IMG/VR virus record: IMGVR_UViG_3300030294_000676 | DNA: 64,000 nucleotides | Strand: one strand, 5' to 3' | Origin: a virus | Taxonomy: Duplodnaviria; Heunggongvirae; Uroviricota; Caudoviricetes | Shown here: positions 1 through 64,000 of the stretch, piece by piece | How the letters are laid out: the number at the start of each line of letters is the position of its first letter | Numbering within the stretch: position 1 is the stretch's first letter | Program-made: the position numbers and the translations under genes | Notes under the pieces: model-generated | What the model was told of the DNA's origin: nothing | The model's database searches: none | Seen by the model: the letters and a program-made list of their open reading frames with translations, nothing else

Positions 1-617
1 CCATATTTGTGTTTAATCAAATATCTTAGATACAATTTATTTTTTCCTTTATAGTTACTAAGTTCAGTATCTCCTTGAGTTATGTCCAAAAATACGTTAG
101 TCGCATACACGTCATTTTTATTATACTCTAGAACTGCTGCAATTTGACTTGCATCAATCCATTCAGTATGTTCAAATGGCATATCGGCGACTAAGGGTAA
201 ATTCATAGCTACTTCAAGATTTTTCAGTGAAGTTGCTTTGGCGACATTATCAAAATGCCATATTTTAAACAAATCAATTTGTTTGATATGTTTATTCCAT
301 TCAGCTACAGCTGAAAATTGAGTAGCAATTATTTCTTGTGATTTTGTATATATCTTTTGAGATAATTCATAACCACTTAAAAATTGATACTCATCGTAGT
401 GATTAATGAGATGATGAAGAATTGGATAATCATAACTATCGTTATTAAATCCAATCATTATCATATCTTTCTCACGACGAAGATGTGCTATAAAAGCAAT
501 GTAATCATTACGAGAACTATGAATTACGAATTGATGATAATCTTTTGTTTGTCTACAGTAACCTGTATAAGTAAATAAATTACTTAAACATTCGATATCA
601 TACACTTCACTTATCAT
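1..617 (-). CDS. Family A (T7 gp5-like) DNA polymerase, N-terminal 3'-5' exonuclease domain; partial, continues beyond the window start
   Basis: Not in the ORF track. Minus-strand ATG at 615-617 overlaps the TGA of the upstream gene (ATGA). Translation MISEVYDIECLSN... carries Exo I (DIE), Exo II (GFNNDSYDYPIL) and Exo III (YNKNDVYATNVFL), matching T7 gp5 (MIVSDIEANAL / YDVPAL / YNVQDVVVT). Confidence 0.7.
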   Translation of the reverse strand, partial: MISEVYDIECLSNLFTYTGYCRQTKDYHQFVIHSSRNDYIAFIAHLRREKDMIMIGFNNDSYDYPILHHLINHYDEYQFLSGYELSQKIYTKSQEIIATQFSAVAEWNKHIKQIDLFKIWHFDNVAKATSLKNLEVAMNLPLVADMPFEHTEWIDASQIAAVLEYNKNDVYATNVFLDITQGDTELSNYKGKNKLYLRYLIKHKY

Positions 618-862
618 TCTCTCACAATCATTTTAAAATCATCGAAATCTGGGCTAACTTCCCAATAATCCCATAATTCATTAAATGTACCGAAATCATC
701 AGATAAAAAATCTACAGTTTCAATAACCCAAACTTCTTTTTCTTCATAGTGGTAAACAAATCCTATAACGTCATTGCTTTCATTCAAAATAAGGAGAATT
801 CCGTAGAACTCTCCTTTTTGAACATCATCCACTAACTCTTTAGTTATGATTCTACTTGTCAT
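614..862 (-). CDS. hypothetical protein (82 aa)
   Basis: ORF track. Ends in TGA. Tightly packed in the minus-strand operon. Confidence 0.55.
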   Translation of the reverse strand: MTSRIITKELVDDVQKGEFYGILLILNESNDVIGFVYHYEEKEVWVIETVDFLSDDFGTFNELWDYWEVSPDFDDFKMIVRE

Positions 863-1098
863 GATTCAATTAGTCTATAAGTATATTGAGGATTATCTCT
901 AATAAGAGTTTCTAAACTAGAATCAGAATCTTTCCATTCTGTTCCAATTATTAAAGACCAATCACAATCTATATATTCAATAAATCCAACCATGTTATTA
1001 TCAAGATATACAATAATCATTTTATTAGGTCCAGGTTCAATAAGATTTGGATAAATATGACTATTAGTTGCTTCTGGTAATACAATTGCTCTTTCCAT
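859..1098 (-). CDS. hypothetical protein (79 aa)
   Basis: ORF track. ATGA overlap with the downstream gene. Confidence 0.55.
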   Translation of the reverse strand: MERAIVLPEATNSHIYPNLIEPGPNKMIIVYLDNNMVGFIEYIDCDWSLIIGTEWKDSDSSLETLIRDNPQYTYRLIES

Positions 1099-1101
1099 TT
1101 T

Positions 1102-1953
1102 TTATAATTTAAATCCTTTAAACTCAGCTACTGATTCGATTTCCTCCATTCTTTTTTCCCATGCTGAAATATGATCTTTAACAGTTTCTTCAAGGCTAAA
1201 TAAGATTCTATATCTTAAAGTTTCCAATTGATGAGTTGTTAGATCCATATATTTTTTATTAGGTTTAATATTAAGCATTGCTCGCATTTGTGTATAGTTC
1301 AAACCTTTAGAGTTAATATACAATTTCTCAATGTCTTTAATATTCAAACGTTCTCTAATAACTTCTAATCGATCTCTAGTTTCACCAGCTTCAGATTCTG
1401 CAAGTTCTTTAGATTCAGAGGGAGTCAACCAGATTCCTTGTTTAAGGATGAATGTTCTAGTTATGTGTTTTTTATTAAAAGTACCTAATCGATCAAGACA
1501 TCCGTCTATAATCATACTCAATGGAATTTTTGTAAATTCATTAGGTACACCCGAAAATACATCGCCTACCACAGGTTTGTAATTCTTAAAGGCTTCTTTG
1601 TTGTTTTTTAGGAATTCATTTATTGATCCTAATAGTGTAAAACGACTTAAATTATTTTTTTGATCAACATATCTCAAAAACAGTTCAGCTCCACACTTAT
1701 CTTTCTGGTCTGCAATTGTTTCTAAAACTACATATCTACCAGGATTTTGAATATCCTTGTTAAATAGCATAGTTTTACAATGGTCATAACATTCATTCAG
1801 TTCATATTCAATCATAGCCGTTAATTTCTTTTCGGTTTGTTTGTATTTTCCCTGTTCATCAAGAACTTTATTACCTTTCCAAATAAACGTATTAATGTCT
1901 ACTTGTTTTTTACCAATCGCTTCTTTCATTTTTTCTTCTATCAATGTACTCAT
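1102..1953 (-). CDS. hypothetical protein (283 aa)
   Basis: Long uninterrupted minus-strand ORF. No motif recognised. Confidence 0.6.
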   Translation of the reverse strand: MSTLIEEKMKEAIGKKQVDINTFIWKGNKVLDEQGKYKQTEKKLTAMIEYELNECYDHCKTMLFNKDIQNPGRYVVLETIADQKDKCGAELFLRYVDQKNNLSRFTLLGSINEFLKNNKEAFKNYKPVVGDVFSGVPNEFTKIPLSMIIDGCLDRLGTFNKKHITRTFILKQGIWLTPSESKELAESEAGETRDRLEVIRERLNIKDIEKLYINSKGLNYTQMRAMLNIKPNKKYMDLTTHQLETLRYRILFSLEETVKDHISAWEKRMEEIESVAEFKGFKL

Positions 1954-1956
1954 ATC

Positions 1957-2253
1957 TTACAATATTATTTCTTTATTTTTTAAAACATCTGTTTTATTTA
2001 CAAAATTCAAGAAATAAATACTGGAGTATTTATAAACCATTCGTTCTCCTTCCGGAGTAACATATTCATCACCCGCCTCAACAACTTGATAATTAACAAA
2101 GCCTTTATCCCCAACACTTATTTCTGGAACTTGCCAGTTAGGGGGTTTTGCACACATAATATATTCATGAGATTTAAAATCTTTAAAAACATATGTTGTA
2201 TATGTACCCTCTCTAACTGCTACTAATTCAACATACTTTACTTGTTCTACCAC
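1957..2253 (-). CDS. hypothetical protein (98 aa; probable GTG start)
   Basis: ORF track. The first codon appears to be GTG. Confidence 0.5.
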   Translation of the reverse strand: MVEQVKYVELVAVREGTYTTYVFKDFKSHEYIMCAKPPNWQVPEISVGDKGFVNYQVVEAGDEYVTPEGERMVYKYSSIYFLNFVNKTDVLKNKEIIL

Positions 2254-2428
2254 ACTGCTTCATCATCATCATCGTAAAAAAAGTCATCTTCATCAATAAT
2301 TAGATCTTTTTCTTCTTTAATAATGTGAGTAGGGTTTGCAGTTTTATAGTCATTTAATTCTTTATCAGAATTAAAATTAAGTACATCGAGTAGTTCCTCT
2401 TCTTCATTTAATACTAAATAGTTCATAT

Positions 2429-2932
2429 TTAATCTAAAAGTTCAAGAATCTTCTCAGCACGGACGTAGATATCGGCTTTTTCTTCAATAATGGTTTTAGC
2501 CATTCTTGAAACGTTTTCTTCTTCAATTTGTTCTTTGATCAATTTATCATATAACCATGAAGCAGTCATAAAATCTTTTTCAGCTAACGCAGCTTCATAA
2601 ATAGCATAAATCAGTTGTGTAGTCAAGATTTCTCTATCAACAGTTTGTGAAAATGGTACTTCATAAGATTCAAATTTCTCAGTGTTTAGTTCTACAGCAG
2701 GATATGTGAATTTATAATCAGCTTCTGACAGATAATCCATTATCCATTGGTGGTGATTTTTTTCTTCAGCTGCACGTTTTCTATAATATTCTTCTAAATC
2801 AGTAACACCTTCTACACTAAAATAATTAGCAAAACTCATATATAAATTGAAATTTTTCAATTCATGAGCTACTTGCTTTATTAATAATGTACCGAGGGTA
2901 TCGCTAATCAGACTTAGTTTTCTGTTTGGCAT
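2429..2932 (-). CDS. ferritin-like iron-storage protein
   Basis: EEKNHHQWIMDYL and WLYDKLIKEQIEEE resemble the bacterial ferritin FtnA di-iron site motifs (AQEEMTHMQRLFDYL; WYVSEQHEEE). Confidence 0.7.
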   Translation of the reverse strand: MPNRKLSLISDTLGTLLIKQVAHELKNFNLYMSFANYFSVEGVTDLEEYYRKRAAEEKNHHQWIMDYLSEADYKFTYPAVELNTEKFESYEVPFSQTVDREILTTQLIYAIYEAALAEKDFMTASWLYDKLIKEQIEEENVSRMAKTIIEEKADIYVRAEKILELLD

Positions 2933-3248
2933 TACCTTTAACCTTTACATTGTTTGTAACTTTCTCATCTTTTTTAGGTTTGGTATATCTTGTAAAACCA
3001 TTATCTATTAGCCATTGTTCAGGAGCCGCAAATAGTTCCGAACAAATTTGAATATGTGGAGTCTTCCAAAAAGATTCAACTACTCCATTAATTTCTCTAG
3101 GGTTAGAGAAATATTTTTGATTACAAAGTGCAAAGTAATCTTTATGATAAAGATATACACTTGATTCATAAACAAATAACCCAGATGGTTCAACCAAAAT
3201 AGTTAAATCATCCTTTATATAAGTTACATATTCAATAGACTTTTTCAT
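2904..3248 (-). CDS. hypothetical protein (114 aa)
   Basis: ORF track. Confidence 0.5.
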   Translation of the reverse strand: MKKSIEYVTYIKDDLTILVEPSGLFVYESSVYLYHKDYFALCNQKYFSNPREINGVVESFWKTPHIQICSELFAAPEQWLIDNGFTRYTKPKKDEKVTNNVKVKGNAKQKTKSD

Positions 3249-3820
3249 TAAAGAATTTTTGTGATAATTCCGTATGCTAGTGCTTCTTCAGCACTCATCC
3301 ATTTGTCACGATCACAATCTTTTTCAACTTGTTCGTAAGTTTGTCCCGTTCTTTCAGAAATAATATTATATAATTCTGTCTTAAGTAATAACATTTCTTC
3401 AAGTGTAATTTTGATATCAGATACTTGACCATCAGCACCACCAGATGGTTGATGAATCATAAATCTTGTACGTTTAGTAGCACAACGTTCTGTACCCATA
3501 AGTACTAATGGAACTCCCATAGAACAACATTTACCCATAGCTACAGTTCTAATAGGAGCTGAAATTTTTTCAGCAATATCATATATACCTAATCCATCAT
3601 ATACACTTCCACCATAAGTATTAATATAAATATTAATTGGTTTTACCTTGTCTAATGAATCAAGGTATAACATTTGAGCAATAATGCCATTTGCTAAGTC
3701 TTCATCAATAACCCCATCAATAAAAATAATTCTTTCTTGTACCAATTTTGAAAATACATCCATTACTGCTACGTTCTTAGGTCTTTCCTCTACAATTGTT
3801 CTAATCCCACTTCCTCTCAT
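3248..3820 (-). CDS. clpP: ATP-dependent Clp protease proteolytic subunit ClpP
   Basis: AMGKCCSMGVPLVLMG (catalytic Ser context) and IHQP (catalytic His), about 190 aa, typical ClpP/S14 peptidase layout. Confidence 0.8.
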   Translation of the reverse strand: MRGSGIRTIVEERPKNVAVMDVFSKLVQERIIFIDGVIDEDLANGIIAQMLYLDSLDKVKPINIYINTYGGSVYDGLGIYDIAEKISAPIRTVAMGKCCSMGVPLVLMGTERCATKRTRFMIHQPSGGADGQVSDIKITLEEMLLLKTELYNIISERTGQTYEQVEKDCDRDKWMSAEEALAYGIITKIL

Positions 3821-3825
3821 TTTTT

Positions 3826-4236
3826 CTAATCTTCTTTAAAATGTGATGCCTCTACAGCGAGTACATCACAAAGTTCATTATATTTATTTCCTTCGTGCCC
3901 TTTAACATGGGACCATGTAATATTCATTCCTTCAACAGCTTTATCCAATTCTGCTAATAGTTCTTTGTTTTTATTTCGTTTATTACCTAAACTAATAGCA
4001 CCGATAACATACATAGAATCACATAACATAGTTATTTCAGTATATCCAACACTTTTACACCATAAACAAGCTTCTAATGCAGCCATTATTTCAGCAACAT
4101 TATTAGTTCCTCCTGTTATAGGAAAAAATGCTGAATGAATTTTAATTTCGTCTTTTACAACAACAAATGCCCATCCTCCTTGATTTCTTGCAGAAGAATA
4201 AGCTCCGTCAGCATATACCAATATTTTACTCATCAA
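3826..4236 (-). CDS. rnhA: Ribonuclease HI
   Basis: DEDD residues present in VYADGAYS, NNVAEIMAALEA, CDSMYVIG and HVKGHEGNKYNELCDVLA. 136 aa. Confidence 0.75.
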   Translation of the reverse strand: MMSKILVYADGAYSSARNQGGWAFVVVKDEIKIHSAFFPITGGTNNVAEIMAALEACLWCKSVGYTEITMLCDSMYVIGAISLGNKRNKNKELLAELDKAVEGMNITWSHVKGHEGNKYNELCDVLAVEASHFKED

Positions 4237-4629
4237 TTACCAATCAATATTAATCATATACTCACCCGCTTCAATTAACCCTCTTTCATAAAGATCGTTT
4301 ACAATTGTTTCAATATGTGGATAAAAGTTTCTTTCCCACCATAAATCATTTTGACCTTTATAAGATTCAGGATGAAGTTCATTTATTTCTTCAACTGTAG
4401 TATTTAACCAAGTATCAAAAGAAACACCCATTTCATCACCATTTATTTCAAATTCTAATGAAGTATTTTCATAATAATCGGGTTCTCTTACAGGTATTGT
4501 TATATAATCTACTCCTCTACTTTTACAACCATCTTGTTGTTGAAACATATAAGGTTTTCCGTAAGTTTCTCTAATTAATCTATCAAGATCATATGAATTA
4601 ATTATTTTCTTTGTTTCGTATCTTAACAT
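4237..4629 (-). CDS. hypothetical protein (130 aa)
   Basis: ORF track. Confidence 0.55.
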   Translation of the reverse strand: MLRYETKKIINSYDLDRLIRETYGKPYMFQQQDGCKSRGVDYITIPVREPDYYENTSLEFEINGDEMGVSFDTWLNTTVEEINELHPESYKGQNDLWWERNFYPHIETIVNDLYERGLIEAGEYMINIDW

Positions 4630-4630
4630 G

Positions 4631-4945
4631 CTAAATTGTTTTTAAAGATTCTTGTAAAGCATCTTCTAATGCATCTTCATAATCTTCAAAGTCTTCTCCA
4701 TATATACCATCAGGTAATTGTTGGTGAGGTGTTGTTATATTATACATCCAAGATTCTTGAGAACAAGAATAAATTGTAATATGTATTTTATGTTTTTCTC
4801 TTAACCATCTTTGTAAAAGAGATTGAGGTGCATCATCATACACTAATGTAGGATGATATGGATCAAAAAATCCTTTTTCTTTAGCCAATACAGCAGTTTC
4901 AAAACTTATTGGCTCTTCTTCCATTAAAAATTCTTCATCTTCCAT
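4631..4945 (-). CDS. hypothetical protein (104 aa)
   Basis: ORF track. Confidence 0.55.
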   Translation of the reverse strand: MEDEEFLMEEEPISFETAVLAKEKGFFDPYHPTLVYDDAPQSLLQRWLREKHKIHITIYSCSQESWMYNITTPHQQLPDGIYGEDFEDYEDALEDALQESLKTI

Positions 4946-5035
4946 AACTATCTGTCAGCTTGTGAAAGTAACCACACAAGTCCTAAAATAACTCCTGTGA
5001 ATACTCCACCTATAAATGTTAGTAATAATCCCATA

Positions 5036-5896
5036 TTAATTAATTTTTTCATTACTGAAACTACTTGGATAAATACTCATATCTTTAAGATCTAAGAATT
5101 TACTCATAATTTCGGGTTCATATAAACTTATCTTTATATTGTGATCACCATCTTTAAGATAAGGATAGAAATTTGCACCAAATGCTATTTTACTCGCGTC
5201 TTCTGGTAACTGAGTTACAAGATAATCCCAATCAATTTCTTTATGAGGAGCACGTCCTACATTACCATAAGGAAGAAGTACAAAGTAATCAACTTTATCT
5301 TTCCACTCATTATAAATTTTAACAAAATCATCAATTGATTGTTTATCAGAAATTATATGATGAAAATTAAGTTTAATTCCATTTCCCACATAAAGTTTTG
5401 CTGCATTATCCCAATATTTTTTCAAATGTGGATGACAACTTATAGCAACTCCTCCACAATATTGTTTTGTAGCATTTAATAAATTTGCTTGTTCTTGAGG
5501 ATTAAATTCATCTAAATGATACCACATACCATTAGTAGTATAATTTGGAGTAATATCAAACTCTTCCTTACAAACTCTCATCAATTCAACAAAATCAGGA
5601 TGTGAAGTTGGTTCTCCACCACCAAATGCTATTTGAAAAGGTAATTGTTCTTTTGAAACATTACTGAAGAAAGTTTTAAATTTATCAACAATATTCTCAT
5701 AATGAGTTTCTTTCTTACTATCCATATAACACCACGGACATTCACCCTCACAATTTCCAGTAACTTTTACATCATAAAATTCTGGATACTTCAACTCAGT
5801 AATAGGTTTACTTGGATCAATTGCAAAACGAATTGTTTTACCATTACACCAAATAGCTCTATAATTAGCATCTTCTTCTTTTCTTCTTTTAATCAT
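5036..5896 (-). CDS. radical SAM domain protein
   Basis: CEGECPWC (Cx3Cx2C) followed by GGGEP. Subfamily not resolvable by eye (NrdG-like or QueE-like). Confidence 0.7.
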   Translation of the reverse strand: MIKRRKEEDANYRAIWCNGKTIRFAIDPSKPITELKYPEFYDVKVTGNCEGECPWCYMDSKKETHYENIVDKFKTFFSNVSKEQLPFQIAFGGGEPTSHPDFVELMRVCKEEFDITPNYTTNGMWYHLDEFNPQEQANLLNATKQYCGGVAISCHPHLKKYWDNAAKLYVGNGIKLNFHHIISDKQSIDDFVKIYNEWKDKVDYFVLLPYGNVGRAPHKEIDWDYLVTQLPEDASKIAFGANFYPYLKDGDHNIKISLYEPEIMSKFLDLKDMSIYPSSFSNEKIN

Positions 5897-6371
5897 AATG
5901 TTCAGCTGATTCAGAACTGTTTAAAAAACGTAATAATTTATCACACAATGGTTGGTAAATAGGATCTTTAGCCACAATATATAAGTTAGAATCAGCATAA
6001 CTATCATCTCTAACATATTCTTCAACTCTAGTCATCCATTCAGGTTTATCAACTCGATTATGTAATATATCTTCAATGATAGCTTTTACATAATCATAAG
6101 GAGTCAATGTACCTCTAGGAATATTTATACATTCCTCATAAGTAAATTCACCTATTTCATTATGATCTTCAAAAGTATCAATATATCTGTAAGAATCTAA
6201 AAAGACTCCGGCAATCATTATATCATCAAATTTTTCACCATGATTAAGTACTGATAACATCTCATTTATTAATTCTTTCAAAGGTCCAATACATCCATCA
6301 TGAAATGTATATATTGTAGTTGATGAATTAGTAATAAGATCAACTGCACTGTGTATTTTTATTTCAAACAT
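5889..6371 (-). CDS. hypothetical protein (160 aa)
   Basis: ORF track. Confidence 0.55.
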   Translation of the reverse strand: MFEIKIHSAVDLITNSSTTIYTFHDGCIGPLKELINEMLSVLNHGEKFDDIMIAGVFLDSYRYIDTFEDHNEIGEFTYEECINIPRGTLTPYDYVKAIIEDILHNRVDKPEWMTRVEEYVRDDSYADSNLYIVAKDPIYQPLCDKLLRFLNSSESAEHYD

Positions 6372-6674
6372 TTATAATATATTTATATAAGGTAAATATT
6401 GTTTTGCTTTTTGTAATAATTCAGGTTTCTTTTCCATAGTAGCCATTACGGTTATTAAAGATTCTGCTCCAAATTCATTTACAATTATTTGAACTGCTCG
6501 TAATAAAGCATATCCTTCTGCTTCACTTTTAATAACTGCTCTAAAAGTTAACTCTTCAACCATAGGATATGTTATAGGTTTTAAAGTTCCTGTACCTTGA
6601 ATTGCTTCTGATGCAGGTATTTTTGCAACGGGTAATTGAATCCCGTCTGTATTTATATTTGTATTCTCATCCAT
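6372..6674 (-). CDS. hypothetical protein (100 aa)
   Basis: ORF track. Confidence 0.55.
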   Translation of the reverse strand: MDENTNINTDGIQLPVAKIPASEAIQGTGTLKPITYPMVEELTFRAVIKSEAEGYALLRAVQIIVNEFGAESLITVMATMEKKPELLQKAKQYLPYINIL

Positions 6675-6679
6675 AATTT

Positions 6680-6716
6680 TTTAATAAAAAAGGAAGGAGT
6701 ATTACCCCTTCCTTAA
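6680..6716 (-). terminator. intrinsic terminator-like hairpin
   Basis: aaggaagg-agtattacc-ccttcctt (6690..6714) immediately after the stop of 6724..6927, followed on the minus strand by a U-rich tract. Confidence 0.5.
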
Positions 6717-6723
6717 ATAATTT

Positions 6724-6927
6724 TTAATTTTCACATTTCAAGATTTTTAAAATCTCACAGTCTTCAATAACATAAGTATCCATCACATCACTTGTAGGCT
6801 TACCTAAAGTTTCGAGATAATGTTTTCTTATTTTATTTCGTTCTTCCATAAGTATTAATTCAATAACTTTTACTAAAGGAATTTTTACATAGTCTTCAGT
6901 CATATTATTAAATTTTATACGTTTCAT
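6724..6927 (-). CDS. hypothetical protein (67 aa)
   Basis: ORF track. Confidence 0.5.
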   Translation of the reverse strand: MKRIKFNNMTEDYVKIPLVKVIELILMEERNKIRKHYLETLGKPTSDVMDTYVIEDCEILKILKCEN

Positions 6928-7234
6928 AAATTGCTAACGTACTTCCTGCTGCAGCTGAAATTGCCATAAAAGATGAAATAGAGTTTGTTTCAAAAGCTTC
7001 ACCACCTTCTTGAGATGATGATGCTGGAAATAATTGAACTTCATAATCAGTTGGAGATACAATAGAATAAGCTCCTTTTAAAGGAATTTTCTTCAAATAA
7101 ATTATATTCGGACTGGTATTTTGAAATCTAACATTAACTCTTTTTCTATTTTTTTCGACTACAATTGTAGCAGTAGTTCCTATTGTAATTGGGCTTGCCA
7201 TAATTTTAATTTTTTTTAAAATTATTTTAAACAA
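6908..7234 (-). CDS. hypothetical protein (108 aa)
   Basis: ORF track. Confidence 0.5.
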   Translation of the reverse strand: MFKIILKKIKIMASPITIGTTATIVVEKNRKRVNVRFQNTSPNIIYLKKIPLKGAYSIVSPTDYEVQLFPASSSQEGGEAFETNSISSFMAISAAAGSTLAIYETYKI

Positions 7235-8012
7235 CAGCAGTAGGAGTAAAGTGAGCTAAAATCGTACTTAATAGATATTGATTTTGTTCGTTATTACTTA
7301 CTTTACCGTTTGCAGTAGCAAGTTGATCACGTAAACTTTGAACATTCAAATCATTAATTAATGCACGAGTTGCTCCACCATCAGCAGCAATTGCTGATTT
7401 TATTTCACAACAGCATTGAGCCATTGCCATTGCATTAGCTGTACCTTGTGATATAATTTGATTTGTAGCGTTTTGATTTTGCATTGCTGCTCCATTAAAA
7501 CCTTGTAATGTTGTAGTTGTTAAATTATTAAATGAATTTAATTGTTGTAACTGACCTTGATTACTTTGTGCAGTAATATCACGACCTAAATCGTTAATTC
7601 CTTGCAAAGTAGTAAATGCTGATGTAGCTTGTGCTGTAGAAAGATTAGCTACCGAATTTAAAATGTCAGCAGAACTATTATCTATAGCGCTGTTAACTCT
7701 ACGAAATTCACTATTCAAGATACTATTTAAGTCACCAGAAGCAACTTGAGATCCTAAATTAGTAATTTGTGTTTGTAATGATTGAAAAGCAGGATTAAGA
7801 ACAACGTCAGTTGCTACAGCTGTTGCTGCAGGAGCTGCTCCGTATCCATTACCACCCCAACCACCACGATTGCCGAATAAACCACCTGCTAATGCTCCAC
7901 CAAGACCACCAGCTAAAAGTCCACCAAGAACTCCACCTCCAACGCCTAAACCTGCGCCAGATCCTCCTCCGAAATTAGGCATCGGAGTTGTGCCATCTAA
8001 TGTAAGTGCCAT
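7227..8012 (-). CDS. hypothetical Gly-rich / Gln-Asn-Ser-rich protein (261 aa)
   Basis: N-terminal about 60 aa is nearly pure Gly/Ala/Leu (GGGSGAGLGVGGGVLGGLLAGG...). Then a Q/N/S/T-rich region and an unusual QCCCEIK motif. Confidence 0.55.
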   Translation of the reverse strand: MALTLDGTTPMPNFGGGSGAGLGVGGGVLGGLLAGGLGGALAGGLFGNRGGWGGNGYGAAPAATAVATDVVLNPAFQSLQTQITNLGSQVASGDLNSILNSEFRRVNSAIDNSSADILNSVANLSTAQATSAFTTLQGINDLGRDITAQSNQGQLQQLNSFNNLTTTTLQGFNGAAMQNQNATNQIISQGTANAMAMAQCCCEIKSAIAADGGATRALINDLNVQSLRDQLATANGKVSNNEQNQYLLSTILAHFTPTAVV

Positions 8013-8094
8013 AATAAAAAAATATTAAATTGTTTGTAAAACTGAAATCTAGCTAGAACTTCAATACAAAAATAATATTTTTTAATGATAAATA

Positions 8095-8397
8095 TTAATG
8101 AATTTTTTCATCATTTAACTTGATGATTTCCAATGACTTACGTAAATCTGATAAATAGTATTCTTTTTCTTTAAAACCTTTTCGCTTTCTTGGTTCTTTA
8201 ATTACTCCAGAATCTTTTAATTCATGAAATTTAGTTAGTGACACTCCTAAAAATTTTGCTGCATCTTCTCGTCCAACAGTTTCAGGTTTATGAATCATTT
8301 CAGATAACATTTCCAATTCTTGTGGTGTTATGTTATCACAATTACCACTTCTACACATGGTTAATGCTTCAACAAGAAGTTTTTCTAATACTCCCAT
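8095..8397 (-). CDS. helix-turn-helix DNA-binding protein
   Basis: AAKFLGVSLTKFHELKDSGVI resembles MerR/excisionase-type HTH. Confidence 0.5.
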   Translation of the reverse strand: MGVLEKLLVEALTMCRSGNCDNITPQELEMLSEMIHKPETVGREDAAKFLGVSLTKFHELKDSGVIKEPRKRKGFKEKEYYLSDLRKSLEIIKLNDEKIH

Positions 8398-8743
8398 TTT
8401 TTATAAAAATTATTAATGCTAATATAGATGATAAACTAGTAATTAGTAACATCATCCGTATTGTCATTAAATTTGATGTTAATTTAAATAAAGTATTAAT
8501 CCAAGTAAAACTTGCAACCAATAATAAGTTAATTATTAATACTCTATGCCATAAACAAAATTTAAATATCTTTGAAAGAGAATATAATAAAATTCCCGTA
8601 ATGATAGAACTTGAAAATGGATAAAATATTTTTACTATATTAATTTCAAATAATGCAAAAATGAGTGAAATTATTATACAAAATGTTGAAAGAATTGGAA
8701 TACATCTTACTAAATTAATACAAAACTTAAATTTATTATCCAT
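8369..8743 (-). CDS. small multi-pass membrane protein (124 aa)
   Basis: Three to four hydrophobic segments. Confidence 0.5.
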   Translation of the reverse strand: MDNKFKFCINLVRCIPILSTFCIIISLIFALFEINIVKIFYPFSSSIITGILLYSLSKIFKFCLWHRVLIINLLLVASFTWINTLFKLTSNLMTIRMMLLITSLSSILALIIFIKNGSIRKTSC

Positions 8744-8833
8744 TAATTAACAGGAGTTATTGGAGGTACTGGATTTGGATCAATATCGGTATCAGTATTT
8801 GGATTTTCTATGTTTAGTTTAAAGTTTTTCATT

Positions 8834-9520
8834 TTATGAATTGTGTTTTTTAATTTTTCTATTTTTCATTATCTCTTTGATTTCATCCCAAGAATATGGA
8901 CGAAATTCTTCCCAATCTATACCAATATCCATTCTACGATATTTAGTATTTAATTCTTTATCATCAAATCTATGATGATTGTGACCATGTAAATGATATG
9001 ATCCTGTAAGATCCATCTCATACCATTCTTCAAAAGCATAGTGGGATAAGATTATAGTTTTCTTTTCAATTTTTAATTCAAGATATTTATCTACAGAAGT
9101 AAATAAATCTTGAGCTCTAACAGGATTAAGTGGATCTATAAAAGTTGCATCTTCAATATAATCATTTTGTATAGTATCACACCCATCTATTTTTACAACT
9201 TTAGTAACCCAATGACAATTAGGAAGAATTTTATTTTTCTTGATATGGTCATCGTGATTTCCGAGAATTAAATGAAAATTTTTACATTTGATTCTCTTAC
9301 GAAAATTCCAAATGTTTTCAATTCCTCCAAAACTTACATCACCATCGTGATACAATTCATCATCCTCCATAACATATTTGTTAATTGAGTTAACTACGGC
9401 ATCCGTCATTTCTTCAAGTGTTGGAAAATCACGACAACTAATGTCTTTATCGTCCCAAGTAGAGACACCTTTTGTTATATTCTTATGATACGCATGTGTA
9501 TCGCTTGTAAACCAAATCAT
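8834..9520 (-). CDS. calcineurin-like metallophosphoesterase
   Basis: IWFTSDTHAYH ... GDVSFGG ... GNHDDH motifs. Confidence 0.7.
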   Translation of the reverse strand: MIWFTSDTHAYHKNITKGVSTWDDKDISCRDFPTLEEMTDAVVNSINKYVMEDDELYHDGDVSFGGIENIWNFRKRIKCKNFHLILGNHDDHIKKNKILPNCHWVTKVVKIDGCDTIQNDYIEDATFIDPLNPVRAQDLFTSVDKYLELKIEKKTIILSHYAFEEWYEMDLTGSYHLHGHNHHRFDDKELNTKYRRMDIGIDWEEFRPYSWDEIKEIMKNRKIKKHNS

Positions 9521-9530
9521 CTTATTTCTT

Positions 9531-9878
9531 TTATTTACTAATTAAATAATCGTACAATTTTTCTGCGGTAGATAAATTAATATCATCTTCTTCTCCAGTA
9601 TCTTTATTCAAACACTTAATCATTCCAGGCTGCCACTCTTTTCCGAAATCTAAATCATACATAAAATACTCAATATCTTCTTCATCAAATAATAAAATTT
9701 TTAATAAATCTGTTAATGCGCAGATTATGCCATTATTTTTAGGATATCCTTGACCATCTTCAAATATTTCTTCAAGTAATTTATTTACTTTTCGATCATG
9801 TTCAAATTGTTCATAAATTATACTCATAATCTCAATAAATTTCTCTTTATTTAATAATATTGGATTTATTACTTTCAT
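9531..9878 (-). CDS. hypothetical protein (115 aa)
   Basis: ORF track. Confidence 0.55.
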   Translation of the reverse strand: MKVINPILLNKEKFIEIMSIIYEQFEHDRKVNKLLEEIFEDGQGYPKNNGIICALTDLLKILLFDEEDIEYFMYDLDFGKEWQPGMIKCLNKDTGEEDDINLSTAEKLYDYLISK

Positions 9879-10113
9879 TATTTCTCTTTTTATATAAATA
9901 TTTATTACAACGTTTACAGTAATATGTATGAAATGCTTTACTATTTAATGGATTAATATAATCCTTTATATAAGTTTCAACATGTGAACAACTATTTTGA
10001 AACGCCAATCTTCTATGTATTACTTTACTTGTAAACTGTTCATGTAATTCACAAGATTTTTTATACTCAAATTCCATTTCAATGATGTCTTGTAATTCTT
10101 TGTCTTCTTCCAT
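9847..10113 (-). CDS. hypothetical Cys/His-containing protein (88 aa)
   Basis: ORF track. CSHV ... CKRCNKY. Confidence 0.5.
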   Translation of the reverse strand: MEEDKELQDIIEMEFEYKKSCELHEQFTSKVIHRRLAFQNSCSHVETYIKDYINPLNSKAFHTYYCKRCNKYLYKKRNNESNKSNIIK

Positions 10114-10850
10114 TAGGCTTCGGTTTCTGGTTCTGTTACACTATCGTGTTCTAATTCAATATAAAATGGCGTATAAACAGGTTTGTAAAATTCATTTAAA
10201 TGACTTACATTTACTGCTTTCCATCCTTCATTATAAATATGATCACCACCGTGAATGTGTCCACAAATTAATAATTTATATTCTACATCAGTTATTCGTG
10301 CTCTTAACGGTTCATTACCTAAGTGTTGAAACATTCGTTGTGAACGATGTATAGGACCTTCTAAAATAACATCAGTATCACCTACTCCAAATGCTGGATC
10401 ATGTGTTATAATAATATCAACTTTATCAGGTATTTCTTTAAATTTATCGGTCATAAATTCTTCTGTTCTCATAAATGGCCAAGTACCAAATATATGACAA
10501 TAAGGTGTTCCAAATATAGACCATAATTGACCCCAATCATCATAATAATGAGTGGTTTCATTTTTTAAGTATGTGAGTTTACCACATGCTTGAGTGAATG
10601 CTAATATATTAGCTCTACTGGCACTTTCAAAATAAGCATCATGGTTACCAGCAACCAAAAATACTCTATCAACAGGTAAAGATTTCACCCATCCTGCAAA
10701 TTCAGTTTCTAACCATACTTTCATAGCAGGTTTATTAAATTGAATTTCTAATGGTGATATATCTCCTGCAATTATTGCTATGTTTGCGGATTCTATGACT
10801 TCTGGTAAATTACCATGCAAATCACTCATCGCCATTACTTTTAATTTCAT
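10113..10850 (-). CDS. calcineurin-like metallophosphoesterase
   Basis: MSDLHGN ... AGDISP ... AGNHDAY ... ITHDP ... GHIHGG motifs. Confidence 0.7.
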   Translation of the reverse strand: MKLKVMAMSDLHGNLPEVIESANIAIIAGDISPLEIQFNKPAMKVWLETEFAGWVKSLPVDRVFLVAGNHDAYFESASRANILAFTQACGKLTYLKNETTHYYDDWGQLWSIFGTPYCHIFGTWPFMRTEEFMTDKFKEIPDKVDIIITHDPAFGVGDTDVILEGPIHRSQRMFQHLGNEPLRARITDVEYKLLICGHIHGGDHIYNEGWKAVNVSHLNEFYKPVYTPFYIELEHDSVTEPETEA

Positions 10851-11062
10851 TTCTTTAATTTTAAAATTGATTGTCTATCAAGTGCATATTGTTTATCTTC
10901 ATGAGGAGGATCATAACATTCAGCATCATTAACAGCATCTTCAATTGCTTGATTATATGCATCTTTTTGAATTTCTTCAATTGCTTTTACATAATCATTA
11001 TAAGTGTAATCTTTAGTCGATTTCACTATTTTCGTCAAAACATACTTCTCCGGATTTATCAT
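10847..11062 (-). CDS. hypothetical protein (71 aa)
   Basis: ORF track. Confidence 0.45.
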   Translation of the reverse strand: MINPEKYVLTKIVKSTKDYTYNDYVKAIEEIQKDAYNQAIEDAVNDAECYDPPHEDKQYALDRQSILKLKK

Positions 11063-11312
11063 CTTCTAATTTTTTAATTCGTTCTTGTAAATTATGAAAT
11101 CCTTGAGTTTTAGTACTCATGTCACTCATAAATCTAAATCCCATTTCAGCATCTTTAAGACCTTGTAAATATGCATCATCTTGAATTTGTTTTATAAAGT
11201 CTGTAAATGGTAAATAATTTCCTTTACCTTTATTAGAATTCATATAATGTTCTTCTAATTCTTCTGGTGTTTTCATATTAAGCCCAATAATGGTTAAACA
11301 CTGTTCCGTCAA
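11013..11312 (-). CDS. hypothetical protein (99 aa)
   Basis: ORF track. Confidence 0.5.
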   Translation of the reverse strand: MTEQCLTIIGLNMKTPEELEEHYMNSNKGKGNYLPFTDFIKQIQDDAYLQGLKDAEMGFRFMSDMSTKTQGFHNLQERIKKLEDDKSGEVCFDENSEID

Positions 11313-11438
11313 ATTGCGGATTTCTTCTTCTCTTATTTAGTAATCGTTTTATAACTTTTTTAAGTCTACGTTTACTATGTTTATTTTTTGAATATCGACA
11401 TTGTTCACAATGACACGATCTTACTCTACAAGGTGGCA

Positions 11439-11714
11439 TTATTCTACTTGATTAATTGTGTCTAAAATTGATTGTTTGTCAATTGATACAAATTCTTCTT
11501 GTCCAACTTCAAATGTTTTAGATTTACATTCATTATAATGTGAACCACCAAAACCGGTTTCATATCGTTCTATATAAGCATTTTCAGCAGCTAATTCAAG
11601 GAGTTGTTTACATACTTCTTTCATTGCTTCAATTACAACTTCATTAATAGATAATTTTTCATCACCTAATTTTTCGGATAATATGTTTTGTAAATTTATT
11701 TTTCTTTCTGACAT
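11439..11714 (-). CDS. hypothetical protein (91 aa)
   Basis: ORF track. Confidence 0.5.
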   Translation of the reverse strand: MSERKINLQNILSEKLGDEKLSINEVVIEAMKEVCKQLLELAAENAYIERYETGFGGSHYNECKSKTFEVGQEEFVSIDKQSILDTINQVE

Positions 11715-11718
11715 AATT

Positions 11719-12069
11719 CTATTTGTTTAATAATTGAATTAATGATTCGATTAACATTTCCTTATTATCAAAATCAATTATTTCTTTATCCTTTAAATAA
11801 ATTCCTCCAGAATAATCTGAAAAATATCTTAATTCTAATTCAAAATAATCATCATTTAATAAAAGTTTTTCAATTAACCAATCAATTACTTGTTGCCAAA
11901 GAGGTGCTGAATACCATTCTTTTTTAATATCATTAATATTATTAGTATTCCAATTCACTCCTACATTATGAATATCAAGTTCTGGACAATAAATTCCTAA
12001 ACATTCTTCATCAAATCCTAATCTTTTTAATTGCTTAGCAATCTCATATGTTACAAATTGTTTTTCCAT
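11719..12069 (-). CDS. hypothetical protein (116 aa)
   Basis: ORF track. Confidence 0.55.
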   Translation of the reverse strand: MEKQFVTYEIAKQLKRLGFDEECLGIYCPELDIHNVGVNWNTNNINDIKKEWYSAPLWQQVIDWLIEKLLLNDDYFELELRYFSDYSGGIYLKDKEIIDFDNKEMLIESLIQLLNK

Positions 12070-12290
12070 TTTCTACATTTAGGTTTAAACATATCAATCA
12101 TAGCTTTCGGGTCACATGGTTTAAGTTTTGAATTCTTACAAAATCCAGCTTCACCATGATAATTTATAAAATTTTCACAAGAACCACAACATTTTTTAAA
12201 TGCAGCTTCTTCAATAAGTCTATCTTCTTCAGTATATTCTGGAATATTTGAAATAGGCCAACCTGTTTCATCAAAATTTAAATTATCCAT
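12051..12290 (-). CDS. hypothetical Cys-rich protein (79 aa)
   Basis: CCGSCENF ... FCKNSKLKPCD ... CRKW. Confidence 0.5.
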   Translation of the reverse strand: MDNLNFDETGWPISNIPEYTEEDRLIEEAAFKKCCGSCENFINYHGEAGFCKNSKLKPCDPKAMIDMFKPKCRKWKNNL

Positions 12291-12669
12291 AATAAACTAA
12301 ATTAAAACTTCCAAATAAAATACTTAAATGTAAAAACTGATCAAATCCAATACTTACAAAGAAGTCATGTACTTGTTTGTTATTCCATAGAATTGAGTTA
12401 ATTCTACTAGTTATTGCATCAATTGCAGTATGCGTTACAAACTGAATTAAAGCAAATAATAATGATGTATACCAATACTGTGCACCGAAGTAACCTACTT
12501 CTTGTAGGATTTGCATAGGCACATATAATATCAGCGAATAAATAGCTGCATGTGCTAATAAAGCTTTAAAACTTTTATGCTTATTTTTTGCTTGATAATC
12601 AGTTTGAAAAACAAAATCTGCTAACCAATGAAGAATAAGAATAAAGTAAATAACGATTATGTTAATCAT
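12283..12669 (-). CDS. membrane protein (128 aa)
   Basis: Multiple hydrophobic helices. Confidence 0.5.
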   Translation of the reverse strand: MINIIVIYFILILHWLADFVFQTDYQAKNKHKSFKALLAHAAIYSLILYVPMQILQEVGYFGAQYWYTSLLFALIQFVTHTAIDAITSRINSILWNNKQVHDFFVSIGFDQFLHLSILFGSFNLVYYG

Positions 12670-12670
12670 A

Positions 12671-13063
12671 TTAAGTTATATTATTGAATAATGACAACGC
12701 TTCAGAAAGAGCCCAAACAAAACTAGTTTTATTTCCGTAGAAACCACAATATAAACTAGCTGAATTAAGAAAGAAATATCCATCATCTTCACCTAATGTT
12801 ACTACTTGAGGACGTCCGTCTATTTGAATTATTGCAACTCCACCTTGTGATGTTAAACAATAAACTCTAATAGATTCGGCATTTCTATAGACTCTACTAA
12901 TTGGAAAGTTACTATACATTCCATCTTGTCCACCTACTTCATCATTAATTGTATTGATGTCTTCACCAATAATACAATCTAGATTCATATCTCTTGCACT
13001 AGCTTGAGTATGTTTTCTATATTCTATTAATTCTTGTTGCTCTAAATATTCAGCATGTGTCAT
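12671..13063 (-). CDS. hypothetical protein (130 aa)
   Basis: ORF track. Confidence 0.55.
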   Translation of the reverse strand: MTHAEYLEQQELIEYRKHTQASARDMNLDCIIGEDINTINDEVGGQDGMYSNFPISRVYRNAESIRVYCLTSQGGVAIIQIDGRPQVVTLGEDDGYFFLNSASLYCGFYGNKTSFVWALSEALSLFNNIT

Positions 13064-13073
13064 TATTTTAAGT

Positions 13074-13373
13074 TTAATAAGTTATGACTTGTTTTTTAAG
13101 GTCTGAAATCGGATTATAAATTGAATAAACTACAGCATTAAAATCACTCTTTGCTTTAGTATAAGATCTTAAATCGTGAGATAGCTGGGTATACGATTCA
13201 CCCCCAGTATATTTTTTATCTTTTCTTATAGTTACTATTGCTCTTAGAGCACTCTCTAATTGTAAGTAGTAACCTACGGGTTTTGATTTGTTGGTTTCTG
13301 ATCCTGTTGTTGAATACAAAACAAAATTTCCACCTTCATGTACTATTTTAAAATCCTTTTCTTCTATAATCAT
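13074..13373 (-). CDS. hypothetical protein (99 aa)
   Basis: ORF track. Confidence 0.55.
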   Translation of the reverse strand: MIIEEKDFKIVHEGGNFVLYSTTGSETNKSKPVGYYLQLESALRAIVTIRKDKKYTGGESYTQLSHDLRSYTKAKSDFNAVVYSIYNPISDLKKQVITY

Positions 13374-13383
13374 AGTTAGTTAA

Positions 13384-13409
13384 AATAGAGAGAGCCTAAG
13401 CTCTCTCTG
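13384..13409 (-). terminator. perfect 9-bp hairpin with tetraloop (agagagagc-ctaa-gctctctct), probably a bidirectional terminator
   Basis: Hairpin at 13386..13407 directly after the stop of 13416..13781, flanked by T-runs on both strands. Confidence 0.5.
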
Positions 13410-13415
13410 AATTTT

Positions 13416-13781
13416 TTAGACTGCAAATTTATTTGCAACCTTTTTGATAAGTTCATCTATATTCTGAACATCAATCGTAGCCAAGTGAATTTCATTTTCG
13501 ATATCCTCTGTACTAAAACTAGGAGCATCTTTAAGAATAGTTTCAAAATATGCAGAACGAATTTCATTCATAGTATCGTTTGTACGATATGAACGAACCT
13601 TCCATTTATCAGAAATCGTTTGTAACATAATACAATCTTCATTAAGTTCGAAGAAATTTTTGTATTCATCCGATTCTCTAATTGCAGCATTTGCAGCATA
13701 AATTGGATCTTGATACTTTTCTTTTAATTCTTTTTTAATCTTTGATGCTAAAGCACCTACTTGCGCATTTGATAATTTCAT
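13416..13781 (-). CDS. hypothetical protein (121 aa)
   Basis: ORF track. Confidence 0.55.
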   Translation of the reverse strand: MKLSNAQVGALASKIKKELKEKYQDPIYAANAAIRESDEYKNFFELNEDCIMLQTISDKWKVRSYRTNDTMNEIRSAYFETILKDAPSFSTEDIENEIHLATIDVQNIDELIKKVANKFAV

Positions 13782-13789
13782 CTTTATTT

Positions 13790-14161
13790 CTATTTATTTG
13801 TGAATAATTTACTTACTTGTTTACCATCATATAAACCAGCGTGATATTGTTTAAAATGTTTCATACATTCTCCAACTGAATTAAATTTATATTCATTTAG
13901 AATATCTTTAATATCTAAATCATTTAATTGTTGTGGTAAGAATTGTTCAAGTATAACATTTTCTTCTAAGTTAGTATTACATTCAATGTTACTAGCTATC
14001 ATCTTCTTAAGAACTGAAACAACTTCCTCGTCTGTAGCAATGTAACCTGCTACTTTCTTAGGACCTTTTTCAATTCTTTCAATTTCTCCAAGAACTACTC
14101 CTAAAAGTGTTCTTGTTTCTCGGTTAGTGAGCCTATGCTCTATTATTTGCTCTTTCAGCAT
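13790..14161 (-). CDS. hypothetical protein, possibly a GatB/YqeY-like domain (tentative)
   Basis: N-terminus MLKEQIIEHRLTNRETRTLLGVVLGEIERIEKG weakly resembles the YqeY family. Confidence 0.45.
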   Translation of the reverse strand: MLKEQIIEHRLTNRETRTLLGVVLGEIERIEKGPKKVAGYIATDEEVVSVLKKMIASNIECNTNLEENVILEQFLPQQLNDLDIKDILNEYKFNSVGECMKHFKQYHAGLYDGKQVSKLFTNK

Positions 14162-14414
14162 CTTTCATCATTTTTAATTCTGTTATTACATGTCTTAAAT
14201 CATCAACTGAATATCTTTCGATTTCTCTAATGAGTTCAAACTTTTCTTCATCAACACCCCAACTTGATACACAATTATCAGCATGTTTACTAAACAATGA
14301 AAAGAACCTACCTTTTATTGAATCACGTAATGCTCCATCAGATAATCCCATAAATGAATCTTTTTCTATAGGACCAATCATACATTTCCAATACCTTAAT
14401 TCTGGATTTTCCAT
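14133..14414 (-). CDS. hypothetical protein (93 aa)
   Basis: ORF track. Confidence 0.5.
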   Translation of the reverse strand: MENPELRYWKCMIGPIEKDSFMGLSDGALRDSIKGRFFSLFSKHADNCVSSWGVDEEKFELIREIERYSVDDLRHVITELKMMKDAERANNRA

Positions 14415-14481
14415 TAATCTTTATCAATTAAAATTGCAAATAATCCTATTAAAATAATTAATGCAATTAATATTATTTTTA

Positions 14482-14772
14482 TCATGCTTCTGCTTTTTCT
14501 AATACTTTATCGACCATTGGTTCTTTAATGTATACTTTTTTCAATGATTTCTGTCCTGATTCAAGCATTACTAATGAATCATATAATTCTTTATTAATGA
14601 ATTCACTATATAAAGTATTTGCCGAAGCTACTAATGCATCGCATTGTTCAATAAGTTTTCCAACTTGTATTTTAATTTCATCGTGTGTTAATACAACTTT
14701 TTTTTCTTCAGTAGTTTCTACTGGTTTTGCATTAACATCTTGTCCTAATTTATTCCAGGTTATATTATCCAT
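14482..14772 (-). CDS. hypothetical protein (96 aa)
   Basis: ORF track. Confidence 0.5.
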   Translation of the reverse strand: MDNITWNKLGQDVNAKPVETTEEKKVVLTHDEIKIQVGKLIEQCDALVASANTLYSEFINKELYDSLVMLESGQKSLKKVYIKEPMVDKVLEKAEA

Positions 14773-15139
14773 CTATTTCTTCAATTAAAAATTGATTAAC
14801 TTTCTTTTTAGTATATGTTGTATGATTAATAAAATCACATAAATCTTGATAAAATAAATCGCCAGCATCTCCAGAATGTTCATACTTATCATAATATACT
14901 TGTGCTACTAATTGTGTATAAATATGATCTCCATTACAAGAATCTATTAATTCTGGACCCCATTCAGGGTGTCTTGCTAAAGCAAAACCCATAAATTGAT
15001 ATGCAAATTTTTCATGATTTATATCTCCACAATAATCTAGGAAATCTTCACCTGCTTCAACCATCCAATCATTTATACGATCAAGAGTAATATCTTGTAA
15101 TAGATCTTCTTCGTTAATTATTAATATAGAATCATTCAT
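14765..15139 (-). CDS. hypothetical acidic protein (124 aa)
   Basis: ORF track. Confidence 0.55.
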   Translation of the reverse strand: MNDSILIINEEDLLQDITLDRINDWMVEAGEDFLDYCGDINHEKFAYQFMGFALARHPEWGPELIDSCNGDHIYTQLVAQVYYDKYEHSGDAGDLFYQDLCDFINHTTYTKKKVNQFLIEEIDG

Positions 15140-15473
15140 CTGAATCTTCTTTTACTTTTTTAGGTTTCTCTTCATTAGTAATTAATTTAGCAACTTCATC
15201 AACTACAGTTTTATACTTTGCAATAAATTCAGCAACAGTATAAACTCCATCTTTGTCAGCCATTTTAATTCCTACAATCTTCTGCATACATACTTCAAAA
15301 GGTAATCCGTGAGCTACTAATTTCATTTCTGTACGTTCAGTGTCCTTGCCCTCATTTACTTTTACAAGTAAACTTAAATCAAAAAATGGTCCAGTCGTAT
15401 TTGACTGAACCATTTCGAATTCTTTACCTTTAATTACAATCATCTTACTTATTTGCGTAGTAGATTTCAGCAC
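15132..15473 (-). CDS. hypothetical protein (113 aa)
   Basis: ORF track. Confidence 0.55.
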   Translation of the reverse strand: MLKSTTQISKMIVIKGKEFEMVQSNTTGPFFDLSLLVKVNEGKDTERTEMKLVAHGLPFEVCMQKIVGIKMADKDGVYTVAEFIAKYKTVVDEVAKLITNEEKPKKVKEDSDE

Positions 15474-15882
15474 GCTCCGTCATTTGTTCAAACAAGTTTG
15501 AAAGAGTGTACGGAACTTTTTTGTAGAAACTCACACGGTTTTCAGCATCCAATGATTGAGCAATTTTTGCACGTTGAAGTGCTTTGTCTAAACCAATTGC
15601 TTTGTCAAACGTATCACCAGGTACAGAAATAACTACAATTTCTCCAGATGTTTCAGCAACTGGAACCAATTGATCCTTTTTGTTACAAAGTGACCATCCG
15701 AATACTCCTGCACCAAGTGCAACAACTACTCCGATTCTTTCACCTTTTACTACTTCGAGGATAGCTTTTGGGCCACCTTCGCATCTATAATCAATTGCTG
15801 ATTGCAATCGATCATCTTCCTTTAAGTAAGATACTAATACCTTACCGTCAAAATCTTTAAGTGTTAAAGTTTTTTTCTGCAT
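15445..15882 (-). CDS. hypothetical protein (145 aa)
   Basis: ORF track. Confidence 0.55.
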   Translation of the reverse strand: MQKKTLTLKDFDGKVLVSYLKEDDRLQSAIDYRCEGGPKAILEVVKGERIGVVVALGAGVFGWSLCNKKDQLVPVAETSGEIVVISVPGDTFDKAIGLDKALQRAKIAQSLDAENRVSFYKKVPYTLSNLFEQMTERAEIYYANK

Positions 15883-15890
15883 AATCTATT

Positions 15891-16196
15891 TTATTTGTGT
15901 TTATGTTTATATTCATGAAACCATATATTGATTTCATGTGAGTCGTCATTCATATTATAAAGTTTTATACGACGATCTAAATCTCGTTCAGCATGTTGTC
16001 TAAGTTTATTTATAGATTCATCACCTGATACATGATTACATCTATTGTTTTCACATACGATTAAAGTTTTCATTTTACGAACAGAATTATTATCAAAAAT
16101 TATATATTCGATAATATAATCTTCAGATATCTTATAAGTACCTTTAATTTCTTTTTCTTCAGCTATTTCCCAATATATCCGTTTTAATTTCCTCAT
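15891..16196 (-). CDS. hypothetical protein (101 aa)
   Basis: ORF track. Confidence 0.55.
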   Translation of the reverse strand: MRKLKRIYWEIAEEKEIKGTYKISEDYIIEYIIFDNNSVRKMKTLIVCENNRCNHVSGDESINKLRQHAERDLDRRIKLYNMNDDSHEINIWFHEYKHKHK

Positions 16197-16202
16197 AATA
16201 TT

Positions 16203-16238
16203 TTTTAAATTAAAAAAGGAGACCTAATAGATCTCCTT
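16203..16238 (-). terminator. terminator-like hairpin downstream (minus sense) of the first tRNA block
   Basis: ggaga...tctcc hairpin (16217..16237) followed on the minus strand by UUUUUUAAUUU. Confidence 0.45.
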
Positions 16239-16243
16239 CTAAG

Positions 16244-16317
16244 CAGCTTGTACCGGGCTCAAACCGGCGACCTCCGCCGTGACAGGGCGGCATTCTAATC
16301 AACTGAACTAACAAGCT
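16244..16317 (-). tRNA. tRNA-Asp (anticodon GTC)
   Basis: Hand-folded cloverleaf. Acceptor AGCTTGT/ACAAGCT, anticodon loop CTGTCAC, T-arm GCCGG-TTTGAGC-CCGGT. Confidence 0.8.
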
Positions 16318-16384
16318 ATAGTGTGGATTCCTTTTAACCCACGAAGCCAACTTAAATAAATTAAGATTTACTAGTATTTTTAAG

Positions 16385-16476
16385 TATCTAAGGTGGGGAT
16401 CGAACCCACGGTGTTCACCACAAAGGGTATAAGATTTTAAGTCTTATGCGTTTCAGCCAAACTTCGCCACTTAGAC
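16385..16476 (-). tRNA. tRNA-Leu (anticodon TAA), type II
   Basis: Anticodon loop CTTAAAA, long variable arm, T-arm GTGGG-TTCGATC-CCCAC. Confidence 0.7.
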
Positions 16477-16630
16477 ATTTTACTACAGTTTATATCTGTA
16501 ACAAGAACATTTATCACAAGAAGGCATAGAAGCACATCCTGCATGTGACATACCATCTGCATCAGCAAAACAAGTCTTTTGTTTCTTTGGTTTCTTAAAC
16601 CATTTAATTAATTTTTTAATCATATTTTTA

Positions 16631-16978
16631 TTAAAAAGGTAATATTATCATTAATTCTTTTCTAATTTCATAACTTAGTTTTTCAAACCAACATATAAAT
16701 TCGTAATTATCTGTATTATTAGTTAATGCAAATAATTCATGATCATAACAACATGAACCAAAACCTCTAACATATCGACCACAAACTTCAATTTGTTGAC
16801 TATATATTAACTGATGTGGTTGATCTGGATCTTGATAACCATATACACAACAAAGTCCATCGGGTTCACTTTTGTAATAACATGTCCAAAATCACCATTC
16901 TGATTGTGGTACATCATCAAATTCTTCTTCAAGTCCAGATTCAGGATCTATATCTAAATTTACTGTTACTAATCTCAT
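16631..16978 (-). CDS. Cys/Trp-rich hypothetical protein with an in-frame TGA (codon 16892..16894). Paralog of 16989..17267
   Basis: Minus-strand ATG at 16976-16978 to TAA at 16631-16633. One internal TGA in ...PQSEW[TGA]FWTCYY.... Both paralogs share a Cys-rich core and end in LPF. Confidence 0.5.
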
Positions 16979-16988
16979 TATTCTATTT

Positions 16989-17267
16989 TTAAAAAGGTAA
17001 ATTATTTCTTATTTCATCAGGTAAGTTATTCATCCATTCTATAAATTTAGGATGATCTAAATGTTCATCAATAATAAGTAGTCCAACAGTTGCTGAACAT
17101 TGTCCAGGATAACCTCTTGTTCCATTTACTTTTATCATATCACTAAAACTAAATTTATCATAGCCAATATTACCACCATAAAGACAACAACTTGCATTAG
17201 CACATTCCATAAGACAACCTGTAAAGAAATACCATTTATACTCTGAATCTTCACCGTATTCATTCAT
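16989..17267 (-). CDS. Cys-rich hypothetical protein (92 aa), paralog of 16631..16978
   Basis: ORF track. ...EYKWYFFTGCLMECANASCCLYGG...LPF. Confidence 0.55.
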   Translation of the reverse strand: MNEYGEDSEYKWYFFTGCLMECANASCCLYGGNIGYDKFSFSDMIKVNGTRGYPGQCSATVGLLIIDEHLDHPKFIEWMNNLPDEIRNNLPF

Positions 17268-17289
17268 TATTTTATAATTTATAATTTAG

Positions 17290-17360
17290 TTGACCAACCA
17301 GGACTCGAACCTGGGCGACATCCGTCAAAGGGATGTGTGCTACCATTACACCATCGGTCA
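17290..17360 (-). tRNA. tRNA-Gln (anticodon TTG)
   Basis: Anticodon stem CATCC/GGATG, loop CTTTGAC, T-arm CCAGG-TTCGAGT-CCTGG. Confidence 0.8.
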
Positions 17361-17369
17361 ATATAGAAG

Positions 17370-17456
17370 CGTACACGGCAGGATTCGAACCTGCGGTGGA
17401 ATATTATTCACCAGGTTAACAGCCTGGACCTGTCGACCAACTAAGGCAACGTGTAC
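17370..17456 (-). tRNA. atypical tRNA with anticodon GTT (Asn-like) but a long variable-arm hairpin (type-II-like)
   Basis: Perfect acceptor GTACACG/CGTGTAC, anticodon stem CCAGG/CCTGG, loop CTGTTAA, extra arm GAAT-AAT-ATTC, T-arm GCAGG-TTCGAAT-CCTGC, G73. Confidence 0.6.
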
Positions 17457-17457
17457 A

Positions 17458-17631
17458 TTATTCTTCTGAATGTATTTCTCTGTGACAATTAGCACAGACC
17501 ATAATACATTTATCTAATTCTTCTTTAACTTTTTCTCATGCTCTAGTATATCCTTTTGCTGATATTCCAAAATCTTTTTCATTTGGATCTAAATGTTGTT
17601 TCACCATGTGTTTTACACACTCTCATTTCAT
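17458..17631 (-). pseudogene. HNH endonuclease C-terminal remnant with two in-frame TGA codons (17623..17625, 17536..17538)
   Basis: Translation MK[TGA]ECVKHMVKQHLDPNEKDFGISAKGYTRA[TGA]EKVKEELDKCIMVCANCHREIHSEE* ends in the HNH CxxCH...H motif. The N-terminal half of an HNH domain is missing. Confidence 0.45.
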
Positions 17632-17639
17632 CCATTTTT

Positions 17640-17662
17640 ACTAATTTTTACTTGTTTACTAA
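17640..17662 (-). other. orphan tRNA 5'-half fragment (acceptor 5' strand plus D-arm: GGTTCGTAGCTCAGTGGTTAGTA)
   Basis: Canonical acceptor/D-arm sequence with no anticodon or T-arm following. It abuts the HNH remnant. Confidence 0.4.
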
Positions 17663-17690
17663 CCACTGAGCTACGAACCTTTATACCATG

Positions 17691-18056
17691 TTAAAACCAA
17701 TGTTCTGTATTGGTTTCATCAATTGTACCAACTATAGAGCGACGGATTTCTCCACCTCTACGAGAATGATACACAAAAACTTTTTTATCTCGAAAGATTT
17801 GTGCTAAATGACTAAAATTATCACAATTGAAAAAATTGTGTTGATTTCCTTGAGTATCATCTAAATAAAATGATTGTCTCCTCCAACCCATTTGTCGCAT
17901 TGTTTCAGGTACAATTTCAATTACTTCTGGAATAATTGGAATAACTTCTGTATAATTACGTGTTGCTTTCACATAATCTTTTACTTTAATAAGACATAAT
18001 ACTTCTGAATACAATTCACGACCATCTGAATTTCTTTTAATTGCTTTGTAATACAT
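17691..18056 (-). CDS. hypothetical protein (121 aa)
   Basis: ORF track. Confidence 0.55.
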   Translation of the reverse strand: MYYKAIKRNSDGRELYSEVLCLIKVKDYVKATRNYTEVIPIIPEVIEIVPETMRQMGWRRQSFYLDDTQGNQHNFFNCDNFSHLAQIFRDKKVFVYHSRRGGEIRRSIVGTIDETNTEHWF

Positions 18057-18069
18057 AATTTAAAATTTA

Positions 18070-18153
18070 ATTGTTCTTGTGTGACACACGGGGATCGAAC
18101 CCGCAACGACCGGCACCACAAACCAGCGCTCTACCAATTGAGCTAATGTCACC
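18070..18153 (-). tRNA. tRNA-His (anticodon GTG) with an extra 5' G(-1)
   Basis: GGTGACAT...; anticodon loop TTGTGGT. The anticodon stem has G-U pairs. T-arm GCGGG-TTCGATC-CCCGT. Confidence 0.65.
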
Positions 18154-18160
18154 ATGTAAG

Positions 18161-18234
18161 AGCAGTAAGTGGGGTTCAAACCCACGACCCCAGGCTTGGA
18201 AGGCGAGTGCTCTGATCAACTGAGCTATTACTGC
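18161..18234 (-). tRNA. tRNA-Gly-like (anticodon TCC) with a weak anticodon stem
   Basis: Good acceptor, D-arm and T-arm (GTGGG-TTTGAAC-CCCAC). Anticodon loop CTTCCAA, but the stem has only 3 of 5 pairs. Confidence 0.5.
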
Positions 18235-18287
18235 ATGGTACGGGTAGGATCACTGTGCACGTGCCTACCGAGACTAGATCAGTCTTC

Positions 18288-18587
18288 TTACGAAGTTTCT
18301 CCAACACTTTTATCTTTAGGATTCGACGGTTTAGTCAAATTCTTTAATTCAATTACTTCTAAAGGTTCACCTGTTCCAGGAGCTTTAAAACTCTTTACAA
18401 GTTTGGCTTCTGTTACTATAAAACATTTACTAGAATCCCAATCAAAACCAAAATTAGTTCGAAGAATAGGTTCTGATATACGACTACCCATAGAAGGATA
18501 GTCTAAAGGAATAACAACTTCATCATCCCAATGTTGACTATTATAAGGTAATCCTCCTAAATACTCATATAATTCTCTTACTGTCAT
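18288..18587 (-). CDS. hypothetical protein (99 aa)
   Basis: ORF track. Confidence 0.55.
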   Translation of the reverse strand: MTVRELYEYLGGLPYNSQHWDDEVVIPLDYPSMGSRISEPILRTNFGFDWDSSKCFIVTEAKLVKSFKAPGTGEPLEVIELKNLTKPSNPKDKSVGETS

Positions 18588-18850
18588 TATTCTTTGTATT
18601 TAATGTTCATTGCCTTAGCTACTTCTATGACTTTTTCAATTTTAGCTCTTATATCAGCATCTAGAGCGTCATATTCTTCTTGTGAAAGTTTAAGAGTTGT
18701 CATATGTTCTGATAATATATTAACTGATTGACAATACAAACATATTGAAATATCACCAGGTCCAGCTTTAGTACCATCTGTACACGCTGTATTTGCATTT
18801 AATATAGCCCCACAATTAGGACAAATATTATCACTTTGATTTTTATCCAT
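18587..18850 (-). CDS. zinc-ribbon protein (87 aa)
   Basis: CPNCGA ... CLYCQS. Confidence 0.55.
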   Translation of the reverse strand: MDKNQSDNICPNCGAILNANTACTDGTKAGPGDISICLYCQSVNILSEHMTTLKLSQEEYDALDADIRAKIEKVIEVAKAMNIKYKE

Positions 18851-18852
18851 AA

Positions 18853-19233
18853 TTATAAATTAAATTTATTTAATTGTCTTACTAGTTCATAATAGTGTCT
18901 TGAATTTTTATCAGGTCTATCATTAACAATTTCTCTTGCTGTTCTAGGTTTATCAGCTTTTGTAAACCTTGAACATTCCCAATCAATAATAGCTTCTTCA
19001 TAATTACAATTCGTTTTATAAAATGTAATATGATGTCTATTAATCTTACGATGTATCATTTTAATTCGATGTGTTCCTATAAAAGGAATGAATAGATACA
19101 TTAACACTTTATCCAAATCATGAAACTTATACTTATAATAACCTAATAACTTCTTTTCAAGTTTTAAAAAAGCTATATAATGTTTCAATGTATATGGAAT
19201 ATGTTTCCAACTTTTAATAATGTTTTTAATCAT
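18853..19233 (-). CDS. hypothetical protein (about 126 aa; start moved to an internal Met to clear tRNA-Thr)
   Basis: ORF 18853..19308 overlaps tRNA-Thr. The internal ATG at 19231-19233 avoids the overlap. Confidence 0.5.
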   Translation of the reverse strand: MIKNIIKSWKHIPYTLKHYIAFLKLEKKLLGYYKYKFHDLDKVLMYLFIPFIGTHRIKMIHRKINRHHITFYKTNCNYEEAIIDWECSRFTKADKPRTAREIVNDRPDKNSRHYYELVRQLNKFNL

Positions 19234-19250
19234 CTCTTTATTTTTAATAG

Positions 19251-19322
19251 AGCCCAAGGTCGGGGTCAAACCGACGACAAATGGTTTACAATACCATTGC
19301 TCTATCACTGAGCTACTCGGGC
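19251..19322 (-). tRNA. tRNA-Thr (anticodon TGT)
   Basis: Anticodon stem ATGGT/ACCAT, loop ATTGTAA, T-arm GTCGG-TTTGACC-CCGAC. Confidence 0.8.
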
Positions 19323-19592
19323 GTGGTGGGAGGGCTCTTTTTTAAGTAGTGCTATCCCATGTTCTACTATCGCAATTTCGGTAATGCGACCCACCAGGAC
19401 ATCTACTCATCGAGCAGCGTCATTTATCCAGCCCATGTTGGAAGTTGACCAAATAATAATAATATTAAAAATGTTACAAAAACAACTCCTAATGCAGCTG
19501 TTATTCTCATTTCATTTTGTTCAGCCCATTCAGTTGCATGTCGTGGTGTTGCAAAGAACGTCCACTTTAGTTTTTTATACAGAGTCATAATT

Positions 19593-19790
19593 TTAATTTA
19601 AAATGTAAGCAATAATTCCAAATATAGCTAATGCTAATGTTAATATTGATGTAAATCTAAGAAATACTGCAATATTATACGTTATTTTATCCTTCTCTTC
19701 TTTAACAGTAGAAAGATCTGCTAAACCTGTAATAAGTAACAATGTTCCAGGTAATGTAAGAATTGAAAGTACTAATAATAATTTATCCAT
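19593..19790 (-). CDS. small membrane protein (65 aa)
   Basis: ORF track. Two hydrophobic helices. Confidence 0.45.
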   Translation of the reverse strand: MDKLLLVLSILTLPGTLLLITGLADLSTVKEEKDKITYNIAVFLRFTSILTLALAIFGIIAYILN

Positions 19791-19808
19791 TTTATTTTGT
19801 TTAGTTTG

Positions 19809-19881
19809 TCACGATGAAGAGATTTGAACTCCTGACCCGTCCTGCATGAAAGGACTACTCTACCAACTGAGCTACATCGTG
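19809..19881 (-). tRNA. tRNA-Met, or tRNA-Ile2 if lysidine-modified (anticodon CAT), elongator type
   Basis: Fully paired acceptor CACGATG/CATCGTG, anticodon stem GTCCT/AGGAC, loop TTCATGC. Confidence 0.75.
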
Positions 19882-19957
19882 TGAAAAGTATTATTGGTGA
19901 ACGCAAGTGCCACTCCTTATTTTTATCTTGCTTATTGTCTAAAGACTAATACTTTAG

Positions 19958-20041
19958 TGGGATGTGGTGGAGTCAAACCACCCGAGTCCGAAGACACCTA
20001 AGTTACAGTCAGGCCCGCTATAAGCTACGGTATAACATCCC
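19958..20041 (-). tRNA. tRNA-Tyr (anticodon GTA), type II
   Basis: Anticodon stem CCTGA/TTAGG, loop CTGTAAC, long variable arm, T-arm GGTGG-TTTGACT-CCACC. Confidence 0.8.
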
Positions 20042-20046
20042 ATTTT

Positions 20047-20991
20047 TCATACATTATGTACAATTATTTGTAAATCAGCAAATTGTGTGATTAACTTCTT
20101 ATGACCATTAATAAAATCTCTAGCTGACATAACCTTTTTATTAGGTAATTGTAATGAAACAATCTGAAGACTACTTTTATTACAATTTATAAAAAGTTTA
20201 TTATTTTCAACACAAATTAATTCTCCATCTAAGAAATCACCTTTAACACGTCCAGTATACATACATGCATCTTTAATTTTAACTTCAGTATTGTTATCTG
20301 GTAAATAAAAGAATACTCCGTGATTCGATTCATATGCCTTCATTTTTGCATATACATCATCAACATTTTTATTAAAATCAAGTAAACAATCATCTTTAGT
20401 TATTTTACAACAATATGTAGCTTCACTTTCTATCTGTGGTCTTAAAATAACTCCACGAGTATATTTAGTGATTGTTAGAAGAATATTTTCAGCAGCTAAG
20501 TTTGATAATTGATCAAGAAGCATAATATATCCCATTCCTACAGGTAGATACATTTTACGTTGAGTAATAATACTTCCAGCATCTACAGCAGCATTCATTT
20601 TAATAAATGTAACTCCTGTTTCAGAATCTCTATTCAAAATAGCAGCTTGAATACAAGAAGCACCTCTATACTTCGGTAATAATGAACCATGAATATTAAT
20701 TGCACCATATTTAGCAGAATCAAGTATTTTCATTTTAATTATTTGTCCATAAGATGCAACAACAATTAAATCAAAATCAGTACTAATTATACGATGTTCA
20801 AGTTCATTAATATCATTAGCAGTATATACTAAACAACCTAAAGCTTTACCAGCAATATAAATAGGTGTATTTTGTACTACTCTACCGAAACGTCGTGGTG
20901 GTGTTGTTATAACTGTAACTTGATAAATTTCATGTAATTTTTTTAATGCTGGAACTCCAAAAATTCCATTACCAATAAATAATATCTTCAT
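20047..20991 (-). CDS. fmt: methionyl-tRNA formyltransferase
   Basis: NIHGSLLPKYRGASCIQ, ETGVTFIKMNAAVDAGSII and the C-terminal VSLQLPNKKVMSARDF align closely with E. coli Fmt (NVHGSLLPRWRGAAPIQ; LSLQPAGKKAMSAQD). 314 aa. Confidence 0.85.
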   Translation of the reverse strand: MKILFIGNGIFGVPALKKLHEIYQVTVITTPPRRFGRVVQNTPIYIAGKALGCLVYTANDINELEHRIISTDFDLIVVASYGQIIKMKILDSAKYGAINIHGSLLPKYRGASCIQAAILNRDSETGVTFIKMNAAVDAGSIITQRKMYLPVGMGYIMLLDQLSNLAAENILLTITKYTRGVILRPQIESEATYCCKITKDDCLLDFNKNVDDVYAKMKAYESNHGVFFYLPDNNTEVKIKDACMYTGRVKGDFLDGELICVENNKLFINCNKSSLQIVSLQLPNKKVMSARDFINGHKKLITQFADLQIIVHNV

Positions 20992-21010
20992 CTGTTTATG
21001 TTTTAATTTG

Positions 21011-21096
21011 CGGAAATGTAGGATTCCAACTCCTATTCGCCTAAACGAACGCTTTGCTTAGCAGGCAAGCCTTACTTCTCGTAAGTTACTATTTCC
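21011..21096 (-). tRNA. tRNA-like, possibly Ser (anticodon GCT) with non-canonical D-arm and T-loop
   Basis: Acceptor pairs with one mismatch. 5-bp D-like hairpin CTTAC-GAGAA-GTAAG. Anticodon loop CTGCTAA on a bulged stem. Variable hairpin. T-stem TAGGA/TCCTA with loop GTTGGAA lacking TTC. Confidence 0.4.
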
Positions 21097-21109
21097 AGTT
21101 TAATTATTG

Positions 21110-21199
21110 TGGAAGAAGTGGGATTCCGACCCACGCACCGCTTTTACACGATCTAACGATTTTCAAGACCGTCCTCTTAAAGCACTTGAGTACTCTTCC
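21110..21199 (-). tRNA. tRNA-Ser (anticodon TGA), type II
   Basis: Acceptor GGAAGAG/TTCTTCC, anticodon loop CTTGAAA, long variable arm, T-arm GTGGG-TCGGAAT-CCCAC. Confidence 0.65.
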
Positions 21200-21206
21200 A
21201 TTTAAT

Positions 21207-21407
21207 TTATTGATTTGATTTTAAATAATTCTCATAAATAAGTTTAGATTCTTCTGTAAGAAAATTCTTATTAATCGGTTTGTGATTTAGATTAAAAGGA
21301 AATAATTTACCACATTCGGTACACCAACTAATTCCCCAATTATTAATTCTAGGAACACATCCTAATTTTACACATTTAGCTGCCATCTTAATTGTTATTT
21401 TCGTCAA
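21207..21407 (-). CDS. zinc-finger-like small protein (66 aa)
   Basis: CVPRINNWGISWCTECGK. Confidence 0.45.
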   Translation of the reverse strand: MTKITIKMAAKCVKLGCVPRINNWGISWCTECGKLFPFNLNHKPINKNFLTEESKLIYENYLKSNQ

Positions 21408-21822
21408 ATATTCCTTTTAAATACCAATAATCTTCACATTTTTTAGAATATGATTTACATTCATTTTCAATATGTCTCCAATTCTTTCTTACAAAAGAAG
21501 TTTCTTCATATTTAAAATAAGTTTTACCATCTATATAACTCTCGGGTTGTAAAAATCTAAATCCTTCAACTTCTATTTCTTTACGTTCAAAATTATATTT
21601 AGGTTTATCAGGAAAAATCGGAGGAGTTATAATCTGATTCCAACTTTTAGCTGAATGTTCTTTACGTCGACCATATTGAAAAGTGTAAGGATTATAATAA
21701 TTCTTACTATTCCATCGTTTGTCATATCTTTCACATACTGAAAGTTGAATCATTGCAGTTTTATGAACATTAGGGCCATTTAATTTAACTCCTATTCTTT
21801 TTAAATAATCTAAACATTTCAT
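21388..21822 (-). CDS. hypothetical protein (144 aa)
   Basis: ORF track. Confidence 0.55.
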   Translation of the reverse strand: MKCLDYLKRIGVKLNGPNVHKTAMIQLSVCERYDKRWNSKNYYNPYTFQYGRRKEHSAKSWNQIITPPIFPDKPKYNFERKEIEVEGFRFLQPESYIDGKTYFKYEETSFVRKNWRHIENECKSYSKKCEDYWYLKGIFDENNN

Positions 21823-21842
21823 TTTATCTATTTTTATATTTG

Positions 21843-21925
21843 TACTCGAGGTCGGACTCGAACCGACACATCTTTCGACATATGCTCCTAAGGCATACGC
21901 GTATTAACCATTTCGCCACTCAAGC
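21843..21925 (-). tRNA. tRNA-Leu (anticodon TAG), type II
   Basis: D-stem GCG/CGC, anticodon stem TATGC/GCATA, loop CTTAGGA, T-arm GTCGG-TTCGAGT-CCGAC. Confidence 0.75.
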
Positions 21926-21930
21926 ATTTG

Positions 21931-22012
21931 CACATCAGGTAGGATTTGAACCCACGAACCTTTCGGATTAGTTTTGGAGACTAACTACTTTAACCGCTTG
22001 TATACTGACATA
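21931..22012 (-). tRNA. atypical tRNA with anticodon CCA (Trp identity: CCA plus G73) but type-II-like architecture (3-bp D-stem, long variable hairpin)
   Basis: Anticodon stem TTAGT/ACTAA, loop CTCCAAA, variable arm TCCGAAAGGTTC, T-arm GTGGG-TTCAAAT-CCTAC, discriminator G. It is the only CCA-anticodon tRNA found in the array. Confidence 0.6.
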
Positions 22013-22017
22013 TTTGC

Positions 22018-22096
22018 TCCCCCAAGGAGGACTCGAACCCACATGTCTCTCGACATATTCCGAAGAATACGCGTCTGCCAATTACGCCATTGGGGA
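22018..22096 (-). ncRNA. tRNA-like RNA with normal acceptor, D-arm and T-arm, but with two tetraloop hairpins (UUCG and GAGA) in place of an anticodon arm
   Basis: TCCCCAA-TG-GCG...CGC, then TATTC-TTCG-GAATA and ATGTC-GAGA-GACAT, then T-arm GTGGG-TTCGAGT-CCTCC and TTGGGGG. Confidence 0.45.
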
Positions 22097-22102
22097 ATTT
22101 AG

Positions 22103-22191
22103 TGGGGGCGGAGGGCTTCGAACCCCCATGTCTCACGACCGCTATGGTCTAACCTATATTTAGCTGCGGCTACCAATTTCGCCACACCCCC
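22103..22191 (-). tRNA. Leu-type (type II) tRNA-like with non-canonical anticodon loop ATATAGG (apparent anticodon ATA)
   Basis: Acceptor GGGGGTG/CGCCCCC, D-arm GCG-AAATTGGTAGC-CGC, 4-bp anticodon stem CTAA/TTAG, T-arm GGGGG-TTCGAAG-CCCTC. Confidence 0.45.
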
Positions 22192-22207
22192 GATTGTTTT
22201 TTTTTTG

Positions 22208-22280
22208 TGATCTGACTGGGATTTGAACCCAGAACCCCCGCCTTAAAAGGGCGATGCTCTACCAGTTGAGCTATCAGATC
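22208..22280 (-). tRNA. tRNA-Lys (anticodon TTT)
   Basis: Acceptor GATCTGA/TCAGATC, anticodon stem TCGCC/GGCGG, loop CTTTTAA, T-arm CTGGG-TTCAAAT-CCCAG. Confidence 0.8.
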
Positions 22281-22288
22281 TTGTAAAT

Positions 22289-22339
22289 AACCACTTGGTT
22301 GTAGCGACACTACCAAGTGGTTTGTTGCCGAAACAACAA
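22289..22339 (-). other. two strong hairpins between tRNA-Lys and tRNA-Phe (possible processing or attenuation element)
   Basis: Perfect 11-bp inverted repeat aaccacttggt / accaagtggtt (22289..22322) and a 6-bp hairpin ttgttg-ccgaaa-caacaa (22322..22339). Confidence 0.4.
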
Positions 22340-22356
22340 CGGTCCTAAACCGTAAG

Positions 22357-22429
22357 TGGACTCTGTTGGTTTTGATCCAACCTCTCATGCTCTTCAGGCA
22401 TACGCTTTCACCAGATTAGCTTAGAGTCC
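22357..22429 (-). tRNA. tRNA-Phe (anticodon GAA)
   Basis: Acceptor GGACTCT/AGAGTCC, anticodon stem TATGC/GCATG, loop CTGAAGA, T-arm GTTGG-ATCAAAA-CCAAC (non-canonical T-loop). Confidence 0.7.
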
Positions 22430-22434
22430 TTAAA

Positions 22435-23214
22435 TTATATTTTATCCCATTCATCATCAGACAAACTATTTATTTCTTTCTTTGAAGAAGGTATATTAAA
22501 ATGTTTACACCATTTTCTAATAGCATTATCTGATCTATTGTATAATTTACCAATATTAATAAATGTTTCTGTGCGAACTAAAGTTTTTAAATATTCACGA
22601 GTTATACCAAGTTCATCGTAAAAATCATTAGCTATTCGTTTAGCAGAACAACTTAAACATAAACCACTTACAGAAGAACTTGTTATAGTATTACCACAAG
22701 AATTACAATATAATGCATCTATAACTTTATCTTTAACATTTTTACCTTTATAATTATCAGTAAAAGCATGACAGTTTGGACATAATAATTTAAGATTATT
22801 TAATTCATTATTAGTTTTAATACCATCTATGTGGTGTGTTTCTAATGGAATAGGTTCTCCCATTCATTTAGTATTATCACAACATTCACATTTATGTTCT
22901 TTTAGATTATTTTTTAATAATTTATCTCTTAACTTACTTGTTTGTGTATATGCTGAATCTTTACAAAAGATTGTATCTAAAGTGTACACATTCTTAGTTT
23001 CATTTGAAGAATTTCTTTTAAAATGAATTGTGCTAATTTGATGTTTTTTTATCTTAGTTTGAATTGTTTCATAATTACCAGCAGTTAAAGGCAACCCATA
23101 ATATCTACACACATCTGCAAAAGAATAACTTTCTTTTACAATTTTTTCTAAATTTTCTTTTGAATATTTGTTTTCCATAAATTGAACTATTATATTAATA
23201 GTACAAAGATACAA
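22435..23214 (-). CDS. HNH homing endonuclease with an in-frame TGA (22864..22866) at a conserved Trp position. Listed as two ORFs in the track
   Basis: ...KEHKCECCDNTK[TGA]MGEPIPLETHHIDGIKTNNELNNLKLLCPNCH.... The CxxC...HH...N...CPNCH motif spans the TGA. Related HNH proteins have ...EW.GKP... at this point. Confidence 0.65.
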
Positions 23215-23261
23215 AAAATTTTCGAAAGTGCAAAATATATTTAGTTAAATATTGTTAATAG

Positions 23262-23290
23262 CAGAAAGAAACCACCGAAGTGGTTTATTC
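23262..23290 (-). terminator. terminator hairpin with cgaa tetraloop overlapping the stop codon of 23285..23821
   Basis: aaaccac-cgaa-gtggttt (23269..23286), followed on the minus strand by CUUUCUGCUAUU. Confidence 0.5.
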
Positions 23291-23821
23291 AAATAATCCT
23301 GAAGGTGTATTATGAAATTTATTATATAAAACATCTAATGTATAGGATTCATTATCTTTATTAACAAATAATAATTCTTCATCAATTATTGTCGGAGTGT
23401 AATTCTCCTTTAATACTTGTAAAAATGATTTAGTTCTTGTTACTGTGCCCCCAAATCTTGGATCATCTCCATAATTAATGATATAAGTTCCTGACGATGG
23501 TGTCATACTAGCAAGAACATCATTATGAACATATTCTGATCTACCATCATGAGTTATTGTTTGACTAAATTCTTCAAGTAAACCTCTAATCATATCATTA
23601 CTGATATTAAATTCATTAGCTCCTGATATTTTATATTTATCCTCATCATTCATAGATTGACTACTCATAGTAATTGTTTGAACTTTTCCAAACAATCTAC
23701 GCATGCTTTCAACAACTCCAAAAAGAGGTCTTGGACCTCGTCCATTTAATGCATCTTCAAACCATTCTAAAGACTGCATTAATACTTTATCACCTACTTT
23801 ATATCGCTCTGTACCTCTCAT
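23285..23821 (-). CDS. paralog family A member 1 (178 aa)
   Basis: Shares N-terminal RYKVGDKVLMQSLEWFED and C-terminal NESYTLDVLYNKF with the next three genes. Confidence 0.6.
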   Translation of the reverse strand: MRGTERYKVGDKVLMQSLEWFEDALNGRGPRPLFGVVESMRRLFGKVQTITMSSQSMNDEDKYKISGANEFNISNDMIRGLLEEFSQTITHDGRSEYVHNDVLASMTPSSGTYIINYGDDPRFGGTVTRTKSFLQVLKENYTPTIIDEELLFVNKDNESYTLDVLYNKFHNTPSGLFE

Positions 23822-24176
23822 ATATTTCTTTTAAACTATATGCATCATTATTATCATTTATAAAATACAATCCACCTTCATCAATAAGTGGTGTATAATT
23901 CTTTTCTACATATTCAGGAAAAGATGAAGCTATTCCTTCAATCATATCATTACTAAAATTCCAATGACGTGGATCATCTACTAAGTGATATAAAGGTATA
24001 TATGCATAACCTGCTTCATTATTTGAAATTACTTGTTCTTTACCAAAAAACTGACGCATATCATAAATTAATCCACCTTCAACAGCTACATGATTTTCCA
24101 TCATTTCATCAAACCAAGCTAATGATTTTAGTCTAACAACATCACCAATTTTATACTTCTTTAAAGAACTCATCAA
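23799..24176 (-). CDS. paralog family A member 2 (125 aa)
   Basis: KYKIGDVVRLKSLAWFDE ... NDAYSLKEIYERY. Confidence 0.6.
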   Translation of the reverse strand: MMSSLKKYKIGDVVRLKSLAWFDEMMENHVAVEGGLIYDMRQFFGKEQVISNNEAGYAYIPLYHLVDDPRHWNFSNDMIEGIASSFPEYVEKNYTPLIDEGGLYFINDNNDAYSLKEIYERYRAI

Positions 24177-24609
24177 ATATTTCTTTTAAAGTAAATGAAT
24201 TATTATCTTTATCAGTAAATGTTAAAGTTTCACCATCAAGAAATGGAGTATAATTCTTTTCAAGATGTTCAGGAAATTTATTTGGAGTAATAACATCCCA
24301 TGAATATTGATCAGGATCAATTATATTTTCATGTCTATGTATTAATTCAGAAGTTTTTATATTATCAATCATTTGATCAGTATACGTATATTCATTATCA
24401 CTACCACCACTGCAACCTGCTAAAACATATCCACAATAATTTGTATCAACATGAGTAATAACTTGAATTGTTCCAAAATAAGGTCTCATATCACTAGCTA
24501 AACCTAATCTAACATCACCTCTATCGTCATGTACATCAAACCAATCTTTAGATTTCAAATGTACACATTGTCCTACTTTATACTTAACTGTTGGTAGTGA
24601 ATCTCTCAT
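24151..24609 (-). CDS. paralog family A member 3 (152 aa)
   Basis: KYKVGQCVHLKSKDWFD ... NNSFTLKEIFDEFF. Confidence 0.6.
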   Translation of the reverse strand: MRDSLPTVKYKVGQCVHLKSKDWFDVHDDRGDVRLGLASDMRPYFGTIQVITHVDTNYCGYVLAGCSGGSDNEYTYTDQMIDNIKTSELIHRHENIIDPDQYSWDVITPNKFPEHLEKNYTPFLDGETLTFTDKDNNSFTLKEIFDEFFKEV

Positions 24610-25153
24610 ATAACTGTGTTAAAGTAAATGAATTATTTTCATTATCTGTATAAGTTACAACTCCATCATAAGCAAATGGAACAAACTTCTCAACATATTG
24701 TATAAATGCTTTAACGTGAATTGAAAGACTGTTTGAAAAACCTAATAATCCACTAAAATCAGTAGTACCTCTCATTCTACCTCTCAATTCTTGTAATGAA
24801 AGTTGTTCATACATACTTAAAGCACTTGACATACTTGAAGTACCTGAAGTTAAACTAGATCCTATGGTATTATACATACTTACTAATCTATCATATCCAT
24901 TAGTTGTAATTGGCATATCATAATACTTATCAACCATATCTATTGAGAAATACCAACCTTTAGAATCACTTTCAATATTAAATAATTCAACACCTCTTAA
25001 TTGAGATCCTCCAATTTTTACAGATTTTATAATATGTTCTTTACCAAAATATTGTTCCATATCATTAGTCAATATTGGCAAGAAATCTGCTTTTTTCTCA
25101 TCATACCATTCTTTAGGTTTTAATAAAACCTTCATTCCTTGTTTTAAAATCAT
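24584..25153 (-). CDS. paralog family A member 4 (189 aa)
   Basis: GMKVLLKPKEWYDE ... NNSFTLTQLYERF. Confidence 0.6.
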   Translation of the reverse strand: MILKQGMKVLLKPKEWYDEKKADFLPILTNDMEQYFGKEHIIKSVKIGGSQLRGVELFNIESDSKGWYFSIDMVDKYYDMPITTNGYDRLVSMYNTIGSSLTSGTSSMSSALSMYEQLSLQELRGRMRGTTDFSGLLGFSNSLSIHVKAFIQYVEKFVPFAYDGVVTYTDNENNSFTLTQLYERFTTNS

Positions 25154-25204
25154 TTTCCATCTTCATTTAACTTGGGTAATCATCCCAATTTTACCTAATT
25201 TATT

Positions 25205-25276
25205 TGTAAGAGCAGAGAGAATTGAACTCCCGACATCTTCCATGTAAGGGAAGCGTTCCACCACTGAACTATGCTC
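25205..25276 (-). tRNA. tRNA-Val (anticodon TAC)
   Basis: Anticodon stem CTTCC/GGAAG, loop CTTACAT, T-arm GGGAG-TTCAATT-CTCTC. Confidence 0.8.
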
Positions 25277-25336
25277 TCGGTTGTATTGTAGACAGTACTA
25301 TCTTGTAGAACCAATACTAATTTTATATCTACTTTG

Positions 25337-25410
25337 TGTTCACAACAGGACTTGAACCTGTGACCCCCAACTTATCAGGCTGGTGCTCTAACCAACTGAG
25401 CTACGCAAAC
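25337..25410 (-). tRNA. tRNA-Ile (anticodon GAT)
   Basis: Anticodon stem CCAGC/GTTGG, loop CTGATAA, T-arm ACAGG-TTCAAGT-CCTGT. Acceptor has G-U pairs. Confidence 0.7.
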
Positions 25411-25502
25411 AGTTAAACAGTAACTATTCTTAGACTTTCGACATCCTTAATAGCTTTCCAATGATAACTAATTGCTGTTTACCAATTAGCTTCTTCGAAG
25501 AG

Positions 25503-25576
25503 TGGAATCTGTGGGTTTCGAACCCACCACCTATTGCTTGCAAAGCAATCGCTCTAGCCAAATGAGCTAAGACCCC
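25503..25576 (-). tRNA. tRNA-Ala (anticodon TGC)
   Basis: Acceptor GGGGTCT/AGATTCC (G3-U70 present), anticodon stem ATTGC/GCAAT, loop TTTGCAA, T-arm GTGGG-TTCGAAA-CCCAC. Confidence 0.8.
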
Positions 25577-25741
25577 GATTTAAAGTTTTTTGTGCCACGG
25601 TGATTGTATGCCAAACTGGTAAAAACTTAATAATACCCATGCGCCAAATACGATGCGCGAGACAAGTATGCATAAACTATCAAACTTTCGTTATTAAGTT
25701 CCTAGGCCTTCTCAATCTACGTTCAGTTGTTCCTACTGGTT

Positions 25742-25957
25742 TTATTTAATTATTTCAAGTTCTTCTGGAGAATAACCATATCTTAATTTAGAAGGTAACC
25801 ATCTAACATTCCATTCATCACCTTCACCATCAGGATATACTAAATCTTCAACTATACCTATACACTTTCCAAATTCATCAACATGATCTTTACAATCATT
25901 TGCAATTAATCCTCTTTTAAAGGATTTAGTCATTTTAACTATATCTCCTGATTTCAT
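25742..25957 (-). CDS. hypothetical protein (about 71 aa; start moved to an internal Met to clear tRNA-Cys)
   Basis: ORF 25742..26032 overlaps tRNA-Cys. Internal Met at 25955-25957. Confidence 0.45.
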   Translation of the reverse strand: MKSGDIVKMTKSFKRGLIANDCKDHVDEFGKCIGIVEDLVYPDGEGDEWNVRWLPSKLRYGYSPEELEIIK

Positions 25958-25973
25958 AATTTTATTTATTTTG

Positions 25974-26046
25974 AGCCCATACCAAGATTCGAACTTGGGC
26001 GTGCGATTTTTGCAGAATCGAATGTTAACCACTTCACCATACGGGC
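25974..26046 (-). tRNA. tRNA-Cys (anticodon GCA)
   Basis: Anticodon stem CGATT/AATCG, loop CTGCAAA, T-arm CCAAG-TTCGAAT-CTTGG. Confidence 0.75.
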
Positions 26047-26526
26047 TTATCTATTATTAATAATATTACTAATGGTTCCTTTACTACTAATATTATATTT
26101 TTCCATAATTTCTTTATAAGTATGCCCTAAATTTCGGTATGCTTTAATTTCTAAAACTAATTCATCAGAATATTTTTTATTAGCATTAGATGCAATTCTA
26201 ATTCTTTCTTCTTTAGGTTTATCCATCATATTATCACTATATGATCCAATTTCAATATTATCCCAAGAATTATTTAATCCGTTACCATCTAAATGTCTAA
26301 CTACTATATCTTCGTTAAAAATAATTTCTCCAAATTTTTGATATGCTTGTAATCTATGTACTTTAACTGGAATATGTTTTTCATTTAATCTAATATTAAA
26401 TTTTTTATAATTTTTATTATAAATAGTTCCTGTTAAAATTTTTTCTTTAGGATTTAAAATATCACCATTTATAGTTATTTTATATCCTTTTTCAATTGCT
26501 AATAATTCATTTTTACTTCTTTCCAT
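26047..26526 (-). CDS. HNH homing endonuclease (about 159 aa; start moved to an internal Met)
   Basis: VVRHLDGNGLNNSWDNIEIGSYSDN (HNH), with a C-terminal DNA-binding-like tail. It abuts the tRNA-like element at 26531. Confidence 0.65.
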   Translation of the reverse strand: MERSKNELLAIEKGYKITINGDILNPKEKILTGTIYNKNYKKFNIRLNEKHIPVKVHRLQAYQKFGEIIFNEDIVVRHLDGNGLNNSWDNIEIGSYSDNMMDKPKEERIRIASNANKKYSDELVLEIKAYRNLGHTYKEIMEKYNISSKGTISNIINNR

Positions 26527-26530
26527 ATTG

Positions 26531-26607
26531 TACCTACTCCTGGGATTGAACCAGGCTGTCACCAAATAACCTTTCAACAAGATATAAGCTTGAGGGTATA
26601 AGTAGGC
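26531..26607 (-). ncRNA. aberrant tRNA-like (76 nt). Good acceptor and T-arm, but no canonical D-arm; internal hairpin CAAG-CTTATAT-CTTG
   Basis: GCCTACT...AGTAGGT acceptor, T-arm CCTGG-TTCAATC-CCAGG. The middle does not fold as a cloverleaf. Confidence 0.4.
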
Positions 26608-27580
26608 ATAAAAAATCTCTTTATTCACTTTAAGCAGAGTGGAATAATTATATTGACTTAGGTCATAACGAAGGCTTTTCTGCGAACACTAACCATATCA
26701 TAACTACATTTACCAAAACATTCAACCACTGCTATGGTTTATAACCTACGTACTCAACTTTCGTCCTTACCCCTTATTGGGTTGGGTGTCTCCCCCTGGT
26801 TACCGTTTTGCTTCAATTAAAGAGATTTTATTTGTTCAACTTAGAGTAGTCACGGCTACCTCTGATCTCTAAGTCTAATACTAACAGTGGCAAAATGTAG
26901 CTCGACCCTAGTTAGTTTTGTTAATTGGTATGGGCAATAACTTTATAAGTTAAGACTACAACCCCATCTTTGATGGTTTATTCTATCGTAGCTAATAATA
27001 AATAAACCTAGTTGTACTCCAAGCTGGACTTGAACCAGCGACCCTCGGTTTAGAAAACCGATGCTCTATCCACTGAGCTACTGGAGCATTTTAAAAATGA
27101 GTAACGGGAGGGACAATTACACGCATGTTATCCACGGGACTACACCTACATCTTTTCGTTAGGGATATCTGGACTTAATTCCTCATTCTAAGTCAGCATT
27201 GGGTTCCCCTCTTACCTGACTCACCGACCATTCTCGGATGTTACTCATTTAATTTTTAAAAATATTGATGTGCTATTACGCCAAAGGGATTTCAGTCCTT
27301 ACCAGTTACGGGGTGACCTCCAACTTACCTTACCACATTAAATTCCAACTTGAATTGGTTTATCAACGTAGTCTCGTCCCACTCTTTAGATGATTGCTGC
27401 TTCCAAGCCAACATTTCAATATTTTATATTTTAAAAAAGATATACTAATTGCGATTGTATATTATAGAAACATCATCGACGATAATAAATTACCATTCTA
27501 GATATAACATTCACCAATACTTTAAATACGGAGGAATTCCAGAGTCACTTCCCTCATATACAATTAGAGCCCTCTGGACC
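26608..27580 (-). ncRNA. ORF-free, GC-clustered structured region (about 970 nt) embedding tRNA-Arg. Candidate large structured ncRNA (GOLLD/ROOL-like) or intron-like element
   Basis: Stop codons in all six frames. Base composition unlike the flanking AT-rich coding sequence. Long-range complementary pairs, e.g. AAATGAGTAAC...GTTACTCATTT around 27090..27250, and many GC-rich hairpins. Confidence 0.4.
27015..27087 (-). tRNA. tRNA-Arg (anticodon TCT)
   Basis: Anticodon stem TCGGT/ACCGA, loop TTTCTAA, T-arm GCTGG-TTCAAGT-CCAGC. Confidence 0.8.
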
Positions 27581-27795
27581 TAGACTGTTTCTTCTTTTAA
27601 TTTTTTATTCCATTTTAAAAATCCTCTAATATTTAAAACTGTAAATGCTAAATACATTATAACTATTGAAATCATATTCCAGAATAATATTATTCCAAGA
27701 ATACTTCCAATTGCTCCAAGTATGAAGCCAATTATTCTCTTATTACTTATCAAATAATAAGCGTATAAGTTTAAAATCATTAAAATCCAATCCAT
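27580..27795 (-). CDS. small membrane protein (71 aa)
   Basis: ORF track. Two transmembrane helices. Confidence 0.5.
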   Translation of the reverse strand: MDWILMILNLYAYYLISNKRIIGFILGAIGSILGIILFWNMISIVIMYLAFTVLNIRGFLKWNKKLKEETV

Positions 27796-27998
27796 TATCT
27801 ATTTGTTTAAGTTTTAAAAAGGGTTGGGTATATAGTAGAACTTTAATCAACTTATACGTTTATGAATTACACATAATTGCTATCTACCACCCTTTATTTT
27901 AACATCCCTCTCTGCCGCAATCAAGTTTCGGCTGTCTTGTGCTTTGTTTGAACCATTATCAATTGCCGATTTATGGTCACAGAGTTGAGGATATTTAG

Positions 27999-28071
27999 TT
28001 GCGAAGGAGGGAATTGAACCCCCGACCTCAAGGTTATGAGCCTTGCGAGCTACCACTGCTACCACTTCGCG
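27999..28071 (-). tRNA. initiator tRNA-fMet (anticodon CAT)
   Basis: Near-identical in layout to E. coli tRNA-fMet: CGCGAAGTGGTAGCAGTGGTAGCTCGCAAGGCTCATAACCTTGAGGTCGGGGGTTCAATTCCCTCCTTCGCAA, with the C1:A72 mismatch and variable loop GGTC. Confidence 0.8.
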
Positions 28072-28081
28072 ATATATTTTG

Positions 28082-28154
28082 TATAGATGGTGAGACTCGA
28101 ACTCACGACCCCTTGCTCCCAAAGCAAGAACGCTACCAACTGCGCCACATCTAT
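28082..28154 (-). tRNA. tRNA-Pro (anticodon TGG)
   Basis: Perfect acceptor ATAGATG/CATCTAT, anticodon stem CTTGC/GCAAG, loop TTTGGGA, T-arm GTGAG-TTCGAGT-CTCAC. Confidence 0.8.
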
Positions 28155-28157
28155 ATT

Positions 28158-28376
28158 TTAATTATTGAATATTTCACAAATTAATTCTTCAGAAATCCAT
28201 TCTTCAATTACATCTTTACTATCATTTTCAGTAATAAAAAATATTTCATGATCTTCTATAGCATCTTTTAAATATCTTGAAACTTTATTAAGATCTGATA
28301 TGCTTGAAGACTTAAAAATAAGTCTTGGTGTTTCACGATTACTTATTCTAAGTAAATAATATTTTTTTTCTATCAT
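28158..28376 (-). CDS. hypothetical protein (72 aa)
   Basis: ORF track. Confidence 0.5.
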   Translation of the reverse strand: MIEKKYYLLRISNRETPRLIFKSSSISDLNKVSRYLKDAIEDHEIFFITENDSKDVIEEWISEELICEIFNN

Positions 28377-28397
28377 AATTAATTTATCAATATTTTG

Positions 28398-28469
28398 TAT
28401 TCGGACGGGGAATCGAACCCCGCTTGCTGGGATGAAAACCCAGATTACTAGCCGCTATAAGACCCGAAC
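28398..28469 (-). tRNA. tRNA-Glu (anticodon TTC)
   Basis: Anticodon stem CTGGG/CCCAG, loop TTTTCAT, T-arm CGGGG-TTCGATT-CCCCG. Confidence 0.7.
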
Positions 28470-28588
28470 ATATATTTTTTATTGGGACTACAAAAGTACA
28501 ACAATAAGAACAATAAAAACCCATAAATTATCAATTTATGATAAAATAATGATCTAACTGTTCTTATTGTTATATCTTTCAATAAATT

Positions 28589-28975
28589 TTACTTCACATC
28601 GATATCGTATATCTTATAAAGTAGTTGTGCATCTTGGTAAGTTAATGACATATAAATATCACCATTATTTAAAATAGTAATAGTCAGTTGTCCAACTTCT
28701 TTGTGGTGATTTATAAATTTTCCACTAAATATAGTACTTTCATTAAACTTTTTTATTTCTAATTGGTTATAACTAATATACTGAATATCAGTAGAATAAA
28801 TCGTAATCTTGTCTCTAACATTATCCCATACTAGAACAACATTAGATTTTTGCCATCCACCCCATTCTCCATTTAAAACTTTAGCATTAAATAATTCAGT
28901 TTTAAACCGTTTAATTTCTGCTGAAGCTGAACATAGTGATATCAATAAGGCAATAATTACCAAGATTCTTTTCAT
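28589..28975 (-). CDS. secreted protein with an N-terminal signal peptide (128 aa)
   Basis: MKRILVIIALLISLCSASA... Confidence 0.55.
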   Translation of the reverse strand: MKRILVIIALLISLCSASAEIKRFKTELFNAKVLNGEWGGWQKSNVVLVWDNVRDKITIYSTDIQYISYNQLEIKKFNESTIFSGKFINHHKEVGQLTITILNNGDIYMSLTYQDAQLLYKIYDIDVK

Positions 28976-29214
28976 TACTCAACTAATTTAGTAAGATTTT
29001 CGATAAATCGAGTGTTTTGAGCCTGAATAGATGAATGATCATCAATTTCTTTCAGAATAGCAGCGCGTTTGGCTTCTTTTTCATCAATACTTGCTTTTAA
29101 TTCAGCGTCGAGTTTTTGAGCATCAGATAATGCTTTTGTAAAAGTTCCCATAATTTTAGCACGTTTAGCACCAAAATCAACTGACTTGAACAAGTTTGTA
29201 ATAAATTTAAACAT
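28975..29214 (-). CDS. hypothetical coiled-coil protein (79 aa)
   Basis: ORF track. Confidence 0.5.
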   Translation of the reverse strand: MFKFITNLFKSVDFGAKRAKIMGTFTKALSDAQKLDAELKASIDEKEAKRAAILKEIDDHSSIQAQNTRFIENLTKLVE

Positions 29215-29239
29215 TTTGTTAAATTTTTAAAAGTTAATA

Positions 29240-29578
29240 CTATTGAACGAAGTCATACTTAACTCCGAAACCTTCATCATATCGATTGACATGAGATTTA
29301 AATCTTTGATCTTTCGACATAGATTTCCATTGAGCAGGTTTCTCCCAATGTGGACAGTCCGGTTTGTTCCATTCATTTACCACTTCTTCAGAAATTCGCA
29401 CTTTACGAACGCATTCCGAAGGATAGCGATCAGAGTGTTTGATTTTTCTGGAAATGAAATTTGGATGTTTTGCTCCAACTTCTGAGACGTCAACAGTGAC
29501 AATTTGATTGTCAACATGTTTTTGAAAACCCATAAGGTTTCCTTTAAGATTAACGGTTAATAATACACCTAAACCCAT
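29240..29578 (-). CDS. hypothetical protein (112 aa)
   Basis: ORF track. Confidence 0.55.
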   Translation of the reverse strand: MGLGVLLTVNLKGNLMGFQKHVDNQIVTVDVSEVGAKHPNFISRKIKHSDRYPSECVRKVRISEEVVNEWNKPDCPHWEKPAQWKSMSKDQRFKSHVNRYDEGFGVKYDFVQ

Positions 29579-29975
29579 TTTGTTTTCTCATGCCCTTGAG
29601 ATATTTTAATTAGTGGCCAAATTACAGTTCTTAATACTGTCAAGCACATGTGTTTTCATCTAGAGCTACTATTGTTCACTCAAACACACAAAAGATCATT
29701 TTTCAGAATCTAGAAATTCATATGGTTCAGTATGATTATTAAATACTTCAATAATTTCAGCAATAATAACTTGATCAGAACCGGTCGCAATTATTTTATA
29801 TTTGCGAAAGATTTTTAAAAGTTCTTCTTCCATATTTTATATATAAAGTCTTATTTCAAATTTACCAATCGCAAACTTATATCCAATACACTGTATATTC
29901 ATCATTTTTTCAAATCTGAACCATTTACCACCAATTAGATATTTTCTATTTACTATTCGAATTCGCATAAGATTA

Positions 29976-30218
29976 TTATGGTACAAATGGTTTAAACGTT
30001 ACGCTTACACATTTACCACTTTCCCAAACAGGAATCATTTCACTTAACTCTTCTTCTGAGTCTATGTAAACTACACGCATGTCGGTAATTTCCTCAGAAT
30101 CATTTATTTCAGTTAAAACATTCTCTGCATCATTTGTTACAGACATGTTTCCTAAATTTAAGTCGACAATATTAATGATACCATCGGCGTTTGTGTATAC
30201 GTAATCAGCTTTTACCAT
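29976..30218 (-). CDS. hypothetical protein (80 aa)
   Basis: ORF track. Confidence 0.5.
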   Translation of the reverse strand: MVKADYVYTNADGIINIVDLNLGNMSVTNDAENVLTEINDSEEITDMRVVYIDSEEELSEMIPVWESGKCVSVTFKPFVP

Positions 30219-30231
30219 TTTATTTTATTTG

Positions 30232-30639
30232 TTAATGAATTGTTTGTAATATACTCACACAATCAGCAGCTTCTTTTAAACCAAAACGTGATATTTCTTT
30301 AAGAATCTTTACAGCTGCAAGTTTAGAACCAGCATCAAATTCTGTTATTATTCTATCAAGTTCTTTATTATCAACACTATAACCAAAATCAGTATTGACT
30401 TTTGTGATTTCTTTTCTTAATGCAGAACGTTTTGTAATACGTAAAGATAATACAGCATCAAGACCTGCGTCAACTTCAGGTTCTGTGTTATTAGCATTAT
30501 TAGCTTCAGTTAAATCCAATGGAATTCCTGCAGCCATACCTTTAAGTAATGTGATTAATGCGGAATTAAATCCAACATCCTTATCATTCTTAGGATTCGT
30601 AATCAACGCTCCTATTATATATTTCTCAATATCAGTCAT
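30232..30639 (-). CDS. hypothetical protein (135 aa)
   Basis: ORF track. Confidence 0.55.
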   Translation of the reverse strand: MTDIEKYIIGALITNPKNDKDVGFNSALITLLKGMAAGIPLDLTEANNANNTEPEVDAGLDAVLSLRITKRSALRKEITKVNTDFGYSVDNKELDRIITEFDAGSKLAAVKILKEISRFGLKEAADCVSILQTIH

Positions 30640-30643
30640 TATT

Positions 30644-31144
30644 CTATTCTTTAGGGAATTCTAGTTCTTGTTGAACTTTTTTTGGTGGAACTTTATAGTT
30701 CATTGGCATCATTGTTATAATACCATTTCTTACATACATCTCAGCACAACGATTATCATCATCAAATGCCATAAGAATGTCATACTCTTCTTGAAGCTTC
30801 TTTAAAGTAGCTTCTTTCGATAAATATGATTTAGTATAGTCTATACCTTGTTTCATGAATAATTTATATTCATCATCATACAGAAGTCCTCCGTCTTCTA
30901 GTTTTTCAATTAACCATGCTTCGGTTTGAGGTCTTACTCGTTCAGGTCTCCCTGTAACAAGTAAAATCATATATCCTTGCATAGCTAGTGATTGCATTAG
31001 TTCACCAACACTTTTAATAAGCACGTCACCTGATAAATCACTCCAATCAAAAGGACTTCTGTTAGTATGATACAAAGTAGTAAGATCTAAATCAAAGATT
31101 ACTGCTTTTTCTTTTTCCATAAGTTTTTTAAACTTGGTTTCCAT
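30644..31144 (-). CDS. HAD-superfamily phosphatase (polynucleotide 3'-phosphatase-like)
   Basis: AVIFDLDLTT (motif I DxDxT) ... LLVTGRPE (motif II). Confidence 0.65.
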   Translation of the reverse strand: METKFKKLMEKEKAVIFDLDLTTLYHTNRSPFDWSDLSGDVLIKSVGELMQSLAMQGYMILLVTGRPERVRPQTEAWLIEKLEDGGLLYDDEYKLFMKQGIDYTKSYLSKEATLKKLQEEYDILMAFDDDNRCAEMYVRNGIITMMPMNYKVPPKKVQQELEFPKE

Positions 31145-31326
31145 TTAAATATTTTTGATATTGTAATAATGTAATAAATACTAAAAATTACAACAATCCA
31201 ACTCATGAAAGCCCAGGCAACTTCACATTTTTCATAATCATGATCACACAAATCATTAACAAATGATAACATGAATATTGATAATATTACTCCGATAAAA
31301 TACCAGATTAAAAATGTTATAAACAT
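31099..31326 (-). CDS. small membrane protein (75 aa)
   Basis: Two hydrophobic helices. Confidence 0.45.
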   Translation of the reverse strand: MFITFLIWYFIGVILSIFMLSFVNDLCDHDYEKCEVAWAFMSWIVVIFSIYYIITISKIFKWKPSLKNLWKKKKQ

Positions 31327-31375
31327 AATGTTAGTATAAAAATTACACTGGGAAATTAATCCCAGTGTAATTTAG

Positions 31376-32806
31376 TTATTTACTTGTTTTTAAATCGGCT
31401 TCAAGATAACTCTTAGCAATAGTGCGAATTTCTGTCCAATGTTGATCTCTCATTAATTTACCATTACGATAAACTATTTCAAGTTCATCAGCATATCCAT
31501 TATTAATACCATATTGTTCTTTAGAACTTTCGATAGTAATGAATTCTGATCCGGCTTTATGAAGTTTCAAAATACCAGCTTTTGAAGCTTTAGTCATATC
31601 TCCTTTAGGAGATTTACGAATATCTTTTGATTCTCCATCAATTACAGCGAAACAGCATTTTACTGCCCAACGATCTGTATCTCTGGTCAATCCTTCAACA
31701 AGCAAACCACCACCTGAACCAACCGCAAAGTTTTCACAAGACCAACCAGTTTTAATGTATTCTGAATAAATATCAACGATTGAATTTTCATTCATACCAT
31801 CTCCTTGAATTAAGCCTACATTATGATTAATTACTCTGTAATCTACTTCATTTAAGTGATATCCAAAAATATTACCAAGCATTTCAGAATACTTAATCAT
31901 ATTTGTTAACGGAACACCAGAATCCGGACGTAAAATAGTTCTACCTGGACGTGCGATAATACGTTGTTTGATTGCTTCTGAACCAATAACATTTTTAATG
32001 AAATTAGTATCATCATAAGAATCAATAACAATTGATACCATAGCATCGTCACCAGCGCGATCAAATTGAGCATTGACATAATCAAATTCTCCCTGACCAG
32101 GACCAAATACAGTTGCTACTGAGTGTTCAGTTGCCCATACAGATTTTCCTACGGTTGCATCTCCGTAATAGTCTTCAATAAATTCCATTGCTGGAACATT
32201 ATCAGAACCATCAGAAAAGATTAAAGCAGCAGAACCACCTAAACAAGCAGCTTCATGACCTTGAGCACCTCTTAATCCAAAATCATTAACTACATAATCC
32301 AACATAGCGTTGTTAGTAGAGATTTTGAATGATGGAGTAATACCTTTATGAATATTATACATACGAGTAGCAACGGCAACTGGATACCAATTCCACATTA
32401 ACCAAGGTTCGAAGTGACTAACCATTGGTGCAAACCACTCTTCAGTAGCTTCAATTGTATAACAAACATTACCAGTTGGAACAACAGTTCCTTCTTTTAC
32501 AGCTTTGATTTCTAAAGGATAATATCCTAAATCGCGAACTTTTTCCCAAATTTCTTGAGGGAAATAACCAGGGTTACCAAAAGTATTTAAACTTCTACGA
32601 GCACCACGTTCAATATCTTCATTAGTGACAACAGTCATAAAATATTCTTTTATGAAATATTGTATACCATAGAAAACAATATGAGAGTGTTGACCTCCTA
32701 CACGAGGTTCTCCATAAGACATAAGTCTTGTCAATCCCGAAGGACGTTGCGTCCAATGCACAAATTTATATGCATCAGTTGCGGTTGTTGGATGAAATTT
32801 TGGCAT
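31376..32806 (-). CDS. nadV: nicotinamide phosphoribosyltransferase (NadV-type)
   Basis: 476 aa. N-terminal ATDAYKFVHW matches the NAMPT signature (ATDSYK.TH). Size and layout match phage KVP40 NadV. Confidence 0.8.
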   Translation of the reverse strand: MPKFHPTTATDAYKFVHWTQRPSGLTRLMSYGEPRVGGQHSHIVFYGIQYFIKEYFMTVVTNEDIERGARRSLNTFGNPGYFPQEIWEKVRDLGYYPLEIKAVKEGTVVPTGNVCYTIEATEEWFAPMVSHFEPWLMWNWYPVAVATRMYNIHKGITPSFKISTNNAMLDYVVNDFGLRGAQGHEAACLGGSAALIFSDGSDNVPAMEFIEDYYGDATVGKSVWATEHSVATVFGPGQGEFDYVNAQFDRAGDDAMVSIVIDSYDDTNFIKNVIGSEAIKQRIIARPGRTILRPDSGVPLTNMIKYSEMLGNIFGYHLNEVDYRVINHNVGLIQGDGMNENSIVDIYSEYIKTGWSCENFAVGSGGGLLVEGLTRDTDRWAVKCCFAVIDGESKDIRKSPKGDMTKASKAGILKLHKAGSEFITIESSKEQYGINNGYADELEIVYRNGKLMRDQHWTEIRTIAKSYLEADLKTSK

Positions 32807-33253
32807 TTATTTAAATTTATTTTTAAATTCTTCAATACTATTGTATAAAGGAATATTATATTTAGAACATACAATTTCTATATTACCTTTTCTCCAAAAT
32901 CCTTCAGGACAAATTACATGTAACTTTTTAGAAGTTGCATATAAACCTAATTCTAATAAACTAATTGGAGACATAGTTTTAGGATCAAAATACATAATAA
33001 TTATATCAGAAAAATCTAATGCGTGTAATTCCCAAGAAACTTGTTGAAAAAATTCAGGATTATCAAAAGATTGAACCCAAGAACTATCCCAATTATCTCT
33101 ACGAGGATTAAATATATTAAAATCTTTTTCAAAATATTTTGTCATAGTATCTTGCCAATTTTCAGCTTGACCCATTTCAATACTACCTGCTAAAAACATA
33201 GAAGGTTTATGTATATCTCGTTGATTTATATTATTTGGAGCTTTAATTACCAT
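32807..33253 (-). CDS. nucleoside 2-deoxyribosyltransferase-like (PF05014 fold) protein
   Basis: SMFLAGSIEMG (like the NDT N-terminal IYLAGP.F) and DPKTMSPISLLELGLYATSKKLHVICPEG (like D.GTAFEIGYA...GKPV, Glu conserved). Confidence 0.55.
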   Translation of the reverse strand: MVIKAPNNINQRDIHKPSMFLAGSIEMGQAENWQDTMTKYFEKDFNIFNPRRDNWDSSWVQSFDNPEFFQQVSWELHALDFSDIIIMYFDPKTMSPISLLELGLYATSKKLHVICPEGFWRKGNIEIVCSKYNIPLYNSIEEFKNKFK

Positions 33254-33381
33254 TGTTTAAATATGATCGTTAATGTTTTTAATGAATGTACCTAATACAA
33301 TTATTACAACGATACAAATACCTGTAAAAATTATACCTTCTTGTAAATTCATTGTAGTAATTGCGTTAAAGTACGTTTCCA

Positions 33382-33720
33382 TTATAGTTTTATTAATTTA
33401 ATAAATTTTGAAGTGTCTTGTTTAATAACATCGTGTTGAAATCTTTCATAAAATTTAATATCAACTGCTTCAAATTCATGAACAAACCATCCAAATTTTT
33501 GAAGTTTAATAATATCTGCTTTAGGAAACCATTGATATAAACCCTCTAATGATTCAGTAACTGATAACCAGCCTACTAATTTAGGATCAAAATCCATTTC
33601 AAGTTTTGAATTTAAACAAAAATTAAAATCATTATGAATTAATCCTGTAAAAATACCTTTATAATCATACCATAAACCTTGATGGGTATTTATGTTACAT
33701 ACTCTGTAGTATTTTTTCAT
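33382..33720 (-). CDS. hypothetical protein (112 aa)
   Basis: ORF track. Confidence 0.55.
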   Translation of the reverse strand: MKKYYRVCNINTHQGLWYDYKGIFTGLIHNDFNFCLNSKLEMDFDPKLVGWLSVTESLEGLYQWFPKADIIKLQKFGWFVHEFEAVDIKFYERFQHDVIKQDTSKFIKLIKL

Positions 33721-34616
33721 TTTTCAGTATTTTTTAATAAGTCAACTAATAACTTTTTATGTTCTCCAACCAAGATTTTGTCTAGCTCAGGACCGTATGG
33801 GAACCATTTTAAGGCAGCAATATCATCTTGAGGTTGTGGACTACCAAAAGTATATTTACATTTGTATAAATGCGTCATAATTTTAGCATCATGTGAATTC
33901 TTATATCGCCAATCTTCTACACGTTTTGAACAAACGAATTCAAAGTCAGCAAGTTCAAGACCTGTTTCTTCTCTACCTTCACGACGAGCAGCAGCTTCAT
34001 CGGATTCATCAGTAACATCAACAAATCCTCCAACAAAACACCATTCTTTTTCATCAGGTTTTTGACCTAATAGAATTTCACCTTTTTCATTAAAGATTGC
34101 AACATCAACTGTTGAAAATGATCGGGGATATTGTGAAAAAACCGAATAAATTATACCAGCTCTGAAATCAGATGATGCTAATATACGTCCGGCAACTTTC
34201 TTTCTAATATCTGTTGCAGATATATAGACTTCTGGTTCAAGTTCAGTTGTTTTCCAATTTCCAGTATAATATGGAATAAACGAATCTTTACCTCCATAAA
34301 GAGTAACTGTTCCAGATGGAAAAATATCTCTTACTTTAGTACGAATTTGAGTAGACCATACTTCATTGGATTTACAATCAGCAAGTGGTACAATTGAAGA
34401 TATTCTATTTCTAAAATGTGCTTCGATCATAGCTTTACGGGTAATAAAATCCAATGGATTTCTTTGAGTACCCATTGCAGATGTAGTTCCTAAGAATAAA
34501 ATTACCTTTTCGTGGTTTGCAAGAACATGTTCAATTAACTTGATATGTTCAGTATGCAATTCGTGTAGCTGAAATCTCCCGATAACAACTCCAATTTCTG
34601 TTTGAGTTTCGTTCAT
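33717..34616 (-). CDS. natV: bifunctional NMN adenylyltransferase / Nudix hydrolase (NatV/NadM-Nudix type)
   Basis: GVVIGRFQLHELHTEH (nucleotidyltransferase HxGH-type motif) and the Nudix box GGFVDVTDESDEAAARREGREETGLE. Confidence 0.8.
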   Translation of the reverse strand: MNETQTEIGVVIGRFQLHELHTEHIKLIEHVLANHEKVILFLGTTSAMGTQRNPLDFITRKAMIEAHFRNRISSIVPLADCKSNEVWSTQIRTKVRDIFPSGTVTLYGGKDSFIPYYTGNWKTTELEPEVYISATDIRKKVAGRILASSDFRAGIIYSVFSQYPRSFSTVDVAIFNEKGEILLGQKPDEKEWCFVGGFVDVTDESDEAAARREGREETGLELADFEFVCSKRVEDWRYKNSHDAKIMTHLYKCKYTFGSPQPQDDIAALKWFPYGPELDKILVGEHKKLLVDLLKNTEK

Positions 34617-34984
34617 TATGGATTTAAAAATTGTTTTAGCAATTCATCATTTAATATTGTGTCTGAATTATTTGCATAAAATTCCGCAAAATCAAACATT
34701 TGTTGTTTAGTAAATTTAGGAATATTAATAAAATATAATTCTTTAAATTGTTCAAAAGTAATTTCTTCTCCTCTAAGTTGATCAAATATACCTTGTACAA
34801 TATCTGATCCAGATCTCGCCTCAAGATTATTTACTACAATAGAAATATCATTACTATCTGAATGTTCTTTAATGTTAGTTGTGTGTGATCCTACCCATGA
34901 ACAATTATTTTTAAATATTATTTCTTGAACAAATTTAAATTGATCCCTAGTAAGATGATGTATTTTAAAATTTTCGATTATCAT
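34616..34984 (-). CDS. paralog family B member 1 (122 aa)
   Basis: MIIENFKIHHL...VQEIIF ... C-terminal ...LNDELLKQFLNP. One of five tandem paralogs. Confidence 0.6.
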   Translation of the reverse strand: MIIENFKIHHLTRDQFKFVQEIIFKNNCSWVGSHTTNIKEHSDSNDISIVVNNLEARSGSDIVQGIFDQLRGEEITFEQFKELYFINIPKFTKQQMFDFAEFYANNSDTILNDELLKQFLNP

Positions 34985-35352
34985 AATTTTAAGAAGTCAG
35001 TTAATACATCATCTGGAGATGATGCGCCAACTATATTGTTAGTGTAATATTCAGCAAATGCAAGGATTTTCTCTCTAGATATACGTAAAGTATTAGCATA
35101 TTTTTCTTTAAATTGATCATATGTTAATTCTTCTCCTTCAAGACCATCAAATGTACTTTGGGTAACTACTACACCGGATCTTAACATACCTTTAGATGTC
35201 ATACATAAAGTAATAGTATTACTAGGACTAAACATTCTTAAATCTTTATCTAAGCTGCTTCCCCATCCACCACCATCGCGAAATACCATATTTTGAACAA
35301 TTTTAGATTGTTCATTATCAAGATGATATATTTTAAAAGGTTTTATTTCCAT
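34981..35352 (-). CDS. paralog family B member 2 (123 aa)
   Basis: MEIKPFKIYHL...VQNMVF. Confidence 0.6.
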   Translation of the reverse strand: MEIKPFKIYHLDNEQSKIVQNMVFRDGGGWGSSLDKDLRMFSPSNTITLCMTSKGMLRSGVVVTQSTFDGLEGEELTYDQFKEKYANTLRISREKILAFAEYYTNNIVGASSPDDVLTDFLKL

Positions 35353-35725
35353 TTTTTGGTTTTATAAAGTTATCAAATAATTGTTCTATTGTTAATTCAT
35401 CATTTAAATGATCCATACAATATTTAGCAAAATCAATACAAGTTTGTCTACTTGTTTCACCTTTACCAAAATATCTAATTTTAAATTCTTCTAATGTTAT
35501 TTCAGGATTATCATGATTATGAAAATATCCTCCAATAGTTGCATCACCAGTTATAGTATTATTTAAATAATGATATAACCCTTTCCACGAACTACCTTGG
35601 CTATCAACAAGATTAACTTCTGATTTACCATTTCTCCATTTTGAACCATTTTGAAATAATAGTTTTTGAACAAATATGGACTCTTCTGGATTATTTACTC
35701 TTATTTTAAAATTCTCATTTATCAT
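35333..35725 (-). CDS. paralog family B member 3 (130 aa)
   Basis: MINENFKIRV...VQKLLF ... MDHLNDELTIEQLFD. Confidence 0.6.
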   Translation of the reverse strand: MINENFKIRVNNPEESIFVQKLLFQNGSKWRNGKSEVNLVDSQGSSWKGLYHYLNNTITGDATIGGYFHNHDNPEITLEEFKIRYFGKGETSRQTCIDFAKYCMDHLNDELTIEQLFDNFIKPKNGNKTF

Positions 35726-36110
35726 TTTTCAGATTTAATATATATTCATCATATAATTCTTCAAATGTTTTTTCATCATTTAAATGGTTCATACAATATT
35801 GTACAAACAAAACATATTTATTTTTTTCTGAATGAATAGAGTCAGTTACATATTTACTACAAAAATCTGCAAATGATATTTCATTTTTATCATGTCTATT
35901 AAACGATGATGTAGAAGTTATATCAGTAAATCCTCCAATTTTTTTAGTTACAGAATTATATTCAAGTCCATTCCAATTTATATTTGGATTAGGTCCAAAT
36001 AAAACTGTTTCTTGACCTTCTCTCCATTTAGCTCCATTAGAAAACAAAGTTTCTTGAACTATTTTATGTTCTCTTTCATCTGCAATTTTAATTTTAAAAC
36101 TTTCAATCAT
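35715..36110 (-). CDS. paralog family B member 4 (about 131 aa; start set to the internal Met matching the paralog N-termini)
   Basis: MIESFKIKIADEREHKIVQETLF ... MNHLNDEKTFEELYDEY. The ORF-track start at 36176 would overlap member 5. Confidence 0.55.
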   Translation of the reverse strand: MIESFKIKIADEREHKIVQETLFSNGAKWREGQETVLFGPNPNINWNGLEYNSVTKKIGGFTDITSTSSFNRHDKNEISFADFCSKYVTDSIHSEKNKYVLFVQYCMNHLNDEKTFEELYDEYILNLKNDK

Positions 36111-36471
36111 TTTTCCAATCTTTAAATAGTTCTTGTGGCGTTTTTTCATCATTAAGGTGATCCATGTAATATTCAATGAATTTAAACATGATATCAGTAG
36201 TAATTATAACATTTTTAGTTGAAACATTAAAAATATCATATTTTTCAATAAATTCATCATAAGTAATTTCTTTATGCTCATGATCATCAAAATGTACATT
36301 AGTATTTCCAAAACCAGTCATTTGTTTTGAATGATATCTATAACAAATTCCTTCATAATAAAATGAAGATAAAAATTTCTCTAATAAACCCATACTACTT
36401 AATATTCTCTGAACAGTTTTTATTTGATCAGGATTACTAACTTTCATCTTAAAATTTTCTACTATTTCCAT
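36103..36471 (-). CDS. paralog family B member 5 (122 aa)
   Basis: MEIVENFKMKV...VQRIL ... MDHLNDEKTPQELF. Confidence 0.6.
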   Translation of the reverse strand: MEIVENFKMKVSNPDQIKTVQRILSSMGLLEKFLSSFYYEGICYRYHSKQMTGFGNTNVHFDDHEHKEITYDEFIEKYDIFNVSTKNVIITTDIMFKFIEYYMDHLNDEKTPQELFKDWKND

Positions 36472-36486
36472 TTAATTTCAATTTAA

Positions 36487-36893
<407 letters not shown>

Positions 36894-36914
36894 GAGTATT
36901 TTAAAAAGAACAAC

Positions 36915-37187
36915 CTATCGGTTGTTCTCTCTATGTGCTAATTCTAATTCAAAAAAATCTTGAAGACTTTTATCACATTTAATATCACCACGTTGCATTG
37001 CTGCAATAATGTTACTAACGTGTTTATCGTCTAAATCAGGAACTTTAACTTTTTTACCAGCTTTAGTTATCCAATTCATACGATCTCTATCTTCTAGACT
37101 ATAAGGTCCAACAGTACTAGCTGTTGCTACACCTTCGAGTAATATAATTTCTTTACTCATGTTCTTTGGATATGGTAATAGTTTCAA
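36915..37187 (-). CDS. hypothetical protein (90 aa)
   Basis: ORF track. Confidence 0.5.
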   Translation of the reverse strand: MKLLPYPKNMSKEIILLEGVATASTVGPYSLEDRDRMNWITKAGKKVKVPDLDDKHVSNIIAAMQRGDIKCDKSLQDFFELELAHRENNR

Positions 37188-37440
37188 TAGGTTTCTCTTT
37201 ATTTACTTGTTTTACAAGTTCAATAGTATCATCGGAACCTTTTTTGTAACCTTCTTTATATCCTTTAAGATTCTCATTAACACCTAAAATAGCTAGTGCA
37301 ATAGAAAGTACTATCCATCCGATTACATTTAACCAGTTTGGTGCAGAAACACTAAAAGGTTTAAATGATATTTTTAATTCAGACATTAATACTAATGCTG
37401 CAACTGCTAAAATAATTGTAATAATTGTTCCCATTTTCAT
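37153..37440 (-). CDS. membrane protein (95 aa)
   Basis: Two transmembrane helices. Confidence 0.5.
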   Translation of the reverse strand: MKMGTIITIILAVAALVLMSELKISFKPFSVSAPNWLNVIGWIVLSIALAILGVNENLKGYKEGYKKGSDDTIELVKQVNKEKPIETITISKEHE

Positions 37441-37441
37441 T

Positions 37442-37759
37442 TTAATGAAGTTTTAATTTAAGTGTATCCTTTTGTAATTTTAACGTCTTGATTAATTCTT
37501 TATGACGTTGAATATTATCCCAAAGATCTTGGGATTCTCCATCACCCCAATAATACTGACGTTTAATTTTACATATGTATATTTTTGCTTTAACGTATTT
37601 TTTCAACAATTCACAATAATCACAGTCGCAAAATTCATTGTGAGCATCTATCATTTTCAGATAGACGCCCACAATTATTTCTTGTGACGATTTTTTAACG
37701 ATAGCATCTACTTTTCGTTGTAAAGTCGCCAGTTTCATACTACTTTGATGCTTCCGCAA
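37442..37759 (-). CDS. hypothetical protein (105 aa)
   Basis: ORF track. Confidence 0.5.
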   Translation of the reverse strand: MRKHQSSMKLATLQRKVDAIVKKSSQEIIVGVYLKMIDAHNEFCDCDYCELLKKYVKAKIYICKIKRQYYWGDGESQDLWDNIQRHKELIKTLKLQKDTLKLKLH

Positions 37760-38084
37760 GTTTGTTGTACGAGTCAGCTGTGTTAGCTGCTAAAGCAATT
37801 TCAATAGCTTTAGTAAGTTTTTCCAAACTTTCTTTAGCTTTTTTGATTTCTTTATAACGAGCTTCTGACATTTTAGTCTTTGGCTCGCCATCAACATATT
37901 CAGTAATATCATCATAATTGATTTTACTTAATGCGGCTTTAGCAGCATCTTGTTTTTCAATTGATTTAAACAAAATATCAACACGTTTGTTAATTTCAGT
38001 ATTAGCCATTTTGTCTATTACTGCGGCTGAGATAGTATCGTTACTTCCAGCAATTTTTTCTGCTACTTTTTCTTGAATAGTCAT
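37740..38084 (-). CDS. hypothetical coiled-coil protein (about 115 aa; start moved to the internal Met)
   Basis: The ORF-track start at 38216 overlaps the AAA gene by 113 nt. MTIQEKVAEK... at 38082-38084 avoids it. Confidence 0.5.
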   Translation of the reverse strand: MTIQEKVAEKIAGSNDTISAAVIDKMANTEINKRVDILFKSIEKQDAAKAALSKINYDDITEYVDGEPKTKMSEARYKEIKKAKESLEKLTKAIEIALAANTADSYNKLAEASK

Positions 38085-38103
38085 CTTTTTTTGTTTTGAT
38101 TTT

Positions 38104-39123
38104 TTAGAATGATAATGCGTAAGAACTTTTTGAAAGTTTAATTTCAACACCTTCAGCATATTTACAAACAACCACACCATCAATAATAGAATATGGTCGT
38201 TCGAATAATTTAACACTGGTATAATCCGGCAATAATTTTGTCAATTCTTTTGGATAACCAGATTGATAATATGCAATAATTACAGGGTTCTTACGATAAT
38301 TTACAAATTGACCATCACATTTATAATCAGTTCCTTTATAAGTAACTGTAATATTGAAATATTCAGGTTCAGCGGTCAAGTTAAGGAACTTGGCGCATTC
38401 AAGAGCAGATTCATCAAATAAATTTACTTCCCGGATAATAGATGTAAGTACATCCATTGTCAACATATCAACAGTTTCAACAAATTTGTCAACTGAATCA
38501 CGATATGCAGGTTTTTTAAGTAAATCATCAACAATTTCAGCAACTGTAGCGGCATCAAGTTTACTGTAAATTTTGTGATATTTAACACGATTCAAACGAT
38601 TTTTCAATTTGTTATTAATTGAAGAAGGATCGTTTGCAGTTAATAAGAAAATCAATTTAGTATGATACATACCATCCATTAATGTCAATAATGAATTTGA
38701 TTCTTCATCACGACGATATACTTTCTCAAATTCATCAATAAAGATAATAGAATCAGAAAAGTGTGGATCAGAAATGAATGCTTCAAAACCGGGACCATTG
38801 TATGCTTCAGTGATAAAAATAACAGGTTTGTTCATTCTTTGACAGAATAACTGAGCAGCTACTGTTTTACCTGTTCCTTTTGTACCAGATAATAAAATAC
38901 CAAGATTTTTAGCACTATTGTGTTCGTAAGATTTAATCCAACGATCAATAAAGTTGAAATCACCATAAAGTTTTGAAGGTAATTTAAAATCAATTTGTTG
39001 AGTAAGGAAAAATTGTTCATTACTTTCATTAAATTGTAAGGCATAATTACCAACGGGTAATTTATCGTGAGAACCAGTAATATTGCCTATAGTATAGACT
39101 TTATTATTTTGAATAATTGGCAT
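38104..39123 (-). CDS. AAA-family ATPase
   Basis: Walker A GTKGTGKT and Walker B IIFIDEFE. Confidence 0.7.
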   Translation of the reverse strand: MPIIQNNKVYTIGNITGSHDKLPVGNYALQFNESNEQFFLTQQIDFKLPSKLYGDFNFIDRWIKSYEHNSAKNLGILLSGTKGTGKTVAAQLFCQRMNKPVIFITEAYNGPGFEAFISDPHFSDSIIFIDEFEKVYRRDEESNSLLTLMDGMYHTKLIFLLTANDPSSINNKLKNRLNRVKYHKIYSKLDAATVAEIVDDLLKKPAYRDSVDKFVETVDMLTMDVLTSIIREVNLFDESALECAKFLNLTAEPEYFNITVTYKGTDYKCDGQFVNYRKNPVIIAYYQSGYPKELTKLLPDYTSVKLFERPYSIIDGVVVCKYAEGVEIKLSKSSYALSF

Positions 39124-39149
39124 ATCTAATATTTTATTTGTTTTTGTTT

Positions 39150-39195
39150 TTGATTTAAAAAAGATCCGCTCTCACACATAGGAGAGCAGATCTTT
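39150..39195 (-). terminator. intrinsic terminator
   Basis: 12-bp hairpin agatccgctctc / gagagcagatct (39162..39193) after the stop of 39215..40090, followed on the minus strand by UUUUUUAAAUCA. Confidence 0.55.
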
Positions 39196-39214
39196 ACAAT
39201 TTTTCAATTTATTA

Positions 39215-40090
39215 TTACTTCATTTGCATCATGAAGCTATTACCGGCAGCACCAGTAACATAAGTAGGAACGTGTGAACCACCTTCTTGCCATGCTTCAA
39301 TCCAACGCATTTGAACCAACAACGGAGTTAAAGTAGAATTCTTAAGTTTATTAGCTTCAGCTTCTGCACGTGCATTAGTAAGCATAGCTTCAGCATCACC
39401 TTGTGCTTTAGCTACTTTAATTTTAGCTTCTGCTTCGGCTTTAACAACCTCATTTTGCGCACGTTGCGCATCTTGTGTCATCTGAACTTTAGAATTCAAC
39501 GCATCTTTAATAGATTGAGGTATACGTACTGATCCAATTAAAGATAGACGATCTACTACAATTCCATTAGGAGCGAGTTGAGCTTTAACAAGTTTTGATA
39601 CTGTGTCAATTAGTAAACCTTTACCGTTACCATAAACAGATTCAACCGGCATATTACCAGCTACTCTATTCAAAGCATCACGAATGGCATTACGAACTAC
39701 AGTACCACGAATTTCTTCTACGCCTTTACGATAAGTTGTATACATTTTCGGCAATTTATCCATATCAAAGTGCATAGCAAGACCTAAATCTACTCCACAT
39801 TCCATACCTTCTTTGGTTTGAAATGTAAATTCTTCATTAGTGTCAGAGCCTTCAGATTTGTCATGAGTAAATGTCCAGTTTACTTGGAAAGTAGGAAAAT
39901 CGAAATAATCCTGACCAAAACCAGAGTAATAAGTACCGGGGCCTACTGGAACTGGTTGAACACCTTTGTCTGAACCATAACGTTCATTAATTACAGAGGC
40001 ATAACCCGGATCAGTTGTGTGCATACAAGAAGTTAAAGACATTGAGAGAACAGCAATTACGCAAATTGCTAAAAACTTGAAGTTTTTCAT
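39215..40090 (-). CDS. SPFH/band-7 (prohibitin/HflK-like) lipoprotein
   Basis: Lipobox signal peptide ...LSMSLTSC. Central region resembles the SPFH domain. Ala/Glu-rich coiled-coil AEAEAKIKVAKAQGDAEAMLTNARAEAEA typical of HflKC/stomatin. Confidence 0.65.
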   Translation of the reverse strand: MKNFKFLAICVIAVLSMSLTSCMHTTDPGYASVINERYGSDKGVQPVPVGPGTYYSGFGQDYFDFPTFQVNWTFTHDKSEGSDTNEEFTFQTKEGMECGVDLGLAMHFDMDKLPKMYTTYRKGVEEIRGTVVRNAIRDALNRVAGNMPVESVYGNGKGLLIDTVSKLVKAQLAPNGIVVDRLSLIGSVRIPQSIKDALNSKVQMTQDAQRAQNEVVKAEAEAKIKVAKAQGDAEAMLTNARAEAEANKLKNSTLTPLLVQMRWIEAWQEGGSHVPTYVTGAAGNSFMMQMK

Positions 40091-40101
40091 TTTTTGTTGT
40101 T

Positions 40102-40314
40102 TTAATTAAGAAATTGTTTAGAGAATTTTTGAATTGTTCTGATAATAGAATATAGCCAAAAAAACATTACTGCGATTGTGCCGATAAAACCGACAGCTAC
40201 CAAAGTATTGCTTGGATAACTCACAAGAAAAGGTGCGACAATGCCGAACCACGCAAATAAAATAAGGAGATACCCTATAATTTTTGCTACGAAAATAAAA
40301 ATTAATTTTACCAT
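40102..40314 (-). CDS. small membrane protein (70 aa)
   Basis: Two transmembrane helices. Confidence 0.5.
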   Translation of the reverse strand: MVKLIFIFVAKIIGYLLILFAWFGIVAPFLVSYPSNTLVAVGFIGTIAVMFFWLYSIIRTIQKFSKQFLN

Positions 40315-40574
40315 TTTTTGTTTAAAAATTTAAGGATTCGACCTGGCTTGTAATAGATTTCTTCATCAAGTAATAACCTTATCAGCATATACATGAAAAA
40401 ACATACTCCAAGAGTATTTATAATAGGAATAAATGTAATCACCATTCCTAATGCATAAAATCCTATTGTACCTTGAACTTTTTCAAGATAATTAGGATCT
40501 TCATAAAGTTTTACTTTTACGATATACATTATATATATCATTAAAAGAATTGAAATAAAATAAATTAACCACAT
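40308..40574 (-). CDS. membrane protein (about 88 aa; start moved to an internal Met)
   Basis: ORF 40308..40646 overlaps 40585..40860. An internal Met removes the overlap. Confidence 0.45.
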   Translation of the reverse strand: MWLIYFISILLMIYIMYIVKVKLYEDPNYLEKVQGTIGFYALGMVITFIPIINTLGVCFFMYMLIRLLLDEEIYYKPGRILKFLNKKW

Positions 40575-40584
40575 ATAATTAAAT

Positions 40585-40860
40585 TTAGTTTGAATTTGAA
40601 GTTCCGTTTGGATTAATAAGATCGTCCATACGTTTAAGATCATCAATCTTTTTAGTCATTAATACAGCAGTTTCTGGATTAGGTGCAATGTTTTTAGCCA
40701 TGACTAATGAACATACTACTTCTAATCTTTTATAAGCTTGTGCTTTATCGGTTGCTGTTTTATACCCATTTAGAGCACCATCAAGCAATTCAATAATTTT
40801 TTCTACAGACATAGTTGATGCTACCATCAATATTGTCTTTCCGTTATCGTTATTCGTCAT
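40585..40860 (-). CDS. hypothetical protein (91 aa)
   Basis: ORF track. Confidence 0.5.
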   Translation of the reverse strand: MTNNDNGKTILMVASTMSVEKIIELLDGALNGYKTATDKAQAYKRLEVVCSLVMAKNIAPNPETAVLMTKKIDDLKRMDDLINPNGTSNSN

Positions 40861-41197
40861 CTTTTTCTTTAATTACTTTATAAATTTCTTTTAATACTTT
40901 CTGTAATTCAATTAATTGTTTTTTAGAACTAACTACTAAGTATGCTAATTCTCTTTTGTTAAAGATAGATTCAATCAACTCTGTTTCTTCTGACAATGTT
41001 GAACAATCTATATCTTTTAATTTTGCAAACTTATCAGGTGATGGTTTTTCAACTCCACACCCTCTCAATGAACTATCTTCTTCATGATTATAAGGCTTGC
41101 TGTTTGCAATAAAATTTTCTAATGCTGTAATTAAATCATTATCAGTTGCTGATTGATTATCTAAAATTACATCAATTAATTTAATTCTGTTTAACAC
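40850..41197 (-). CDS. paralog family C member (115 aa)
   Basis: IESIFNKRELAYLVVSSKKQ matches IEKTLTKRELALCIAKEHC (44807..45274) and IEKTMTKRETAYALVCSIAQ (45701..46063). Confidence 0.55.
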   Translation of the reverse strand: MLNRIKLIDVILDNQSATDNDLITALENFIANSKPYNHEEDSSLRGCGVEKPSPDKFAKLKDIDCSTLSEETELIESIFNKRELAYLVVSSKKQLIELQKVLKEIYKVIKEKDDE

Positions 41198-41300
41198 GTA
41201 TTACGCTCTTTAATATTTTTTTCATCTTTATCTATGTGTTTTTTAATTATTTTTGTTCCGCACCGTATTTCTACGGATTGGAATCAAAAACAAAATGAAA

Positions 41301-41362
41301 TGGAGGGATAGAGAGATTCAAACTCCCGACCCTAGGCTCTTTTCGGCTGAGCTATATCCCTC
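41301..41362 (-). ncRNA. 62-nt tRNA-like minihelix (acceptor, one hairpin, T-arm; no separate anticodon arm)
   Basis: GAGGGAT-ATA-GCTC-AGCCGAAAA-GAGC-CTAGGGTC-GGGAG-TTTGAAT-CTCTC-T-ATCCCTC-CA. Perfect 7-bp acceptor and encoded CCA. Confidence 0.4.
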
Positions 41363-41678
41363 TTTTTAATTGATTCACTAATGCATCAAAAGCACTAATA
41401 CGTGGTTTAGCATTATGTACATCCCACCAATAAGTGATAGTTATTAACTGACACTTAGGTTCTTCGAAATTATACTGTGATGCTAATTTACACACGTTTT
41501 CATAAGTAAATGTTGGAAGAAAATCATCTATCTCAAAAATTGAGGATTTATAACCCTTATCTTTAAGAGTGATATTCAAACTCCAACACATACTACAGAA
41601 ATTCAAAGCATTCTGATAGATTAAATACCTAGCTTTAGCTTCTTCAAATATTGCTATTTGATCATTTACGGGAATCAT
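41352..41678 (-). CDS. hypothetical protein (108 aa)
   Basis: ORF track. Confidence 0.55.
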   Translation of the reverse strand: MIPVNDQIAIFEEAKARYLIYQNALNFCSMCWSLNITLKDKGYKSSIFEIDDFLPTFTYENVCKLASQYNFEEPKCQLITITYWWDVHNAKPRISAFDALVNQLKRGI

Positions 41679-42009
41679 TCTTTTTTGGTTTAACGAGTTC
41701 TTTGTTTAAAAACTTACCAATAGGAGTAAATATAGTCGGTTTATCAAATTTACCAAATACTTCACTCCAACCTTCTAATGATATTTGTACAGCCAACCAA
41801 ATTAATGAAACGAATATACAAGCAACATTGGCAAAAGGTATAATTGATATGCTTACAATTAACATTAATGTCCAAACTTTTAAACCTATAGGTTTAAATT
41901 CATCTGGACTATAATAATCAAAATCATCTGCAACTTTGGGTACTCTTACGTACCAAATAAAATAAATAAGTGCGATAAACGGAAATCCAAATAACATAAA
42001 TACTCCCAT
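41662..42009 (-). CDS. membrane protein (115 aa)
   Basis: Three hydrophobic helices. Confidence 0.5.
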   Translation of the reverse strand: MGVFMLFGFPFIALIYFIWYVRVPKVADDFDYYSPDEFKPIGLKVWTLMLIVSISIIPFANVACIFVSLIWLAVQISLEGWSEVFGKFDKPTIFTPIGKFLNKELVKPKKNDSRK

Positions 42010-42022
42010 AACTTTTTAAATT

Positions 42023-42448
42023 TTAAAAACGTTCTTTTTTACGCACATTAAAACGTTCACCATCAGTAGACGCTAACGTGTGTTGAGCTTCTGCAGCAGT
42101 GTTATCTGATGCATCACCTTCACTACTGTCGTCATAAGGATCTCCCCCATTCAGACCTTCTAATTGTTCACGCGCTTCTTGAATTTTCCTCAAGAATTCT
42201 GACATATCGCCAACTCCACCTTTACCTGTACCTTCACCTTCTCCATCACCTTGTCCGTCTCCTTCCTCAGGTAAATGAATATAGTCTCTTGTAATTGTAA
42301 TTTTACGGGGGATAATAGCAATAACTTCTTCTACTTGTTCTTCAACAACATCTTCACTTTCAGATAAAGCAATTCCATCATCTTGAACTATGACAGCAGG
42401 AAACGTATCAAACGTTTCAACTGCGTCATATACAACTTCTTCTTCCAT
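42023..42448 (-). CDS. acidic hypothetical protein (141 aa)
   Basis: ORF track. D/E-rich. Confidence 0.55.
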   Translation of the reverse strand: MEEEVVYDAVETFDTFPAVIVQDDGIALSESEDVVEEQVEEVIAIIPRKITITRDYIHLPEEGDGQGDGEGEGTGKGGVGDMSEFLRKIQEAREQLEGLNGGDPYDDSSEGDASDNTAAEAQHTLASTDGERFNVRKKERF

Positions 42449-42460
42449 AATTTTTACTTG

Positions 42461-43285
42461 TTAACGGAGCATGCCGATTTTTAATATTTTACTTACTAAA
42501 GGTGATCCTTCTTGATGTCCAGCTTGATCTAACAAGATATTTCCACCAATAACATCATACATAGTACCTAAATCTCTGATAATTCTACTTTGATCTAGGA
42601 ATGTTCCAATACGTCTTTGATCTCCAGATGCCGAATATCCATTGAATAATGTCATTCTGAAGAATTCTCTATGAGATGCTGCTAAGATCTCCCGAAAGTT
42701 TAATTTTTCAGAAGATTTAGCAACATTTACCATAACGTAAGAAGCTTTGTTACCAATTGCTTGTGTATCTGAATCAAACATATCAATGTTAACACTTATG
42801 TTCATTGCTTGACACATAAGAATGGTTTTCAAAATCTTAGTAAACGAACCACTATAGTTACCTCCAACGAAGGTACCTACTTGGAATGCCATATTAAGAG
42901 TTTGTTTTTTAGCTCCAGGCATAGATTTCTTAAAAATCTTATCACAATTAGAAGCATAATGAGACATTGACAAATTACCACTAAATTTATTTAAGTCGAA
43001 CTTACGTTTCTGACTCTTACCTTTATAAACAAGTTCAAGAAATTCCTTGTCAATAGACAATTCTTTCTGAGCCTTATTTACAAGAGCTATTTTACTTTTA
43101 GTAAATGTCGCACGTTCTTCAAAATATCTCCTTGCCGATTCTGGTTCTTCTCTGACTGTACTCATACCTAAACCTCTAGGGTTTGTAGTAATATCGTCAA
43201 ATTCAAAGATAGCTTGTAAAGATTCAAATCTTACAAAGTTAGCTCCAGATGGAAGTACTTTTGATACAAACTTTGGCGTACTCAT
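42461..43285 (-). CDS. hypothetical protein (274 aa), adjacent partner of the MoxR-like ATPase
   Basis: ORF track. No clear MIDAS/VWA motif seen. Confidence 0.55.
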   Translation of the reverse strand: MSTPKFVSKVLPSGANFVRFESLQAIFEFDDITTNPRGLGMSTVREEPESARRYFEERATFTKSKIALVNKAQKELSIDKEFLELVYKGKSQKRKFDLNKFSGNLSMSHYASNCDKIFKKSMPGAKKQTLNMAFQVGTFVGGNYSGSFTKILKTILMCQAMNISVNIDMFDSDTQAIGNKASYVMVNVAKSSEKLNFREILAASHREFFRMTLFNGYSASGDQRRIGTFLDQSRIIRDLGTMYDVIGGNILLDQAGHQEGSPLVSKILKIGMLR

Positions 43286-44541
43286 TATGCTACAACTTGC
43301 ATTTCACGGTTAACAGCTTTTGCACCTTCTTCATCCATATCTTCCAATACCATCTTCAAAATAGTTTGAGTTGTTACACCCGCTCTAATTAAGTTAGACA
43401 TATCTTCAATATTTCTGGTAGATAAATAACTACCGGTCTTTTCTAATGATGCTCTCAATTTAGTTGCGAAATTATGATGAGGTCCCATTAATTCTTTTTC
43501 AAGACTTAAGTGATACCCAACATGATGACGACAAAAACGGAACCTGTCCATTAATGCTAAATCTTGAAAGTCACGACCAGAATACTCGATAGACCCTTTA
43601 CCCCAGGTATTACCACACATTACAAGATGGAAGTCTTTGTGTTTCTGTGCAATAGGTTTGTCATCGCGGTGAGGAATAGAAATAAACTTTGATGAATCTG
43701 CGATACCATTAAAGAATAAGGCCATATCACCTGACATTGCATCATACTCATCCACCAAGAAAATACCTCCATTTTCATAAGCTTTCAAGAACGTAGTTTC
43801 CAAATATGTTTCAGATCTTGGTTGTTTATAACCAATCAAATCATGCACAGATGAATCTCTCGAACAAGAATACTTGTAAAAATCTAAGCCCATTCTATCG
43901 GATAAAGATGCAATCATATAAGTTTTACCAGTACCTGCAGGACCAACTAACATAGCTTTGTGGTGTAGGTTAAGTGACTTAACTACATCAGCTAATACAG
44001 GGTGATCTGAATGCTGGATACTAACATCAACCATACCAGGCATAGTAATAGTGGTGTGACCACGTCTTACTTCAGCAAGTAAACTTGTTCTGATATCACG
44101 GAAAATAAGATCTACTTGATTCTTATATTCCTTTACTCGTTGTTCAGTGACTGTGTTTAAGTTAGTTGTTAACTCAACATATTTTTGGTCCGTTTCATCC
44201 AAACGTTCCGCAAACATTTCATCAATCTCTTTAGACAAGCGTTGTAAATCAAATTCAGGAACAGGGATAGATTCAATAGGACCTCTCACAGGTATATTCT
44301 GCCGTGCAGGTGGTCTTGATGAAACTTCTTCACCAACATAATACTTAGGTGTGATGGTCCAAGAGTCAAATCTAAAAGATTGTCCTTGTTCACAAGACGT
44401 AATAAACGCACCATCAATGGTTTTACCCAATAAATAGTTCATTTTCTTTTGTCCATTCCATCCCACGGGAGTACCAGTTGTTGTTGCCCACAATCCTTCT
44501 CTCGTAAATTCTTCCTCTGTTTTAAATCTCCACTTTTTCAT
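43285..44541 (-). CDS. MoxR/AAA_5-like ATPase
   Basis: Walker A LVGPAGTGKTYM and Walker B GIFLVDEYDAMS. 418 aa. Confidence 0.7.
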   Translation of the reverse strand: MKKWRFKTEEEFTREGLWATTTGTPVGWNGQKKMNYLLGKTIDGAFITSCEQGQSFRFDSWTITPKYYVGEEVSSRPPARQNIPVRGPIESIPVPEFDLQRLSKEIDEMFAERLDETDQKYVELTTNLNTVTEQRVKEYKNQVDLIFRDIRTSLLAEVRRGHTTITMPGMVDVSIQHSDHPVLADVVKSLNLHHKAMLVGPAGTGKTYMIASLSDRMGLDFYKYSCSRDSSVHDLIGYKQPRSETYLETTFLKAYENGGIFLVDEYDAMSGDMALFFNGIADSSKFISIPHRDDKPIAQKHKDFHLVMCGNTWGKGSIEYSGRDFQDLALMDRFRFCRHHVGYHLSLEKELMGPHHNFATKLRASLEKTGSYLSTRNIEDMSNLIRAGVTTQTILKMVLEDMDEEGAKAVNREMQVVA

Positions 44542-44592
44542 TAATCTTCTTTCTTTTATTTATAATCATTATTTTTTCTGTTCATGTGATAA

Positions 44593-44805
44593 TCAGTCAC
44601 ATGTAATATTTGATGGGGGCATAAACCACCCTTTATACCTAAATCCTCCGAAACGTATATCATACTCAATAGTATCATCAATAAGTTGTCCTATTAATGG
44701 ATTCATAAGTTTTCTAATGTTCCAGTGTAAGGGAGTTTCATATTCATAGTTCCATAAACAATCTCGTATGAATTCCTCTTTAGTTTTAATTCTTATTATA
44801 CTCAT
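44593..44805 (-). CDS. hypothetical protein (70 aa)
   Basis: ORF track. Confidence 0.45.
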   Translation of the reverse strand: MSIIRIKTKEEFIRDCLWNYEYETPLHWNIRKLMNPLIGQLIDDTIEYDIRFGGFRYKGWFMPPSNITCD

Positions 44806-44806
44806 T

Positions 44807-45274
44807 TTAATTCAAATTGAAACCTTTAAATTTTGTACAAGTTGGTTTCTTTCTGCATTTCCAGCATTCAGAATCATCTTCTTCTTTACAGTCAGATGAA
44901 GAATTACGCGGTGTTCCAAACATTTTATCTTTACCTTCTCTTGAATTCATGATTTCAGATAAAAGTTGTTTTAGTTCTTCAGGCATATCATCTTCGTCAA
45001 CTACAACTTTACAGTGTTCTTTTGCGATACAAAGTGCAAGTTCACGTTTGGTAAGAGTTTTTTCAATTTCTTCAATTGCATGTGTAATAGAACCTCTTGT
45101 TTCTAATTTAAGAATAATAGGTTCGTGTAATCCACATGACTCAAATCCAGGTTTATCACTATTGTGATCAAAAGGTCTAACTTTAGCTAATTCAGCTTCA
45201 ATAGCCACAACTAGATCTTTACCTTCTAAACTTGAATTACATAGTTCGATAATTTTTTGTTTTTCTTTTGACAT
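44807..45274 (-). CDS. paralog family C member (155 aa) with a Cys-rich C-terminus
   Basis: ...IEEIEKTLTKRELALCIAKEHC...CWKCRKKPTC. Confidence 0.55.
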   Translation of the reverse strand: MSKEKQKIIELCNSSLEGKDLVVAIEAELAKVRPFDHNSDKPGFESCGLHEPIILKLETRGSITHAIEEIEKTLTKRELALCIAKEHCKVVVDEDDMPEELKQLLSEIMNSREGKDKMFGTPRNSSSDCKEEDDSECWKCRKKPTCTKFKGFNLN

Positions 45275-45639
45275 TATAATAATGTTTTAAGTTTATTATT
45301 TGGTGTGAAATCATATTTGTCTAATTCAACAATCATATCTTTAAGTATTTCAGAAGTTAAAGGTTCAGAACCAATAACTTCTACAATACCTGCTTCTGCA
45401 GTATCAAACATAATATGCAGTTTTATTTTTAATTGTTGACTATGAACATACTTAGCAATCATATTGTTTTTCTTAGTATATCCACAGAAATATAAACTTC
45501 CCATTATGATATAAAACGAACAACAGTTTTGGACACTTGTAAAACAAAAACAGCACCAAAGAAAGCAACCAATAAGATTGGATATTTTTCTGGATGACAT
45601 GCTGCAAATACAGTAATTAAGCCCATTAATAATGACCAA
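45274..45639 (-). CDS. hypothetical protein (121 aa)
   Basis: ORF track. Confidence 0.5.
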   Translation of the reverse strand: MVIINGLNYCICSMSSRKISNLIGCFLWCCFCFTSVQNCCSFYIIMGSLYFCGYTKKNNMIAKYVHSQQLKIKLHIMFDTAEAGIVEVIGSEPLTSEILKDMIVELDKYDFTPNNKLKTLL

Positions 45640-45700
45640 AATACTTCGATAATTTTAATTTTTGTTGTTGACATTTGTTTTATATTTAAAAAGTTAAATA

Positions 45701-46063
45701 CTATTCATCTCTAAAATCTTCACCATCTTCTTGTTGTGATTTCATAATCATTTTAACAAGTGGATGTTGTGATATTTTTGTTATTTGTGCAATTGAACAA
45801 ACTAATGCATACGCAGTTTCACGTTTGGTCATTGTTTTTTCAATTTGTTCAACGGCAACTGAAAGTTTACCGGCAAATTCACCTTGTGGTAAAACATTAC
45901 GTAAATCACGAATACCTAATGCTTCTTCTGATTTTCGTTCTTCATGTTTAATTGGGTGAAGTTTTGTTAATTCTTTTTCAACTAATAATGTGAATTCATC
46001 AATTGGGGTTTCACATTCATGGGCTAATTTAATAACCTCTACTAAATTTGTTACATCATACAT
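45701..46063 (-). CDS. paralog family C member (120 aa)
   Basis: ...VEQIEKTMTKRETAYALVCSIAQ... Confidence 0.55.
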   Translation of the reverse strand: MYDVTNLVEVIKLAHECETPIDEFTLLVEKELTKLHPIKHEERKSEEALGIRDLRNVLPQGEFAGKLSVAVEQIEKTMTKRETAYALVCSIAQITKISQHPLVKMIMKSQQEDGEDFRDE

Positions 46064-46149
46064 TTCTTTTTATCATTTTGTGTTTAACCTACACGAATTG
46101 TGTAACGCACTAAGCTTAATAACTTTATACTCCCTTAGTGGAGTTAAAA

Positions 46150-46186
46150 CGAGGATGCTATAGAATCGTGATCCCATAGCATCCCT
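46150..46186 (-). terminator. 9-bp hairpin (ggatgctat / atagcatcc) after the stop of 46194..48347
   Basis: Hairpin at 46153..46184, followed on the minus strand by GUUUUAA. Confidence 0.4.
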
Positions 46187-46193
46187 ATTCTAT

Positions 46194-48347
46194 TTAGATA
46201 ATTGTTGAGATTTTCAACAACTTTTTCTTCTTATCAATACTTTTAAAAGCATTAGGTGATAACATTTCACAAGTTGTTCTATATAAACCACCTACTTTAC
46301 GTAATTTCTCTAATTGAACTTTTAATTCTTCAGTAGATAAAACTGTGGTTGGCTCAAAAAAAGGTTTAATGTGCTTAACTTCTTGTTTTTCATACTCATC
46401 TTTATTAATAAAGAAAGTTTGATTTCCAACAGATACTGGAATAGAATCTAAAGTTCTAGCAAAAGCTTCTGCTTCTCCTAAAGTTTTAAACCATTTTAAT
46501 CCAATAGAATCTTTATTTCCAGACCAATTCACACCTTTAAGATGAATTGCTTTAGGAGAATCAAATTTAAAACATGATTCACTAATACCAATTCCAATAT
46601 CACCTTTTTTCATAATAGATACACCTACAGGATCATTATCAATTGCAACAAAATAACCAAATTCACTAAGTTTTTCAATAATGATTTTATCAGGATGTTC
46701 TTTAGGAAGATATTGTTGAATTTCAGATAAATCAGTAATTAAAACTGGAGTATAATCTTTTAAACTTAAATATCCTTTTTTATCATGAAATTTAGAATCT
46801 GTATTTATATTTTCACCCCAAAACTGATAAGAATTTTCTAAATGTGAAAATTTACTAATCCAAACACCTAATTTATACCATTTACCAACTTCAAATCTAG
46901 ATACTTCTTTAGCCCAAACACCGTTATTAAATATCCTTGCACTAGCATTAGCACGTACAGGATTTGGATCAACAGGAATATAAATTTGAGTACTTTTATT
47001 ATTGAAACTAAGATTATAATTCTTAATATCAAAATCTAAAGTATTACGTAAATCAGTAAATCTTTTAAGAGGATATCTCTTTAGTATTTCTGTTTTAAAT
47101 AACTCATGAGAATCATATTCAGAAGTTGGAATTAAACCTTCTTCAGAAAATCCTTCAGATTCAAACCATTGTCCTTTATGAAATCCCCAAACAGAGTTTC
47201 TATGATACAAATGAACGATGTAATCTTTCTTTTTATACCATTGCCCCCAAGGTAAATCTTTTTTAATAGGTTCAACAAATGGAGTAGTATCTTCAGGAAT
47301 TTTTTCAGCCCATTTACCAGTATAAGCATTATAAATAATACCATTAGTGCCATTATCTTTAGTACCGATATTTCCACTACTATTAAATTTAGGAATATCT
47401 TTAACACATATACCTGTAATTGAAACTAAACCTGAAGTTGCAGAATTAAATTTAGTACCAATAGGATATTCTTTAATGGCACGTTCTAATAATGCAATTT
47501 TTGGATCTATAGGTTTTTCATCAGTTAAACGAGAAACTAATTCAAATTCCTCAAAAAATGTAGATGAATCACCAGCAAAACTAATTTTTTTACATTTTGA
47601 AAAATCAATATCAATTGTAAGAATTTCTCCAATTTTACGAGAAACATATCCATTTACATTACCAATACATTTTACTTTATCACCAATTTTAAGAGTTTCA
47701 TACCATTTAGGTTTATTGACTGAATAATTATTCTCTTTACACCAAACTTCAAATGATAAAATTTCATAAGAACTAGCTTTATTAGAAGTACTAAAAAATG
47801 AATTATTAGGAGAATTAATATCAATAATATCACCACACTCTCTATAACCAACTTTATCAATTCTTTTGAGCTTTGAAGCAGCAAAATCCCATTGTTGTTG
47901 ATTAGCACAGTGAACACCTTTAGGTTTATCAATAAATTCAGTAAGTTTACACATTTGTTCATAATTCATATCAAATTCAAACGTGTTGACACAAACTGCA
48001 CCAATTCTTGTTTTATTACAAATACGAACATTAATTTGTTCCATTTTTATAAAAACAAACTCTCTTTTAAGATAATTGATAATAACAATTGTTTTTTTGC
48101 TTTTTTCTTTTTCCCATTTTTTGATTGCTTTGTATTGTCCACGTCCAACAGTTATTCTTGGAATAACATCACAACCTTCTGGTGGAATAATATATAGCAG
48201 ATCACAGCCCAACATCTGCTCATTAGGATCAGCAGGATCATATTCAAATACGAGACATCCTCTTTTTTTAAGAATGTCTCGTATAATTTGAACATTAATC
48301 GGATTAGCAGATTTGGATGCTGAAAGAAATACTTTCAACTGTCCCAT
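46194..48347 (-). CDS. large repeat-containing protein (717 aa), paralogous to 59804..62461
   Basis: Shares YPIGTK motifs (AIKEYPIGTKF; ILKRYPLKRF), GKWAEK, and C-terminal KWFKTLGEAEAFARTL (compare KWFATKSEAEAFAKTQ in the 885-aa protein). Confidence 0.65.
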   Translation of the reverse strand: MGQLKVFLSASKSANPINVQIIRDILKKRGCLVFEYDPADPNEQMLGCDLLYIIPPEGCDVIPRITVGRGQYKAIKKWEKEKSKKTIVIINYLKREFVFIKMEQINVRICNKTRIGAVCVNTFEFDMNYEQMCKLTEFIDKPKGVHCANQQQWDFAASKLKRIDKVGYRECGDIIDINSPNNSFFSTSNKASSYEILSFEVWCKENNYSVNKPKWYETLKIGDKVKCIGNVNGYVSRKIGEILTIDIDFSKCKKISFAGDSSTFFEEFELVSRLTDEKPIDPKIALLERAIKEYPIGTKFNSATSGLVSITGICVKDIPKFNSSGNIGTKDNGTNGIIYNAYTGKWAEKIPEDTTPFVEPIKKDLPWGQWYKKKDYIVHLYHRNSVWGFHKGQWFESEGFSEEGLIPTSEYDSHELFKTEILKRYPLKRFTDLRNTLDFDIKNYNLSFNNKSTQIYIPVDPNPVRANASARIFNNGVWAKEVSRFEVGKWYKLGVWISKFSHLENSYQFWGENINTDSKFHDKKGYLSLKDYTPVLITDLSEIQQYLPKEHPDKIIIEKLSEFGYFVAIDNDPVGVSIMKKGDIGIGISESCFKFDSPKAIHLKGVNWSGNKDSIGLKWFKTLGEAEAFARTLDSIPVSVGNQTFFINKDEYEKQEVKHIKPFFEPTTVLSTEELKVQLEKLRKVGGLYRTTCEMLSPNAFKSIDKKKKLLKISTII

Positions 48348-48349
48348 AA

Positions 48350-48697
48350 CTACTCAGCTTTAGGTGCTTTTTCTTTACCTTCTGAAAACCAATTTGTATA
48401 AGTTTTCTTAGCGACTTTCAAGTCAACTTCAGCGGCAAGTAATTCCACTTCAAGATCGTGAAGTTCAGCAGCCCATTTTTCTGCGTTGAAACCTGGTTTT
48501 ACAACTTGTAGAGATAAAGTTGTTTCCGGTGATAAATCAGATAATTGAGTAATTTGACGTTTGATGTCACGAACTTTCTTTTCGTTGGCACGTACGATTT
48601 CTTCAGTAGCGATTTTACAATCTTCTGCTACGTCTTTGGCTCTTTGAGCTTGAATTGCTTCTGGCTTACCAGCCAACATTGCTTCAAATTTATTCAT
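48350..48697 (-). CDS. coiled-coil hypothetical protein (115 aa)
   Basis: ORF track. Confidence 0.55.
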   Translation of the reverse strand: MNKFEAMLAGKPEAIQAQRAKDVAEDCKIATEEIVRANEKKVRDIKRQITQLSDLSPETTLSLQVVKPGFNAEKWAAELHDLEVELLAAEVDLKVAKKTYTNWFSEGKEKAPKAE

Positions 48698-48706
48698 TGT
48701 TTTTAA

Positions 48707-49639
48707 TTATTTAAGAGAATTAATAATGTTTTCTTTTTTCGATTTAAACACTTGTTCTGTGTGATCAGATGTAAATCCGTATTCAGCAACTAAGTGAGGA
48801 CATTTCATAACCTTATTATACAAATTGTTAGGAAATGTATCTAACATAATATTGTTAGCTGCGGCAATAGTTTGACATTCTTTTTCAAGATTAAAATAGC
48901 CTTCACGTTGAGATTCAATAAAGTTACTTAGGTCTACATAGAATCGAGTAAATTGATCATAAGGAATTTGTTGATTTTCTTGCATCCATTTCCAGGTTAC
49001 ATTTTGACCATCTTTACGATTTTCCATAATGATTTTAGTTACTTGAATGAACATATCTTTGTCCATACCGGTAATCTTTTCTTTAGTTGAATAAGTTTTC
49101 CACATTTTATCAAAAAAACCTTTCTTTTCTTTAACCTTTTGGTCAAGAGCGTGTGTATAAGTTACATTTTGATTATAAACAACGGATGCTTTTTCAAAGT
49201 GACCATAAGCGATAGTACCAATCCAATATAGACCAAATATAATCACTAAACCAATAAAGTATTTCTTAACTGAAAACTTTTTATCGGGAACATCATCATC
49301 ATCATCTTCAATTATATTATCTGTAAACGGTCCATCTTCACCTGTTCCATTACAGATCAGTTGAATTACATACAACATACAAGCAACACCTGAGAAGATG
49401 TACCAAACGATGTTAAACATGATATGAAATGCCCCAAAGGAACCATTTAAATCATGAGGGAATTCCATGTAATAAGTTAAACACGAAATAAAAAGAATCA
49501 CTGAACATATCAATCCACCTAATAAGGCAAATTGACCTTTTGTAAATTTTGTTTTCATTGTTTTTGTTTTGTTTTGTTTTGATTTAAAAATTGAAATGCA
49601 TTCCATAGCCTTACATAGTGGCAGTATAAAGAGTTTCAC
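48707..49639 (-). CDS. membrane protein (310 aa)
   Basis: Several transmembrane helices in the N-terminal half. Confidence 0.6.
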   Translation of the reverse strand: MKLFILPLCKAMECISIFKSKQNKTKTMKTKFTKGQFALLGGLICSVILFISCLTYYMEFPHDLNGSFGAFHIMFNIVWYIFSGVACMLYVIQLICNGTGEDGPFTDNIIEDDDDDVPDKKFSVKKYFIGLVIIFGLYWIGTIAYGHFEKASVVYNQNVTYTHALDQKVKEKKGFFDKMWKTYSTKEKITGMDKDMFIQVTKIIMENRKDGQNVTWKWMQENQQIPYDQFTRFYVDLSNFIESQREGYFNLEKECQTIAAANNIMLDTFPNNLYNKVMKCPHLVAEYGFTSDHTEQVFKSKKENIINSLK

Positions 49640-49709
49640 CTATATACCAAACCATCCACTATTCAGAGGGTTCCTATATGCTAACCGAGAGTTACGCGCT
49701 TCCTTTCAA

Positions 49710-50039
49710 TTAAATTTCGACAGCTAAATACATATTAAGTAAGGATTGATGTCCATTACCTAATGATCCAACTGGTCGTGTATTATTTTGTAAATCAATA
49801 TACGAGAATTTACCGGATGTTTCATCATATAATAATGATACAATGTTTAATCCATCTTCTTTAAGTTTTTCAGTTAATCCTGCTGAAAGATCTTTAACAG
49901 TCATTGCAAAATTCTGAATAGTAAGACAATGAAGTAAATCAAATAACATACAATGTTTAAGAATTTCACCTTTTGGTAATACTTTAAATAATGTAAGAAT
50001 TGATTCCATTGCAGTAAATAATCGAGTTGTGGTTGACAT
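49710..50039 (-). CDS. hypothetical protein (109 aa)
   Basis: ORF track. Confidence 0.5.
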   Translation of the reverse strand: MSTTTRLFTAMESILTLFKVLPKGEILKHCMLFDLLHCLTIQNFAMTVKDLSAGLTEKLKEDGLNIVSLLYDETSGKFSYIDLQNNTRPVGSLGNGHQSLLNMYLAVEI

Positions 50040-50107
50040 GTATTTTGGATAGGTGCCCTCTTTAACATCAGCATTATATGTTACAAGAAGTTCTTTAACT
50101 TTGCCTT

Positions 50108-50452
50108 CTACAATACGACAACTAAATGTTCCATTTTCAAAAACACAGTCATTTTACCTGATATTTCTTCAGGATTAATAAACGTATGATTGAATATAAA
50201 TTGACACAAATCTTCACCAGTTTCACCAATATAACCTAAGTCAGCAAACATTCCTGAATACTTACCTAAATCAATAAATGTAAACATTGAAGAAAAATAT
50301 ACAATTTTATTAATCATTGTTTTACCTGAACCATTTTCACCACACATTAAAGACAATGATCTTAATTCCATTGTACTTATATGCATTTTTAATGGTTGAT
50401 CAAGCTCGCATTCAATGTTACGAGCTTGACCTAATGCTGTTTTGTCAACCAT
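50108..50452 (-). CDS. hypothetical protein (114 aa)
   Basis: ORF track. Confidence 0.5.
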   Translation of the reverse strand: MVDKTALGQARNIECELDQPLKMHISTMELRSLSLMCGENGSGKTMINKIVYFSSMFTFIDLGKYSGMFADLGYIGETGEDLCQFIFNHTFINPEEISGKMTVFLKMEHLVVVL

Positions 50453-50826
50453 TACTTACGTAATTTTTCCAATTCTTCAATTGAAAGACCTTCACGAGCT
50501 TCACCTTGTTTCTTAGCAATAAGGGCATCGATTTCAGCATTATGTTTTTTGACATCAGCAGCAGTTTTACGTGCTTCTTGTTCTGCAACAAGGGTATCAA
50601 GAACATCGCTTACAATAGCTAATTTCAATTTTAAAATTTCAGTATCTTTTGATTTAACTTGAGTAGCTCTACGAGAGGTCTTTTCAAGTTTTGATACTTC
50701 TTCTTGAAGTAATTCTTCTGTGTTAATAAGGTCATTAACATTAGCAGACCATAACTGCTCAACTGATAATAAACCTACGCCAATAACGGCGATACGTAAT
50801 TTTGCTTTACTCGCTTGTTTGTACAT
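50452..50826 (-). CDS. coiled-coil hypothetical protein (124 aa)
   Basis: ORF track. Confidence 0.55.
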   Translation of the reverse strand: MYKQASKAKLRIAVIGVGLLSVEQLWSANVNDLINTEELLQEEVSKLEKTSRRATQVKSKDTEILKLKLAIVSDVLDTLVAEQEARKTAADVKKHNAEIDALIAKKQGEAREGLSIEELEKLRK

Positions 50827-51015
50827 AAGCTTTTTTGTTTTAATTAATAATTGTGTATTTTAAAAAATGGTGTGTATTTTCACTCACATCTAATATAACC
50901 CTAAGAAGATTACTAAGTTAATGTGTGAGTATCGATCAATTGTTTCCAATTGGCTGAATCCAGCAGCGACGTCTTCCCGTTTTATACACATACGCGTTTT
51001 TACCATTTTATTTTG

Positions 51016-51101
51016 TATGGATAAAAGGATTTGAACCTCCGACCTCCGGCTAATGTTTTTGTCTTGCTGCCGACGCTCTAACCAGGCTGAGCTATATCCA
51101 A
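51016..51101 (-). ncRNA. tRNA-like RNA with canonical acceptor, D-arm, variable loop and T-arm, but an expanded 18-nt anticodon loop
   Basis: TTGGATA-TA-GCTC-AGCCTGGTT-AGAGC-G-TCGGC-[AGCAAGACAAAAACATTA]-GCCGG-AGGTC-GGAGG-TTCAAAT-CCTTT-TATCCAT. Confidence 0.45.
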
Positions 51102-51270
51102 AGGGTTTTTATGCTTCAGAGTACTTCTTACCCATTTGTACCATAAGTACGCAATCGGTATTAGTTACTCCATTAGCAATCGCGTGAGCGGATACATTAG
51201 ATCCTGATGCAACATATGCATTGTAAAAATCAACTAATTGTTTTTTCATTTGTTTGAATTATTTTAGAAT

Positions 51271-51486
51271 TTAATTTTTAAGTTCACTATATGTTGCAAC
51301 TCCATCTTTAATGGTTACTACAACTTTAATATCAATTCCTCTTACTCCTTCTTCAGTAGTAAGTTCGTAATTTTTGCCATTGAATTTAATATCAATAACA
51401 TAACCACCCCAAGTTCCACTATAAATTCCATCAGGAAGTGTTACTTCCTGTGGAACTTTTACTGTTATTTTTGTGATTTTTCCCAT
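51271..51486 (-). CDS. hypothetical protein (about 71 aa; start moved to an internal Met)
   Basis: The ORF-track start at 51561 overlaps the upstream 718-aa gene. The internal ATG at 51484-51486 lies just after that gene's stop. Confidence 0.45.
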   Translation of the reverse strand: MGKITKITVKVPQEVTLPDGIYSGTWGGYVIDIKFNGKNYELTTEEGVRGIDIKVVVTIKDGVATYSELKN

Positions 51487-51487
51487 C

Positions 51488-53644
51488 TTAAAACTTAATT
51501 TTAAGCATACGTTTAAATGAACCTTGTACTTTGACAATAAGTTCATCACGAACAGTTGCATTGAAACCTAAACCAGATAACTGCTTATCTGCCGGTGCTA
51601 TCATAGTGGTGTTACCCAATACTTCAAGTACTTTACGATGTTCTGCTAATTCAGGTATTAAGTTCTCTGCGTGGAAACTACGAATAGAAGATGGAGATTT
51701 ACATTTGTCTAACATGAAGAAGTAATGTTTGTTTCCAACATTATTATCTCCCCAATGATTCGGACTCAAGCAAACTAAGTTTACTTTATGAAATTCATTG
51801 GTTTGTATATTGTAAAGTTCTCTTGAACCATTAACTGGTTCAATTTTATGATCAATAGTAAATTTACCATTTTTCAATGTAACTTCAGCAATAGTAACCC
51901 ATTGATGACATTTAGTTGCAGGATATTCATATTGAAAGATTTCTCCATCAAATTCAATTTCTGCTTTACCACGACCACCTGTTGTTCTAAAATTCCAATT
52001 ATGAATTTTACAAATATACTTACCTTCTGGCATTTTGTTAATGTCAGGAAAAGTAATATTCTCAACAGGAATATATCCTGCTGGGGCTGCTGAAGTATAA
52101 TCAACATCTTGAACGCCACCAGATTGACTATCAGTACGATTATTCCAACCAACACGTCGTCCAGAACCATATGTATTATGAACAATATCATCGGCACGAT
52201 GAGAATTACCAGGCATGAATACATGTAAATCCATTAATGATTGATTAGGTTCTAGTTCATTCCAAGAATGACTAAAACGAAATACACCATCAACACGACC
52301 ACCTGATGCAGAAACTGCTTCACGTAACTGAGATTTACCAGCTAAATTACCATTGAACGTCCAACTATAGTTGTTATCCCATTTAAATATTGACTTAGAA
52401 TCCGGATTATTAGCAGTAGTTAATGACACCATATTACCACCGTGATTGTTTGCTAAGAAAGCTTCAACTGATATACAAGCAGGAAGGATATCCTTCATAA
52501 ATGATTCAATAGATACTTCTTTAACATCATCAAACTCGCTACGTTTGTGACGAGTTGACACAGCCGGTTTAACAGAATCAAAAATTGATACAGATGGAAT
52601 ACTACCATCACCTACATTACTATGGAGAATTTCAGCAACTTTGATGTCGTCGAGAATTGCAAAACGTCGATTAAACGATTCAGTGTATCCGTTATTTTCC
52701 ACAAACTTTTGAGCTTCCTCAATTTGTTTCTTAGTAATAGGTGCGACAGCTTTCATATAGTTAGCCGGATCAACACGTTTGTTCCAAGATTGGACAGCAG
52801 CATTTAACTCTTTACCTTCTGATAACTCCGAGCATAACACTCCAAGTAACTCATTTCTGAATTTTGCAATAGGTAAATTGTAAGATTTTATCCAACACCA
52901 TGCAGCACGTTTGTTAGCAGCAAGAGCATCATATTCTTTTTTCAAAGGTATGAATTGCTCAACTTTATACAAATGTGTTTGACCATCAAGTAATGAACCT
53001 TGAATAATCAAATCTTTTACAAGATTCAATGTATCAATGTGAATTTCTTGCATGGCGCGTTCAAATACTTCTTTCGAAGATCTGAAATCAGCCATAATTG
53101 TTGCACTTGACTTACCAGTCTTATCAACATACATAGCTGGAATATCCAGGTGCATATGATTGAATGTAACTACTTCGTTAGGTTTAACAACACCGAATTT
53201 TTCAGCTTCTTCTCTGGTATAACGTTTATCGTTTTTGTCAATACCTAAACGAAACTTAGTAAGAGTTTTCTTACATTGTTCATAAGGTAATGAATTCAAT
53301 TCATCATACGTTTCCGTGAAAATGTTTGCTATTGGAGCTTTACTTAAAGCAGCAGACAACGCGATTGTTACAGGTAAGAATTCACCAGGGCCTTCAAAAT
53401 CAAATAATGAAAGAATTCCATTAGCTGGTGTGATTGCTACGATATTACCGTAACGACGAAGGAAATTCTTACACAAATTACAATTGTGTTCAGAACTTTC
53501 CGGATCTCTAAACATAGGATCATCTTCAAATGATTTGAGATATAAATCCCACACTTGATCACCCGTCATTTCAGACCTGAAAAGTTTACCCACTTCACAC
53601 ATTAGTGCAAGTTGGGCTTGAAGTTGTTTGTTAAAATTTAACAT
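51488..53644 (-). CDS. large hypothetical protein (718 aa)
   Basis: Long intact ORF. No catalytic motif recognised by eye. Confidence 0.65.
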   Translation of the reverse strand: MLNFNKQLQAQLALMCEVGKLFRSEMTGDQVWDLYLKSFEDDPMFRDPESSEHNCNLCKNFLRRYGNIVAITPANGILSLFDFEGPGEFLPVTIALSAALSKAPIANIFTETYDELNSLPYEQCKKTLTKFRLGIDKNDKRYTREEAEKFGVVKPNEVVTFNHMHLDIPAMYVDKTGKSSATIMADFRSSKEVFERAMQEIHIDTLNLVKDLIIQGSLLDGQTHLYKVEQFIPLKKEYDALAANKRAAWCWIKSYNLPIAKFRNELLGVLCSELSEGKELNAAVQSWNKRVDPANYMKAVAPITKKQIEEAQKFVENNGYTESFNRRFAILDDIKVAEILHSNVGDGSIPSVSIFDSVKPAVSTRHKRSEFDDVKEVSIESFMKDILPACISVEAFLANNHGGNMVSLTTANNPDSKSIFKWDNNYSWTFNGNLAGKSQLREAVSASGGRVDGVFRFSHSWNELEPNQSLMDLHVFMPGNSHRADDIVHNTYGSGRRVGWNNRTDSQSGGVQDVDYTSAAPAGYIPVENITFPDINKMPEGKYICKIHNWNFRTTGGRGKAEIEFDGEIFQYEYPATKCHQWVTIAEVTLKNGKFTIDHKIEPVNGSRELYNIQTNEFHKVNLVCLSPNHWGDNNVGNKHYFFMLDKCKSPSSIRSFHAENLIPELAEHRKVLEVLGNTTMIAPADKQLSGLGFNATVRDELIVKVQGSFKRMLKIKF

Positions 53645-53648
53645 GATT

Positions 53649-53855
53649 TTACTTGTTACGAGTTAATCGATTTTTTAACGTTTCAAGTTCTTTTTGAATA
53701 CGTGCACGATCAGCATCAGTAAGTGGTACAATACCAGCAGTTTTAGTTTGCTTAGTACCAGCTTTTAACTGTGTTTCCAATCTTTCGATTACTGATTTGC
53801 GACGTATAATTACTTTCAACTCCATTGAGTGGTTAACTCCATTCTTCTTCTTCAT
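53649..53855 (-). CDS. hypothetical basic protein (68 aa)
   Basis: ORF track. Confidence 0.5.
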   Translation of the reverse strand: MKKKNGVNHSMELKVIIRRKSVIERLETQLKAGTKQTKTAGIVPLTDADRARIQKELETLKNRLTRNK

Positions 53856-54237
53856 AAGAACTTCTTTGTTAATTTATTAATAATATTGATTTGTTTTGAA
53901 AAAACCTATTAGCACAAAGTCCTTTCGGTATCTCTGACTTCAAAGACAGGCTAGGACTCGAACCTATATCTCACTTTCATGTATGCTATTGTAGCGACTC
54001 TACAGCTACTCCATTTACTTAACCACATGCCCAACTAATAAGTTTAAAAAAAGAATTGTCAATCCTTTCCAAAGAGATTGAAATTATATTAACCATAAAA
54101 ATAATATATCTATAACTCTAATATTTGATCTATGGAATTAATGAACTCATACCATTTCAAGTATAATGCTAAGGTGAGGACTTTGGTTTCTCACAATATT
54201 TATTCACGATCAACTAATTAGCAATTCTCTTATTTGT

Positions 54238-55344
54238 TTACTGAATGATATGAGGTACAAAATACGACATGTTGTCAGTAATTCTTGACGATGTTTCACG
54301 GATACCAAAACCACAAGACTCTCCACCAATAACCCACGATCCTAAGATCGGATACATTCCATCAAAAGACGGTATATCAACAAGTTCTTGGAAGATAAAT
54401 CCTTCTTCTCCATATTCACCTTCAGTTTCTTCAAGAACTTCACCATTTTTTACAAGGGTTACGTTAGCACCTTCTCTTGAGAATATTGGTTTTTTACAAT
54501 AGTTACCAGGAAGCGGTTGATCAGAAGCTTTTAATACGTATGGAGAATTAGGAAACAATTTGGCTACAATAGTAAGTAAATACTTGTTGCTCATAACGGC
54601 TTTCCAAAGAGGTTCGATGAATGTTGTTGCACATACAGGAATAGTTTTTCCAAACTCTTCGTTGAACATCCATTCATATGGATACAATTTAAAAAGAACA
54701 TCAAGGTTATTACCATCAGCGTCAGTAAACAATTCATCATTCGAATGAATTTCTTCAACATCCATCAACGTTACATTCAATCCAGCTTCAGCAGCAGTTG
54801 ATAGTATGTATGCAGTGGTAGTATGATCTTCAAGATTTTCTTTACCACATGCAAAATAATACATATCCGATTGATATTGTGTATGAATGTCTTTCCAACT
54901 TTGAATAAGGGCTTCATGAATTGAATTGAACTGATCATTACCAGGATATACTTCTTCTTTCCACATCCATTGTACAATGGCTGCTTCAAATAGAGATGTC
55001 GGGGTATCAGCATTAAATTCAAGACATTTTGGAACACCATTGATAAATGCAAAATCAAAGCGACCATACAGTGACAATTCATCACTATTCCACGAGTCAA
55101 CGATTACTGGAATCATTTCAGCGGGGATATGTAATTTGTCCCAAAGATTATTATCAATAACATGTTGTACGGCAGCACAATACATTTGATAACATTCAAC
55201 AGTTGCTTTTTCAATTTCTTCAATTTCTTTTGATGAAAAAGAATACACGGCATTTTCGAGCCAATAGTTTTCATTGAATTCGAAACCTAAATCAGATAAT
55301 TTTTGTTTATAATCTGATCTAGGATTTATTTTAAGTCTAATCAT
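54238..55344 (-). CDS. glutathionylspermidine synthase-like (pre-ATP-grasp) protein
   Basis: GRFDFAFINGVPKCLEFNADTPTSLFEAAI matches the GSP-synthetase family signature (RFDF...L.EYNADTPT). Confidence 0.7.
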   Translation of the reverse strand: MIRLKINPRSDYKQKLSDLGFEFNENYWLENAVYSFSSKEIEEIEKATVECYQMYCAAVQHVIDNNLWDKLHIPAEMIPVIVDSWNSDELSLYGRFDFAFINGVPKCLEFNADTPTSLFEAAIVQWMWKEEVYPGNDQFNSIHEALIQSWKDIHTQYQSDMYYFACGKENLEDHTTTAYILSTAAEAGLNVTLMDVEEIHSNDELFTDADGNNLDVLFKLYPYEWMFNEEFGKTIPVCATTFIEPLWKAVMSNKYLLTIVAKLFPNSPYVLKASDQPLPGNYCKKPIFSREGANVTLVKNGEVLEETEGEYGEEGFIFQELVDIPSFDGMYPILGSWVIGGESCGFGIRETSSRITDNMSYFVPHIIQ

Positions 55345-55420
55345 TTTATGTTTTGTAAATGTTTTTGTTAAATAATTGAGGGATTTAACAATGTAAATCC
55401 CTCATTTTCTTTATCGAAAA

Positions 55421-55831
55421 TCAACCACCGAAACCGTGACCACCACCGAAGCTATGACCTGATGATCCAAATCCACCTGAGCGAGATGATGAACCAGTAC
55501 TATGTGAACCACTGAACATTGATGAACGAGTTGGTGCTGCAGTACGGAAAGCCGGTACAGATGACGGACGAGTAATTACATGATTTGCAGAATTACGATA
55601 AGTTCCAGAAGAAGGATAATAATGGGTTACACCTGAAGGACGACCGTTCATAGATGAATAAATCATCCAATAACCAGCGCTATTCCATACAGAGCGATTA
55701 CCACTTTCATCATAGTATTCTTGCCCCGCTGTTGGTGACATAGGATACCCTGAATTTCTTCTACAAGAAGTTGCGCTTCCTGCTACCGCTAAAGCTACTA
55801 AAGCGGCAAAAATTGCATGCGTTTTTTTCAT
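55421..55831 (-). CDS. lipoprotein with Gly/Ser-rich C-terminus (136 aa)
   Basis: Lipobox signal peptide MKKTHAIFAALVALAVAGSATSC, then ...SRSGGFGSSGHSFGGGHGFGG. Confidence 0.6.
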   Translation of the reverse strand: MKKTHAIFAALVALAVAGSATSCRRNSGYPMSPTAGQEYYDESGNRSVWNSAGYWMIYSSMNGRPSGVTHYYPSSGTYRNSANHVITRPSSVPAFRTAAPTRSSMFSGSHSTGSSSRSGGFGSSGHSFGGGHGFGG

Positions 55832-55862
55832 AAAAACTTTATTTAATTAAACTTAGAATTTT

Positions 55863-56999
55863 TTATTTAATAATGAAAAGATCACATCGTCTATTAGGAC
55901 GATATTTCATTTTTGGATCATTAAGTTTACCACGTCCATCAGTACAAATCCTTTTAGGATCTATTCTCCAGATTTCAACCAACTCTTTTTTAACACGAGC
56001 AACACGTTTGTCACTTAGTTTAAAATTGTAAGGTTCGTTACCAATATAATCACAATAACCTAAAATATCAACTTTAAATTTAGGATTATCTTGTAGAATT
56101 TCTGCAAATTTAGATATAGTAATAAGAGCCCAATCATCAAGATCAGCTTTATCAAAATCAAAATATACTGCGGGAATGTCTTCAACAAGAATATTAGTAT
56201 CTTTGATACAAGTATTTTCTGTCCGGTTTAACACATAAGAAGTTAAAGTATCCAATTTATCCGATTGTTTTTTAACCTTTTTATTAAGATCATAAACACG
56301 TGCAGATACTTTTGATAATTCTAATTGTAATGTATTATCTTTAACAGGATAACGTTTAGGGTTAAATTTATATGAAATAAATATAGTTCCTAAACCTACT
56401 CGGTCATTAGTAACACCTTTCCATCCATGTAATCCTTCTAAGTTATCTTTATTAAAACATATATAAGATACCTTAGCGCCAACATCAATCCGATCTGAAG
56501 CATTATACTTCAGAGAAATTGATGTTGGCATGGTAACGGCATTGCCGTATGAATCAGGTAATGAATGAAATCCATATTTATAATATGCATAACCAATTCC
56601 TATAGACCCATTAACAGTCCATTTAGTTTTAGTATATGGAAACATTAAATGTGTAAAATCAACAGTACCATTAATAGCTATTGTAGATATTTTAGTTGTA
56701 ACATTAATCAAAGAACTTTGAGCTAATGGTATAATATAATATTGAGTATTAGCATTAATAGGTACATAATATCCATTTAAACTTAAACCATATACTGGAG
56801 TTAGTTTATATTCAATATTACCACCAATTGTAGGATTCCAATTTGAGGTTGGAAATGTGTTTACAAGAGCTTGATTGATGTCACCATCAAAACGATTAAC
56901 ACCAGCTTCTACTGTTGCAGTCCATTTGGAATACATTGGTTTAAAAGCGAACATACTCATACTTAATGAGAGTAATACAATGATTAAAACTTTTTTCAT
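55863..56999 (-). CDS. OmpA-family outer-membrane protein (beta-barrel plus C-terminal OmpA peptidoglycan-binding domain)
   Basis: Signal peptide MKKVLIIVLLSLSMSMFA. Alternating-hydrophobic beta-strand N-terminal half. C-terminal ILGYCDYIGNEPYNFKLSDKRVARVKKEL...TDGRGK matches the OmpA_C motif (GHTD..G...YN..LS..RA..V). Confidence 0.7.
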   Translation of the reverse strand: MKKVLIIVLLSLSMSMFAFKPMYSKWTATVEAGVNRFDGDINQALVNTFPTSNWNPTIGGNIEYKLTPVYGLSLNGYYVPINANTQYYIIPLAQSSLINVTTKISTIAINGTVDFTHLMFPYTKTKWTVNGSIGIGYAYYKYGFHSLPDSYGNAVTMPTSISLKYNASDRIDVGAKVSYICFNKDNLEGLHGWKGVTNDRVGLGTIFISYKFNPKRYPVKDNTLQLELSKVSARVYDLNKKVKKQSDKLDTLTSYVLNRTENTCIKDTNILVEDIPAVYFDFDKADLDDWALITISKFAEILQDNPKFKVDILGYCDYIGNEPYNFKLSDKRVARVKKELVEIWRIDPKRICTDGRGKLNDPKMKYRPNRRCDLFIIK

Positions 57000-57278
57000 T
57001 TATTTTGTATTTTTAGGCCAAGTTAAGGCTGTTAGAATTGCTTTTAATTTTTCTTCGGTTAATAAACCATCATGATCAAAATTATGAATACAAATTAAAT
57101 CTGTAATCTTTTTAGGATCTTTATGATCAGAAGAACAAATCCATATCATTTCATTTGCTTCACCAACACATCCTAATGACAGATGCCTATCACGACCTAA
57201 GTCATAGATTAAAGCACCTGTTATTGTAAAATGTGGGAGTGGATTAAATCCTAAAGCTATTGCTTCGTCTTTAGTCAT
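57000..57278 (-). CDS. hypothetical protein (92 aa)
   Basis: ORF track. Confidence 0.5.
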   Translation of the reverse strand: MTKDEAIALGFNPLPHFTITGALIYDLGRDRHLSLGCVGEANEMIWICSSDHKDPKKITDLICIHNFDHDGLLTEEKLKAILTALTWPKNTK

Positions 57279-57280
57279 TA

Positions 57281-57505
57281 TTAAGAAAATTTATATTGTT
57301 TATTAAGAAAATTATTTAAATCATTTAAAGAAATATTATTATCTTTATAAGGAAATGCTAAACCTTGTCTTTCATCTTCAATATAATAATTTCCTAACCA
57401 AAGAATTCCATTAATCCATTTATATTGAACATAAGTTTGTTCAACAATTCCTGTTTCAATTGCTTCAATTTCTTTTAAAGCAAGTATTACTTCATCTTTG
57501 GACAT
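57281..57505 (-). CDS. hypothetical protein (74 aa)
   Basis: ORF track. Confidence 0.5.
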   Translation of the reverse strand: MSKDEVILALKEIEAIETGIVEQTYVQYKWINGILWLGNYYIEDERQGLAFPYKDNNISLNDLNNFLNKQYKFS

Positions 57506-58269
57506 AATTTAAAATTTTTGAATAAAACATATATCATAGCTAAAGCTACTAGTATGAAAATACCATCACCAACAGGTACACCTGGAGGACAATCTTCATA
57601 AACATATTCCCAATATCCATCAACCCAATGTTTACCTTGACATCCCCACCAATAACTCCAATAACCTTCATGCCAAACCCAACGACCACAATCTTGTGAA
57701 TGATCGTTACATCTTTGAGCTATGTTCAATGCTTCTACTTTATCTTCAGATTTAGTTTCTGATAAAGATACAGCTGATTCAGTAGGAGTAGATTGTGACA
57801 TAGATTGACTATGTGAAGTATTAGTTAATAAGGGAATATTTGGATAATTTGGAGATGTTACAGAAGTATTTTCATGACTATAGTTTGAAACACTTTGTTG
57901 TTGTGTTGAAACTTGTGATGAAGTAGAATTCATATGTGAAGTTATATTAGATACATTCACATTAGATGTTTGAATAGGTTCAGCTTGATATTCTACAGTA
58001 GTACTAGCTTTATAATTTAAACCAGCACTTGAGGGCAATGCTTCATACTTTGGAGTATGATAAGTAATCGTATGAGAATCCGATTGGTAATTCGAAGGAC
58101 TACCAATTGGTGAGTATAATATTACAAGTAAAATAATACTTAATAAAATACCTAAAATAGTTAAGAGTTTTTTCATATTATTTTGTATCAGGTTCGTAAT
58201 AAACTTTGTCTGGAGTTGATGGTCCACTAAAGATTTTAACCGCAGCAAAGCCAAATACAAGTGCACCAA
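57487..58269 (-). CDS. membrane-anchored Ser/Thr-rich protein with a Cys/Trp-rich domain (260 aa)
   Basis: N-terminal transmembrane helix, long S/T/N/Q low-complexity stretch, CNDHSQDCGRWVWHEGYWSYWWGCQGKHW..., C-terminal transmembrane helix. Confidence 0.55.
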   Translation of the reverse strand: MVHLYLALLRLKSLVDHQLQTKFITNLIQNNMKKLLTILGILLSIILLVILYSPIGSPSNYQSDSHTITYHTPKYEALPSSAGLNYKASTTVEYQAEPIQTSNVNVSNITSHMNSTSSQVSTQQQSVSNYSHENTSVTSPNYPNIPLLTNTSHSQSMSQSTPTESAVSLSETKSEDKVEALNIAQRCNDHSQDCGRWVWHEGYWSYWWGCQGKHWVDGYWEYVYEDCPPGVPVGDGIFILVALAMIYVLFKNFKLCPKMK

Positions 58270-58676
58270 GTGCTACTAATACTATAAACAGAAAAGAGTA
58301 AACAGATTTCTTTTTAAATTTTGTCATGATTAATTAGTTTTAAAAGTAAAACGGGGTGAAGATTTTATTGCCATTGTTATTTAATTCATTCAATGCATGG
58401 ACTTATATCTTCACCCCTCAATAGTTTAATAAACAACCTACGCTTAGGTTGAGTGAACTTCAAAGCTACCAACTTTTTTATATTCAAATAATGTCTTTAC
58501 TCTTAAAGACCAATTTCTGAACTTTTTAGCACCCTTTTCATTAGCTACATACTTTATCAGTGTACTGCTTATGAAGTTAGGGTCTTGCTGAGAACTTCCA
58601 ATAGTTTAATAGTTGCATATCTCATACAGCAACATCTATTCTTTATATTACTATAAAGTTTCTAATCAGGATTTAG

Positions 58677-59087
58677 TTATTTATATCGAGGTAAATCTTG
58701 TTTAATTTTACTATATTCATTTCCTCCAATCATTAATCCATTTTTGTAAGCATGAATTTTATTTTCAGAATCAGTACACCATTCAAGATTTACTAATGAA
58801 TTATTTAATTTATTTCCATCTATATGATTTACTTGTAAATTTTCAAAGATTGGTCTAAATGTTAACATTACTATTCTATGAACATGTAATGTTTTTATTC
58901 CATTTCTATTTTCAGCAGTAAATCTTAAATATCCAAATTTATTAGGAGATAATTTTAATATTTTCCCTTTTAATTTTCTTCCAATTTTAGATATTCTATT
59001 TAAACTTCTTATTCTTCCTAAATTAGAAACTTGATATATTTCTTCATATTCAGGAATGTCTTTTCAGATTTCTTCTATTTCTTGCAT
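58677..59087 (-). CDS. NUMOD4 + HNH_3 homing endonuclease with an in-frame TGA (59064..59066) at the universally conserved Trp. The ORF track shows only the C-terminal 63 aa
   Basis: Minus-strand ATG at 59085-59087 gives MQEIEEI[TGA]KDIPEYEEIYQVSNLGRIRSLNRISKIGRKLKGKILKLSPNKFGYLRFTAENRNGIKTLHVHRIVMLTFRPIFENLQVNHIDGNKLNNSLVNLEWCTDSENKIHA.... Matches the NUMOD4 consensus EIWKDIPGYEGLYQVSNLGRVRSL with the TGA in the W position. Confidence 0.65.
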
Positions 59088-59294
59088 AATTATTATTTCA
59101 GGAGGTATCCTGTATGTTTTATTTAAATGTATAAGCAGTATCCTTGTGCAAAGGGCTGGTGATATACATCGAGAATATATTAACGACATGCCTTATGGCG
59201 GAATCGAATATACTATCTCATATAGCTTCATACGCTATACTACCTATTTATACACTGTATGAACGAGTATTTATCAGGATTTTTTGTTGTATTT

Positions 59295-59753
59295 TTAAAC
59301 TAATTCGCTAATTTTAGCGATCCGGGCTTCATACTTAGCGATTTTTTCTTGACGATTTTTCAATTCTTCGTCATAAGCTTCTTGTTTAGCTTTCATGGTT
59401 TCTTTCAAAGCTGTAATATCATCTTCTTTCGATTTGATATTATTCCAATAAATATCGGAAAATGCTTTGATCGCATCATTCGAACTGATTTCATCCGGCT
59501 TAATAGCAAGATAAGCTTCTTCCAATGCTTCTTCAGCATCTTCTAAAGCATCGGCATGTTTGTCGGTAATTAGCGCGAATTGAGTTTTGGCAGATGACAT
59601 GTTTTGTTCAACTGCTTTGATTTTGTCGCGGAACATTTTGATTTGTTTATCAAAGAACTTGTCAACACGACCACTGTCGTCTAACTTCAAAAATGCCATT
59701 ACTTTGGCTACTACTTTTTTCAATACTGGAGCTGATTCTTGTTGTTCACTCAT
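59295..59753 (-). CDS. coiled-coil hypothetical protein (152 aa)
   Basis: ORF track. Confidence 0.55.
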   Translation of the reverse strand: MSEQQESAPVLKKVVAKVMAFLKLDDSGRVDKFFDKQIKMFRDKIKAVEQNMSSAKTQFALITDKHADALEDAEEALEEAYLAIKPDEISSNDAIKAFSDIYWNNIKSKEDDITALKETMKAKQEAYDEELKNRQEKIAKYEARIAKISELV

Positions 59754-59803
59754 AACTTTAATTTTTAAAAATTTAATTGATTTATTTTAATTATTTTTAT
59801 TTG

Positions 59804-62461
59804 TTAATCTTCTGAAAGATAAATAAAATCGATTTCATCATCAAAATTCTTTGATGCTATAACAGAATGTTCTGATGCAAATTTATAAGGAATATTCAAT
59901 AATTTATTCATTTCATTGTGGATTAAATTACCAATCTCTTCAGATGTAGCTTTACGAACGCAACTATTTTTAAGCATGTGATCTAAAGACCAACCACCAT
60001 CACCAGCTTCAATATGACAATCGAAACCGTCTATTTTAATTCTAGTAATTTTTGCTGTAAATGGATATGATACTTTAGTAAGTAGATTTTTACGATTACA
60101 ACGACTTGACCACAATTTAGGTTCTCTAGTAATTGTAATATAATCACCAACAGTATAACCTTCATATAATTTTGATTTAGGTTCAGTTCGTGAAATATGA
60201 TCATTAATAATCTTATTAACAACTTCCATATCAGCTAAATGCGGAGTATCCCAATAAGTATGTGCTGAATCTTTTTTCCATACTCCACGATTAATACATT
60301 CATCATATTCAAAATGATCTGTATGAACCTTAAAACATTTACGAAAATTCTTAGCATTTCCACTAGCATCTTGCGAATACCATTTACTTACTTCGAATTT
60401 TGATGGTGTTTCAGATTTTGGTTGAGTATATATCTTACAATACAATTCAGAATAATCACGTTTTACTGTTTCAAATGGAACTCGTTCACATACAGTTATA
60501 TCTTTTAAATAAATAAATCCACCGTTCTCAAGACATTTTTTATTACAACAATCATAATAAATTATTGTATCTATTCTTTCTTTTTCTAATTTTGCATCAG
60601 TAAATAGAAAGATATAACTATACTTTGATAAAGTTACCCTATAAAATTCATTATGTTGAAAATTCAAATTAGGTGATGTACTTTCTGGTTTATAATCCTT
60701 TGGTAACACTTCAAAATCAGATGAAGTAGAATTGTTTGTTGTATAAGTCCAACCTTTTTCAATTTGATAAGAAACAAGTGAAAATTGATCAAGAATTTTA
60801 ATAATATCACCTTTTTTTAATGATGTACTTTGTGGATGATCCACAGTTGCTCTTAAATATCGACCGGTTAAATCGTCTTCTGTTGACATAGGTTCTTCAA
60901 ATTGAGTTTTTGCAAATGCTTCAGCTTCAGATTTAGTAGCAAACCATTTAGCTTCACTAGCTTTAGATAAATTACAATAATCAGTTCCATTATAAGGAAG
61001 TGATACTTTAACAGTTACTGGACCATTATCTCTTATTATTTTATCAATAGTTCCTTTAGGATGTCCACCATAATCTTTTAAAAGCACAACATAAGTGCCA
61101 ACAGACCATTTTTCAGGTTGAGTTTCTTTAACAATTTCTGCCCAAGTATTTTTATCAAAGTCAAATAATGTAACTTTTTTGTCACCATCTGTTATAACTC
61201 TTTTATTTTCTTTAAAAAATGCAGGAGTTTTTAAAACAGTATATTTATCATTTGAAACCACAGGAGACATAACAATAGTACCAATAGGATAACGACGAAT
61301 TGCTTCGTCTAAAACTTCTTGAGTATCACGTTCATTCCAATCTTTTTTCGCTAATTCAACTATTTCAGCCCATTTACCACAAAGAAATACATGACATTGT
61401 CTAGCTTCATCACATACATTATTTCTTGGATCAATTGTTAATTTAGATCCTAATGTATATATTGATCCAGTTGGTTTATTTCTGTATTTAGTTCCAATAG
61501 GATACCTTTTATTAGCTTCAGCAAGAAGTTCTTCTTTAGAAACTTTAGTCCAATCCTTTTCTGTATTAGTTGAAGTTTCTTTCAAAACATATTGTTTGAA
61601 TTGAGTAAAAGTTATTTCTTCATATTCACTAAGCTTATCAGTATTTTTTGACAAACTATTAAACTTACCAGGACTTATACATAACCAATAATTTTGTACA
61701 TTACTGTTAGTCCACCCTTTTGATTTAAATAATTCATTAGCATAAGGAATAAGAAGTTTACCTTCAGCTTCAGAAGTAGCTATAACACGCCATTTTAATG
61801 GTAATGTGAATTCTTTAGGTTTAAATACCCATTTTTTAAACTGATCCATTGTGAGTTCAGGAACTTCTAAATGATTTATATTATTCCAAGCACCATCTTC
61901 AAATAAATAACCGGCAGTTCCTCTATATTCATCATCATAACGAGATGTTTTTTTTCGCCATTCACTAATCAATTCAAAATCAGGCATAAGTTTATTAACA
62001 GCAATACACCATTTTTTAGGTAATGAAGTTAATTCAGAATTCCATAAATCATAAAGAATTTGAGCTCTTTCTTTAGGATTACTTCCTTTTAATTTTAAAT
62101 AAACTTCTTCATATGGACAAGTTGCACCTAATGAAATATGATTTTCTAATCCGTATAAAGAAAATGATCTTTCTTTGGTTTCTTTAAGCCACCTTTCTAA
62201 TAAATCATCAGAAACAAATGGATCATAACCTAAAAGTTCTTGAATAGTTATTTCTGTTTTATTATTACTATTATGTCTTGAATAAAATTCTTTTTCTCTA
62301 GTATTAACTATATAAGGCCATGTTCCTCCACTAAATTGACGATATAAAGTATCTTTAGGAACAGAAGTATTCCATCCTTGACCTATTAATTTATCATATA
62401 CTTTTTCAAATATTTCAAAAGTAATAGACGGATTATATTTTAAATATTTATTCTTTAACAT
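59804..62461 (-). CDS. very large repeat-containing protein (885 aa), paralogous to 46194..48347
   Basis: Two RYPIGT modules (EANKRYPIGTKY; EAIRRYPIGTIV), GKWAEIVE / TWAEIVKE, and C-terminal KWFATKSEAEAFAKT shared with the 717-aa protein. Confidence 0.7.
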   Translation of the reverse strand: MLKNKYLKYNPSITFEIFEKVYDKLIGQGWNTSVPKDTLYRQFSGGTWPYIVNTREKEFYSRHNSNNKTEITIQELLGYDPFVSDDLLERWLKETKERSFSLYGLENHISLGATCPYEEVYLKLKGSNPKERAQILYDLWNSELTSLPKKWCIAVNKLMPDFELISEWRKKTSRYDDEYRGTAGYLFEDGAWNNINHLEVPELTMDQFKKWVFKPKEFTLPLKWRVIATSEAEGKLLIPYANELFKSKGWTNSNVQNYWLCISPGKFNSLSKNTDKLSEYEEITFTQFKQYVLKETSTNTEKDWTKVSKEELLAEANKRYPIGTKYRNKPTGSIYTLGSKLTIDPRNNVCDEARQCHVFLCGKWAEIVELAKKDWNERDTQEVLDEAIRRYPIGTIVMSPVVSNDKYTVLKTPAFFKENKRVITDGDKKVTLFDFDKNTWAEIVKETQPEKWSVGTYVVLLKDYGGHPKGTIDKIIRDNGPVTVKVSLPYNGTDYCNLSKASEAKWFATKSEAEAFAKTQFEEPMSTEDDLTGRYLRATVDHPQSTSLKKGDIIKILDQFSLVSYQIEKGWTYTTNNSTSSDFEVLPKDYKPESTSPNLNFQHNEFYRVTLSKYSYIFLFTDAKLEKERIDTIIYYDCCNKKCLENGGFIYLKDITVCERVPFETVKRDYSELYCKIYTQPKSETPSKFEVSKWYSQDASGNAKNFRKCFKVHTDHFEYDECINRGVWKKDSAHTYWDTPHLADMEVVNKIINDHISRTEPKSKLYEGYTVGDYITITREPKLWSSRCNRKNLLTKVSYPFTAKITRIKIDGFDCHIEAGDGGWSLDHMLKNSCVRKATSEEIGNLIHNEMNKLLNIPYKFASEHSVIASKNFDDEIDFIYLSED

Positions 62462-62700
62462 GTCTTTTTAGATTTAATTAATAACTCTGGTACATAATAC
62501 CGTTGAATACACGCATGAAATTGATTTCTACTATTAGATACTCGAGCAAGATCAGCTTCATTACAATTAAATTGCAACATAACATAATCAGGCAAAAGTT
62601 CTAAGTTCTGTAACTGACGACACACTATTTGGGATAACGGAGCAACAGCTTCGTCAGTCCAAATAGCATTAGTGTCATTAAATGTTATGAGTTTTATCAT
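62455..62700 (-). CDS. hypothetical protein (81 aa)
   Basis: ORF track. Confidence 0.5.
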   Translation of the reverse strand: MIKLITFNDTNAIWTDEAVAPLSQIVCRQLQNLELLPDYVMLQFNCNEADLARVSNSRNQFHACIQRYYVPELLIKSKKTC

Positions 62701-62702
62701 AT

Positions 62703-63119
62703 TTAAAAATTATCGTACCACCATTTTTTGGTGAACACATGACTACCACAAATTAACCACAATAAAGTTATTCCAAATAAAAGTATAGATGATATAATAC
62801 CACATATATAAGAACATTTAAAAATAATTGGAAGTTCTATCTCTTTGGTTTTATTACCAATATATGAATCTTTAAGTTTTATTTTATTAAATTCTTTACG
62901 AGGAACATCAATAAATTCACCAAAATCATCTTTATATGTAACAAAAATTTGTAAATCATTGTCACCAAGATCCCACATTCCAGTAACAGTACCTTTTTGA
63001 TGAATAATCGTACCTTGACAACTTGGATTATAACAAAAATATCCAAATGAAAAACACATAAAAAAGAATATTGCAATAAATATTCCTTGTCTTACGTAAT
63101 CTAATATTTTAATTATCAT
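62703..63119 (-). CDS. membrane protein (138 aa)
   Basis: N- and C-terminal transmembrane helices. Confidence 0.55.
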   Translation of the reverse strand: MIIKILDYVRQGIFIAIFFFMCFSFGYFCYNPSCQGTIIHQKGTVTGMWDLGDNDLQIFVTYKDDFGEFIDVPRKEFNKIKLKDSYIGNKTKEIELPIIFKCSYICGIISSILLFGITLLWLICGSHVFTKKWWYDNF

Positions 63120-63199
63120 ACTATCTAGATTTAATGATGTTAGTTATCATCACTGCAGCTATCGCTACAATGATGATGATTCCTAAGGATAATTGCATG

Positions 63200-63520
63200 T
63201 TACAATTTATTAATGAATTTGTAATAAGAATCAAAATTAGAATTACCTCGATCAGGAGACATATATTCACATTCCCAACCAGCTTTGTGATAAAGAGATT
63301 CGAAATCTAAATATTTTTTATCATATAAATGTCTTTCAAATGATGAACGATTTTCATATTCAGTTTGATCCGGATGATTAAAAGCTTTAGTAATGATTTC
63401 TTTCTTTGTAATTGTAAAAGACCCACCATTATATCTTTCTTCAATCAATTGATTCACTGAATCAATGATATAATCAGGTAAAATACGTTTAACCTGATTT
63501 GGTCTAATTGGTTCAATCAT
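63200..63520 (-). CDS. hypothetical protein (106 aa)
   Basis: ORF track. Confidence 0.55.
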   Translation of the reverse strand: MIEPIRPNQVKRILPDYIIDSVNQLIEERYNGGSFTITKKEIITKAFNHPDQTEYENRSSFERHLYDKKYLDFESLYHKAGWECEYMSPDRGNSNFDSYYKFINKL

Positions 63521-63765
63521 TTTACTTGTAAGATATTAAAGTATCAGACTTTGCATTCCATGCTTTACGCATAATTTGCTTTTCATTTTGAGATGAGGTT
63601 AATATTTTACCTGCTTTAACCTTTTTGTGTTTAGTAACCACTTCGGATAATACAATAGTTTTTTCCATTTTTAATTTGTTTTGAGTTTATACATAATGTG
63701 TTTCGTCCAGCCTCTTCAGTAAACTTTTTAGCCTCTTCTGGATGAGGTGAATAAAAACGCAGCGG

Positions 63766-63797
63766 ACGTTATAACCGCTGCGTTTAAATCAAATAAT
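63766..63797 (-). terminator. 10-bp hairpin (aacgcagcgg / ccgctgcgtt), likely a terminator after the partial gene at the window end
   Basis: Strong GC-rich inverted repeat in an AT-rich intergenic region, flanked by A/T runs. Confidence 0.45.
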
Positions 63798-63873
63798 AAT
63801 ACTAATATACTTCACATTTCACAATGTTCTGTATAAATCCAATAAAAATTTACAAATACTAACTATGGCTTAG

Positions 63874-64000
63874 TTATTTTAAGAGAATTTTAGCAAATGA
63901 TGTATCATTCTTCATTTTCTCAATGAGTTCTTTAGAAGACATTTTCTTGGCTTCATCAAGTAATTTATTTTGTTGATCGACAACACCTAAGCTTGTTTTA
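63874..64000 (-). CDS. C-terminal end of a gene that continues beyond the window (partial)
   Basis: Open minus-strand frame ...KMSSKELIEKMKNDTSFAKILLK* with TAA at 63874..63876. Confidence 0.4.
   Translation of the reverse strand, partial: KTSLGVVDQQNKLLDEAKKMSSKELIEKMKNDTSFAKILLK

Follow-up and report, generated by a model that had tools for sequence, protein, structure and literature searches.

Among the 24 tRNA genes called by ARAGORN in the window, by which the whole analysed stretch of 64,000 nt of phage DNA is meant, the minus strand carries a short frame resembling the end of an HNH endonuclease gene, interrupted by in-frame TGAs and accompanied by the 5' half of a tRNA gene. The questions raised by this locus are how the two came to lie side by side and whether the TGAs are lesions or codons for Trp. 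An earlier note on this DNA had seen here a tRNA gene destroyed by the insertion of a homing endonuclease that later decayed. The core of this reading is supported, as the frame shows significant HNH similarity and related genomes carry a tRNA gene at the same place. With a probability of roughly 85%, positions 17369-17680 (minus strand) are the scar of an invasion of the phage's own tRNA-Asn by an HNH homing-endonuclease gene that subsequently decayed. The invasion of a tRNA gene by a homing endonuclease is an ordinary kind of event, here unusually cleanly documented, since endonuclease-free relatives and the invaded window form a clean before/after pair for homing in a phage tRNA array. The features of the locus are collected in Table 1.

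Table 1. Features of the locus 17289-18056, in minus-strand order, with the basis of each assignment.
Feature	Position	Strand	Basis or remark
Upstream flanking ORF, 121 aa, unknown function	17691..18056	-	Left anchor of the locus in all relatives
Resident type-I tRNA-Asn(GTT) 5' fragment, ~nt 1-23, AGGTTCGTAGCTCAGTGGTTAGTA	17657..17680	-	Intact tRNA of relatives
AACAAGT, probably resident tRNA-Asn anticodon-stem 3' strand (nt 38-44), ambiguous	17650..17656	-	7/7 match to L090 nt 38-44
Short A-rich HNH leader AAAAATTAGTAAAA	17636..17649	-	Similar to L007 leader TAAAAATTTAATT, before ATGGAT start
HNH true start and first 13 codons MDEMRVCKTHGET	17597..17635	-	Family N-terminal motif, L007 DNA match
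Extra base 17596, then HNH C-terminal 45 codons (HLDPNEKDFG...CANCHREIHSEE) and TAA	17458..17596	-	phrog_2255, L007 DNA
TGA at the family's conserved Trp codon (..TR[SA]-W-EKVK..)	17536..17538	-	Homolog alignment
First in-frame TGA of the earlier note, not an ancestral codon	17623..17625	-	Spans Met4 (ATG) and Arg5 (AGA)
88-nt tRNA-Asn(GTT), long variable arm (type-II architecture), discriminator G	17369..17456	-	ARAGORN, Rfam
Right junction TTCTATAT and tRNA-Gln(TTG)	17289..17368	-	Alignment with L090, L092

The tRNA 5' half, described in the earlier note as having neither anticodon nor T-arm, is indeed present, but it lies at 17680-17657, 18 nt past the end that the note had stated for the locus. 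It comprises the 5' strand of the acceptor stem, the 5' strand of the D stem and the D loop, and begins 10 nt past the stop of the 121-aa ORF; downstream of it, neither an anticodon arm nor a T arm nor a 3' strand to pair with the acceptor was found. The D-arm motif TAGCTCAGTGGTTAG, with up to two mismatches, is expected by chance 0.08 times in the window. The fragment is too short to be detected as a partial tRNA in an Rfam search of the locus, and it fits the tRNA-Asn profile at positions 6-22 with an E-value of only 1.5; its identity therefore rests on relatives. In L090 and L092 an intact 74-nt tRNA-Asn(GTT) occupies exactly the same site, 10 nt after the same upstream ORF, and is followed by a 93-nt spacer and the same tRNA-Gln, with neither the HNH gene nor the 88-nt tRNA. 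The 5' end of this intact tRNA-Asn differs from the window fragment only by the first base and one extra T. The protein of the upstream ORF is 87-98% identical in L088-L092, its DNA is 92% identical to that of L090, and in the alignment with L090 and L092 homology to the endonuclease-free alleles picks up again at TATATTGACC. The site is polymorphic for presence and absence: the relic occurs in the window, L003-L006 and L089, and the uninterrupted tRNA-Asn with its spacer in L090 and L092. As L003-L006 and L089 are 99.9-100% identical, these relic-bearing relatives give no independent information; the L006 variant differs by a single SNP in 2886 nt, which alters a conserved zinc-ribbon Cys codon. 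All relatives were found through an exact-protein index only, protein-guided scans of IMG/VR and JGI metagenome contigs for the upstream ORF returned zero relatives, and a search of IMG/VR with an exact 21-mer of the fragment gave no match. Two U-U mismatches are present in the acceptor stem of the "intact" tRNA-Asn in L090 and L092, and in L088 the site holds a degenerate version of the gene, so the resident tRNA may have been decaying earlier for other reasons.

The heptamer AACAAGT that follows the fragment is probably the anticodon-stem 3' strand of the resident tRNA-Asn. Its reading as nt 38-44 implies a deletion of ~14 nt that removed the anticodon and the 5' stem strand, with GTA/GTTA microhomology at the bounds and a right edge at anticodon nt 35-37, not placeable within the microhomology. 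The heptamer aligns about equally well with the leader or with N-terminal codons of the HNH gene in L007, and the sequence here is AT-rich and of low complexity, which leaves the exact breakpoints ambiguous.

The 57-codon frame was found as previously described, running from ATG 17631-17629 to KCIMVCANCHREIHSEE-TAA (stop at 17460-17458) with in-frame TGAs at 17625-17623 and 17538-17536. The similarity of its end to HNH endonucleases, for which a profile search had been proposed, is significant: the C-terminal part matches phrog_2255 (E 1.9e-17, profile positions 129-171), and BLASTP aligns it with the 181-aa HNH protein of Klebsiella phage Muenster at 69% identity (E 4e-27). Pfam HNH (PF01844) alone gives a sub-threshold match (E 0.057). 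The nuclease core motif HLDPNEKDFG...CANCHREIH (His of HLDP, Asn, C-x-x-C-H...H) is present, and the family has 129 database homologs. The closest intact homolog, L007, is 90.7% identical to the relic DNA across 129 nt; its own protein finds just a marginal McrA match (E 0.72) among PDB sequences.

The frame is not ancestral but composite. The true start (ATG 17635) and the 13 codons that it opens lie in another frame, which stops after 18 codons. These N-terminal codons carry the family motif C-K-x-H-G-E-T, in the first half of the N-terminal zinc ribbon, which is found as C-[KN]-x-H-G-[EN]-[TS] at the N-terminus of L007, L009, L011, L022 and L034; the relic DNA TGTAAAACACATGGTGAAACA agrees with L007 at 18 of 21 positions. 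Between GET and HLDP, ~165 nt (55 codons) of L007 are absent, and because of this internal loss the frame is shifted. The same loss joined the 13 codons to HLDP..., and the peptide MK-W-ECVKH is consequently not real. The first CxxC zinc knuckle is gone from the relic, and there is no uninterrupted ORF from the family start codon either. Both TGAs had been taken for Trp codons. A conserved Trp position is indeed found at 17538, where the column is W in at least 90% of the aligned proteins and where 63 of 82 homologous loci have TGG, TGA being confined to the window, but not at 17625, where A[TGA]GA is an overlap of a Met and an Arg codon. Judged from these lesions in its sequence, the HNH relic is a pseudogene of the phrog_2255 family and not a working member. 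Since it is dead under any genetic code, reading TGA as Trp cannot rescue the HNH gene.

The in-frame TGAs are not confined to the relic. Instead of the five interruptions counted before, all TGA and none TAG, the window holds four TGAs at Trp positions (17538, 22866, 59066, 16894) and the one frame artefact (17625). The residue at 22866 (W105) is at least 90% conserved and is written TGG in a 79% relative; 59066 lies inside a NUMOD4 domain match and presumably replaces the conserved Trp of that domain; 16894 is TGG in the L092 ortholog. Three window genes beyond the relic carry a TGA at a Trp position, two of them homing endonucleases, and apart from the TGA the ORFs with 22866 and 59066 are whole. 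In a partial, strict screen of the window, which excluded cases with a start codon closely after the stop, neither TAG nor TAA was found as a comparable interruption. Run for any stop type, the strict automatic screen passed only TGA 16894 and one weak TAA; the other TGA sites needed homology evidence. Among random nonsense substitutions, TGG-to-TGA has a share of 3-9%, which rises to 24% when GC-to-AT changes alone are allowed. The TGA-only pattern is real and non-random, as the earlier note had argued, and it resembles that of homing endonuclease genes in TGA-recoded phages (10.1101/2021.08.26.457843).

One explanation is that the TGAs at 17538 and in the window's other homing endonuclease genes stand for Trp, UGA being decoded as Trp late in infection by the phage or by co-infecting phages; TGA-written Trp would then keep the endonucleases silent early in infection. 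The probability of this falls slightly short of an even chance. All four TGA sites lie at Trp positions backed by homologs, TGG-to-TGA is a minor class among random nonsense changes, and TAG and TAA interruptions are missing from the partial screen. Moreover, a GIY-YIG endonuclease ORF in L088 has three internal TGAs and zero TGG, a second endonuclease ORF has one TGA, and a 175-kb contig of the same phage was called in code 4 by one pipeline. Agate phages provide a precedent: in these TGA-recoded phages an intron endonuclease favours TGA rather than TGG as its Trp codon, and replication genes keep the standard code (10.1101/2021.08.26.457843). Against recoding, 17 of the 111 ORFs listed for the window end in TGA, ~13 without the interrupted HNH frame and nested ORFs, and four ATGA start/stop overlaps occur among them. 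TGA is thus a working stop for ~13 window genes, and the rescue of the HNH gene implied by the earlier note fails on this count as well. Readthrough of the formyltransferase stop would enter tRNA-Tyr, and Trp is elsewhere written TGG (1.7% of codons). Neither a tRNA with a TCA anticodon (an opal suppressor, anticodon UCA) nor TGA-interrupted genes were found in the extra 20 kb of flanks, read as two 10-kb extensions, and the window itself also has no TCA tRNA. The code-4 call may be an artefact of low GC, other contigs of the same phage having been called in code 11, and the relic is dead whatever the code.

An extra Rfam tRNA at 51016-51101 was rejected as a suppressor, its 18-nt anticodon "loop" having no TCA. 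Code 4 was likewise rejected for the window as a whole, in which large ORFs are intact in code 11, TGA serves as a stop and Trp is TGG. The in-frame TGAs are compatible with the late-stage TGA-to-Trp recoding described for some phages without proving it. The likeness to code 4 phages (Borges et al., 10.1101/2021.08.26.457843) extends to endonuclease genes with TGA for an expected Trp, to neighbouring replication or early genes in the standard code and to low GC. The window phage differs from them in that no suppressor tRNA and no recoded late genes are seen in its 84 kb, in that TGA shows no depletion as a stop (15% of ORF ends), and in its source, which is bog or peat metagenomes and not gut. 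No late-gene block (structural or lysis) was identified in the ~84 kb read of a contig of at least 175 kb. TGAs concentrated at Trp codons of homing endonuclease genes may offer a cheap marker for late-stage recoding in this bog-derived phage group.

Immediately 3' of the relic, 1 nt past the HNH stop, stands the window's only tRNA-Asn gene, 88 nt long and called both by ARAGORN and by the Rfam tRNA model (39.4 bits). The earlier note had overlooked it as an imported replacement tRNA. Its acceptor stem is self-paired (GTACACG/CGTGTAC), the MFE fold contains the acceptor, anticodon and T arms and an extra arm, and across 13 homologous long tRNA-Asn genes compensatory changes affect 17 of 18 pairs and are seen in each of the four regular arms. 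The gene has the cloverleaf, a 7-nt anticodon loop, a T loop, and GUU together with G73, which are identity elements for Asn by the rule for E. coli AsnRS. It is absent from L090, L092 and L088 and confined to HNH-bearing alleles at the locus, and L007 shows the same pairing of endonuclease and long tRNA-Asn. From this distribution, the 88-nt gene is judged to have arrived with the endonuclease as part of one cassette. A search of the available literature on long-variable-arm tRNA-Asn in phages returned nothing relevant; the locus draws attention to a set of such genes travelling with an HNH endonuclease.

The link to tRNA-Asn extends to the whole HNH family. Same-strand tRNAs lie within 1.5 kb of the gene in 67 of 71 distinct family loci, and tRNA-Asn accounts for 44 of 100 adjacent tRNAs vs 11 of 333 non-adjacent ones (OR 23, p 3e-22). 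In L055 a group I intron scoring 70 bits with Rfam separates nt 35 from nt 36 of tRNA-Asn and contains the HNH gene, in L040 this gene stands immediately upstream of a tRNA-Asn bearing a group I intron at 35/36, and in L011 and L061 its stop codon coincides with nt 36-38 of a tRNA-Asn 3' exon. The commonest layout, found in ~25 loci, is a complete tRNA-Asn directly upstream of the HNH ORF. L007, in an unrelated context, repeats the order of the window: a tRNA 5' fragment, a short leader, the HNH gene (intact save one in-frame TAG at a Gln position), 1 nt, and an 88-nt tRNA-Asn. A single HNH family, found widely among large phages, thus shows a specific tie to tRNA-Asn and to the 35/36 intron site in the anticodon loop. 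No Intron_gpI match was found in the window at the gathering threshold, nor near the relic when E-values of up to 10 were allowed; as the window holds no group I ribozyme, its copy is not itself an intron.

From these observations the following history may be proposed. The ancestral order would have been the 121-aa ORF, a type-I tRNA-Asn(GTT), the 93-nt spacer and tRNA-Gln. The invading cassette would have consisted of a ~120-aa HNH gene, with an N-terminal zinc ribbon and a C-terminal HNH nuclease domain, and, 1 nt apart, a complete long-variable-arm tRNA-Asn(GTT). Genes for tRNA-Asn are the probable target of this endonuclease family, which would recognise and cut them around anticodon position 35/36. 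Support for this homing site is indirect and comes from the tRNA-Asn association and the 35/36 insertions in relatives; the relic would fit it if AACAAGT is nt 38-44 of the old tRNA, since the internal deletion then ends within nt 35-37. Repair from an endonuclease-bearing genome during co-infection would have copied the cassette in, replacing the stretch from the D arm or anticodon region of the resident tRNA to just before tRNA-Gln and leaving ~nt 1-23 of the old tRNA, probably also nt 38-44. The imported tRNA-Asn may now supply the function of the destroyed one. The HNH gene later lost the ~165 nt, which shifted its frame and removed the zinc knuckle, and it carries TGA at the conserved Trp. 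Of this history, the polymorphism at the site, the identity of the fragment, the tie of the family to tRNA-Asn and the internal loss are observed; the point of cleavage, the way and direction in which the cassette moved and the activity of the 88-nt tRNA are deduced. A one-step replacement and an insertion beside the tRNA followed by deletions cannot be told apart.

An extension of this history, which we consider unlikely, would make the HNH gene and the long-arm tRNA-Asn a natural "cleave-and-rescue" unit whose endonucleases additionally stay silent until late through TGA-encoded Trp. The endonuclease would destroy type-I tRNA-Asn genes at anticodon 35/36, and the divergent, presumably cleavage-resistant tRNA-Asn of the cassette would keep Asn decoding going, which would make the phage depend on the cassette.

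It is rather improbable that the cassette landed downstream of an intact resident tRNA-Asn and that this redundant tRNA, like the HNH gene, was eroded later by unrelated deletions. Such a course is suggested by the loci with a complete tRNA-Asn directly upstream of HNH, by tRNA-Asn genes on both sides of it in L038 and three downstream in L070, and by the two apparent tRNA pieces in the relic (nt 1-23 and 38-44), which imply more than one lesion. However, the fragment of L007 is broken at the same point as that of the window, after GGTTAG, before the same cassette and in a different genomic context, and tRNA fragments ending near nt 24-31 directly precede HNH in L021, L079 and L011. The window has also lost the 93-nt spacer found after the tRNA in L090, which fits a single replacement.

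Two further readings carry very little weight. That the 5' half is an exon of a split or intron-containing tRNA with the HNH ORF in its intron is very improbable: such arrangements exist in the family (L055, L011, L022) and escape ARAGORN, but here no downstream sequence complements the acceptor strand AGGTTCG/GGTTCGT, the tRNA further downstream already pairs its own acceptor strands, the fragment ends before the anticodon, no group I core is present, and endonuclease-free relatives have a contiguous tRNA at this site. Hardly any credence can be given to a functional miniature HNH protein with TGA read as Trp either. Its C-terminal HNH motif is intact, and on short contigs precisely this product of 57 aa was called by code-4 gene finders (P0001, P0002), but nothing in the family corresponds to the first 12 residues of the frame, which also lacks the near-invariant ALEFH and the first CxxC zinc knuckle. 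The start codon and N-terminal motif of the family are found further upstream, in a different frame, and the shortest apparently complete family members have 73 aa, first CxxC included.

The preferred reading, invasion of tRNA-Asn followed by decay, may be set beside known systems. Group I introns at 35/36 of tRNA-Asn have been described only recently, in Patescibacteria, where four of them encode HNH endonucleases (mSystems 2026, PMC13011429). The target tRNA-Asn GUU and the superfamily HNH PF01844 are shared with them, the window's HNH family occurs in or next to group I introns at exactly 35/36 in the viral contigs L055 and L040, and the deletion in the window relic may end at the 35/36 site. 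In contrast to the Patescibacteria introns, the window copy has neither a ribozyme nor a flanking exon pair. It is a decayed, free-standing ORF within a phage tRNA array and moves together with a complete long-arm tRNA-Asn. SegB, a free-standing homing endonuclease encoded among the clustered tRNA genes of phage T4, recognises a conserved tRNA-gene motif (PMC2330249). Like SegB, which spreads with neighbouring tRNA genes at the cost of the recipient's tRNA region, the window HNH gene is free-standing inside a phage tRNA array, and it is co-inherited with the adjacent 88-nt tRNA-Asn. Unlike it, SegB is a GIY-YIG enzyme, its site is the T-psi-C stem-loop common to many tRNAs and not one tRNA species, and its activity was shown experimentally, whereas the window system is known from sequence alone. 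The Muenster HNH protein, gp467 (QOE32633), is 69% identical to the relic over its C-terminal 54 residues and likewise adjoins a long-variable-arm tRNA-Asn(GTT) in a tRNA array, but it is intact, has 181 aa with an extra NUMOD3-type N-terminal region, and its tRNA-Asn lies upstream of HNH, whereas that of the window lies downstream.

Two minor observations concern annotation. Intron-split tRNA-Asn genes of the family are missed or misnamed by ARAGORN, and the 57-aa database "protein" is an artefact of calling a pseudogene in code 4.

The overall reading of the locus, to which we assign a probability of about 85%, is that a homing endonuclease invaded the resident tRNA-Asn gene of the phage and that the endonuclease gene subsequently decayed. 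The tRNA 5′ fragment consists of a canonical acceptor strand and D arm, after which the resemblance to a tRNA ends, as the earlier note had described, and its 15-nt D-arm motif has a chance expectation of 0.08 occurrences in the window. In two related contigs (L090 and L092), whose upstream protein is 87-88% identical to that of the window (ORF DNA 92% identical in L090), the ORF stop and the 10-nt spacer after it are as in the window, and an intact 74-nt type-I tRNA-Asn(GTT) (GGGTTCGTAGCTCAGTGGTAGTAGCGCTTGTCTGTTAAACAAGTTGTCGGTGGTTCGATCCCACCCGTTCCCG) comes next. A spacer of 93 nt then leads to the same tRNA-Gln that in the window comes 3′ of the 88-nt tRNA-Asn. Neither the HNH gene nor the 88-nt tRNA is present at this locus in L090 and L092, and the site is polymorphic for their presence. 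Apart from a different first base and an additional T, the fragment equals nt 1-23 of the intact gene; it is the 5′ part of the resident tRNA-Asn. These relatives anchor the proposal, made in the earlier note, of a tRNA gene destroyed by a homing endonuclease that later decayed. Another relative, L088, represents a third allele, in which the site holds a degenerate sequence resembling tRNA-Asn; after it come a tRNA-Gln that differs from that of the window and a further endonuclease-like ORF. The tRNA-Asn locus is evidently a hot spot.

Coordinates of features at the locus, elsewhere in the window and in database contigs
Feature	Contig	Position (nt)	Strand	Remark
57-codon frame	window	ATG 17631-17629 to TAA 17460-17458	-	end ...KCIMVCANCHREIHSEE-TAA
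In-frame TGAs of this frame	window	17625-17623; 17538-17536	-	
tRNA 5′ fragment AGGTTCGTAGCTCAGTGGTTAGTA	window	17680-17657	-	10 nt past stop of ORF 17691-18056
88-nt tRNA-Asn(GTT), long variable arm	window	17456-17369	-	ARAGORN and Rfam; 1 nt after stop of 57-codon frame
Further long-arm tRNA-Asn	L001	3090-3173		
Further long-arm tRNA-Asn	L007	4224-4311		
Further long-arm tRNA-Asn	L017, L039, L059, L060, L066, L068, L076, L078, L080			
tRNA-Asn interrupted at 35/36	L055	1312-1928		viral contig
tRNA-Asn interrupted at 35/36	L040	872-1140		viral contig
tRNA-Asn interrupted at 35/36	L022	1094-1307		viral contig
tRNA-Asn interrupted at 35/36	L031	1913-2178		viral contig
tRNA-Asn interrupted at 35/36	L077	2063-2231		viral contig
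tRNA-Asn interrupted at 35/36	L010	1659-1779		viral contig
tRNA-Asn interrupted at 35/36	L011	1180-1683		viral contig
247-aa HNH homing endonuclease gene, otherwise intact	window	22435-23178	-	single in-frame TGA 22866-22864; adjoins tRNA-Phe
NUMOD4 + HNH_3 homing endonuclease gene, otherwise intact	window	58677-59087	-	Pfam E 2e-17 and 7e-11; in-frame TGA 59066-59064
115-aa ORF	window	16631-16975	-	one TGA, 16894-16892; paralog of 92-aa ORF 16989-17267
GIY-YIG ORF and second endonuclease-like ORF	L088	1593-2225; 4085-4216		
tRNA-Trp(CCA), 82 nt	window	21930-22011	-	
tRNA-like gene, ARAGORN 'tRNA-??? (tc)'	window	22016-22097	-	
'tRNA-Tyr(ATA)', 90 nt	window	22102-22191	-	
tRNA, Rfam 47.5 bits	window	51016-51101	-	not called by ARAGORN
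tmRNA	window	36485-36893	-	107 bits, tag peptide GNKTISFARTAFMAAA
Pistol ribozyme match	window	46083-46144	-	between ORFs 45701-46063 and 46194-48347

The 57-codon frame, with an HNH C-terminal end and two in-frame TGAs, is present as first noted. Over the C-terminal 54 residues it shares 69% identity (E 4e-27) with the end of an HNH endonuclease of 181 aa from Klebsiella phage Muenster, and in the HMM search its last 45 residues matched the phage protein family phrog_2255, 'HNH endonuclease' (E 1.9e-17); the Pfam HNH model alone gave a sub-threshold match. A database search returned 129 homologs, as called mostly 73-100 aa, with the consensus ..YKGxKCxxCGYxKCxxALEFHHLDPxxKDFGISxKGYTRSWEKVKEELDKCIxVCANCHREIH. 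Family members without interruption (L007, L009, L011, L022, L034) have about 120 aa and an N-terminal zinc-ribbon motif, M..(x)..C-[KN]-x-H-G-[EN]-[TS]..F....W.C.KC. In the window this motif reads ATG(17635) MDEMRVCKTHGET, in a frame that differs from that of HLDP..., and about 165 nt between 'GET' and 'HLDP' of L007, the closest intact homolog, are missing, with one extra base left. The missing stretch includes the first CxxC knuckle and ALEFH, and this internal deletion is inactivating. Given the shifted motif and the missing sequence, the 57-codon frame is a composite whose first 12 residues are out-of-frame sequence; two 57-aa database entries (P0001, P0002) stem from code-4 gene calls that some pipelines made on short contigs. 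The relic is also found in the near-identical contigs L003-L006 and L089. Variant L006 differs by one SNP in 2886 nt, which in the true frame turns the conserved Cys codon of the zinc ribbon into Phe, a single case compatible with relaxed constraint. The window element is a tRNA-Asn-linked HNH homing endonuclease, free-standing and dead.

Both TGAs of the frame had been read as Trp, which is accurate for the second one only. It lies on the conserved Trp codon of the family, which is TGG in 63 of 82 loci, mostly F or L in the others and TGA in the window alone, while the first is the A[TGA]GA overlap of the Met4 and Arg5 codons of the true N-terminal frame. Three further TGAs of the window occupy Trp positions (22866, 59066, 16894). 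The first is W105 of the 247-aa HNH protein, at least 90% conserved in homologs and TGG in the 79%-identical relative L100. The second falls within the NUMOD4 domain match, on what is presumably the conserved Trp of the motif, and code-11 pipelines yield only a 63-aa stub there. At the third, within an ORF where code 11 gives no gene call, the L092 ortholog has TGG (E-W-W-F-W). The earlier count of five interruptions, all TGA, is thus reduced to four at Trp positions, the fifth being a frame artefact, and no comparable TAG or TAA interruption was found in a partial screen of the window. The TGG-to-TGA change makes up 3-9% of random nonsense changes (24% under pure GC-to-AT pressure), and therefore four of four is unlikely to reflect plain decay. 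This speaks for decoding of TGA as Trp in this phage group, an explanation to which we give slightly less than even odds. In L088, which shares 88% identity with the window in the upstream 121-aa protein, the GIY-YIG ORF occupies the exact place of the window tRNA-Met (19808-19881) and has three internal TGAs and zero TGG, two of the TGAs at what we take to be the conserved RW..H and FWI positions of I-TevI; the second endonuclease-like ORF also contains TGA (start MGKLKT-TGA-NDDQF). The same pattern is known from TGA-recoded Agate phages, in which an intron endonuclease favours TGA for Trp and replication genes keep the standard code, and it was proposed that TGA use delays endonuclease production (10.1101/2021.08.26.457843). 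However, neither a suppressor tRNA in the window and 20 kb of added flanks nor TGA-containing genes in those flanks were found, and TGA stops are not depleted. TGA ends 17 of 111 listed ORFs (about 13 when the interrupted HNH is left out along with ORFs that lie within larger genes), with four ATGA overlaps, and the formyltransferase TGA, if read through, would run into tRNA-Tyr. Code 4 for the whole window was rejected, since TGA stops are in use and Trp is TGG (1.7% of codons). The depositor's gene calls for L099 (JGI Ga0302286_10000016, 175 kb, same phage) are in code 4, with a formyltransferase of 345 aa versus 314 and the HNH read through its TGA; this call may be a low-GC artefact, and other contigs of the phage are called in code 11. 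Whether or not TGA is decoded as Trp, the relic is not rescued.

The HNH family shows specificity for tRNA-Asn and for one site in it, between nt 35 and 36. The IMG/VR scan with the family alignment provided 80 loci, 71 of them distinct, taken from at least 519 matches. Among the matches listed, 67 of the 71 have same-strand tRNAs within 1.5 kb of the HNH, the nearest being tRNA-Asn in 42, and tRNA-Asn accounts for 44/100 adjacent versus 11/333 non-adjacent tRNAs (odds ratio 23, p 3e-22). The layout of the window recurs in a different neighbourhood in L007, in the order tRNA 5′ fragment (GCTTCTTTAGCTCAGTTGGTTAGAA), 16-nt leader, HNH, 1 nt and 88-nt long-arm tRNA-Asn. A tRNA-Asn profile search revealed many loci with tRNA-Asn split exactly between nt 35/36 (CTGT|TAA), which ARAGORN misses or names tRNA-Thr. 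Two of the tabulated interrupted genes have recognisable group I introns: in L055 the HNH ORF is housed inside the interruption (Rfam Intron_gpI, 70 bits), and in L040 it lies just upstream of the intron-bearing gene (67 bits). The L011 insertion is the HNH ORF alone; there and in L061 the HNH stop TAA forms nt 36-38 of the 3′ exon, with no ribozyme. Several other insertions are only about 50-190 nt, without an Rfam intron match. Such split genes match the kind described in Patescibacteria, where group I introns at 35/36 of tRNA-Asn(GUU), four of them encoding HNH endonucleases, likewise lead ARAGORN to tRNA-Thr misannotation (PMC13011429). The HNH gene of L007 (3863-4222) carries a single in-frame TAG at a position that is Gln in homologs, pointing to a TAG-recoded (code 15) phage. 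Farther downstream (4457-5185), a second tRNA-Asn 5′ part ends at the anticodon; next come a PDDEXK_5-like ORF and a T-arm match that is weak (E 0.48), and the whole may represent one more split tRNA-Asn.

In the window, the seven bases after the fragment, AACAAGT, match nt 38-44 of tRNA-Asn at 7/7 positions. If this match is real, a deletion of about 14 nt probably took out the 5′ anticodon-stem strand and the anticodon; its putative bounds show GTA/GTTA microhomology, with the right edge at nt 35-37. Since this AT-rich stretch can also be aligned to HNH leader codons with a similar score, the assignment is treated as probable only. Homology to L090 picks up again at TATATTGACC, just ahead of tRNA-Gln. 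The 3′ part of the resident tRNA and its spacer have thus given way to about 290 nt (HNH and 88-nt tRNA-Asn). It is unlikely that the cassette instead landed beside an intact resident tRNA-Asn, which eroded later. Under invasion of the resident gene, the endonuclease would cut endonuclease-free tRNA-Asn genes near the anticodon loop, and we lean towards the anticodon region as the cleavage target. During co-infection, repair from a cassette-bearing genome would have copied the HNH and its tRNA-Asn into the ancestor of the phage; the imported tRNA would now supply Asn decoding, and the endonuclease gene would have decayed after fixation. The same general logic applies to the endonuclease SegB of T4, which is encoded within a phage tRNA cluster, recognises a motif of tRNA genes and spreads along with the tRNA genes next to it (PMC2330249).

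The 88-nt tRNA-Asn, the sole tRNA-Asn of the window, has a cloverleaf with a CTGTTAA loop, a TTCGAAT T loop and discriminator G. It co-occurs with the HNH and belongs to a class of 82-91-nt tRNA-Asn(GTT) whose D arm is type-II-like and whose variable arm is long; they have discriminator G, and some encode CCA. These genes adjoin this HNH family in diverse large phages, and among the matches listed 13 of the 55 distinct tRNA-Asn genes close to the HNH are of this class; no description of the class was found in the literature searched. Two leads worth following are the long-arm tRNA-Asn that travels with the endonuclease and the TGA codons specific to endonuclease genes.

The window (30.8% GC, 24 tRNA genes plus a tmRNA, genes nearly all on the minus strand) looks like part of a large phage, whose contigs are present in many bog metagenomes. 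Its DNA has only short matches to known phages: apart from the HNH stretch and one tRNA gene, there is a match to Lak phages (72-75% identity, 260 nt). The Pistol ribozyme match reaches 41.6 bits against an Rfam gathering score of 34.5. Three adjacent tRNA genes are unusual in length and structure. The middle one has acceptor, D, variable and T arms; a 6-bp stem with a UUCG tetraloop closes its anticodon arm and it therefore has no anticodon. It may act as a decoy or as some other tRNA-like RNA that does not decode. It is flanked by the tRNA-Trp with an extended variable region and the 'tRNA-Tyr' with a 4-bp anticodon stem. In the tRNA recognised by Rfam alone, the anticodon stem encloses 18 nt (AGCAAGACAAAAACATTA) rather than a 7-nt loop; either a mini-insertion or a non-canonical kind of tRNA could account for this.

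Follow-up and report, generated by a model that had tools for sequence, protein, structure and literature searches.

A mosaic phage tRNA array with candidate non-decoding tRNA-Leu derivatives and a putatively decoding irregular tRNA-Ser(GCU)

The presence of tRNA gene arrays in phage genomes is generally attributed to codon supply or to the replacement of tRNAs that are destroyed by host nucleases. The tRNA cluster of phage T4 additionally encodes two small stable RNAs of unknown function, species 1 and 2, which are processed from the cluster. The tRNA-Lys of phage T5 reportedly resists a host anticodon nuclease in the conflict with PARIS. Among irregular tRNAs, Mukai et al. 2017 (PMC5389517) described allo-tRNAs, including (8/4) tRNA-Ser. 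In that paper, the 8/4 type is reported in phages, and irregular, possibly non-translating tRNAs are reported in polycistrons from peat and forest soils. The features given there for allo-tRNAs are a 12-bp acceptor/T branch divided as 8+4 or 9+3, a long D stem closed by a small loop, an extended variable arm, and G73 or U73 as the mark of Ser identity. A further type is represented by tRNA-Other of Bacillus cereus, a chromosomal pseudo-tRNA gene on the flank of a genomic island; a regulatory role is reported for it (PMC3399842).

The DNA analyzed here is a stretch of 64,000 nucleotides from a large soil phage, which is referred to as the window in its entirety. It contains a minus-strand array of 24 tRNAs delineated by ARAGORN. 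The original prediction had placed three tRNA-like genes with aberrant centers in this array, and all three were located there on the minus strand (elements 1 to 3, Table 1). In our assessment, there is about an even chance that this cluster consists of two different things within a fast-evolving mosaic tRNA array, with elements 1 and 2 as one kind and element 3 as the other.

Table 1. Features of the window considered in this analysis
Feature	Coordinates	Strand	Basis and remarks
Methionyl-tRNA formyltransferase-like gene	20047..20991	-	Pfam Formyl_trans_N + Formyl_trans_C; adjoins element 3
Element 3: putative non-canonical 9/3 tRNA-Ser(GCU), one bulged A	21011..21096	-	Pair check, 29/29 pairs canonical
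tRNA-Ser(UGA), 7/5 canonical	21109..21199	-	ARAGORN + Rfam; identical (100%) in L013-L015 and L021
tRNA-Leu(UAG), canonical class II	21842..21925	-	ARAGORN + Rfam; nearest in-window paralog of element 1
tRNA(CCA), long variable arm, G73, third cassette member	21930..22011	-	ARAGORN + Rfam
Element 1: Leu-type class II body, c(UUCG)g-capped anticodon stem	22018..22096	-	ARAGORN, Rfam, scripted pair check
Element 2: tRNA-Leu(UAG)-derived body, enlarged non-canonical center	22103..22191	-	Alignment to phage tRNA-Leu(UAG) genes
D-armless tRNA-like gene, long central arm	26531..26607	-	Fold; loop CUUAUAU (UAU triplet)
Genuine tmRNA	36485-36893		ARAGORN/Rfam
tRNA-like gene lacking the anticodon arm; acceptor, D and T arms present	41301..41362	-	Fold
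tRNA-like gene, 18-nt anticodon 'loop'	51016..51101	-	Rfam tRNA 47.5 bits + fold

Relatives of the locus were found with the formyltransferase-like gene as an anchor. Several ORFs of the relative L013 are 88-96% identical to those of the window, and L021 is ~98% identical over the entire block with the differences concentrated outside the tRNA block. Ten near-identical contigs (at least 99.94% identity) are too uniform to inform on population variation. The relatives exchange whole tRNA alleles, and genes for HNH and GIY-YIG endonucleases are scattered through the arrays. As a single-protein query against IMG/VR, the formyltransferase retrieved no relative. A tblastn search of phages with a 144-aa ORF gave no match, and a scan of GTDB genomes with a Trp anchor was empty, as were scans of IMG/VR with exact and degenerate DNA patterns for element 1 and for element 2 and with a generic pattern of a Leu D-arm plus c(UUCG)g. 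Matches in a scan for promoters and terminators were no commoner than in shuffled sequence. Regarding a tRNA repair context, the only finding was one ORF with a PNKP phosphatase domain, and an RNA ligase was not found, so that the case for such a context is weak. A T-arm-like site at 53954 was discarded as it lacks a matching acceptor stem.

Element 1 has stems of 7/3/5/4/5 bp, and its 5-bp anticodon stem UAUUC/GAAUA carries a loop of only 4 nt, UUCG, which is closed by a C-G pair according to the scripted check. ARAGORN reports this gene as 'tRNA-???' with a 2-nt anticodon. The Rfam tRNA model (RF00005) gives 28.2 bits, which is below the gathering score of 29, and in its alignment two positions stand in for five positions of the anticodon loop. 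Element 1 cannot decode. It had been proposed that two tetraloop hairpins replace the anticodon loop; this applies to the UUCG cap, whereas the GAGA hairpin is an ordinary long variable arm whose homolog in the neighboring tRNA-Leu(UAG) is the GAAA arm. The anticodon stem differs from that of this paralog by a compensatory change from G-C to U-A. In the databases, phage tRNA-Leu genes come closest to element 1, at ~76% identity. The first 59 nt are identical to the ortholog in L013, and all changes are confined to the T stem and the 3' end. The T stem is fully paired in L013, and the copies in the window and in L021 have a U-C mismatch. The base following the acceptor stem is A or G among the variants.

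Element 2 resembles tRNA-Leu(UAG) at its ends and in its D arm, as seen in an alignment with genuine tRNA-Leu(UAG) genes of phages. Its central arm can be folded with an interior of 16-20 nt or as two small hairpins, and both folds fit all variants. The Leu-like body and the aberrant arm of the original prediction are confirmed by this, but the particular fold suggested for the arm, a 4-bp stem CUAA/UUAG with the loop AUAUAGG, forms in the window and loses two of its four pairs in L013. A conserved 7-nt loop with U33 is absent from every variant. Orthologs of element 2 are named Tyr(ata) and Ile(aat) by ARAGORN. Rfam matches the element at its ends only: there is no match to the tRNA model at E<=10, and the best match is a weak end-to-end one to tmRNA that reaches 14 bits where the gathering score is 47. 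Pairing is kept by all stem substitutions, which comprise a change from G-C to G-U in the D stem, a change from U-G to U-A in the acceptor stem, and one covariation from A-U to G-C. The base after the acceptor stem is A or C among the variants.

As predicted, neither element 1 nor element 2 is folded as an ordinary tRNA by ARAGORN or Rfam, and a canonical anticodon arm (5-bp stem, 7-nt loop, U33, purine 37) is absent from both; element 3 does have such an arm, on a stem of 6 bp with one bulge. In elements 1 and 2, the 7-bp acceptor stem, the 5-bp T stem, the T-loop UUCRA and the D-loop G18G19 are all present, with the U-C pair of element 1 as the one mismatch. Together with the long-arm tRNA(CCA), both elements travel as a cassette of 262 nt with spacers of 4-5 nt between its members. 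This cassette is found in three phage lineages with clean boundaries of presence and absence. It is dispensable because it is missing from the close relatives L015 (which lacks the whole block), L022 and L023. In L017-L020, tRNA(CCA) is present without elements 1 and 2, with covariation in the acceptor stem of this tRNA in L017, L019 and L020.

The T-loop of element 3, GUUGGAA, lacks the usual pattern of U54, C56 and A58. This loop and a 5-bp D-like hairpin had been foreseen by the original prediction, and both are borne out by the fold, which has a 5-bp D stem with the 5-nt D loop GAGAA, a 6-bp variable stem and G73. The textbook acceptor and T arms that the prediction had ascribed to all three genes are found in elements 1 and 2, but not in element 3 with its unusual T-loop and D loop. 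Canonical pairing of the 9+3 branch requires a bulged A7, and the 7/5 alternative contains an A-C mismatch. The gene was missed by ARAGORN, and neither the Rfam tRNA model (E<=10) nor the tRNA-Sec model matched it. The claim that the anticodon arm is unable to decode fails for element 3, since the anticodon stem-loop is normal, with the intact loop CUGCUAA (CU-GCU-AA) on a 6-bp stem with one bulge.

In L022, all 86 of 86 positions of element 3 are identical, though the adjoining DNA is only ~70% identical, and this is not the pattern of a decaying pseudogene. Its neighbors in L022 are a formyltransferase gene with 44% identity and a GIY-YIG endonuclease. The copy in L021 has one change, by which pairing is kept. 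The same slot is occupied by a canonical tRNA-Ser(GCU) in L013, L014, L015, L023 and L024, and both types are mutually exclusive over eight loci. The window encodes no second tRNA-Ser(GCU), and AGY codons account for 27% of its Ser codons. Sister genes in L017, L020 and L023 have 8+4 pairing in which pair 7 is a conserved U-U, and many compensatory changes are found among these 8/4 Ser(UGA)-like genes. Because element 3 alternates with canonical tRNA-Ser(GCU) at one site, it probably decodes. Judged from its sequence, we consider it likely that element 3 is a structurally irregular, allo-tRNA-type tRNA-Ser(GCU) that is competent to decode and that replaced the canonical tRNA-Ser(GCU) at its locus. 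This replacement may have occurred by an exchange linked to homing endonucleases.

Further tRNA-like genes with unusual centers are present elsewhere in the window, and the predicted lack of a D arm at 26531, the 18-nt loop at 51016 and the minihelix at 41301 were all recovered in the folds. These genes had been regarded as similar to elements 1 to 3. Genes with aberrant centers do recur across the clade, but the three differ in kind. The gene at 26531 has an invariant 7-nt loop, and its ortholog in L056 differs by three compensatory double changes; it probably keeps a canonical anticodon loop and has the look of an irregular yet decoding tRNA of the allo-tRNA type. Homologs of the gene at 51016 in L101, L034 and L046 have a 10-nt loop, a 14-nt loop and, in L046, an entire tRNA-like gene nested within the anticodon loop. 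The body of this family is retained across relatives at 50-70% identity, and the 5' body of the gene at 41301 is common to it. Anticodon arms are likewise remodeled in relatives and in the cultured phage phi17:2, in the annotation of which a similar gene is labeled tRNA-Pseudo. The routes of remodeling within the clade comprise tetraloop caps, enlarged loops, deleted arms and a tRNA nested in an anticodon loop. The five elements of the window with an aberrant anticodon region all have intact acceptor and T helices.

Elements 1 and 2 can be read as derivatives of class II tRNA-Leu that have kept the body and lost the anticodon loop, in the place of which element 1 has a c(UUCG)g-capped helix and element 2 an enlarged arm. 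The retained acceptor stem, D arm, variable arm and UUCGA T arm should be all that is required to adopt an L-shape and to serve as a substrate of RNase P, RNase Z and the CCA-adding enzyme. Lying 4-5 nt from their neighbors, both presumably share transcription and processing with the rest of the array. We infer from comparative evidence that elements 1 and 2 are somewhat more probably than otherwise kept by selection as non-decoding tRNA-shaped RNAs. They might compete, as uncleavable RNAs, for a host factor with affinity for class II tRNAs, for example a nuclease that acts on the anticodon loop; this decoy mechanism is our leading guess at their function and is held with low confidence. No published precedent for anticodon-less tRNA decoys of phages emerged from literature searches.

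The serious rival to selection, which we regard as possible and rather unlikely, is that elements 1 and 2 are pseudogenes, namely tRNA-Leu paralogs that lost their activity recently and have not yet decayed. They would have been made redundant by the swapping of alleles and conserved through short divergence and by hitch-hiking with the functional tRNA(CCA). Compared to L013, identity rises from 88% for element 2 over 91-95% for element 1 to 100% for tRNA(CCA) (Trp), which suggests a weaker constraint on the two elements than on tRNA(CCA). Their conservation is not above the background of the mosaic genome, which is locally as high. Dispensability of the cassette, the T-stem mismatch in two of three variants of element 1, and the tRNA-Pseudo label in phi17:2 point in the same direction. 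However, five of the six substituted stem pairs are still paired, one of them through a double compensatory change; a crude null of one third puts this outcome at ~0.018. With only three distinct variants of the elements, the covariation is thin. The conservation in related phages that had been asked of these genes is seen in two further lineages with pair-preserving substitutions. The lesion is limited to the anticodon arm with all nucleotides of tertiary contacts intact, and a change from CUUAGGA to a perfect c(UUCG)g cap requires several steps. Moreover, at least four independent genes in this one genome have lost the anticodon loop in different ways while their acceptor and T helices remained perfect.

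It would also be conceivable, although quite improbable, that the aberrant centers are scars of tRNA-gene or homing-endonuclease cassettes entering and leaving anticodon loops, and that the leftover RNA is functionless. The nested gene in L046, the loops of 10, 14 and 18 nt in the 51016 family, the HNH and GIY-YIG genes among the arrays and the swapping of whole alleles would agree with this, but the precise UUCG tetraloop and the later pair-preserving evolution are left unexplained, and the body kept by the 51016 family across its relatives speaks against it. Aminoacylation without decoding, by which elements 1 and 2 would serve as amino-acid donors or synthetase sinks, is very improbable. 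Both elements have class II bodies, and LeuRS and SerRS charge this type of tRNA irrespective of its anticodon. The discriminator should stay constant under a fixed synthetase identity, and its variation in both elements argues against such an identity; furthermore, no aminoacyl-transferase gene was seen nearby. Irregular tRNAs that are charged yet unused in translation (Mukai et al., PMC5389517) and tRNA-Other (PMC3399842) provide precedents. A role as processing aids, in which elements 1 and 2 would offer cleavage sites to RNase P and RNase Z and so ensure correct cutting of the adjacent tRNA(CCA) out of a polycistronic transcript, fits the short spacers and the co-inheritance, but it is scarcely credible given that L017-L020 carry tRNA(CCA) without both elements and that ordinary adjacent tRNAs would do as well. 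A tRNA intron was discarded at inserts of 3-11 nt; to our knowledge, the only bacterial tRNA introns are of group I. Quadruplet or frameshift decoding was discarded at a loop of 4 nt in element 1 and a loop length that varies between orthologs in element 2.

If elements 1 and 2 are selected non-decoding RNAs, array genes would have a third role besides codon supply and tRNA replacement, with the tRNA shape itself as ligand. In a wider and distinctly doubtful extension, a clade of large Bacteroidota-type phages would systematically remodel anticodon arms into RNAs that are processed like tRNAs but can be neither cleaved nor read, and that act as decoys or inhibitors of tRNA-targeting immunity; the 9/3 tRNA-Ser and the D-armless gene with the UAU triplet would then be nuclease-resistant replacements. 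Natural polymorphisms offer ready comparisons, namely the presence or absence of the cassette and the alternation of canonical and 9/3 tRNA-Ser at a single site. Irregular decoders of this sort would widen the known working tRNA architectures in viruses, and they reveal a blind spot of standard tRNA finders.

Among the known systems, the Rfam search gave no match to an RNA of the T4 species 1 and 2 type. T5 tRNA-Lys and PARIS resemble the present case in that genes of a phage tRNA array are shaped by a conflict over the anticodon loop. However, tRNAs of this type decode and replace the cleaved host tRNA, whereas elements 1 and 2 have no decodable loop and could only compete. As in the tRNA-like domain of tmRNA and in mascRNA, an acceptor/T minihelix is kept that would serve processing and CCA addition without decoding. 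Unlike tmRNA, element 2 has neither an mRNA-like domain nor a tag reading frame, and its score is far below the family threshold. With tRNA-Other, elements 1 and 2 would share a tRNA shape and a biological effect outside translation, but tRNA-Other is without conserved D-loop and T-loop features, whereas both elements keep these and have lost the anticodon loop only. Elements 1 and 2 have canonical 7/5 branches and are therefore not allo-tRNAs. Measured against the described features of allo-tRNAs, element 3 corresponds in its long D stem, 6-bp anticodon stem, long variable arm and G73, and it would correspond in a 12-bp branch of the 9/3 type if A7 is bulged. It departs from them in this bulge, a 5-nt D loop instead of a tetraloop, and the T-loop GUUGGAA. 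The 8/4 type reported in phages is matched by the sister genes in L017, L020 and L023.

The original prediction that several tRNA-like genes of this phage cannot decode captured a real phenomenon, which reaches beyond the window, yet it mixed two classes. For elements 1 and 2 and for the genes starting at 51016 and 41301 the claim stands, and no decoding is possible. Judged by sequence, element 3 appears to be, and the gene starting at 26531 probably is, a non-canonical decoder of an already described kind, with the anticodon loops CUGCUAA and CUUAUAU, respectively.

The window has a GC content of 30%, and its genes and tRNAs lie on the minus strand. ARAGORN predicted a tmRNA and, from 16.2 to 28.5 kb, 24 tRNA genes; most of these tRNAs were confirmed by Rfam, which added a tRNA match at 51016-51101 and a Pistol ribozyme match. 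Based on a 718-aa protein, the phage lies close to the Cellulophaga phages phi17:2 and phi4:1 and to a 462-kb uncultured phage, and the same phage was found in numerous assemblies from JGI, ENA, and Logan with contigs of up to 175 kb. The nicotinamide phosphoribosyltransferase and the Nudix protein encoded upstream of the array suggest NAD salvage. The closest non-phage homologs of the formyltransferase-like protein are from Patescibacteria. The phage collection contains no homolog of the 144-aa ORF, which is cleanly missing in the related locus L021. No acceptor stem matches the lone canonical T-arm hairpin, TAGGTTCGAGTCCTA.

Features of the window and of related phage loci (L numbers)
Feature	Locus	Position	Strand	Remarks
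Element 1	window	22018-22096	-	
Element 2	window	22103-22191	-	
Element 3	window	21011-21096	-	
tRNA(CCA)	window	21930-22011	-	82 nt, long variable arm, Ser/Leu-type D arm; sole tRNA(CCA)
144-aa ORF	window	21388-21822	-	between Leu(UAG) and Ser(UGA)
Methionyl-tRNA formyltransferase-like gene	window	20047-20991	-	inside tRNA array
tRNA-Asn	window	17369-17456	-	88 nt, long extra arm
PNKP phosphatase-domain ORF	window	30644-31144	-	just upstream of tRNA array
Nicotinamide phosphoribosyltransferase	window	31376-32806	-	just upstream of tRNA array
Nudix protein	window	33717-34616	-	just upstream of tRNA array
tmRNA (ARAGORN, Rfam)	window	36485-36893	-	phage-encoded; 107 bits; tag peptide GNKTISFARTAFMAAA
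Pistol self-cleaving ribozyme match	window	46083-46144	-	41.6 bits; gathering score 34.5
T-arm hairpin	window	53940-53975	-	
Nested tRNA-like gene	L046 (IMGVR_UViG_3300006056_001742)	5698-5843		75-nt inner gene in anticodon loop of 51016 homolog
Swapped size-aberrant alleles	L013	743-819, 4306-4389		
Lys(UUU)-like gene	L020	~1817-1727	-	between Lys and tRNA(CCA)
Suppressor-type tRNAs	L034; L058 and L069	312-384; 7056-7128		anticodons CTA and TCA
T-arm-like motifs	phi17:2 (L029)	41290-41330, 41410-41440		GAGAGTTCGATTCTCTC, CAGGTTCGATTCCTG

Neither element 1 nor element 2 was treated as an ordinary tRNA by ARAGORN and Rfam. ARAGORN reported element 1 as 'tRNA-???' with a 2-nt anticodon, and the Rfam tRNA model aligned its whole cloverleaf with 28.2 bits (threshold 29), reducing five anticodon-loop positions to two. 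A scripted pair check yielded acceptor, D, anticodon, variable, and T stems of 7, 3, 5, 4, and 5 bp, the last with one U-C mismatch. The anticodon stem UAUUC/GAAUA is capped by UUCG on a C-G closing pair, G18G19 is kept in the D loop, and the T loop reads UUCGAGU. The variable stem carries the loop GAGA; this hairpin, predicted as a second tetraloop hairpin in place of the anticodon loop, is an ordinary long variable arm, for which the neighbouring tRNA-Leu(UAG) has UGUC-GAAA-GAUG. Among 50,697 phage records, the nearest matches are ordinary tRNA-Leu genes with about 76% identity. Compared with its tRNA-Leu(UAG) paralog in the window, the anticodon stem shows a compensatory change from G-C to U-A.

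The ends, D arm, and variable arm of element 2 align with genuine tRNA-Leu(UAG) genes from T5-like Klebsiella phages and Pseudomonas phage RVTF4, and its anticodon arm is about 6 nt too long compared with genuine phage tRNA-Leu(UAG). ARAGORN named the window copy Tyr(ata) and its ortholog Ile(aat), and the Rfam match runs through the ends only. The predicted 4-bp stem, with AUAUAGG as its loop, forms in the window; in L013, two of its pairs are lost. Two other folds are compatible with every variant. In one, an outer stem GCUR/YAGC surrounds an interior of 16-20 nt; in the other, obtained with RNAalifold, a helix RGCU/AGGY that covaries from A-U to G-C carries a 7- or 9-nt loop and precedes GACC-AYAGC-GGUC. 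A conserved 7-nt loop with U33 is absent from every fold, and pairing is preserved in all stem changes.

Informative loci were contigs with homologs of the adjacent formyltransferase and those found by scanning DNA with the neighbouring tRNA(CCA) as anchor. The original prediction had looked to related phages for conservation, and both elements are indeed present in L013 and L021, where the order Lys, element 2, element 1, tRNA(CCA), Leu(UAG) is kept. L015 shares the formyltransferase of L013 yet lacks exactly elements 2, 1, and tRNA(CCA), with Lys joined to Leu(UAG) via the same kind of spacer; this cassette is also missing in L022 and L023. The first 59 nt of element 1 in L013 are identical to the window, and changes are confined to the T stem, where L013 has no mismatch, and to the 3' end. 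For both elements together, five of six substituted pairs are still paired (~0.018 under a one-third null). For elements 1 and 2, the evidence tips towards a structure that is maintained rather than decaying, but not strongly. The conservation carries caveats: identity between the window and L013 is mosaic (88-96% in several ORFs, 77% in the formyltransferase, 55% to 100% in the tRNAs), L021 is about 98% identical to the window across the block, the base following the acceptor stem is variable in both elements, and element 1 could alternatively have an 8-bp acceptor. Short arms are the norm for tRNA-Trp; the long-arm tRNA(CCA) is conserved in distant relatives (L017, L019, L020) with a covarying acceptor stem and often adjoins a homing-endonuclease-like ORF.

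Members of the family of 51016-51101 share a common body, and their anticodon 'loops' measure 10, 14, or 18 nt. In the L046 member, the loop contains a complete second tRNA-like gene with encoded CCA; RNase P and RNase Z, if they processed this inner gene, would cut the outer one into halves. The inner gene resembles Arg(UCU) and has a 6-nt loop, and the outer loop is flanked by the stem TCTGC/GCAGA. The gene at 41301-41362 shares the 5' body of this family and has no anticodon arm. The gene at 26531-26607 differs from its L056 ortholog at nine positions; seven of these are in pairs, and all seven preserve pairing, three of them as compensatory double changes. The invariant loop CUUAUAU caps its central arm, AUA makes up 26% of Ile codons, and the gene resembles a decoder that lacks the D arm.

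In 80 related loci, many genes have 6-, 8-, or 9-nt loops according to ARAGORN. In an annotated 'tRNA-OTHER/pseudo' of the cultured relative phi17:2, the acceptor, D, and T arms are good, but an anticodon stem is missing; two further T-arm-like motifs lie downstream of this gene, outside called tRNAs. ARAGORN missed the Lys(UUU)-like gene of L020, whose D loop has 19 nt and whose anticodon stem has 6 bp. Other size-aberrant tRNA alleles swap between relatives: the tRNA-Asn of L013 has 74 nt instead of the 88 nt in the window, and L013 also has a short-armed 77-nt Leu(UAG) and an 84-nt Thr. The suppressor-type tRNAs hint that stop codons may be recoded in some parts of the clade. An arms race over phage and host tRNAs is known, and together with the anatomy of the tRNA-like genes it hints that those that cannot decode may serve as decoys; a precedent for anticodon-less tRNA decoys in phages was not found in the searched literature.

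Element 3 was detected by neither ARAGORN nor Rfam, yet it folds as a tRNA-Ser(GCU). Minimum-energy folding and a pair check gave G73, an acceptor stem of 6+3 bp interrupted by a single bulged A, and stems of 5 bp (D; loop GAGAA), 6 bp (anticodon; one bulge, loop CUGCUAA), 6 bp (variable), and 3 bp (T; loop GUUGGAA). The predicted 5-bp D-like hairpin and T-loop lacking TTC are present in this fold. All 86 positions are identical in L022, where the adjoining formyltransferase is 44% (protein) and about 70% (DNA) identical and a GIY-YIG endonuclease is encoded upstream, and the sole change in L021 converts G-C into G-U. Element 3 (window, L021, L022) and canonical tRNA-Ser(GCU) (L013, L014, L015, L023, L024) are mutually exclusive at one position. 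The identity, the pair-preserving change, and this exclusivity argue for a functional element 3. The window has no further Ser(GCU) gene, and AGY accounts for 27% of its Ser codons. Related phages encode Ser(UGA)-like genes that ARAGORN misses; these share the architecture of element 3 in an 8/4 form, and their D, anticodon, and variable stems show many compensatory changes. With its A bulged, element 3 has a 9/3 branch and Ser identity marks in the sense defined for allo-tRNAs (PMC5389517).

Follow-up and report, generated by a model that had tools for sequence, protein, structure and literature searches.

A long-armed tRNA-Trp of an uncultured jumbo phage and in-frame TGA codons in its homing-endonuclease genes

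Introduction

Can a phage tRNA that combines a Trp anticodon with a class-II-like body read UGA as well as UGG? In bacteria, according to textbooks, long variable arms are confined to the tRNAs for Leu, Ser, and Tyr (plus Sec). The gene considered here joins such an arm to the anticodon CCA, and homing-endonuclease genes of the same phage carry in-frame TGA codons at positions of conserved Trp residues. The first-pass annotation of this DNA had brought the two observations together, proposing that the altered body enables the tRNA to read UGA on the model of the Hirsh suppressor, in which E. coli tRNA-Trp reportedly carries G24A, changing U11.G24 to U11-A24 in a class-I body that is otherwise canonical.

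Suppressor tRNAs encoded by recoded phages are known as tRNA-Sup with the anticodon UCA or CUA (preprint PMC12636597 and work cited therein), and irregular tRNAs and 8/4 tRNAs have been described from phage tRNA clusters (Mukai et al. 2016-2017; PMC5389517). Here, we compare the locus with these systems and with its relatives in viral metagenomes. The region examined consists of a 64-kb stretch of DNA (hereafter, the window) and ~20 kb of flanking genome, together 84 kb of a genome of at least 213 kb.

The Phage and Its tRNA Array

Exact-protein look-ups recover near-clonal copies of the same phage from several dozen metagenome assemblies, the largest contig being 213 kb long, and it is therefore an uncultured jumbo phage. 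No relatives were found in INPHARED by megablast of the tRNA region or by tblastn of an 885-aa ORF, and blastn with the tRNA-Trp gene alone returned only partial matches to the T-arm. The window has ~30% G+C and its genes are almost entirely on the minus strand. Auxiliary genes in the window include fmt (located inside the tRNA array), NAMPT, and genes for a Nudix protein, a PNKP-type phosphatase, ClpP, an OmpA-domain protein, glutathionylspermidine synthase, and several HNH endonucleases, as well as a tmRNA.

ARAGORN identifies 24 tRNA genes plus the tmRNA in the window, all on the minus strand, and no further tRNA was found in the ~20 kb of flanking genome (both sides, from metagenome contigs). 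The gene studied here is the sole one of the 24 with a CCA anticodon. The array covers the other 19 amino acids, and without this gene it would have no Trp decoder. An Rfam tRNA-like match at 51016-51101 was considered as a hidden tRNA-Trp or UCA suppressor and rejected, as it has an 18-nt anticodon loop and no usable anticodon.

The tRNA-Trp gene is third in a tandem of four genes that are separated by 4-nt spacers and all have a class-II shape. The order is a Leu-like gene with the anticodon AUA, a Leu-like gene with a UUCG tetraloop, tRNA-Trp, and tRNA-Leu(UAG). The tandem, the parts of the tRNA-Trp gene, and a long-armed tRNA-Asn gene located elsewhere in the window are as follows:

22102..22191, minus strand: Leu-like class-II tRNA with apparent anticodon AUA, first of the four-gene tandem (ARAGORN; 32.5 bits; fold)
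22016..22097, minus strand: Leu-like tRNA-like gene, 4 nt upstream of tRNA-Trp, with the anticodon loop replaced by a cUUCGg tetraloop (ARAGORN "tRNA-???"; Rfam 28.2 bits, five loop positions missing; fold)
21930..22011, minus strand: tRNA-Trp(CCA), class-II-like, 81-82 nt (ARAGORN; Rfam tRNA 43.5 bits; covariance model R1, built from the Trp subfamily described below, 101 bits)
21986..22002, minus strand: D-arm of tRNA-Trp, 3-bp stem UAC/GUA and 11-nt loop (subfamily alignment)
21975..21977, minus strand: anticodon CCA of tRNA-Trp within the loop CUCCAAA (sequence reading; ARAGORN anticodon at position 35)
21956..21967, minus strand: variable arm of tRNA-Trp, UCCGAAAGGUUC, 12 nt, CC/GG stem and GAAA loop (sequence reading)
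21842..21925, minus strand: tRNA-Leu(UAG), class II, 4 nt downstream of tRNA-Trp (ARAGORN, Rfam)
17369..17456, minus strand: tRNA-Asn(GUU), 88 nt, a class-I isotype with a long variable arm (ARAGORN; Rfam 39.4 bits; fold)

A Trp Anticodon on a Class-II-Like Body

Two independent tools, ARAGORN and Rfam, both call the locus. The match to Rfam RF00005 (21931-22011) scores 43.5 bits relative to a gathering score of 29, which makes the gene a member of the tRNA family. In the 5' to 3' direction of the minus strand, the tRNA reads AUGUCAG-UA-UAC-AAGCGGUUAAA-GUA-G-UUAGU-CUCCAAA-ACUAA-UCCGAAAGGUUC-GUGGG-UUCAAAU-CCUAC-CUGAUGU-G, and this sequence is 100% identical across seven population variants. The acceptor stem, AUGUCAG/CUGAUGU, contains A1-U72, U2.G71, and G3.U70 and is followed by U8 and A9; the anticodon stem is UUAGU/ACUAA and the T-arm is GUGGG-UUCAAAU-CCUAC. 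With 7 bp in the acceptor stem and 5 bp in the T-stem, the branch is a regular 7/5. The discriminator is G73, and the 3' CCA is not encoded in the gene. In the minimum-free-energy fold, the D-stem is not formed.

In place of the class-I architecture (a variable loop of 4-5 nt and a D-stem of 4 bp) the tRNA has a 12-nt hairpin and a 3-bp D-stem, which is the class-II architecture (a variable stem-loop of more than 10 nt and a D-stem of 3 bp). Its anticodon and discriminator, however, are CCA and G73 rather than those of the class-II isotypes (Leu, Ser, or Tyr, with A73 for Leu and Tyr). A CCA anticodon, G73, and a weak 1-72 pair are determinants for TrpRS, and the window gene has CCA, G73, and the weak pair A1-U72. 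The CUCCAAA loop is identical to the 7-nt anticodon loop of tRNA-Trp in E. coli and B. subtilis, and A1-U72, G73, A9, and this loop are marks of bacterial tRNA-Trp.

The first-pass annotation had recognized the Trp identity elements CCA and G73, the type-II-like body, and the absence of a canonical tRNA-Trp from an array with a single CCA tRNA. All of this stands. The marks extend to A1-U72, A9, and the CUCCAAA loop; the body has the 3-bp D-stem, the 11-nt D-loop, and a 12-nt variable hairpin; and the CCA gene has no second copy among the 24 ARAGORN tRNAs. ARAGORN, which had been proposed as a check, reports a minus-strand tRNA-Trp (cca) at 21930-22011, so the earlier position of 21931-22012 named the right locus but was off by one and omitted the strand.

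Relative to canonical class-I bacterial tRNA-Trp(CCA), the phage tRNA shares the anticodon, the CUCCAAA loop with A36-A37-A38, G73, A1-U72, A9, and the 7/5 architecture. It differs in having a variable arm of 12 nt in hairpin form (5 nt in the canonical tRNA), a D-stem of 2-3 bp without G10-C25 (4 bp in the canonical tRNA), R11-Y24 in place of Y11-R24, and a CCA end that is not encoded. Conversely, it shares with bacterial class-II tRNAs, especially tRNA-Tyr with its variable arm of 12-13 nt, the 3-bp D-stem, an extended D-loop that includes GG (AAGYGGYYAAAG), and a variable hairpin of ~3 bp that is capped by a tetraloop and followed by UUC; among non-Trp tRNAs, those of class II match the family model best. 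From these it is set apart by a Trp-type anticodon and loop, by G73 instead of the A73 of Tyr and Leu, and by a weak 1-72 pair instead of the G1-C72 of tRNA-Ser. As a separate observation, a long variable arm and G73 are also determinants for SerRS. Allo-tRNAs and 8/4 tRNAs likewise have long variable arms, come from metagenomes and phage tRNA clusters, and pair class-II bodies with unexpected anticodons, but allo-tRNAs have an 8/4 or 9/3 branch and Ser identity whereas the phage tRNA is 7/5 with Trp marks. Because of its regular 7/5 branch, the phage tRNA-Trp is not an allo-tRNA.

Long-Armed tRNA(CCA) Genes as a Phage Class

An exact 41-mer of the tRNA-Trp gene occurs in one IMG/VR contig (L001), where the tRNA is 89% identical to that of the window and the remainder of the locus is unrelated; as no other contig there has the 41-mer, the phage itself is absent from this collection. 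Relatives were sought with a generic pattern in which a T-loop lies 17-24 nt beyond the Trp anticodon loop, a spacing that only a long variable arm can satisfy. IMG/VR contains at least 102 long tRNA(CCA) genes of 81-90 nt, at least 77 of them unique (102 of the 120 pattern matches listed, as judged by ARAGORN). When cellular genomes, one for each prokaryotic species, were scanned with this pattern, nine of the 120 matches listed are long tRNA(CCA) genes, and seven of these nine are in loci with at least four tRNA genes. Among the matches listed, the class is therefore strongly enriched in viruses.

Strong covariation of the stems and a nearly invariant G73 characterize the class. All four stems are kept in the 71 unique members that parse cleanly, and positions of the acceptor, anticodon, and T-stems are each paired in 65-71 of the 71, through a wide range of pair types. 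The length of the variable region is 11-16 nt, and its hairpin has 2-6 bp. G73 was parsed in 71 of the 77 unique members, and five of the six exceptions are apparently register errors of the parser. The 1-72 pair in the 71 parsed members is A-U (36), G.U (24), or U-A (5), and G-C is rare (4). Invariance of the CUCCAAA loop across the class is partly due to the design of the search.

In the nine-member subfamily nearest to the window tRNA, 97% of cells are paired. Compensatory double changes are present at 15 of 22 pairs, a number that none of 500 shuffles equaled. Within the variable arm, pairs 46-53 and 47-52 are kept in all nine members, with one compensatory change. In the D-arm, 11-24 and 12-23 are paired in all members, and the single weak position is 10-25, which five of the nine leave unpaired. 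As this pair is not conserved in relatives, the D-stem effectively has 2-3 bp, and the single-sequence fold agrees. Taken together, the locus is a real and conserved phage tRNA, built for Trp on a long-armed body, and the description of it as "aberrant" at first pass gives way to that of a conserved and recurrent phage design.

Long arms are also present on other isotypes. In the same viral loci, tRNAs of at least 80 nt account for 14 of 31 His, 17 of 55 Lys, 9 of 33 Cys, and 6 of 27 Asn tRNAs, fractions that are biased upward by the choice of loci for long-arm Trp; Arg and other isotypes are likewise represented (ARAGORN). The long arm is thus neither Trp- nor UGA-specific, because it is also on His, Lys, Cys, and Asn tRNAs, including the Asn(GUU) of the window. 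The best non-Trp matches of covariance model R1 are class-II tRNAs, namely Ser(UGA) (46 bits) and Leu(UAG) (45.5 bits) of the phage itself and Tyr tRNAs of phages (64-65 bits), and one viral gene with nearly the same body and a different anticodon loop (L054) scores 74 bits. The preference of R1 for class-II tRNAs and the long arms of several isotypes make the scaffold look class-II-derived and reused for several isotypes in phage arrays. The long-arm phage tRNA-Trp class is, seemingly, previously undescribed: our literature search, whose coverage was incomplete so that an earlier description is possible, yielded no account of a class-II-like tRNA-Trp, nor of His, Lys, Cys, or Asn tRNAs whose long arms are noted as typical of phages.

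In-Frame TGA Codons at Trp Positions

Four ORFs of the window contain in-frame TGA codons, and a further endonuclease gene, which is intact, provides an internal comparison:

22435..23178, minus strand: HNH homing-endonuclease gene 1, TGA at 22864-22866 in an invariant Trp column (W105 invariant in 20 homologues)
58677..59087, minus strand: NUMOD4 + HNH_3 homing-endonuclease gene 2, TGA at 59064-59066 at the NUMOD4 Trp (Pfam NUMOD4 2e-17, HNH_3 7e-11)
16631..16978, minus strand: small ORF B, TGA at 16892-16894 (aligns with a Tyr of the upstream paralogue at 16989-17267)
17458..17631, minus strand: truncated HNH remnant, TGAs at 17623-17625 and 17536-17538 (the second aligns with a Phe of homologues)
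26047..26628, minus strand: HNH_3 homing-endonuclease gene 3, which is intact and uses TGG for Trp (Pfam)

The TGA of gene 2 aligns with W3 of I-HmuI (PDB 1U3E), and the alignment of ORF B with its paralogue runs across the stop. All five TGAs in the four ORFs are at Trp or aromatic positions. The same ORFs contain no TAA, TAG, or frameshift, and no TAG-interrupted genes were found in the window. Under neutral nonsense models, the probability that all five stops are TGG>TGA changes is 2e-5 to 6e-8, and that for the three endonuclease ORFs alone is ~1.6e-4, in both cases for ORFs that were found partly via their TGA. In this phage, three of the four homing-endonuclease-like ORFs have TGA at Trp or aromatic positions where relatives have TGG. 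Two of the three clean TGA sites have the context UGA-A, which is a leaky context in E. coli. The stop pattern fits a filter for a single leaky stop codon whose readthrough restores Trp. The existence of in-frame UGA at Trp codons, claimed at first pass, is thereby corroborated: the codons are in conserved Trp columns of endonuclease genes and are non-random (P ~1.6e-4 or lower).

The polarity of change is clear for both intact endonuclease genes. At the TGA-ATG of gene 1, the closest homologues (L136 and L137; 75-79% aa identity, in the same tRNA-flanked position) have TGG-ATG, and NUMOD4-HNH homologues of gene 2 at 75-81% identity all have TGG, among them seven copies (three distinct sequences) at 75-79%. 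Because close homologues have TGG, the two TGAs are derived in this lineage, as recent and lineage-specific TGG>TGA changes. The TGA of gene 1 is fixed in seven population variants. Both TGAs are likewise fixed across every population variant observed, one of which is 99% identical. Gene 1 has no other damage besides its TGA, and on the window branch its dN/dS is ~0.28, similar to relatives, with a dS of 0.28; on a branch of this length, dN/dS can neither date the TGA mutation nor show later maintenance. A split gene with reinitiation at the ATG after the TGA of gene 1 was considered and rejected, as the TGG-ATG of homologues makes the ATG ancestral. A search of the literature on UGA-interrupted homing endonucleases found nothing directly relevant.

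Decoding of UGA

If the long-armed body conferred UGA decoding, other phages with such a tRNA-Trp might show TGA at Trp codons too. An all-versus-all six-frame search for stop-spanning alignments (122 loci) was too noisy, as non-coding frames of related DNA align, and strict motif regexes were insensitive. Four homing-endonuclease queries were used in tblastn against all fetched viral loci. At conserved endonuclease Trp positions in other long-arm-Trp phages, TGG is present ~17 times and TGA once. The one exception, in locus L014, is at a conserved HNH Trp; its tRNA-Trp belongs to the same subfamily as that of the window, and it is the sole other TGA-at-Trp case found. L014 stands apart in that its endonuclease genes also contain numerous in-frame TAGs and a CUA suppressor tRNA is present in its array; no in-frame stops occur in the housekeeping ORFs of this locus. 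The combination of a CUA suppressor tRNA and TAG-rich homing-endonuclease genes is as in recoded-phage systems.

Use of TGA as a stop in the window is ordinary. It terminates 13 of 97 ORFs of at least 90 codons, and the distance to the next in-frame stop reveals no excess of back-up stops after TGA relative to TAA (p = 0.30). The standard code yields long ORFs and only four need TGA readthrough, for which reason genome-wide reassignment of TGA or TAG was rejected for the 84 kb examined. No in-frame-TGA genes were found in the 20 kb of extra flank. A UCA tRNA was found neither among the 24 tRNAs of the window, nor in the flanks, nor among 842 ARAGORN tRNAs from 121 IMG/VR viral loci. The phage resembles those with suppressor tRNAs in that the tRNA is phage-encoded, located in a tRNA array, and accompanied by in-frame stops in some genes. 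In contrast to them, it has the sense anticodon CCA and no UCA, and within the 84 kb only four ORFs, all dispensable, contain in-frame TGA. The tRNA-Trp is thus no suppressor tRNA of the kind known from recoded phages. Beyond the 84 kb, the genome could still encode a UCA suppressor tRNA or late genes in which TGA is recoded.

The likeness to the Hirsh suppressor is that CCA is unchanged and that differences are outside the anticodon arm, including in the D-arm. The 11-24 pair, however, is A-U in the window tRNA-Trp and G-C or C-G in relatives, and hence the Hirsh determinant U11-A24 is absent. Furthermore, the main deviation of the phage tRNA is an entire extra arm. With TGG in the endonucleases of other phages, TGA as an ordinary stop, and neither U11-A24 nor a UCA tRNA, efficient and general decoding of UGA as Trp by this tRNA appears unlikely. 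Low-level readthrough of UGA would be compatible with everything observed.

In light of these results, the first-pass interpretation divides into two. The Trp marks, the class-II-like body, the lack of a canonical tRNA-Trp, and the non-random TGAs at Trp codons hold. The body as a UGA-reading device is not supported: the same body is present in at least 77 phage tRNA(CCA) genes, from phages whose endonucleases have ~17 TGG versus one TGA. The Hirsh determinant U11-A24 is missing, and the long arm, present also on His, Lys, Cys, and Asn tRNAs, is no device specific to Trp or UGA. Also against the idea, 13 of 97 ORFs end at TGA as their normal stop, back-up stops are not in excess there, and both endonuclease TGAs are of recent origin.

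Function of the tRNA-Trp

We suggest that the gene probably encodes a functional elongator tRNA-Trp of class-II-like structure that decodes UGG, and that the TGAs are young, leaky nonsense alleles. Charging would most likely be by the host TrpRS, via CCA, G73, and the weak A1-U72 pair. The scaffold would combine a D-arm of the Tyr/Ser/Leu type with a variable hairpin of 11-16 nt, the long arm being a trait of phage tRNA arrays common to several isotypes and no adaptation to UGA. The TGA-at-Trp codons would have arisen from TGG by mutation, in genes that are selfish or dispensable. UGA is the sole nonsense codon open to misreading by any tRNA-Trp(CCA), via a C34-A mismatch at the third position, and TGA alleles may persist because near-cognate misreading of UGA still yields some wild-type protein. 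An extra tRNA-Trp supplied by the phage would raise this leak. The analysis establishes the gene with its fold, conservation, and distribution, as well as the kind and direction of the TGA changes; from sequence, we infer charging with Trp, decoding of UGG, and readthrough of UGA at a low level. TGA in three of four endonuclease-like ORFs, where relatives have TGG, hints at a factor peculiar to this lineage for which ordinary leakage might not fully account.

That hint bears on an alternative in which the weak D-stem and long arm make the tRNA an efficient, Hirsh-like dual decoder of UGG and UGA through which the phage gates its TGA-interrupted endonucleases. We consider it unlikely. It sits well with a sole tRNA-Trp in 84 kb of genome, with four ORFs whose five in-frame stops are all TGA at Trp or aromatic positions, never TAA or TAG, and with independent gain of TGA by both intact endonuclease genes, of which gene 1 is otherwise undamaged with a dN/dS of ~0.28. 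The TGA at a conserved HNH Trp in L014, with a tRNA of the same subfamily, the UGA-A context at two of three clean sites, and an unusually weak D-stem, often unpaired at 10-25 in the arm where the Hirsh mutation is also located, point the same way. Yet the architecture is widespread in phages with TGG endonucleases and common to non-Trp isotypes, and the Hirsh pair is absent. The TGAs are young, as close homologues have TGG, and the dN/dS is averaged over a long branch. Moreover, efficient UGA reading would harm many proteins because 13% of ORFs end at an ordinary TGA stop that has no surplus of back-up stops behind it. A version in which a loosened core of D-arm and variable arm lets the tRNA-Trp of this lineage read both UGA and UGG, with expression of the TGA-interrupted endonucleases only when the phage tRNA is present, is distinctly unlikely. 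If true, it would be a conditional recoding switch based on structure and a sense anticodon, distinct from systems with UCA or CUA suppressor tRNAs.

Two further readings concern charging and role rather than UGA. In one, a class-II tRNA of the Ser, Tyr, or Leu lineage drifted to CCA and kept its old charging, which would place Ser or another residue at UGG. The class-II-like body, the R1 scores of Ser(UGA) and phage tRNA-Tyr (46 and 64-65 bits), Leu-like bodies with CCA anticodons in bacterial MAGs, and the role of G73 and a long variable arm as SerRS determinants (PMC7609411) agree with such an origin. Retention of the old charging is nonetheless very improbable, given that the Trp marks are conserved together (G73, the invariant CUCCAAA loop, and, in 65 of 71 members, a 1-72 pair other than G-C), that the A73 of Leu and Tyr identity is absent, and that an array covering the other 19 amino acids would be left with no Trp decoder. 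The variable stem, moreover, has just 2-3 bp here, which is short for SerRS. The other reading, to which we assign only a small chance, is that the primary role is anti-defence, as a nuclease-resistant replacement or a decoy by means of the extra arm, or that the gene is a decaying copy. Its neighbors are an anticodon-less tRNA-like gene with a UUCG tetraloop and a tRNA with the odd anticodon AUA; the phage has a PNKP-type phosphatase, a tmRNA, and fmt, and a relative (L002) has RtcB, which suggests tRNA repair. Evasion of anticodon nucleases has been proposed for phage tRNAs (PMC10264068). Decay is hard to reconcile with the strong covariation, with an anticodon loop that is intact, and with a sequence 100% conserved across the population, and no Trp-specific tRNA nuclease was identified in the phage data examined. 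A replacement tRNA would still decode UGG and thus overlaps with the explanation that we favor, a UGG-decoding elongator tRNA-Trp.

Implications

The interest of the locus is in what is apparently an unrecognized and widespread structural class of tRNA and in a clean pattern of TGG>TGA change, and not in a putative recoding switch. Phages commonly encode a conserved tRNA-Trp of this long-armed type, and long arms occur on their His, Lys, Cys, and Asn tRNAs as well. This bears on tRNA annotation and isotype calling in viromes, and on the reasons for which phages carry tRNAs, such as evasion of host tRNA nucleases. It also prompts one to ask how TrpRS, SerRS, EF-Tu, and the ribosome accommodate the additional arm or make use of it, and the long-armed tRNAs are candidate scaffolds for orthogonal tRNAs. 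In the homing-endonuclease genes of this one phage, TGG>TGA is a repeated and exclusive type of change, and it offers a clean natural case in which to ask if a leaky UGA serves to throttle selfish nucleases.

Unusual Anticodon Arms in tRNAs and tRNA-Like Genes

Two class-II genes of the same tandem as the window tRNA-Trp, both with Leu-like bodies, have unusual anticodon arms:
22016-22097 (-): class-II, Leu-like tRNA-like gene without an anticodon; cUUCGg tetraloop in place of the 7-nt anticodon loop
22102-22191 (-): class-II tRNA, Leu-like body (G1-C72, A73), apparent anticodon AUA (ARAGORN, Rfam)

The first lies 4 nt upstream of the window tRNA-Trp and is 100% conserved across the phage population. 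Its tetraloop replaces the anticodon loop and the gene therefore has no anticodon; it may serve as a decoy or a processing element, or it may be a paralogue of tRNA-Leu(UAG) that has degenerated. The second is called Tyr by ARAGORN, scores just 32.5 bits in Rfam, and has mismatches in its anticodon stem. An apparent AUA anticodon (A34) is very unusual.

In L054, a viral locus from IMG/VR, one tRNA is nearly identical in body to the window tRNA-Trp:
L054 2351-2432 (+): tRNA scoring 74 bits with R1, the covariance model of the window tRNA-Trp subfamily

The D-arm, variable arm (CCCGAAAGGUUC), and T-arm are the same in both. The anticodon loop of the L054 tRNA is CCUUCAA, in which position 33 is C, and ARAGORN calls this tRNA Glu(UUC). 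The scaffold of the window tRNA-Trp appears to have been reused with a different anticodon. In two bacterial MAG contigs (L201 and L218; CAZXQA010000001.1 and another), tRNAs have a class-II Leu-like body and an A discriminator, yet their anticodon loop is CUCCAAA (CCA). The CCA tRNA is the sole tRNA called in L201, an 8-kb locus of a Saccharibacteria MAG, and in L218 it is located among six tRNA genes. These tRNAs may be UGG decoders charged with Leu.

Other Genes of the Window Phage

Further RNA elements match Rfam models:
36487-36893 (-): phage-encoded tmRNA, 107 bits
46083-46144 (-): Pistol ribozyme match, 41.6 bits against a gathering score of 34.5
51016-51101 (-): tRNA-like gene, 47.5 bits, no ARAGORN call

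The predicted tag of the tmRNA is GNKTISFARTAFMAAA. Phage ORFs flank the Pistol match. The anticodon loop of the tRNA-like gene is 18 nt long (AGCAAGACAAAAACAUUA); it could contain a small intron, or the gene could be a non-decoding tRNA-like RNA.

Protein-coding genes of the window include:
33382-36471 (-): tandem array of at least five paralogous small ORFs, each ~120-150 aa
20047-20991, 30644-31144, 31376-32806, 33717-34616 (-): auxiliary genes around the tRNA array

The small-ORF paralogues are alike at their N-termini (M-x-I-E-N/S-F-K-I...) and C-termini (...YYMDHLNDE...). The auxiliary set comprises a methionyl-tRNA formyltransferase, whose gene is positioned within the tRNA array, a PNKP-type HAD phosphatase, NAMPT, and a Nudix-domain protein. 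The phosphatase possibly acts in tRNA or RNA repair, and NAMPT and the Nudix-domain protein possibly in NAD salvage.

In-Frame Stop Codons and Their Annotation

Public gene calls for the window phage differ at its in-frame TGAs. Some, in ENA and on one 175-kb JGI contig, read through them as Trp (metagenome copy L123, 14434-14844; protein P0003), and others cut the genes short. Different annotation pipelines evidently gave the same phage different genetic codes.

In-frame stops also occur in other viral loci from IMG/VR:
L002 (IMGVR_UViG_3300036715_001927), reverse-complement offsets 3965-5426, minus strand: RtcB-type RNA ligase ORF, 487 codons
L014 (IMGVR_UViG_3300013830_000002) 2020-2845, 3422-3953, 6255-7311, 13768-14557 (+): homing-endonuclease genes

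The RtcB-type ORF has a single in-frame TGA, at the position of the conserved Gly in the G-x-D-I-x-C-G motif of RtcB proteins. The ORF may be a pseudogene, or the TGA may hint that UGA encodes Gly here. The homing-endonuclease genes of L014 each have 2-8 in-frame TAG codons, and one has an additional TGA at the conserved HNH Trp. No in-frame stops of this kind were found in the large housekeeping ORFs of L014, and its tRNA array encodes a tRNA(CUA). The pattern in L014 resembles amber recoding that falls mainly on selfish genes.
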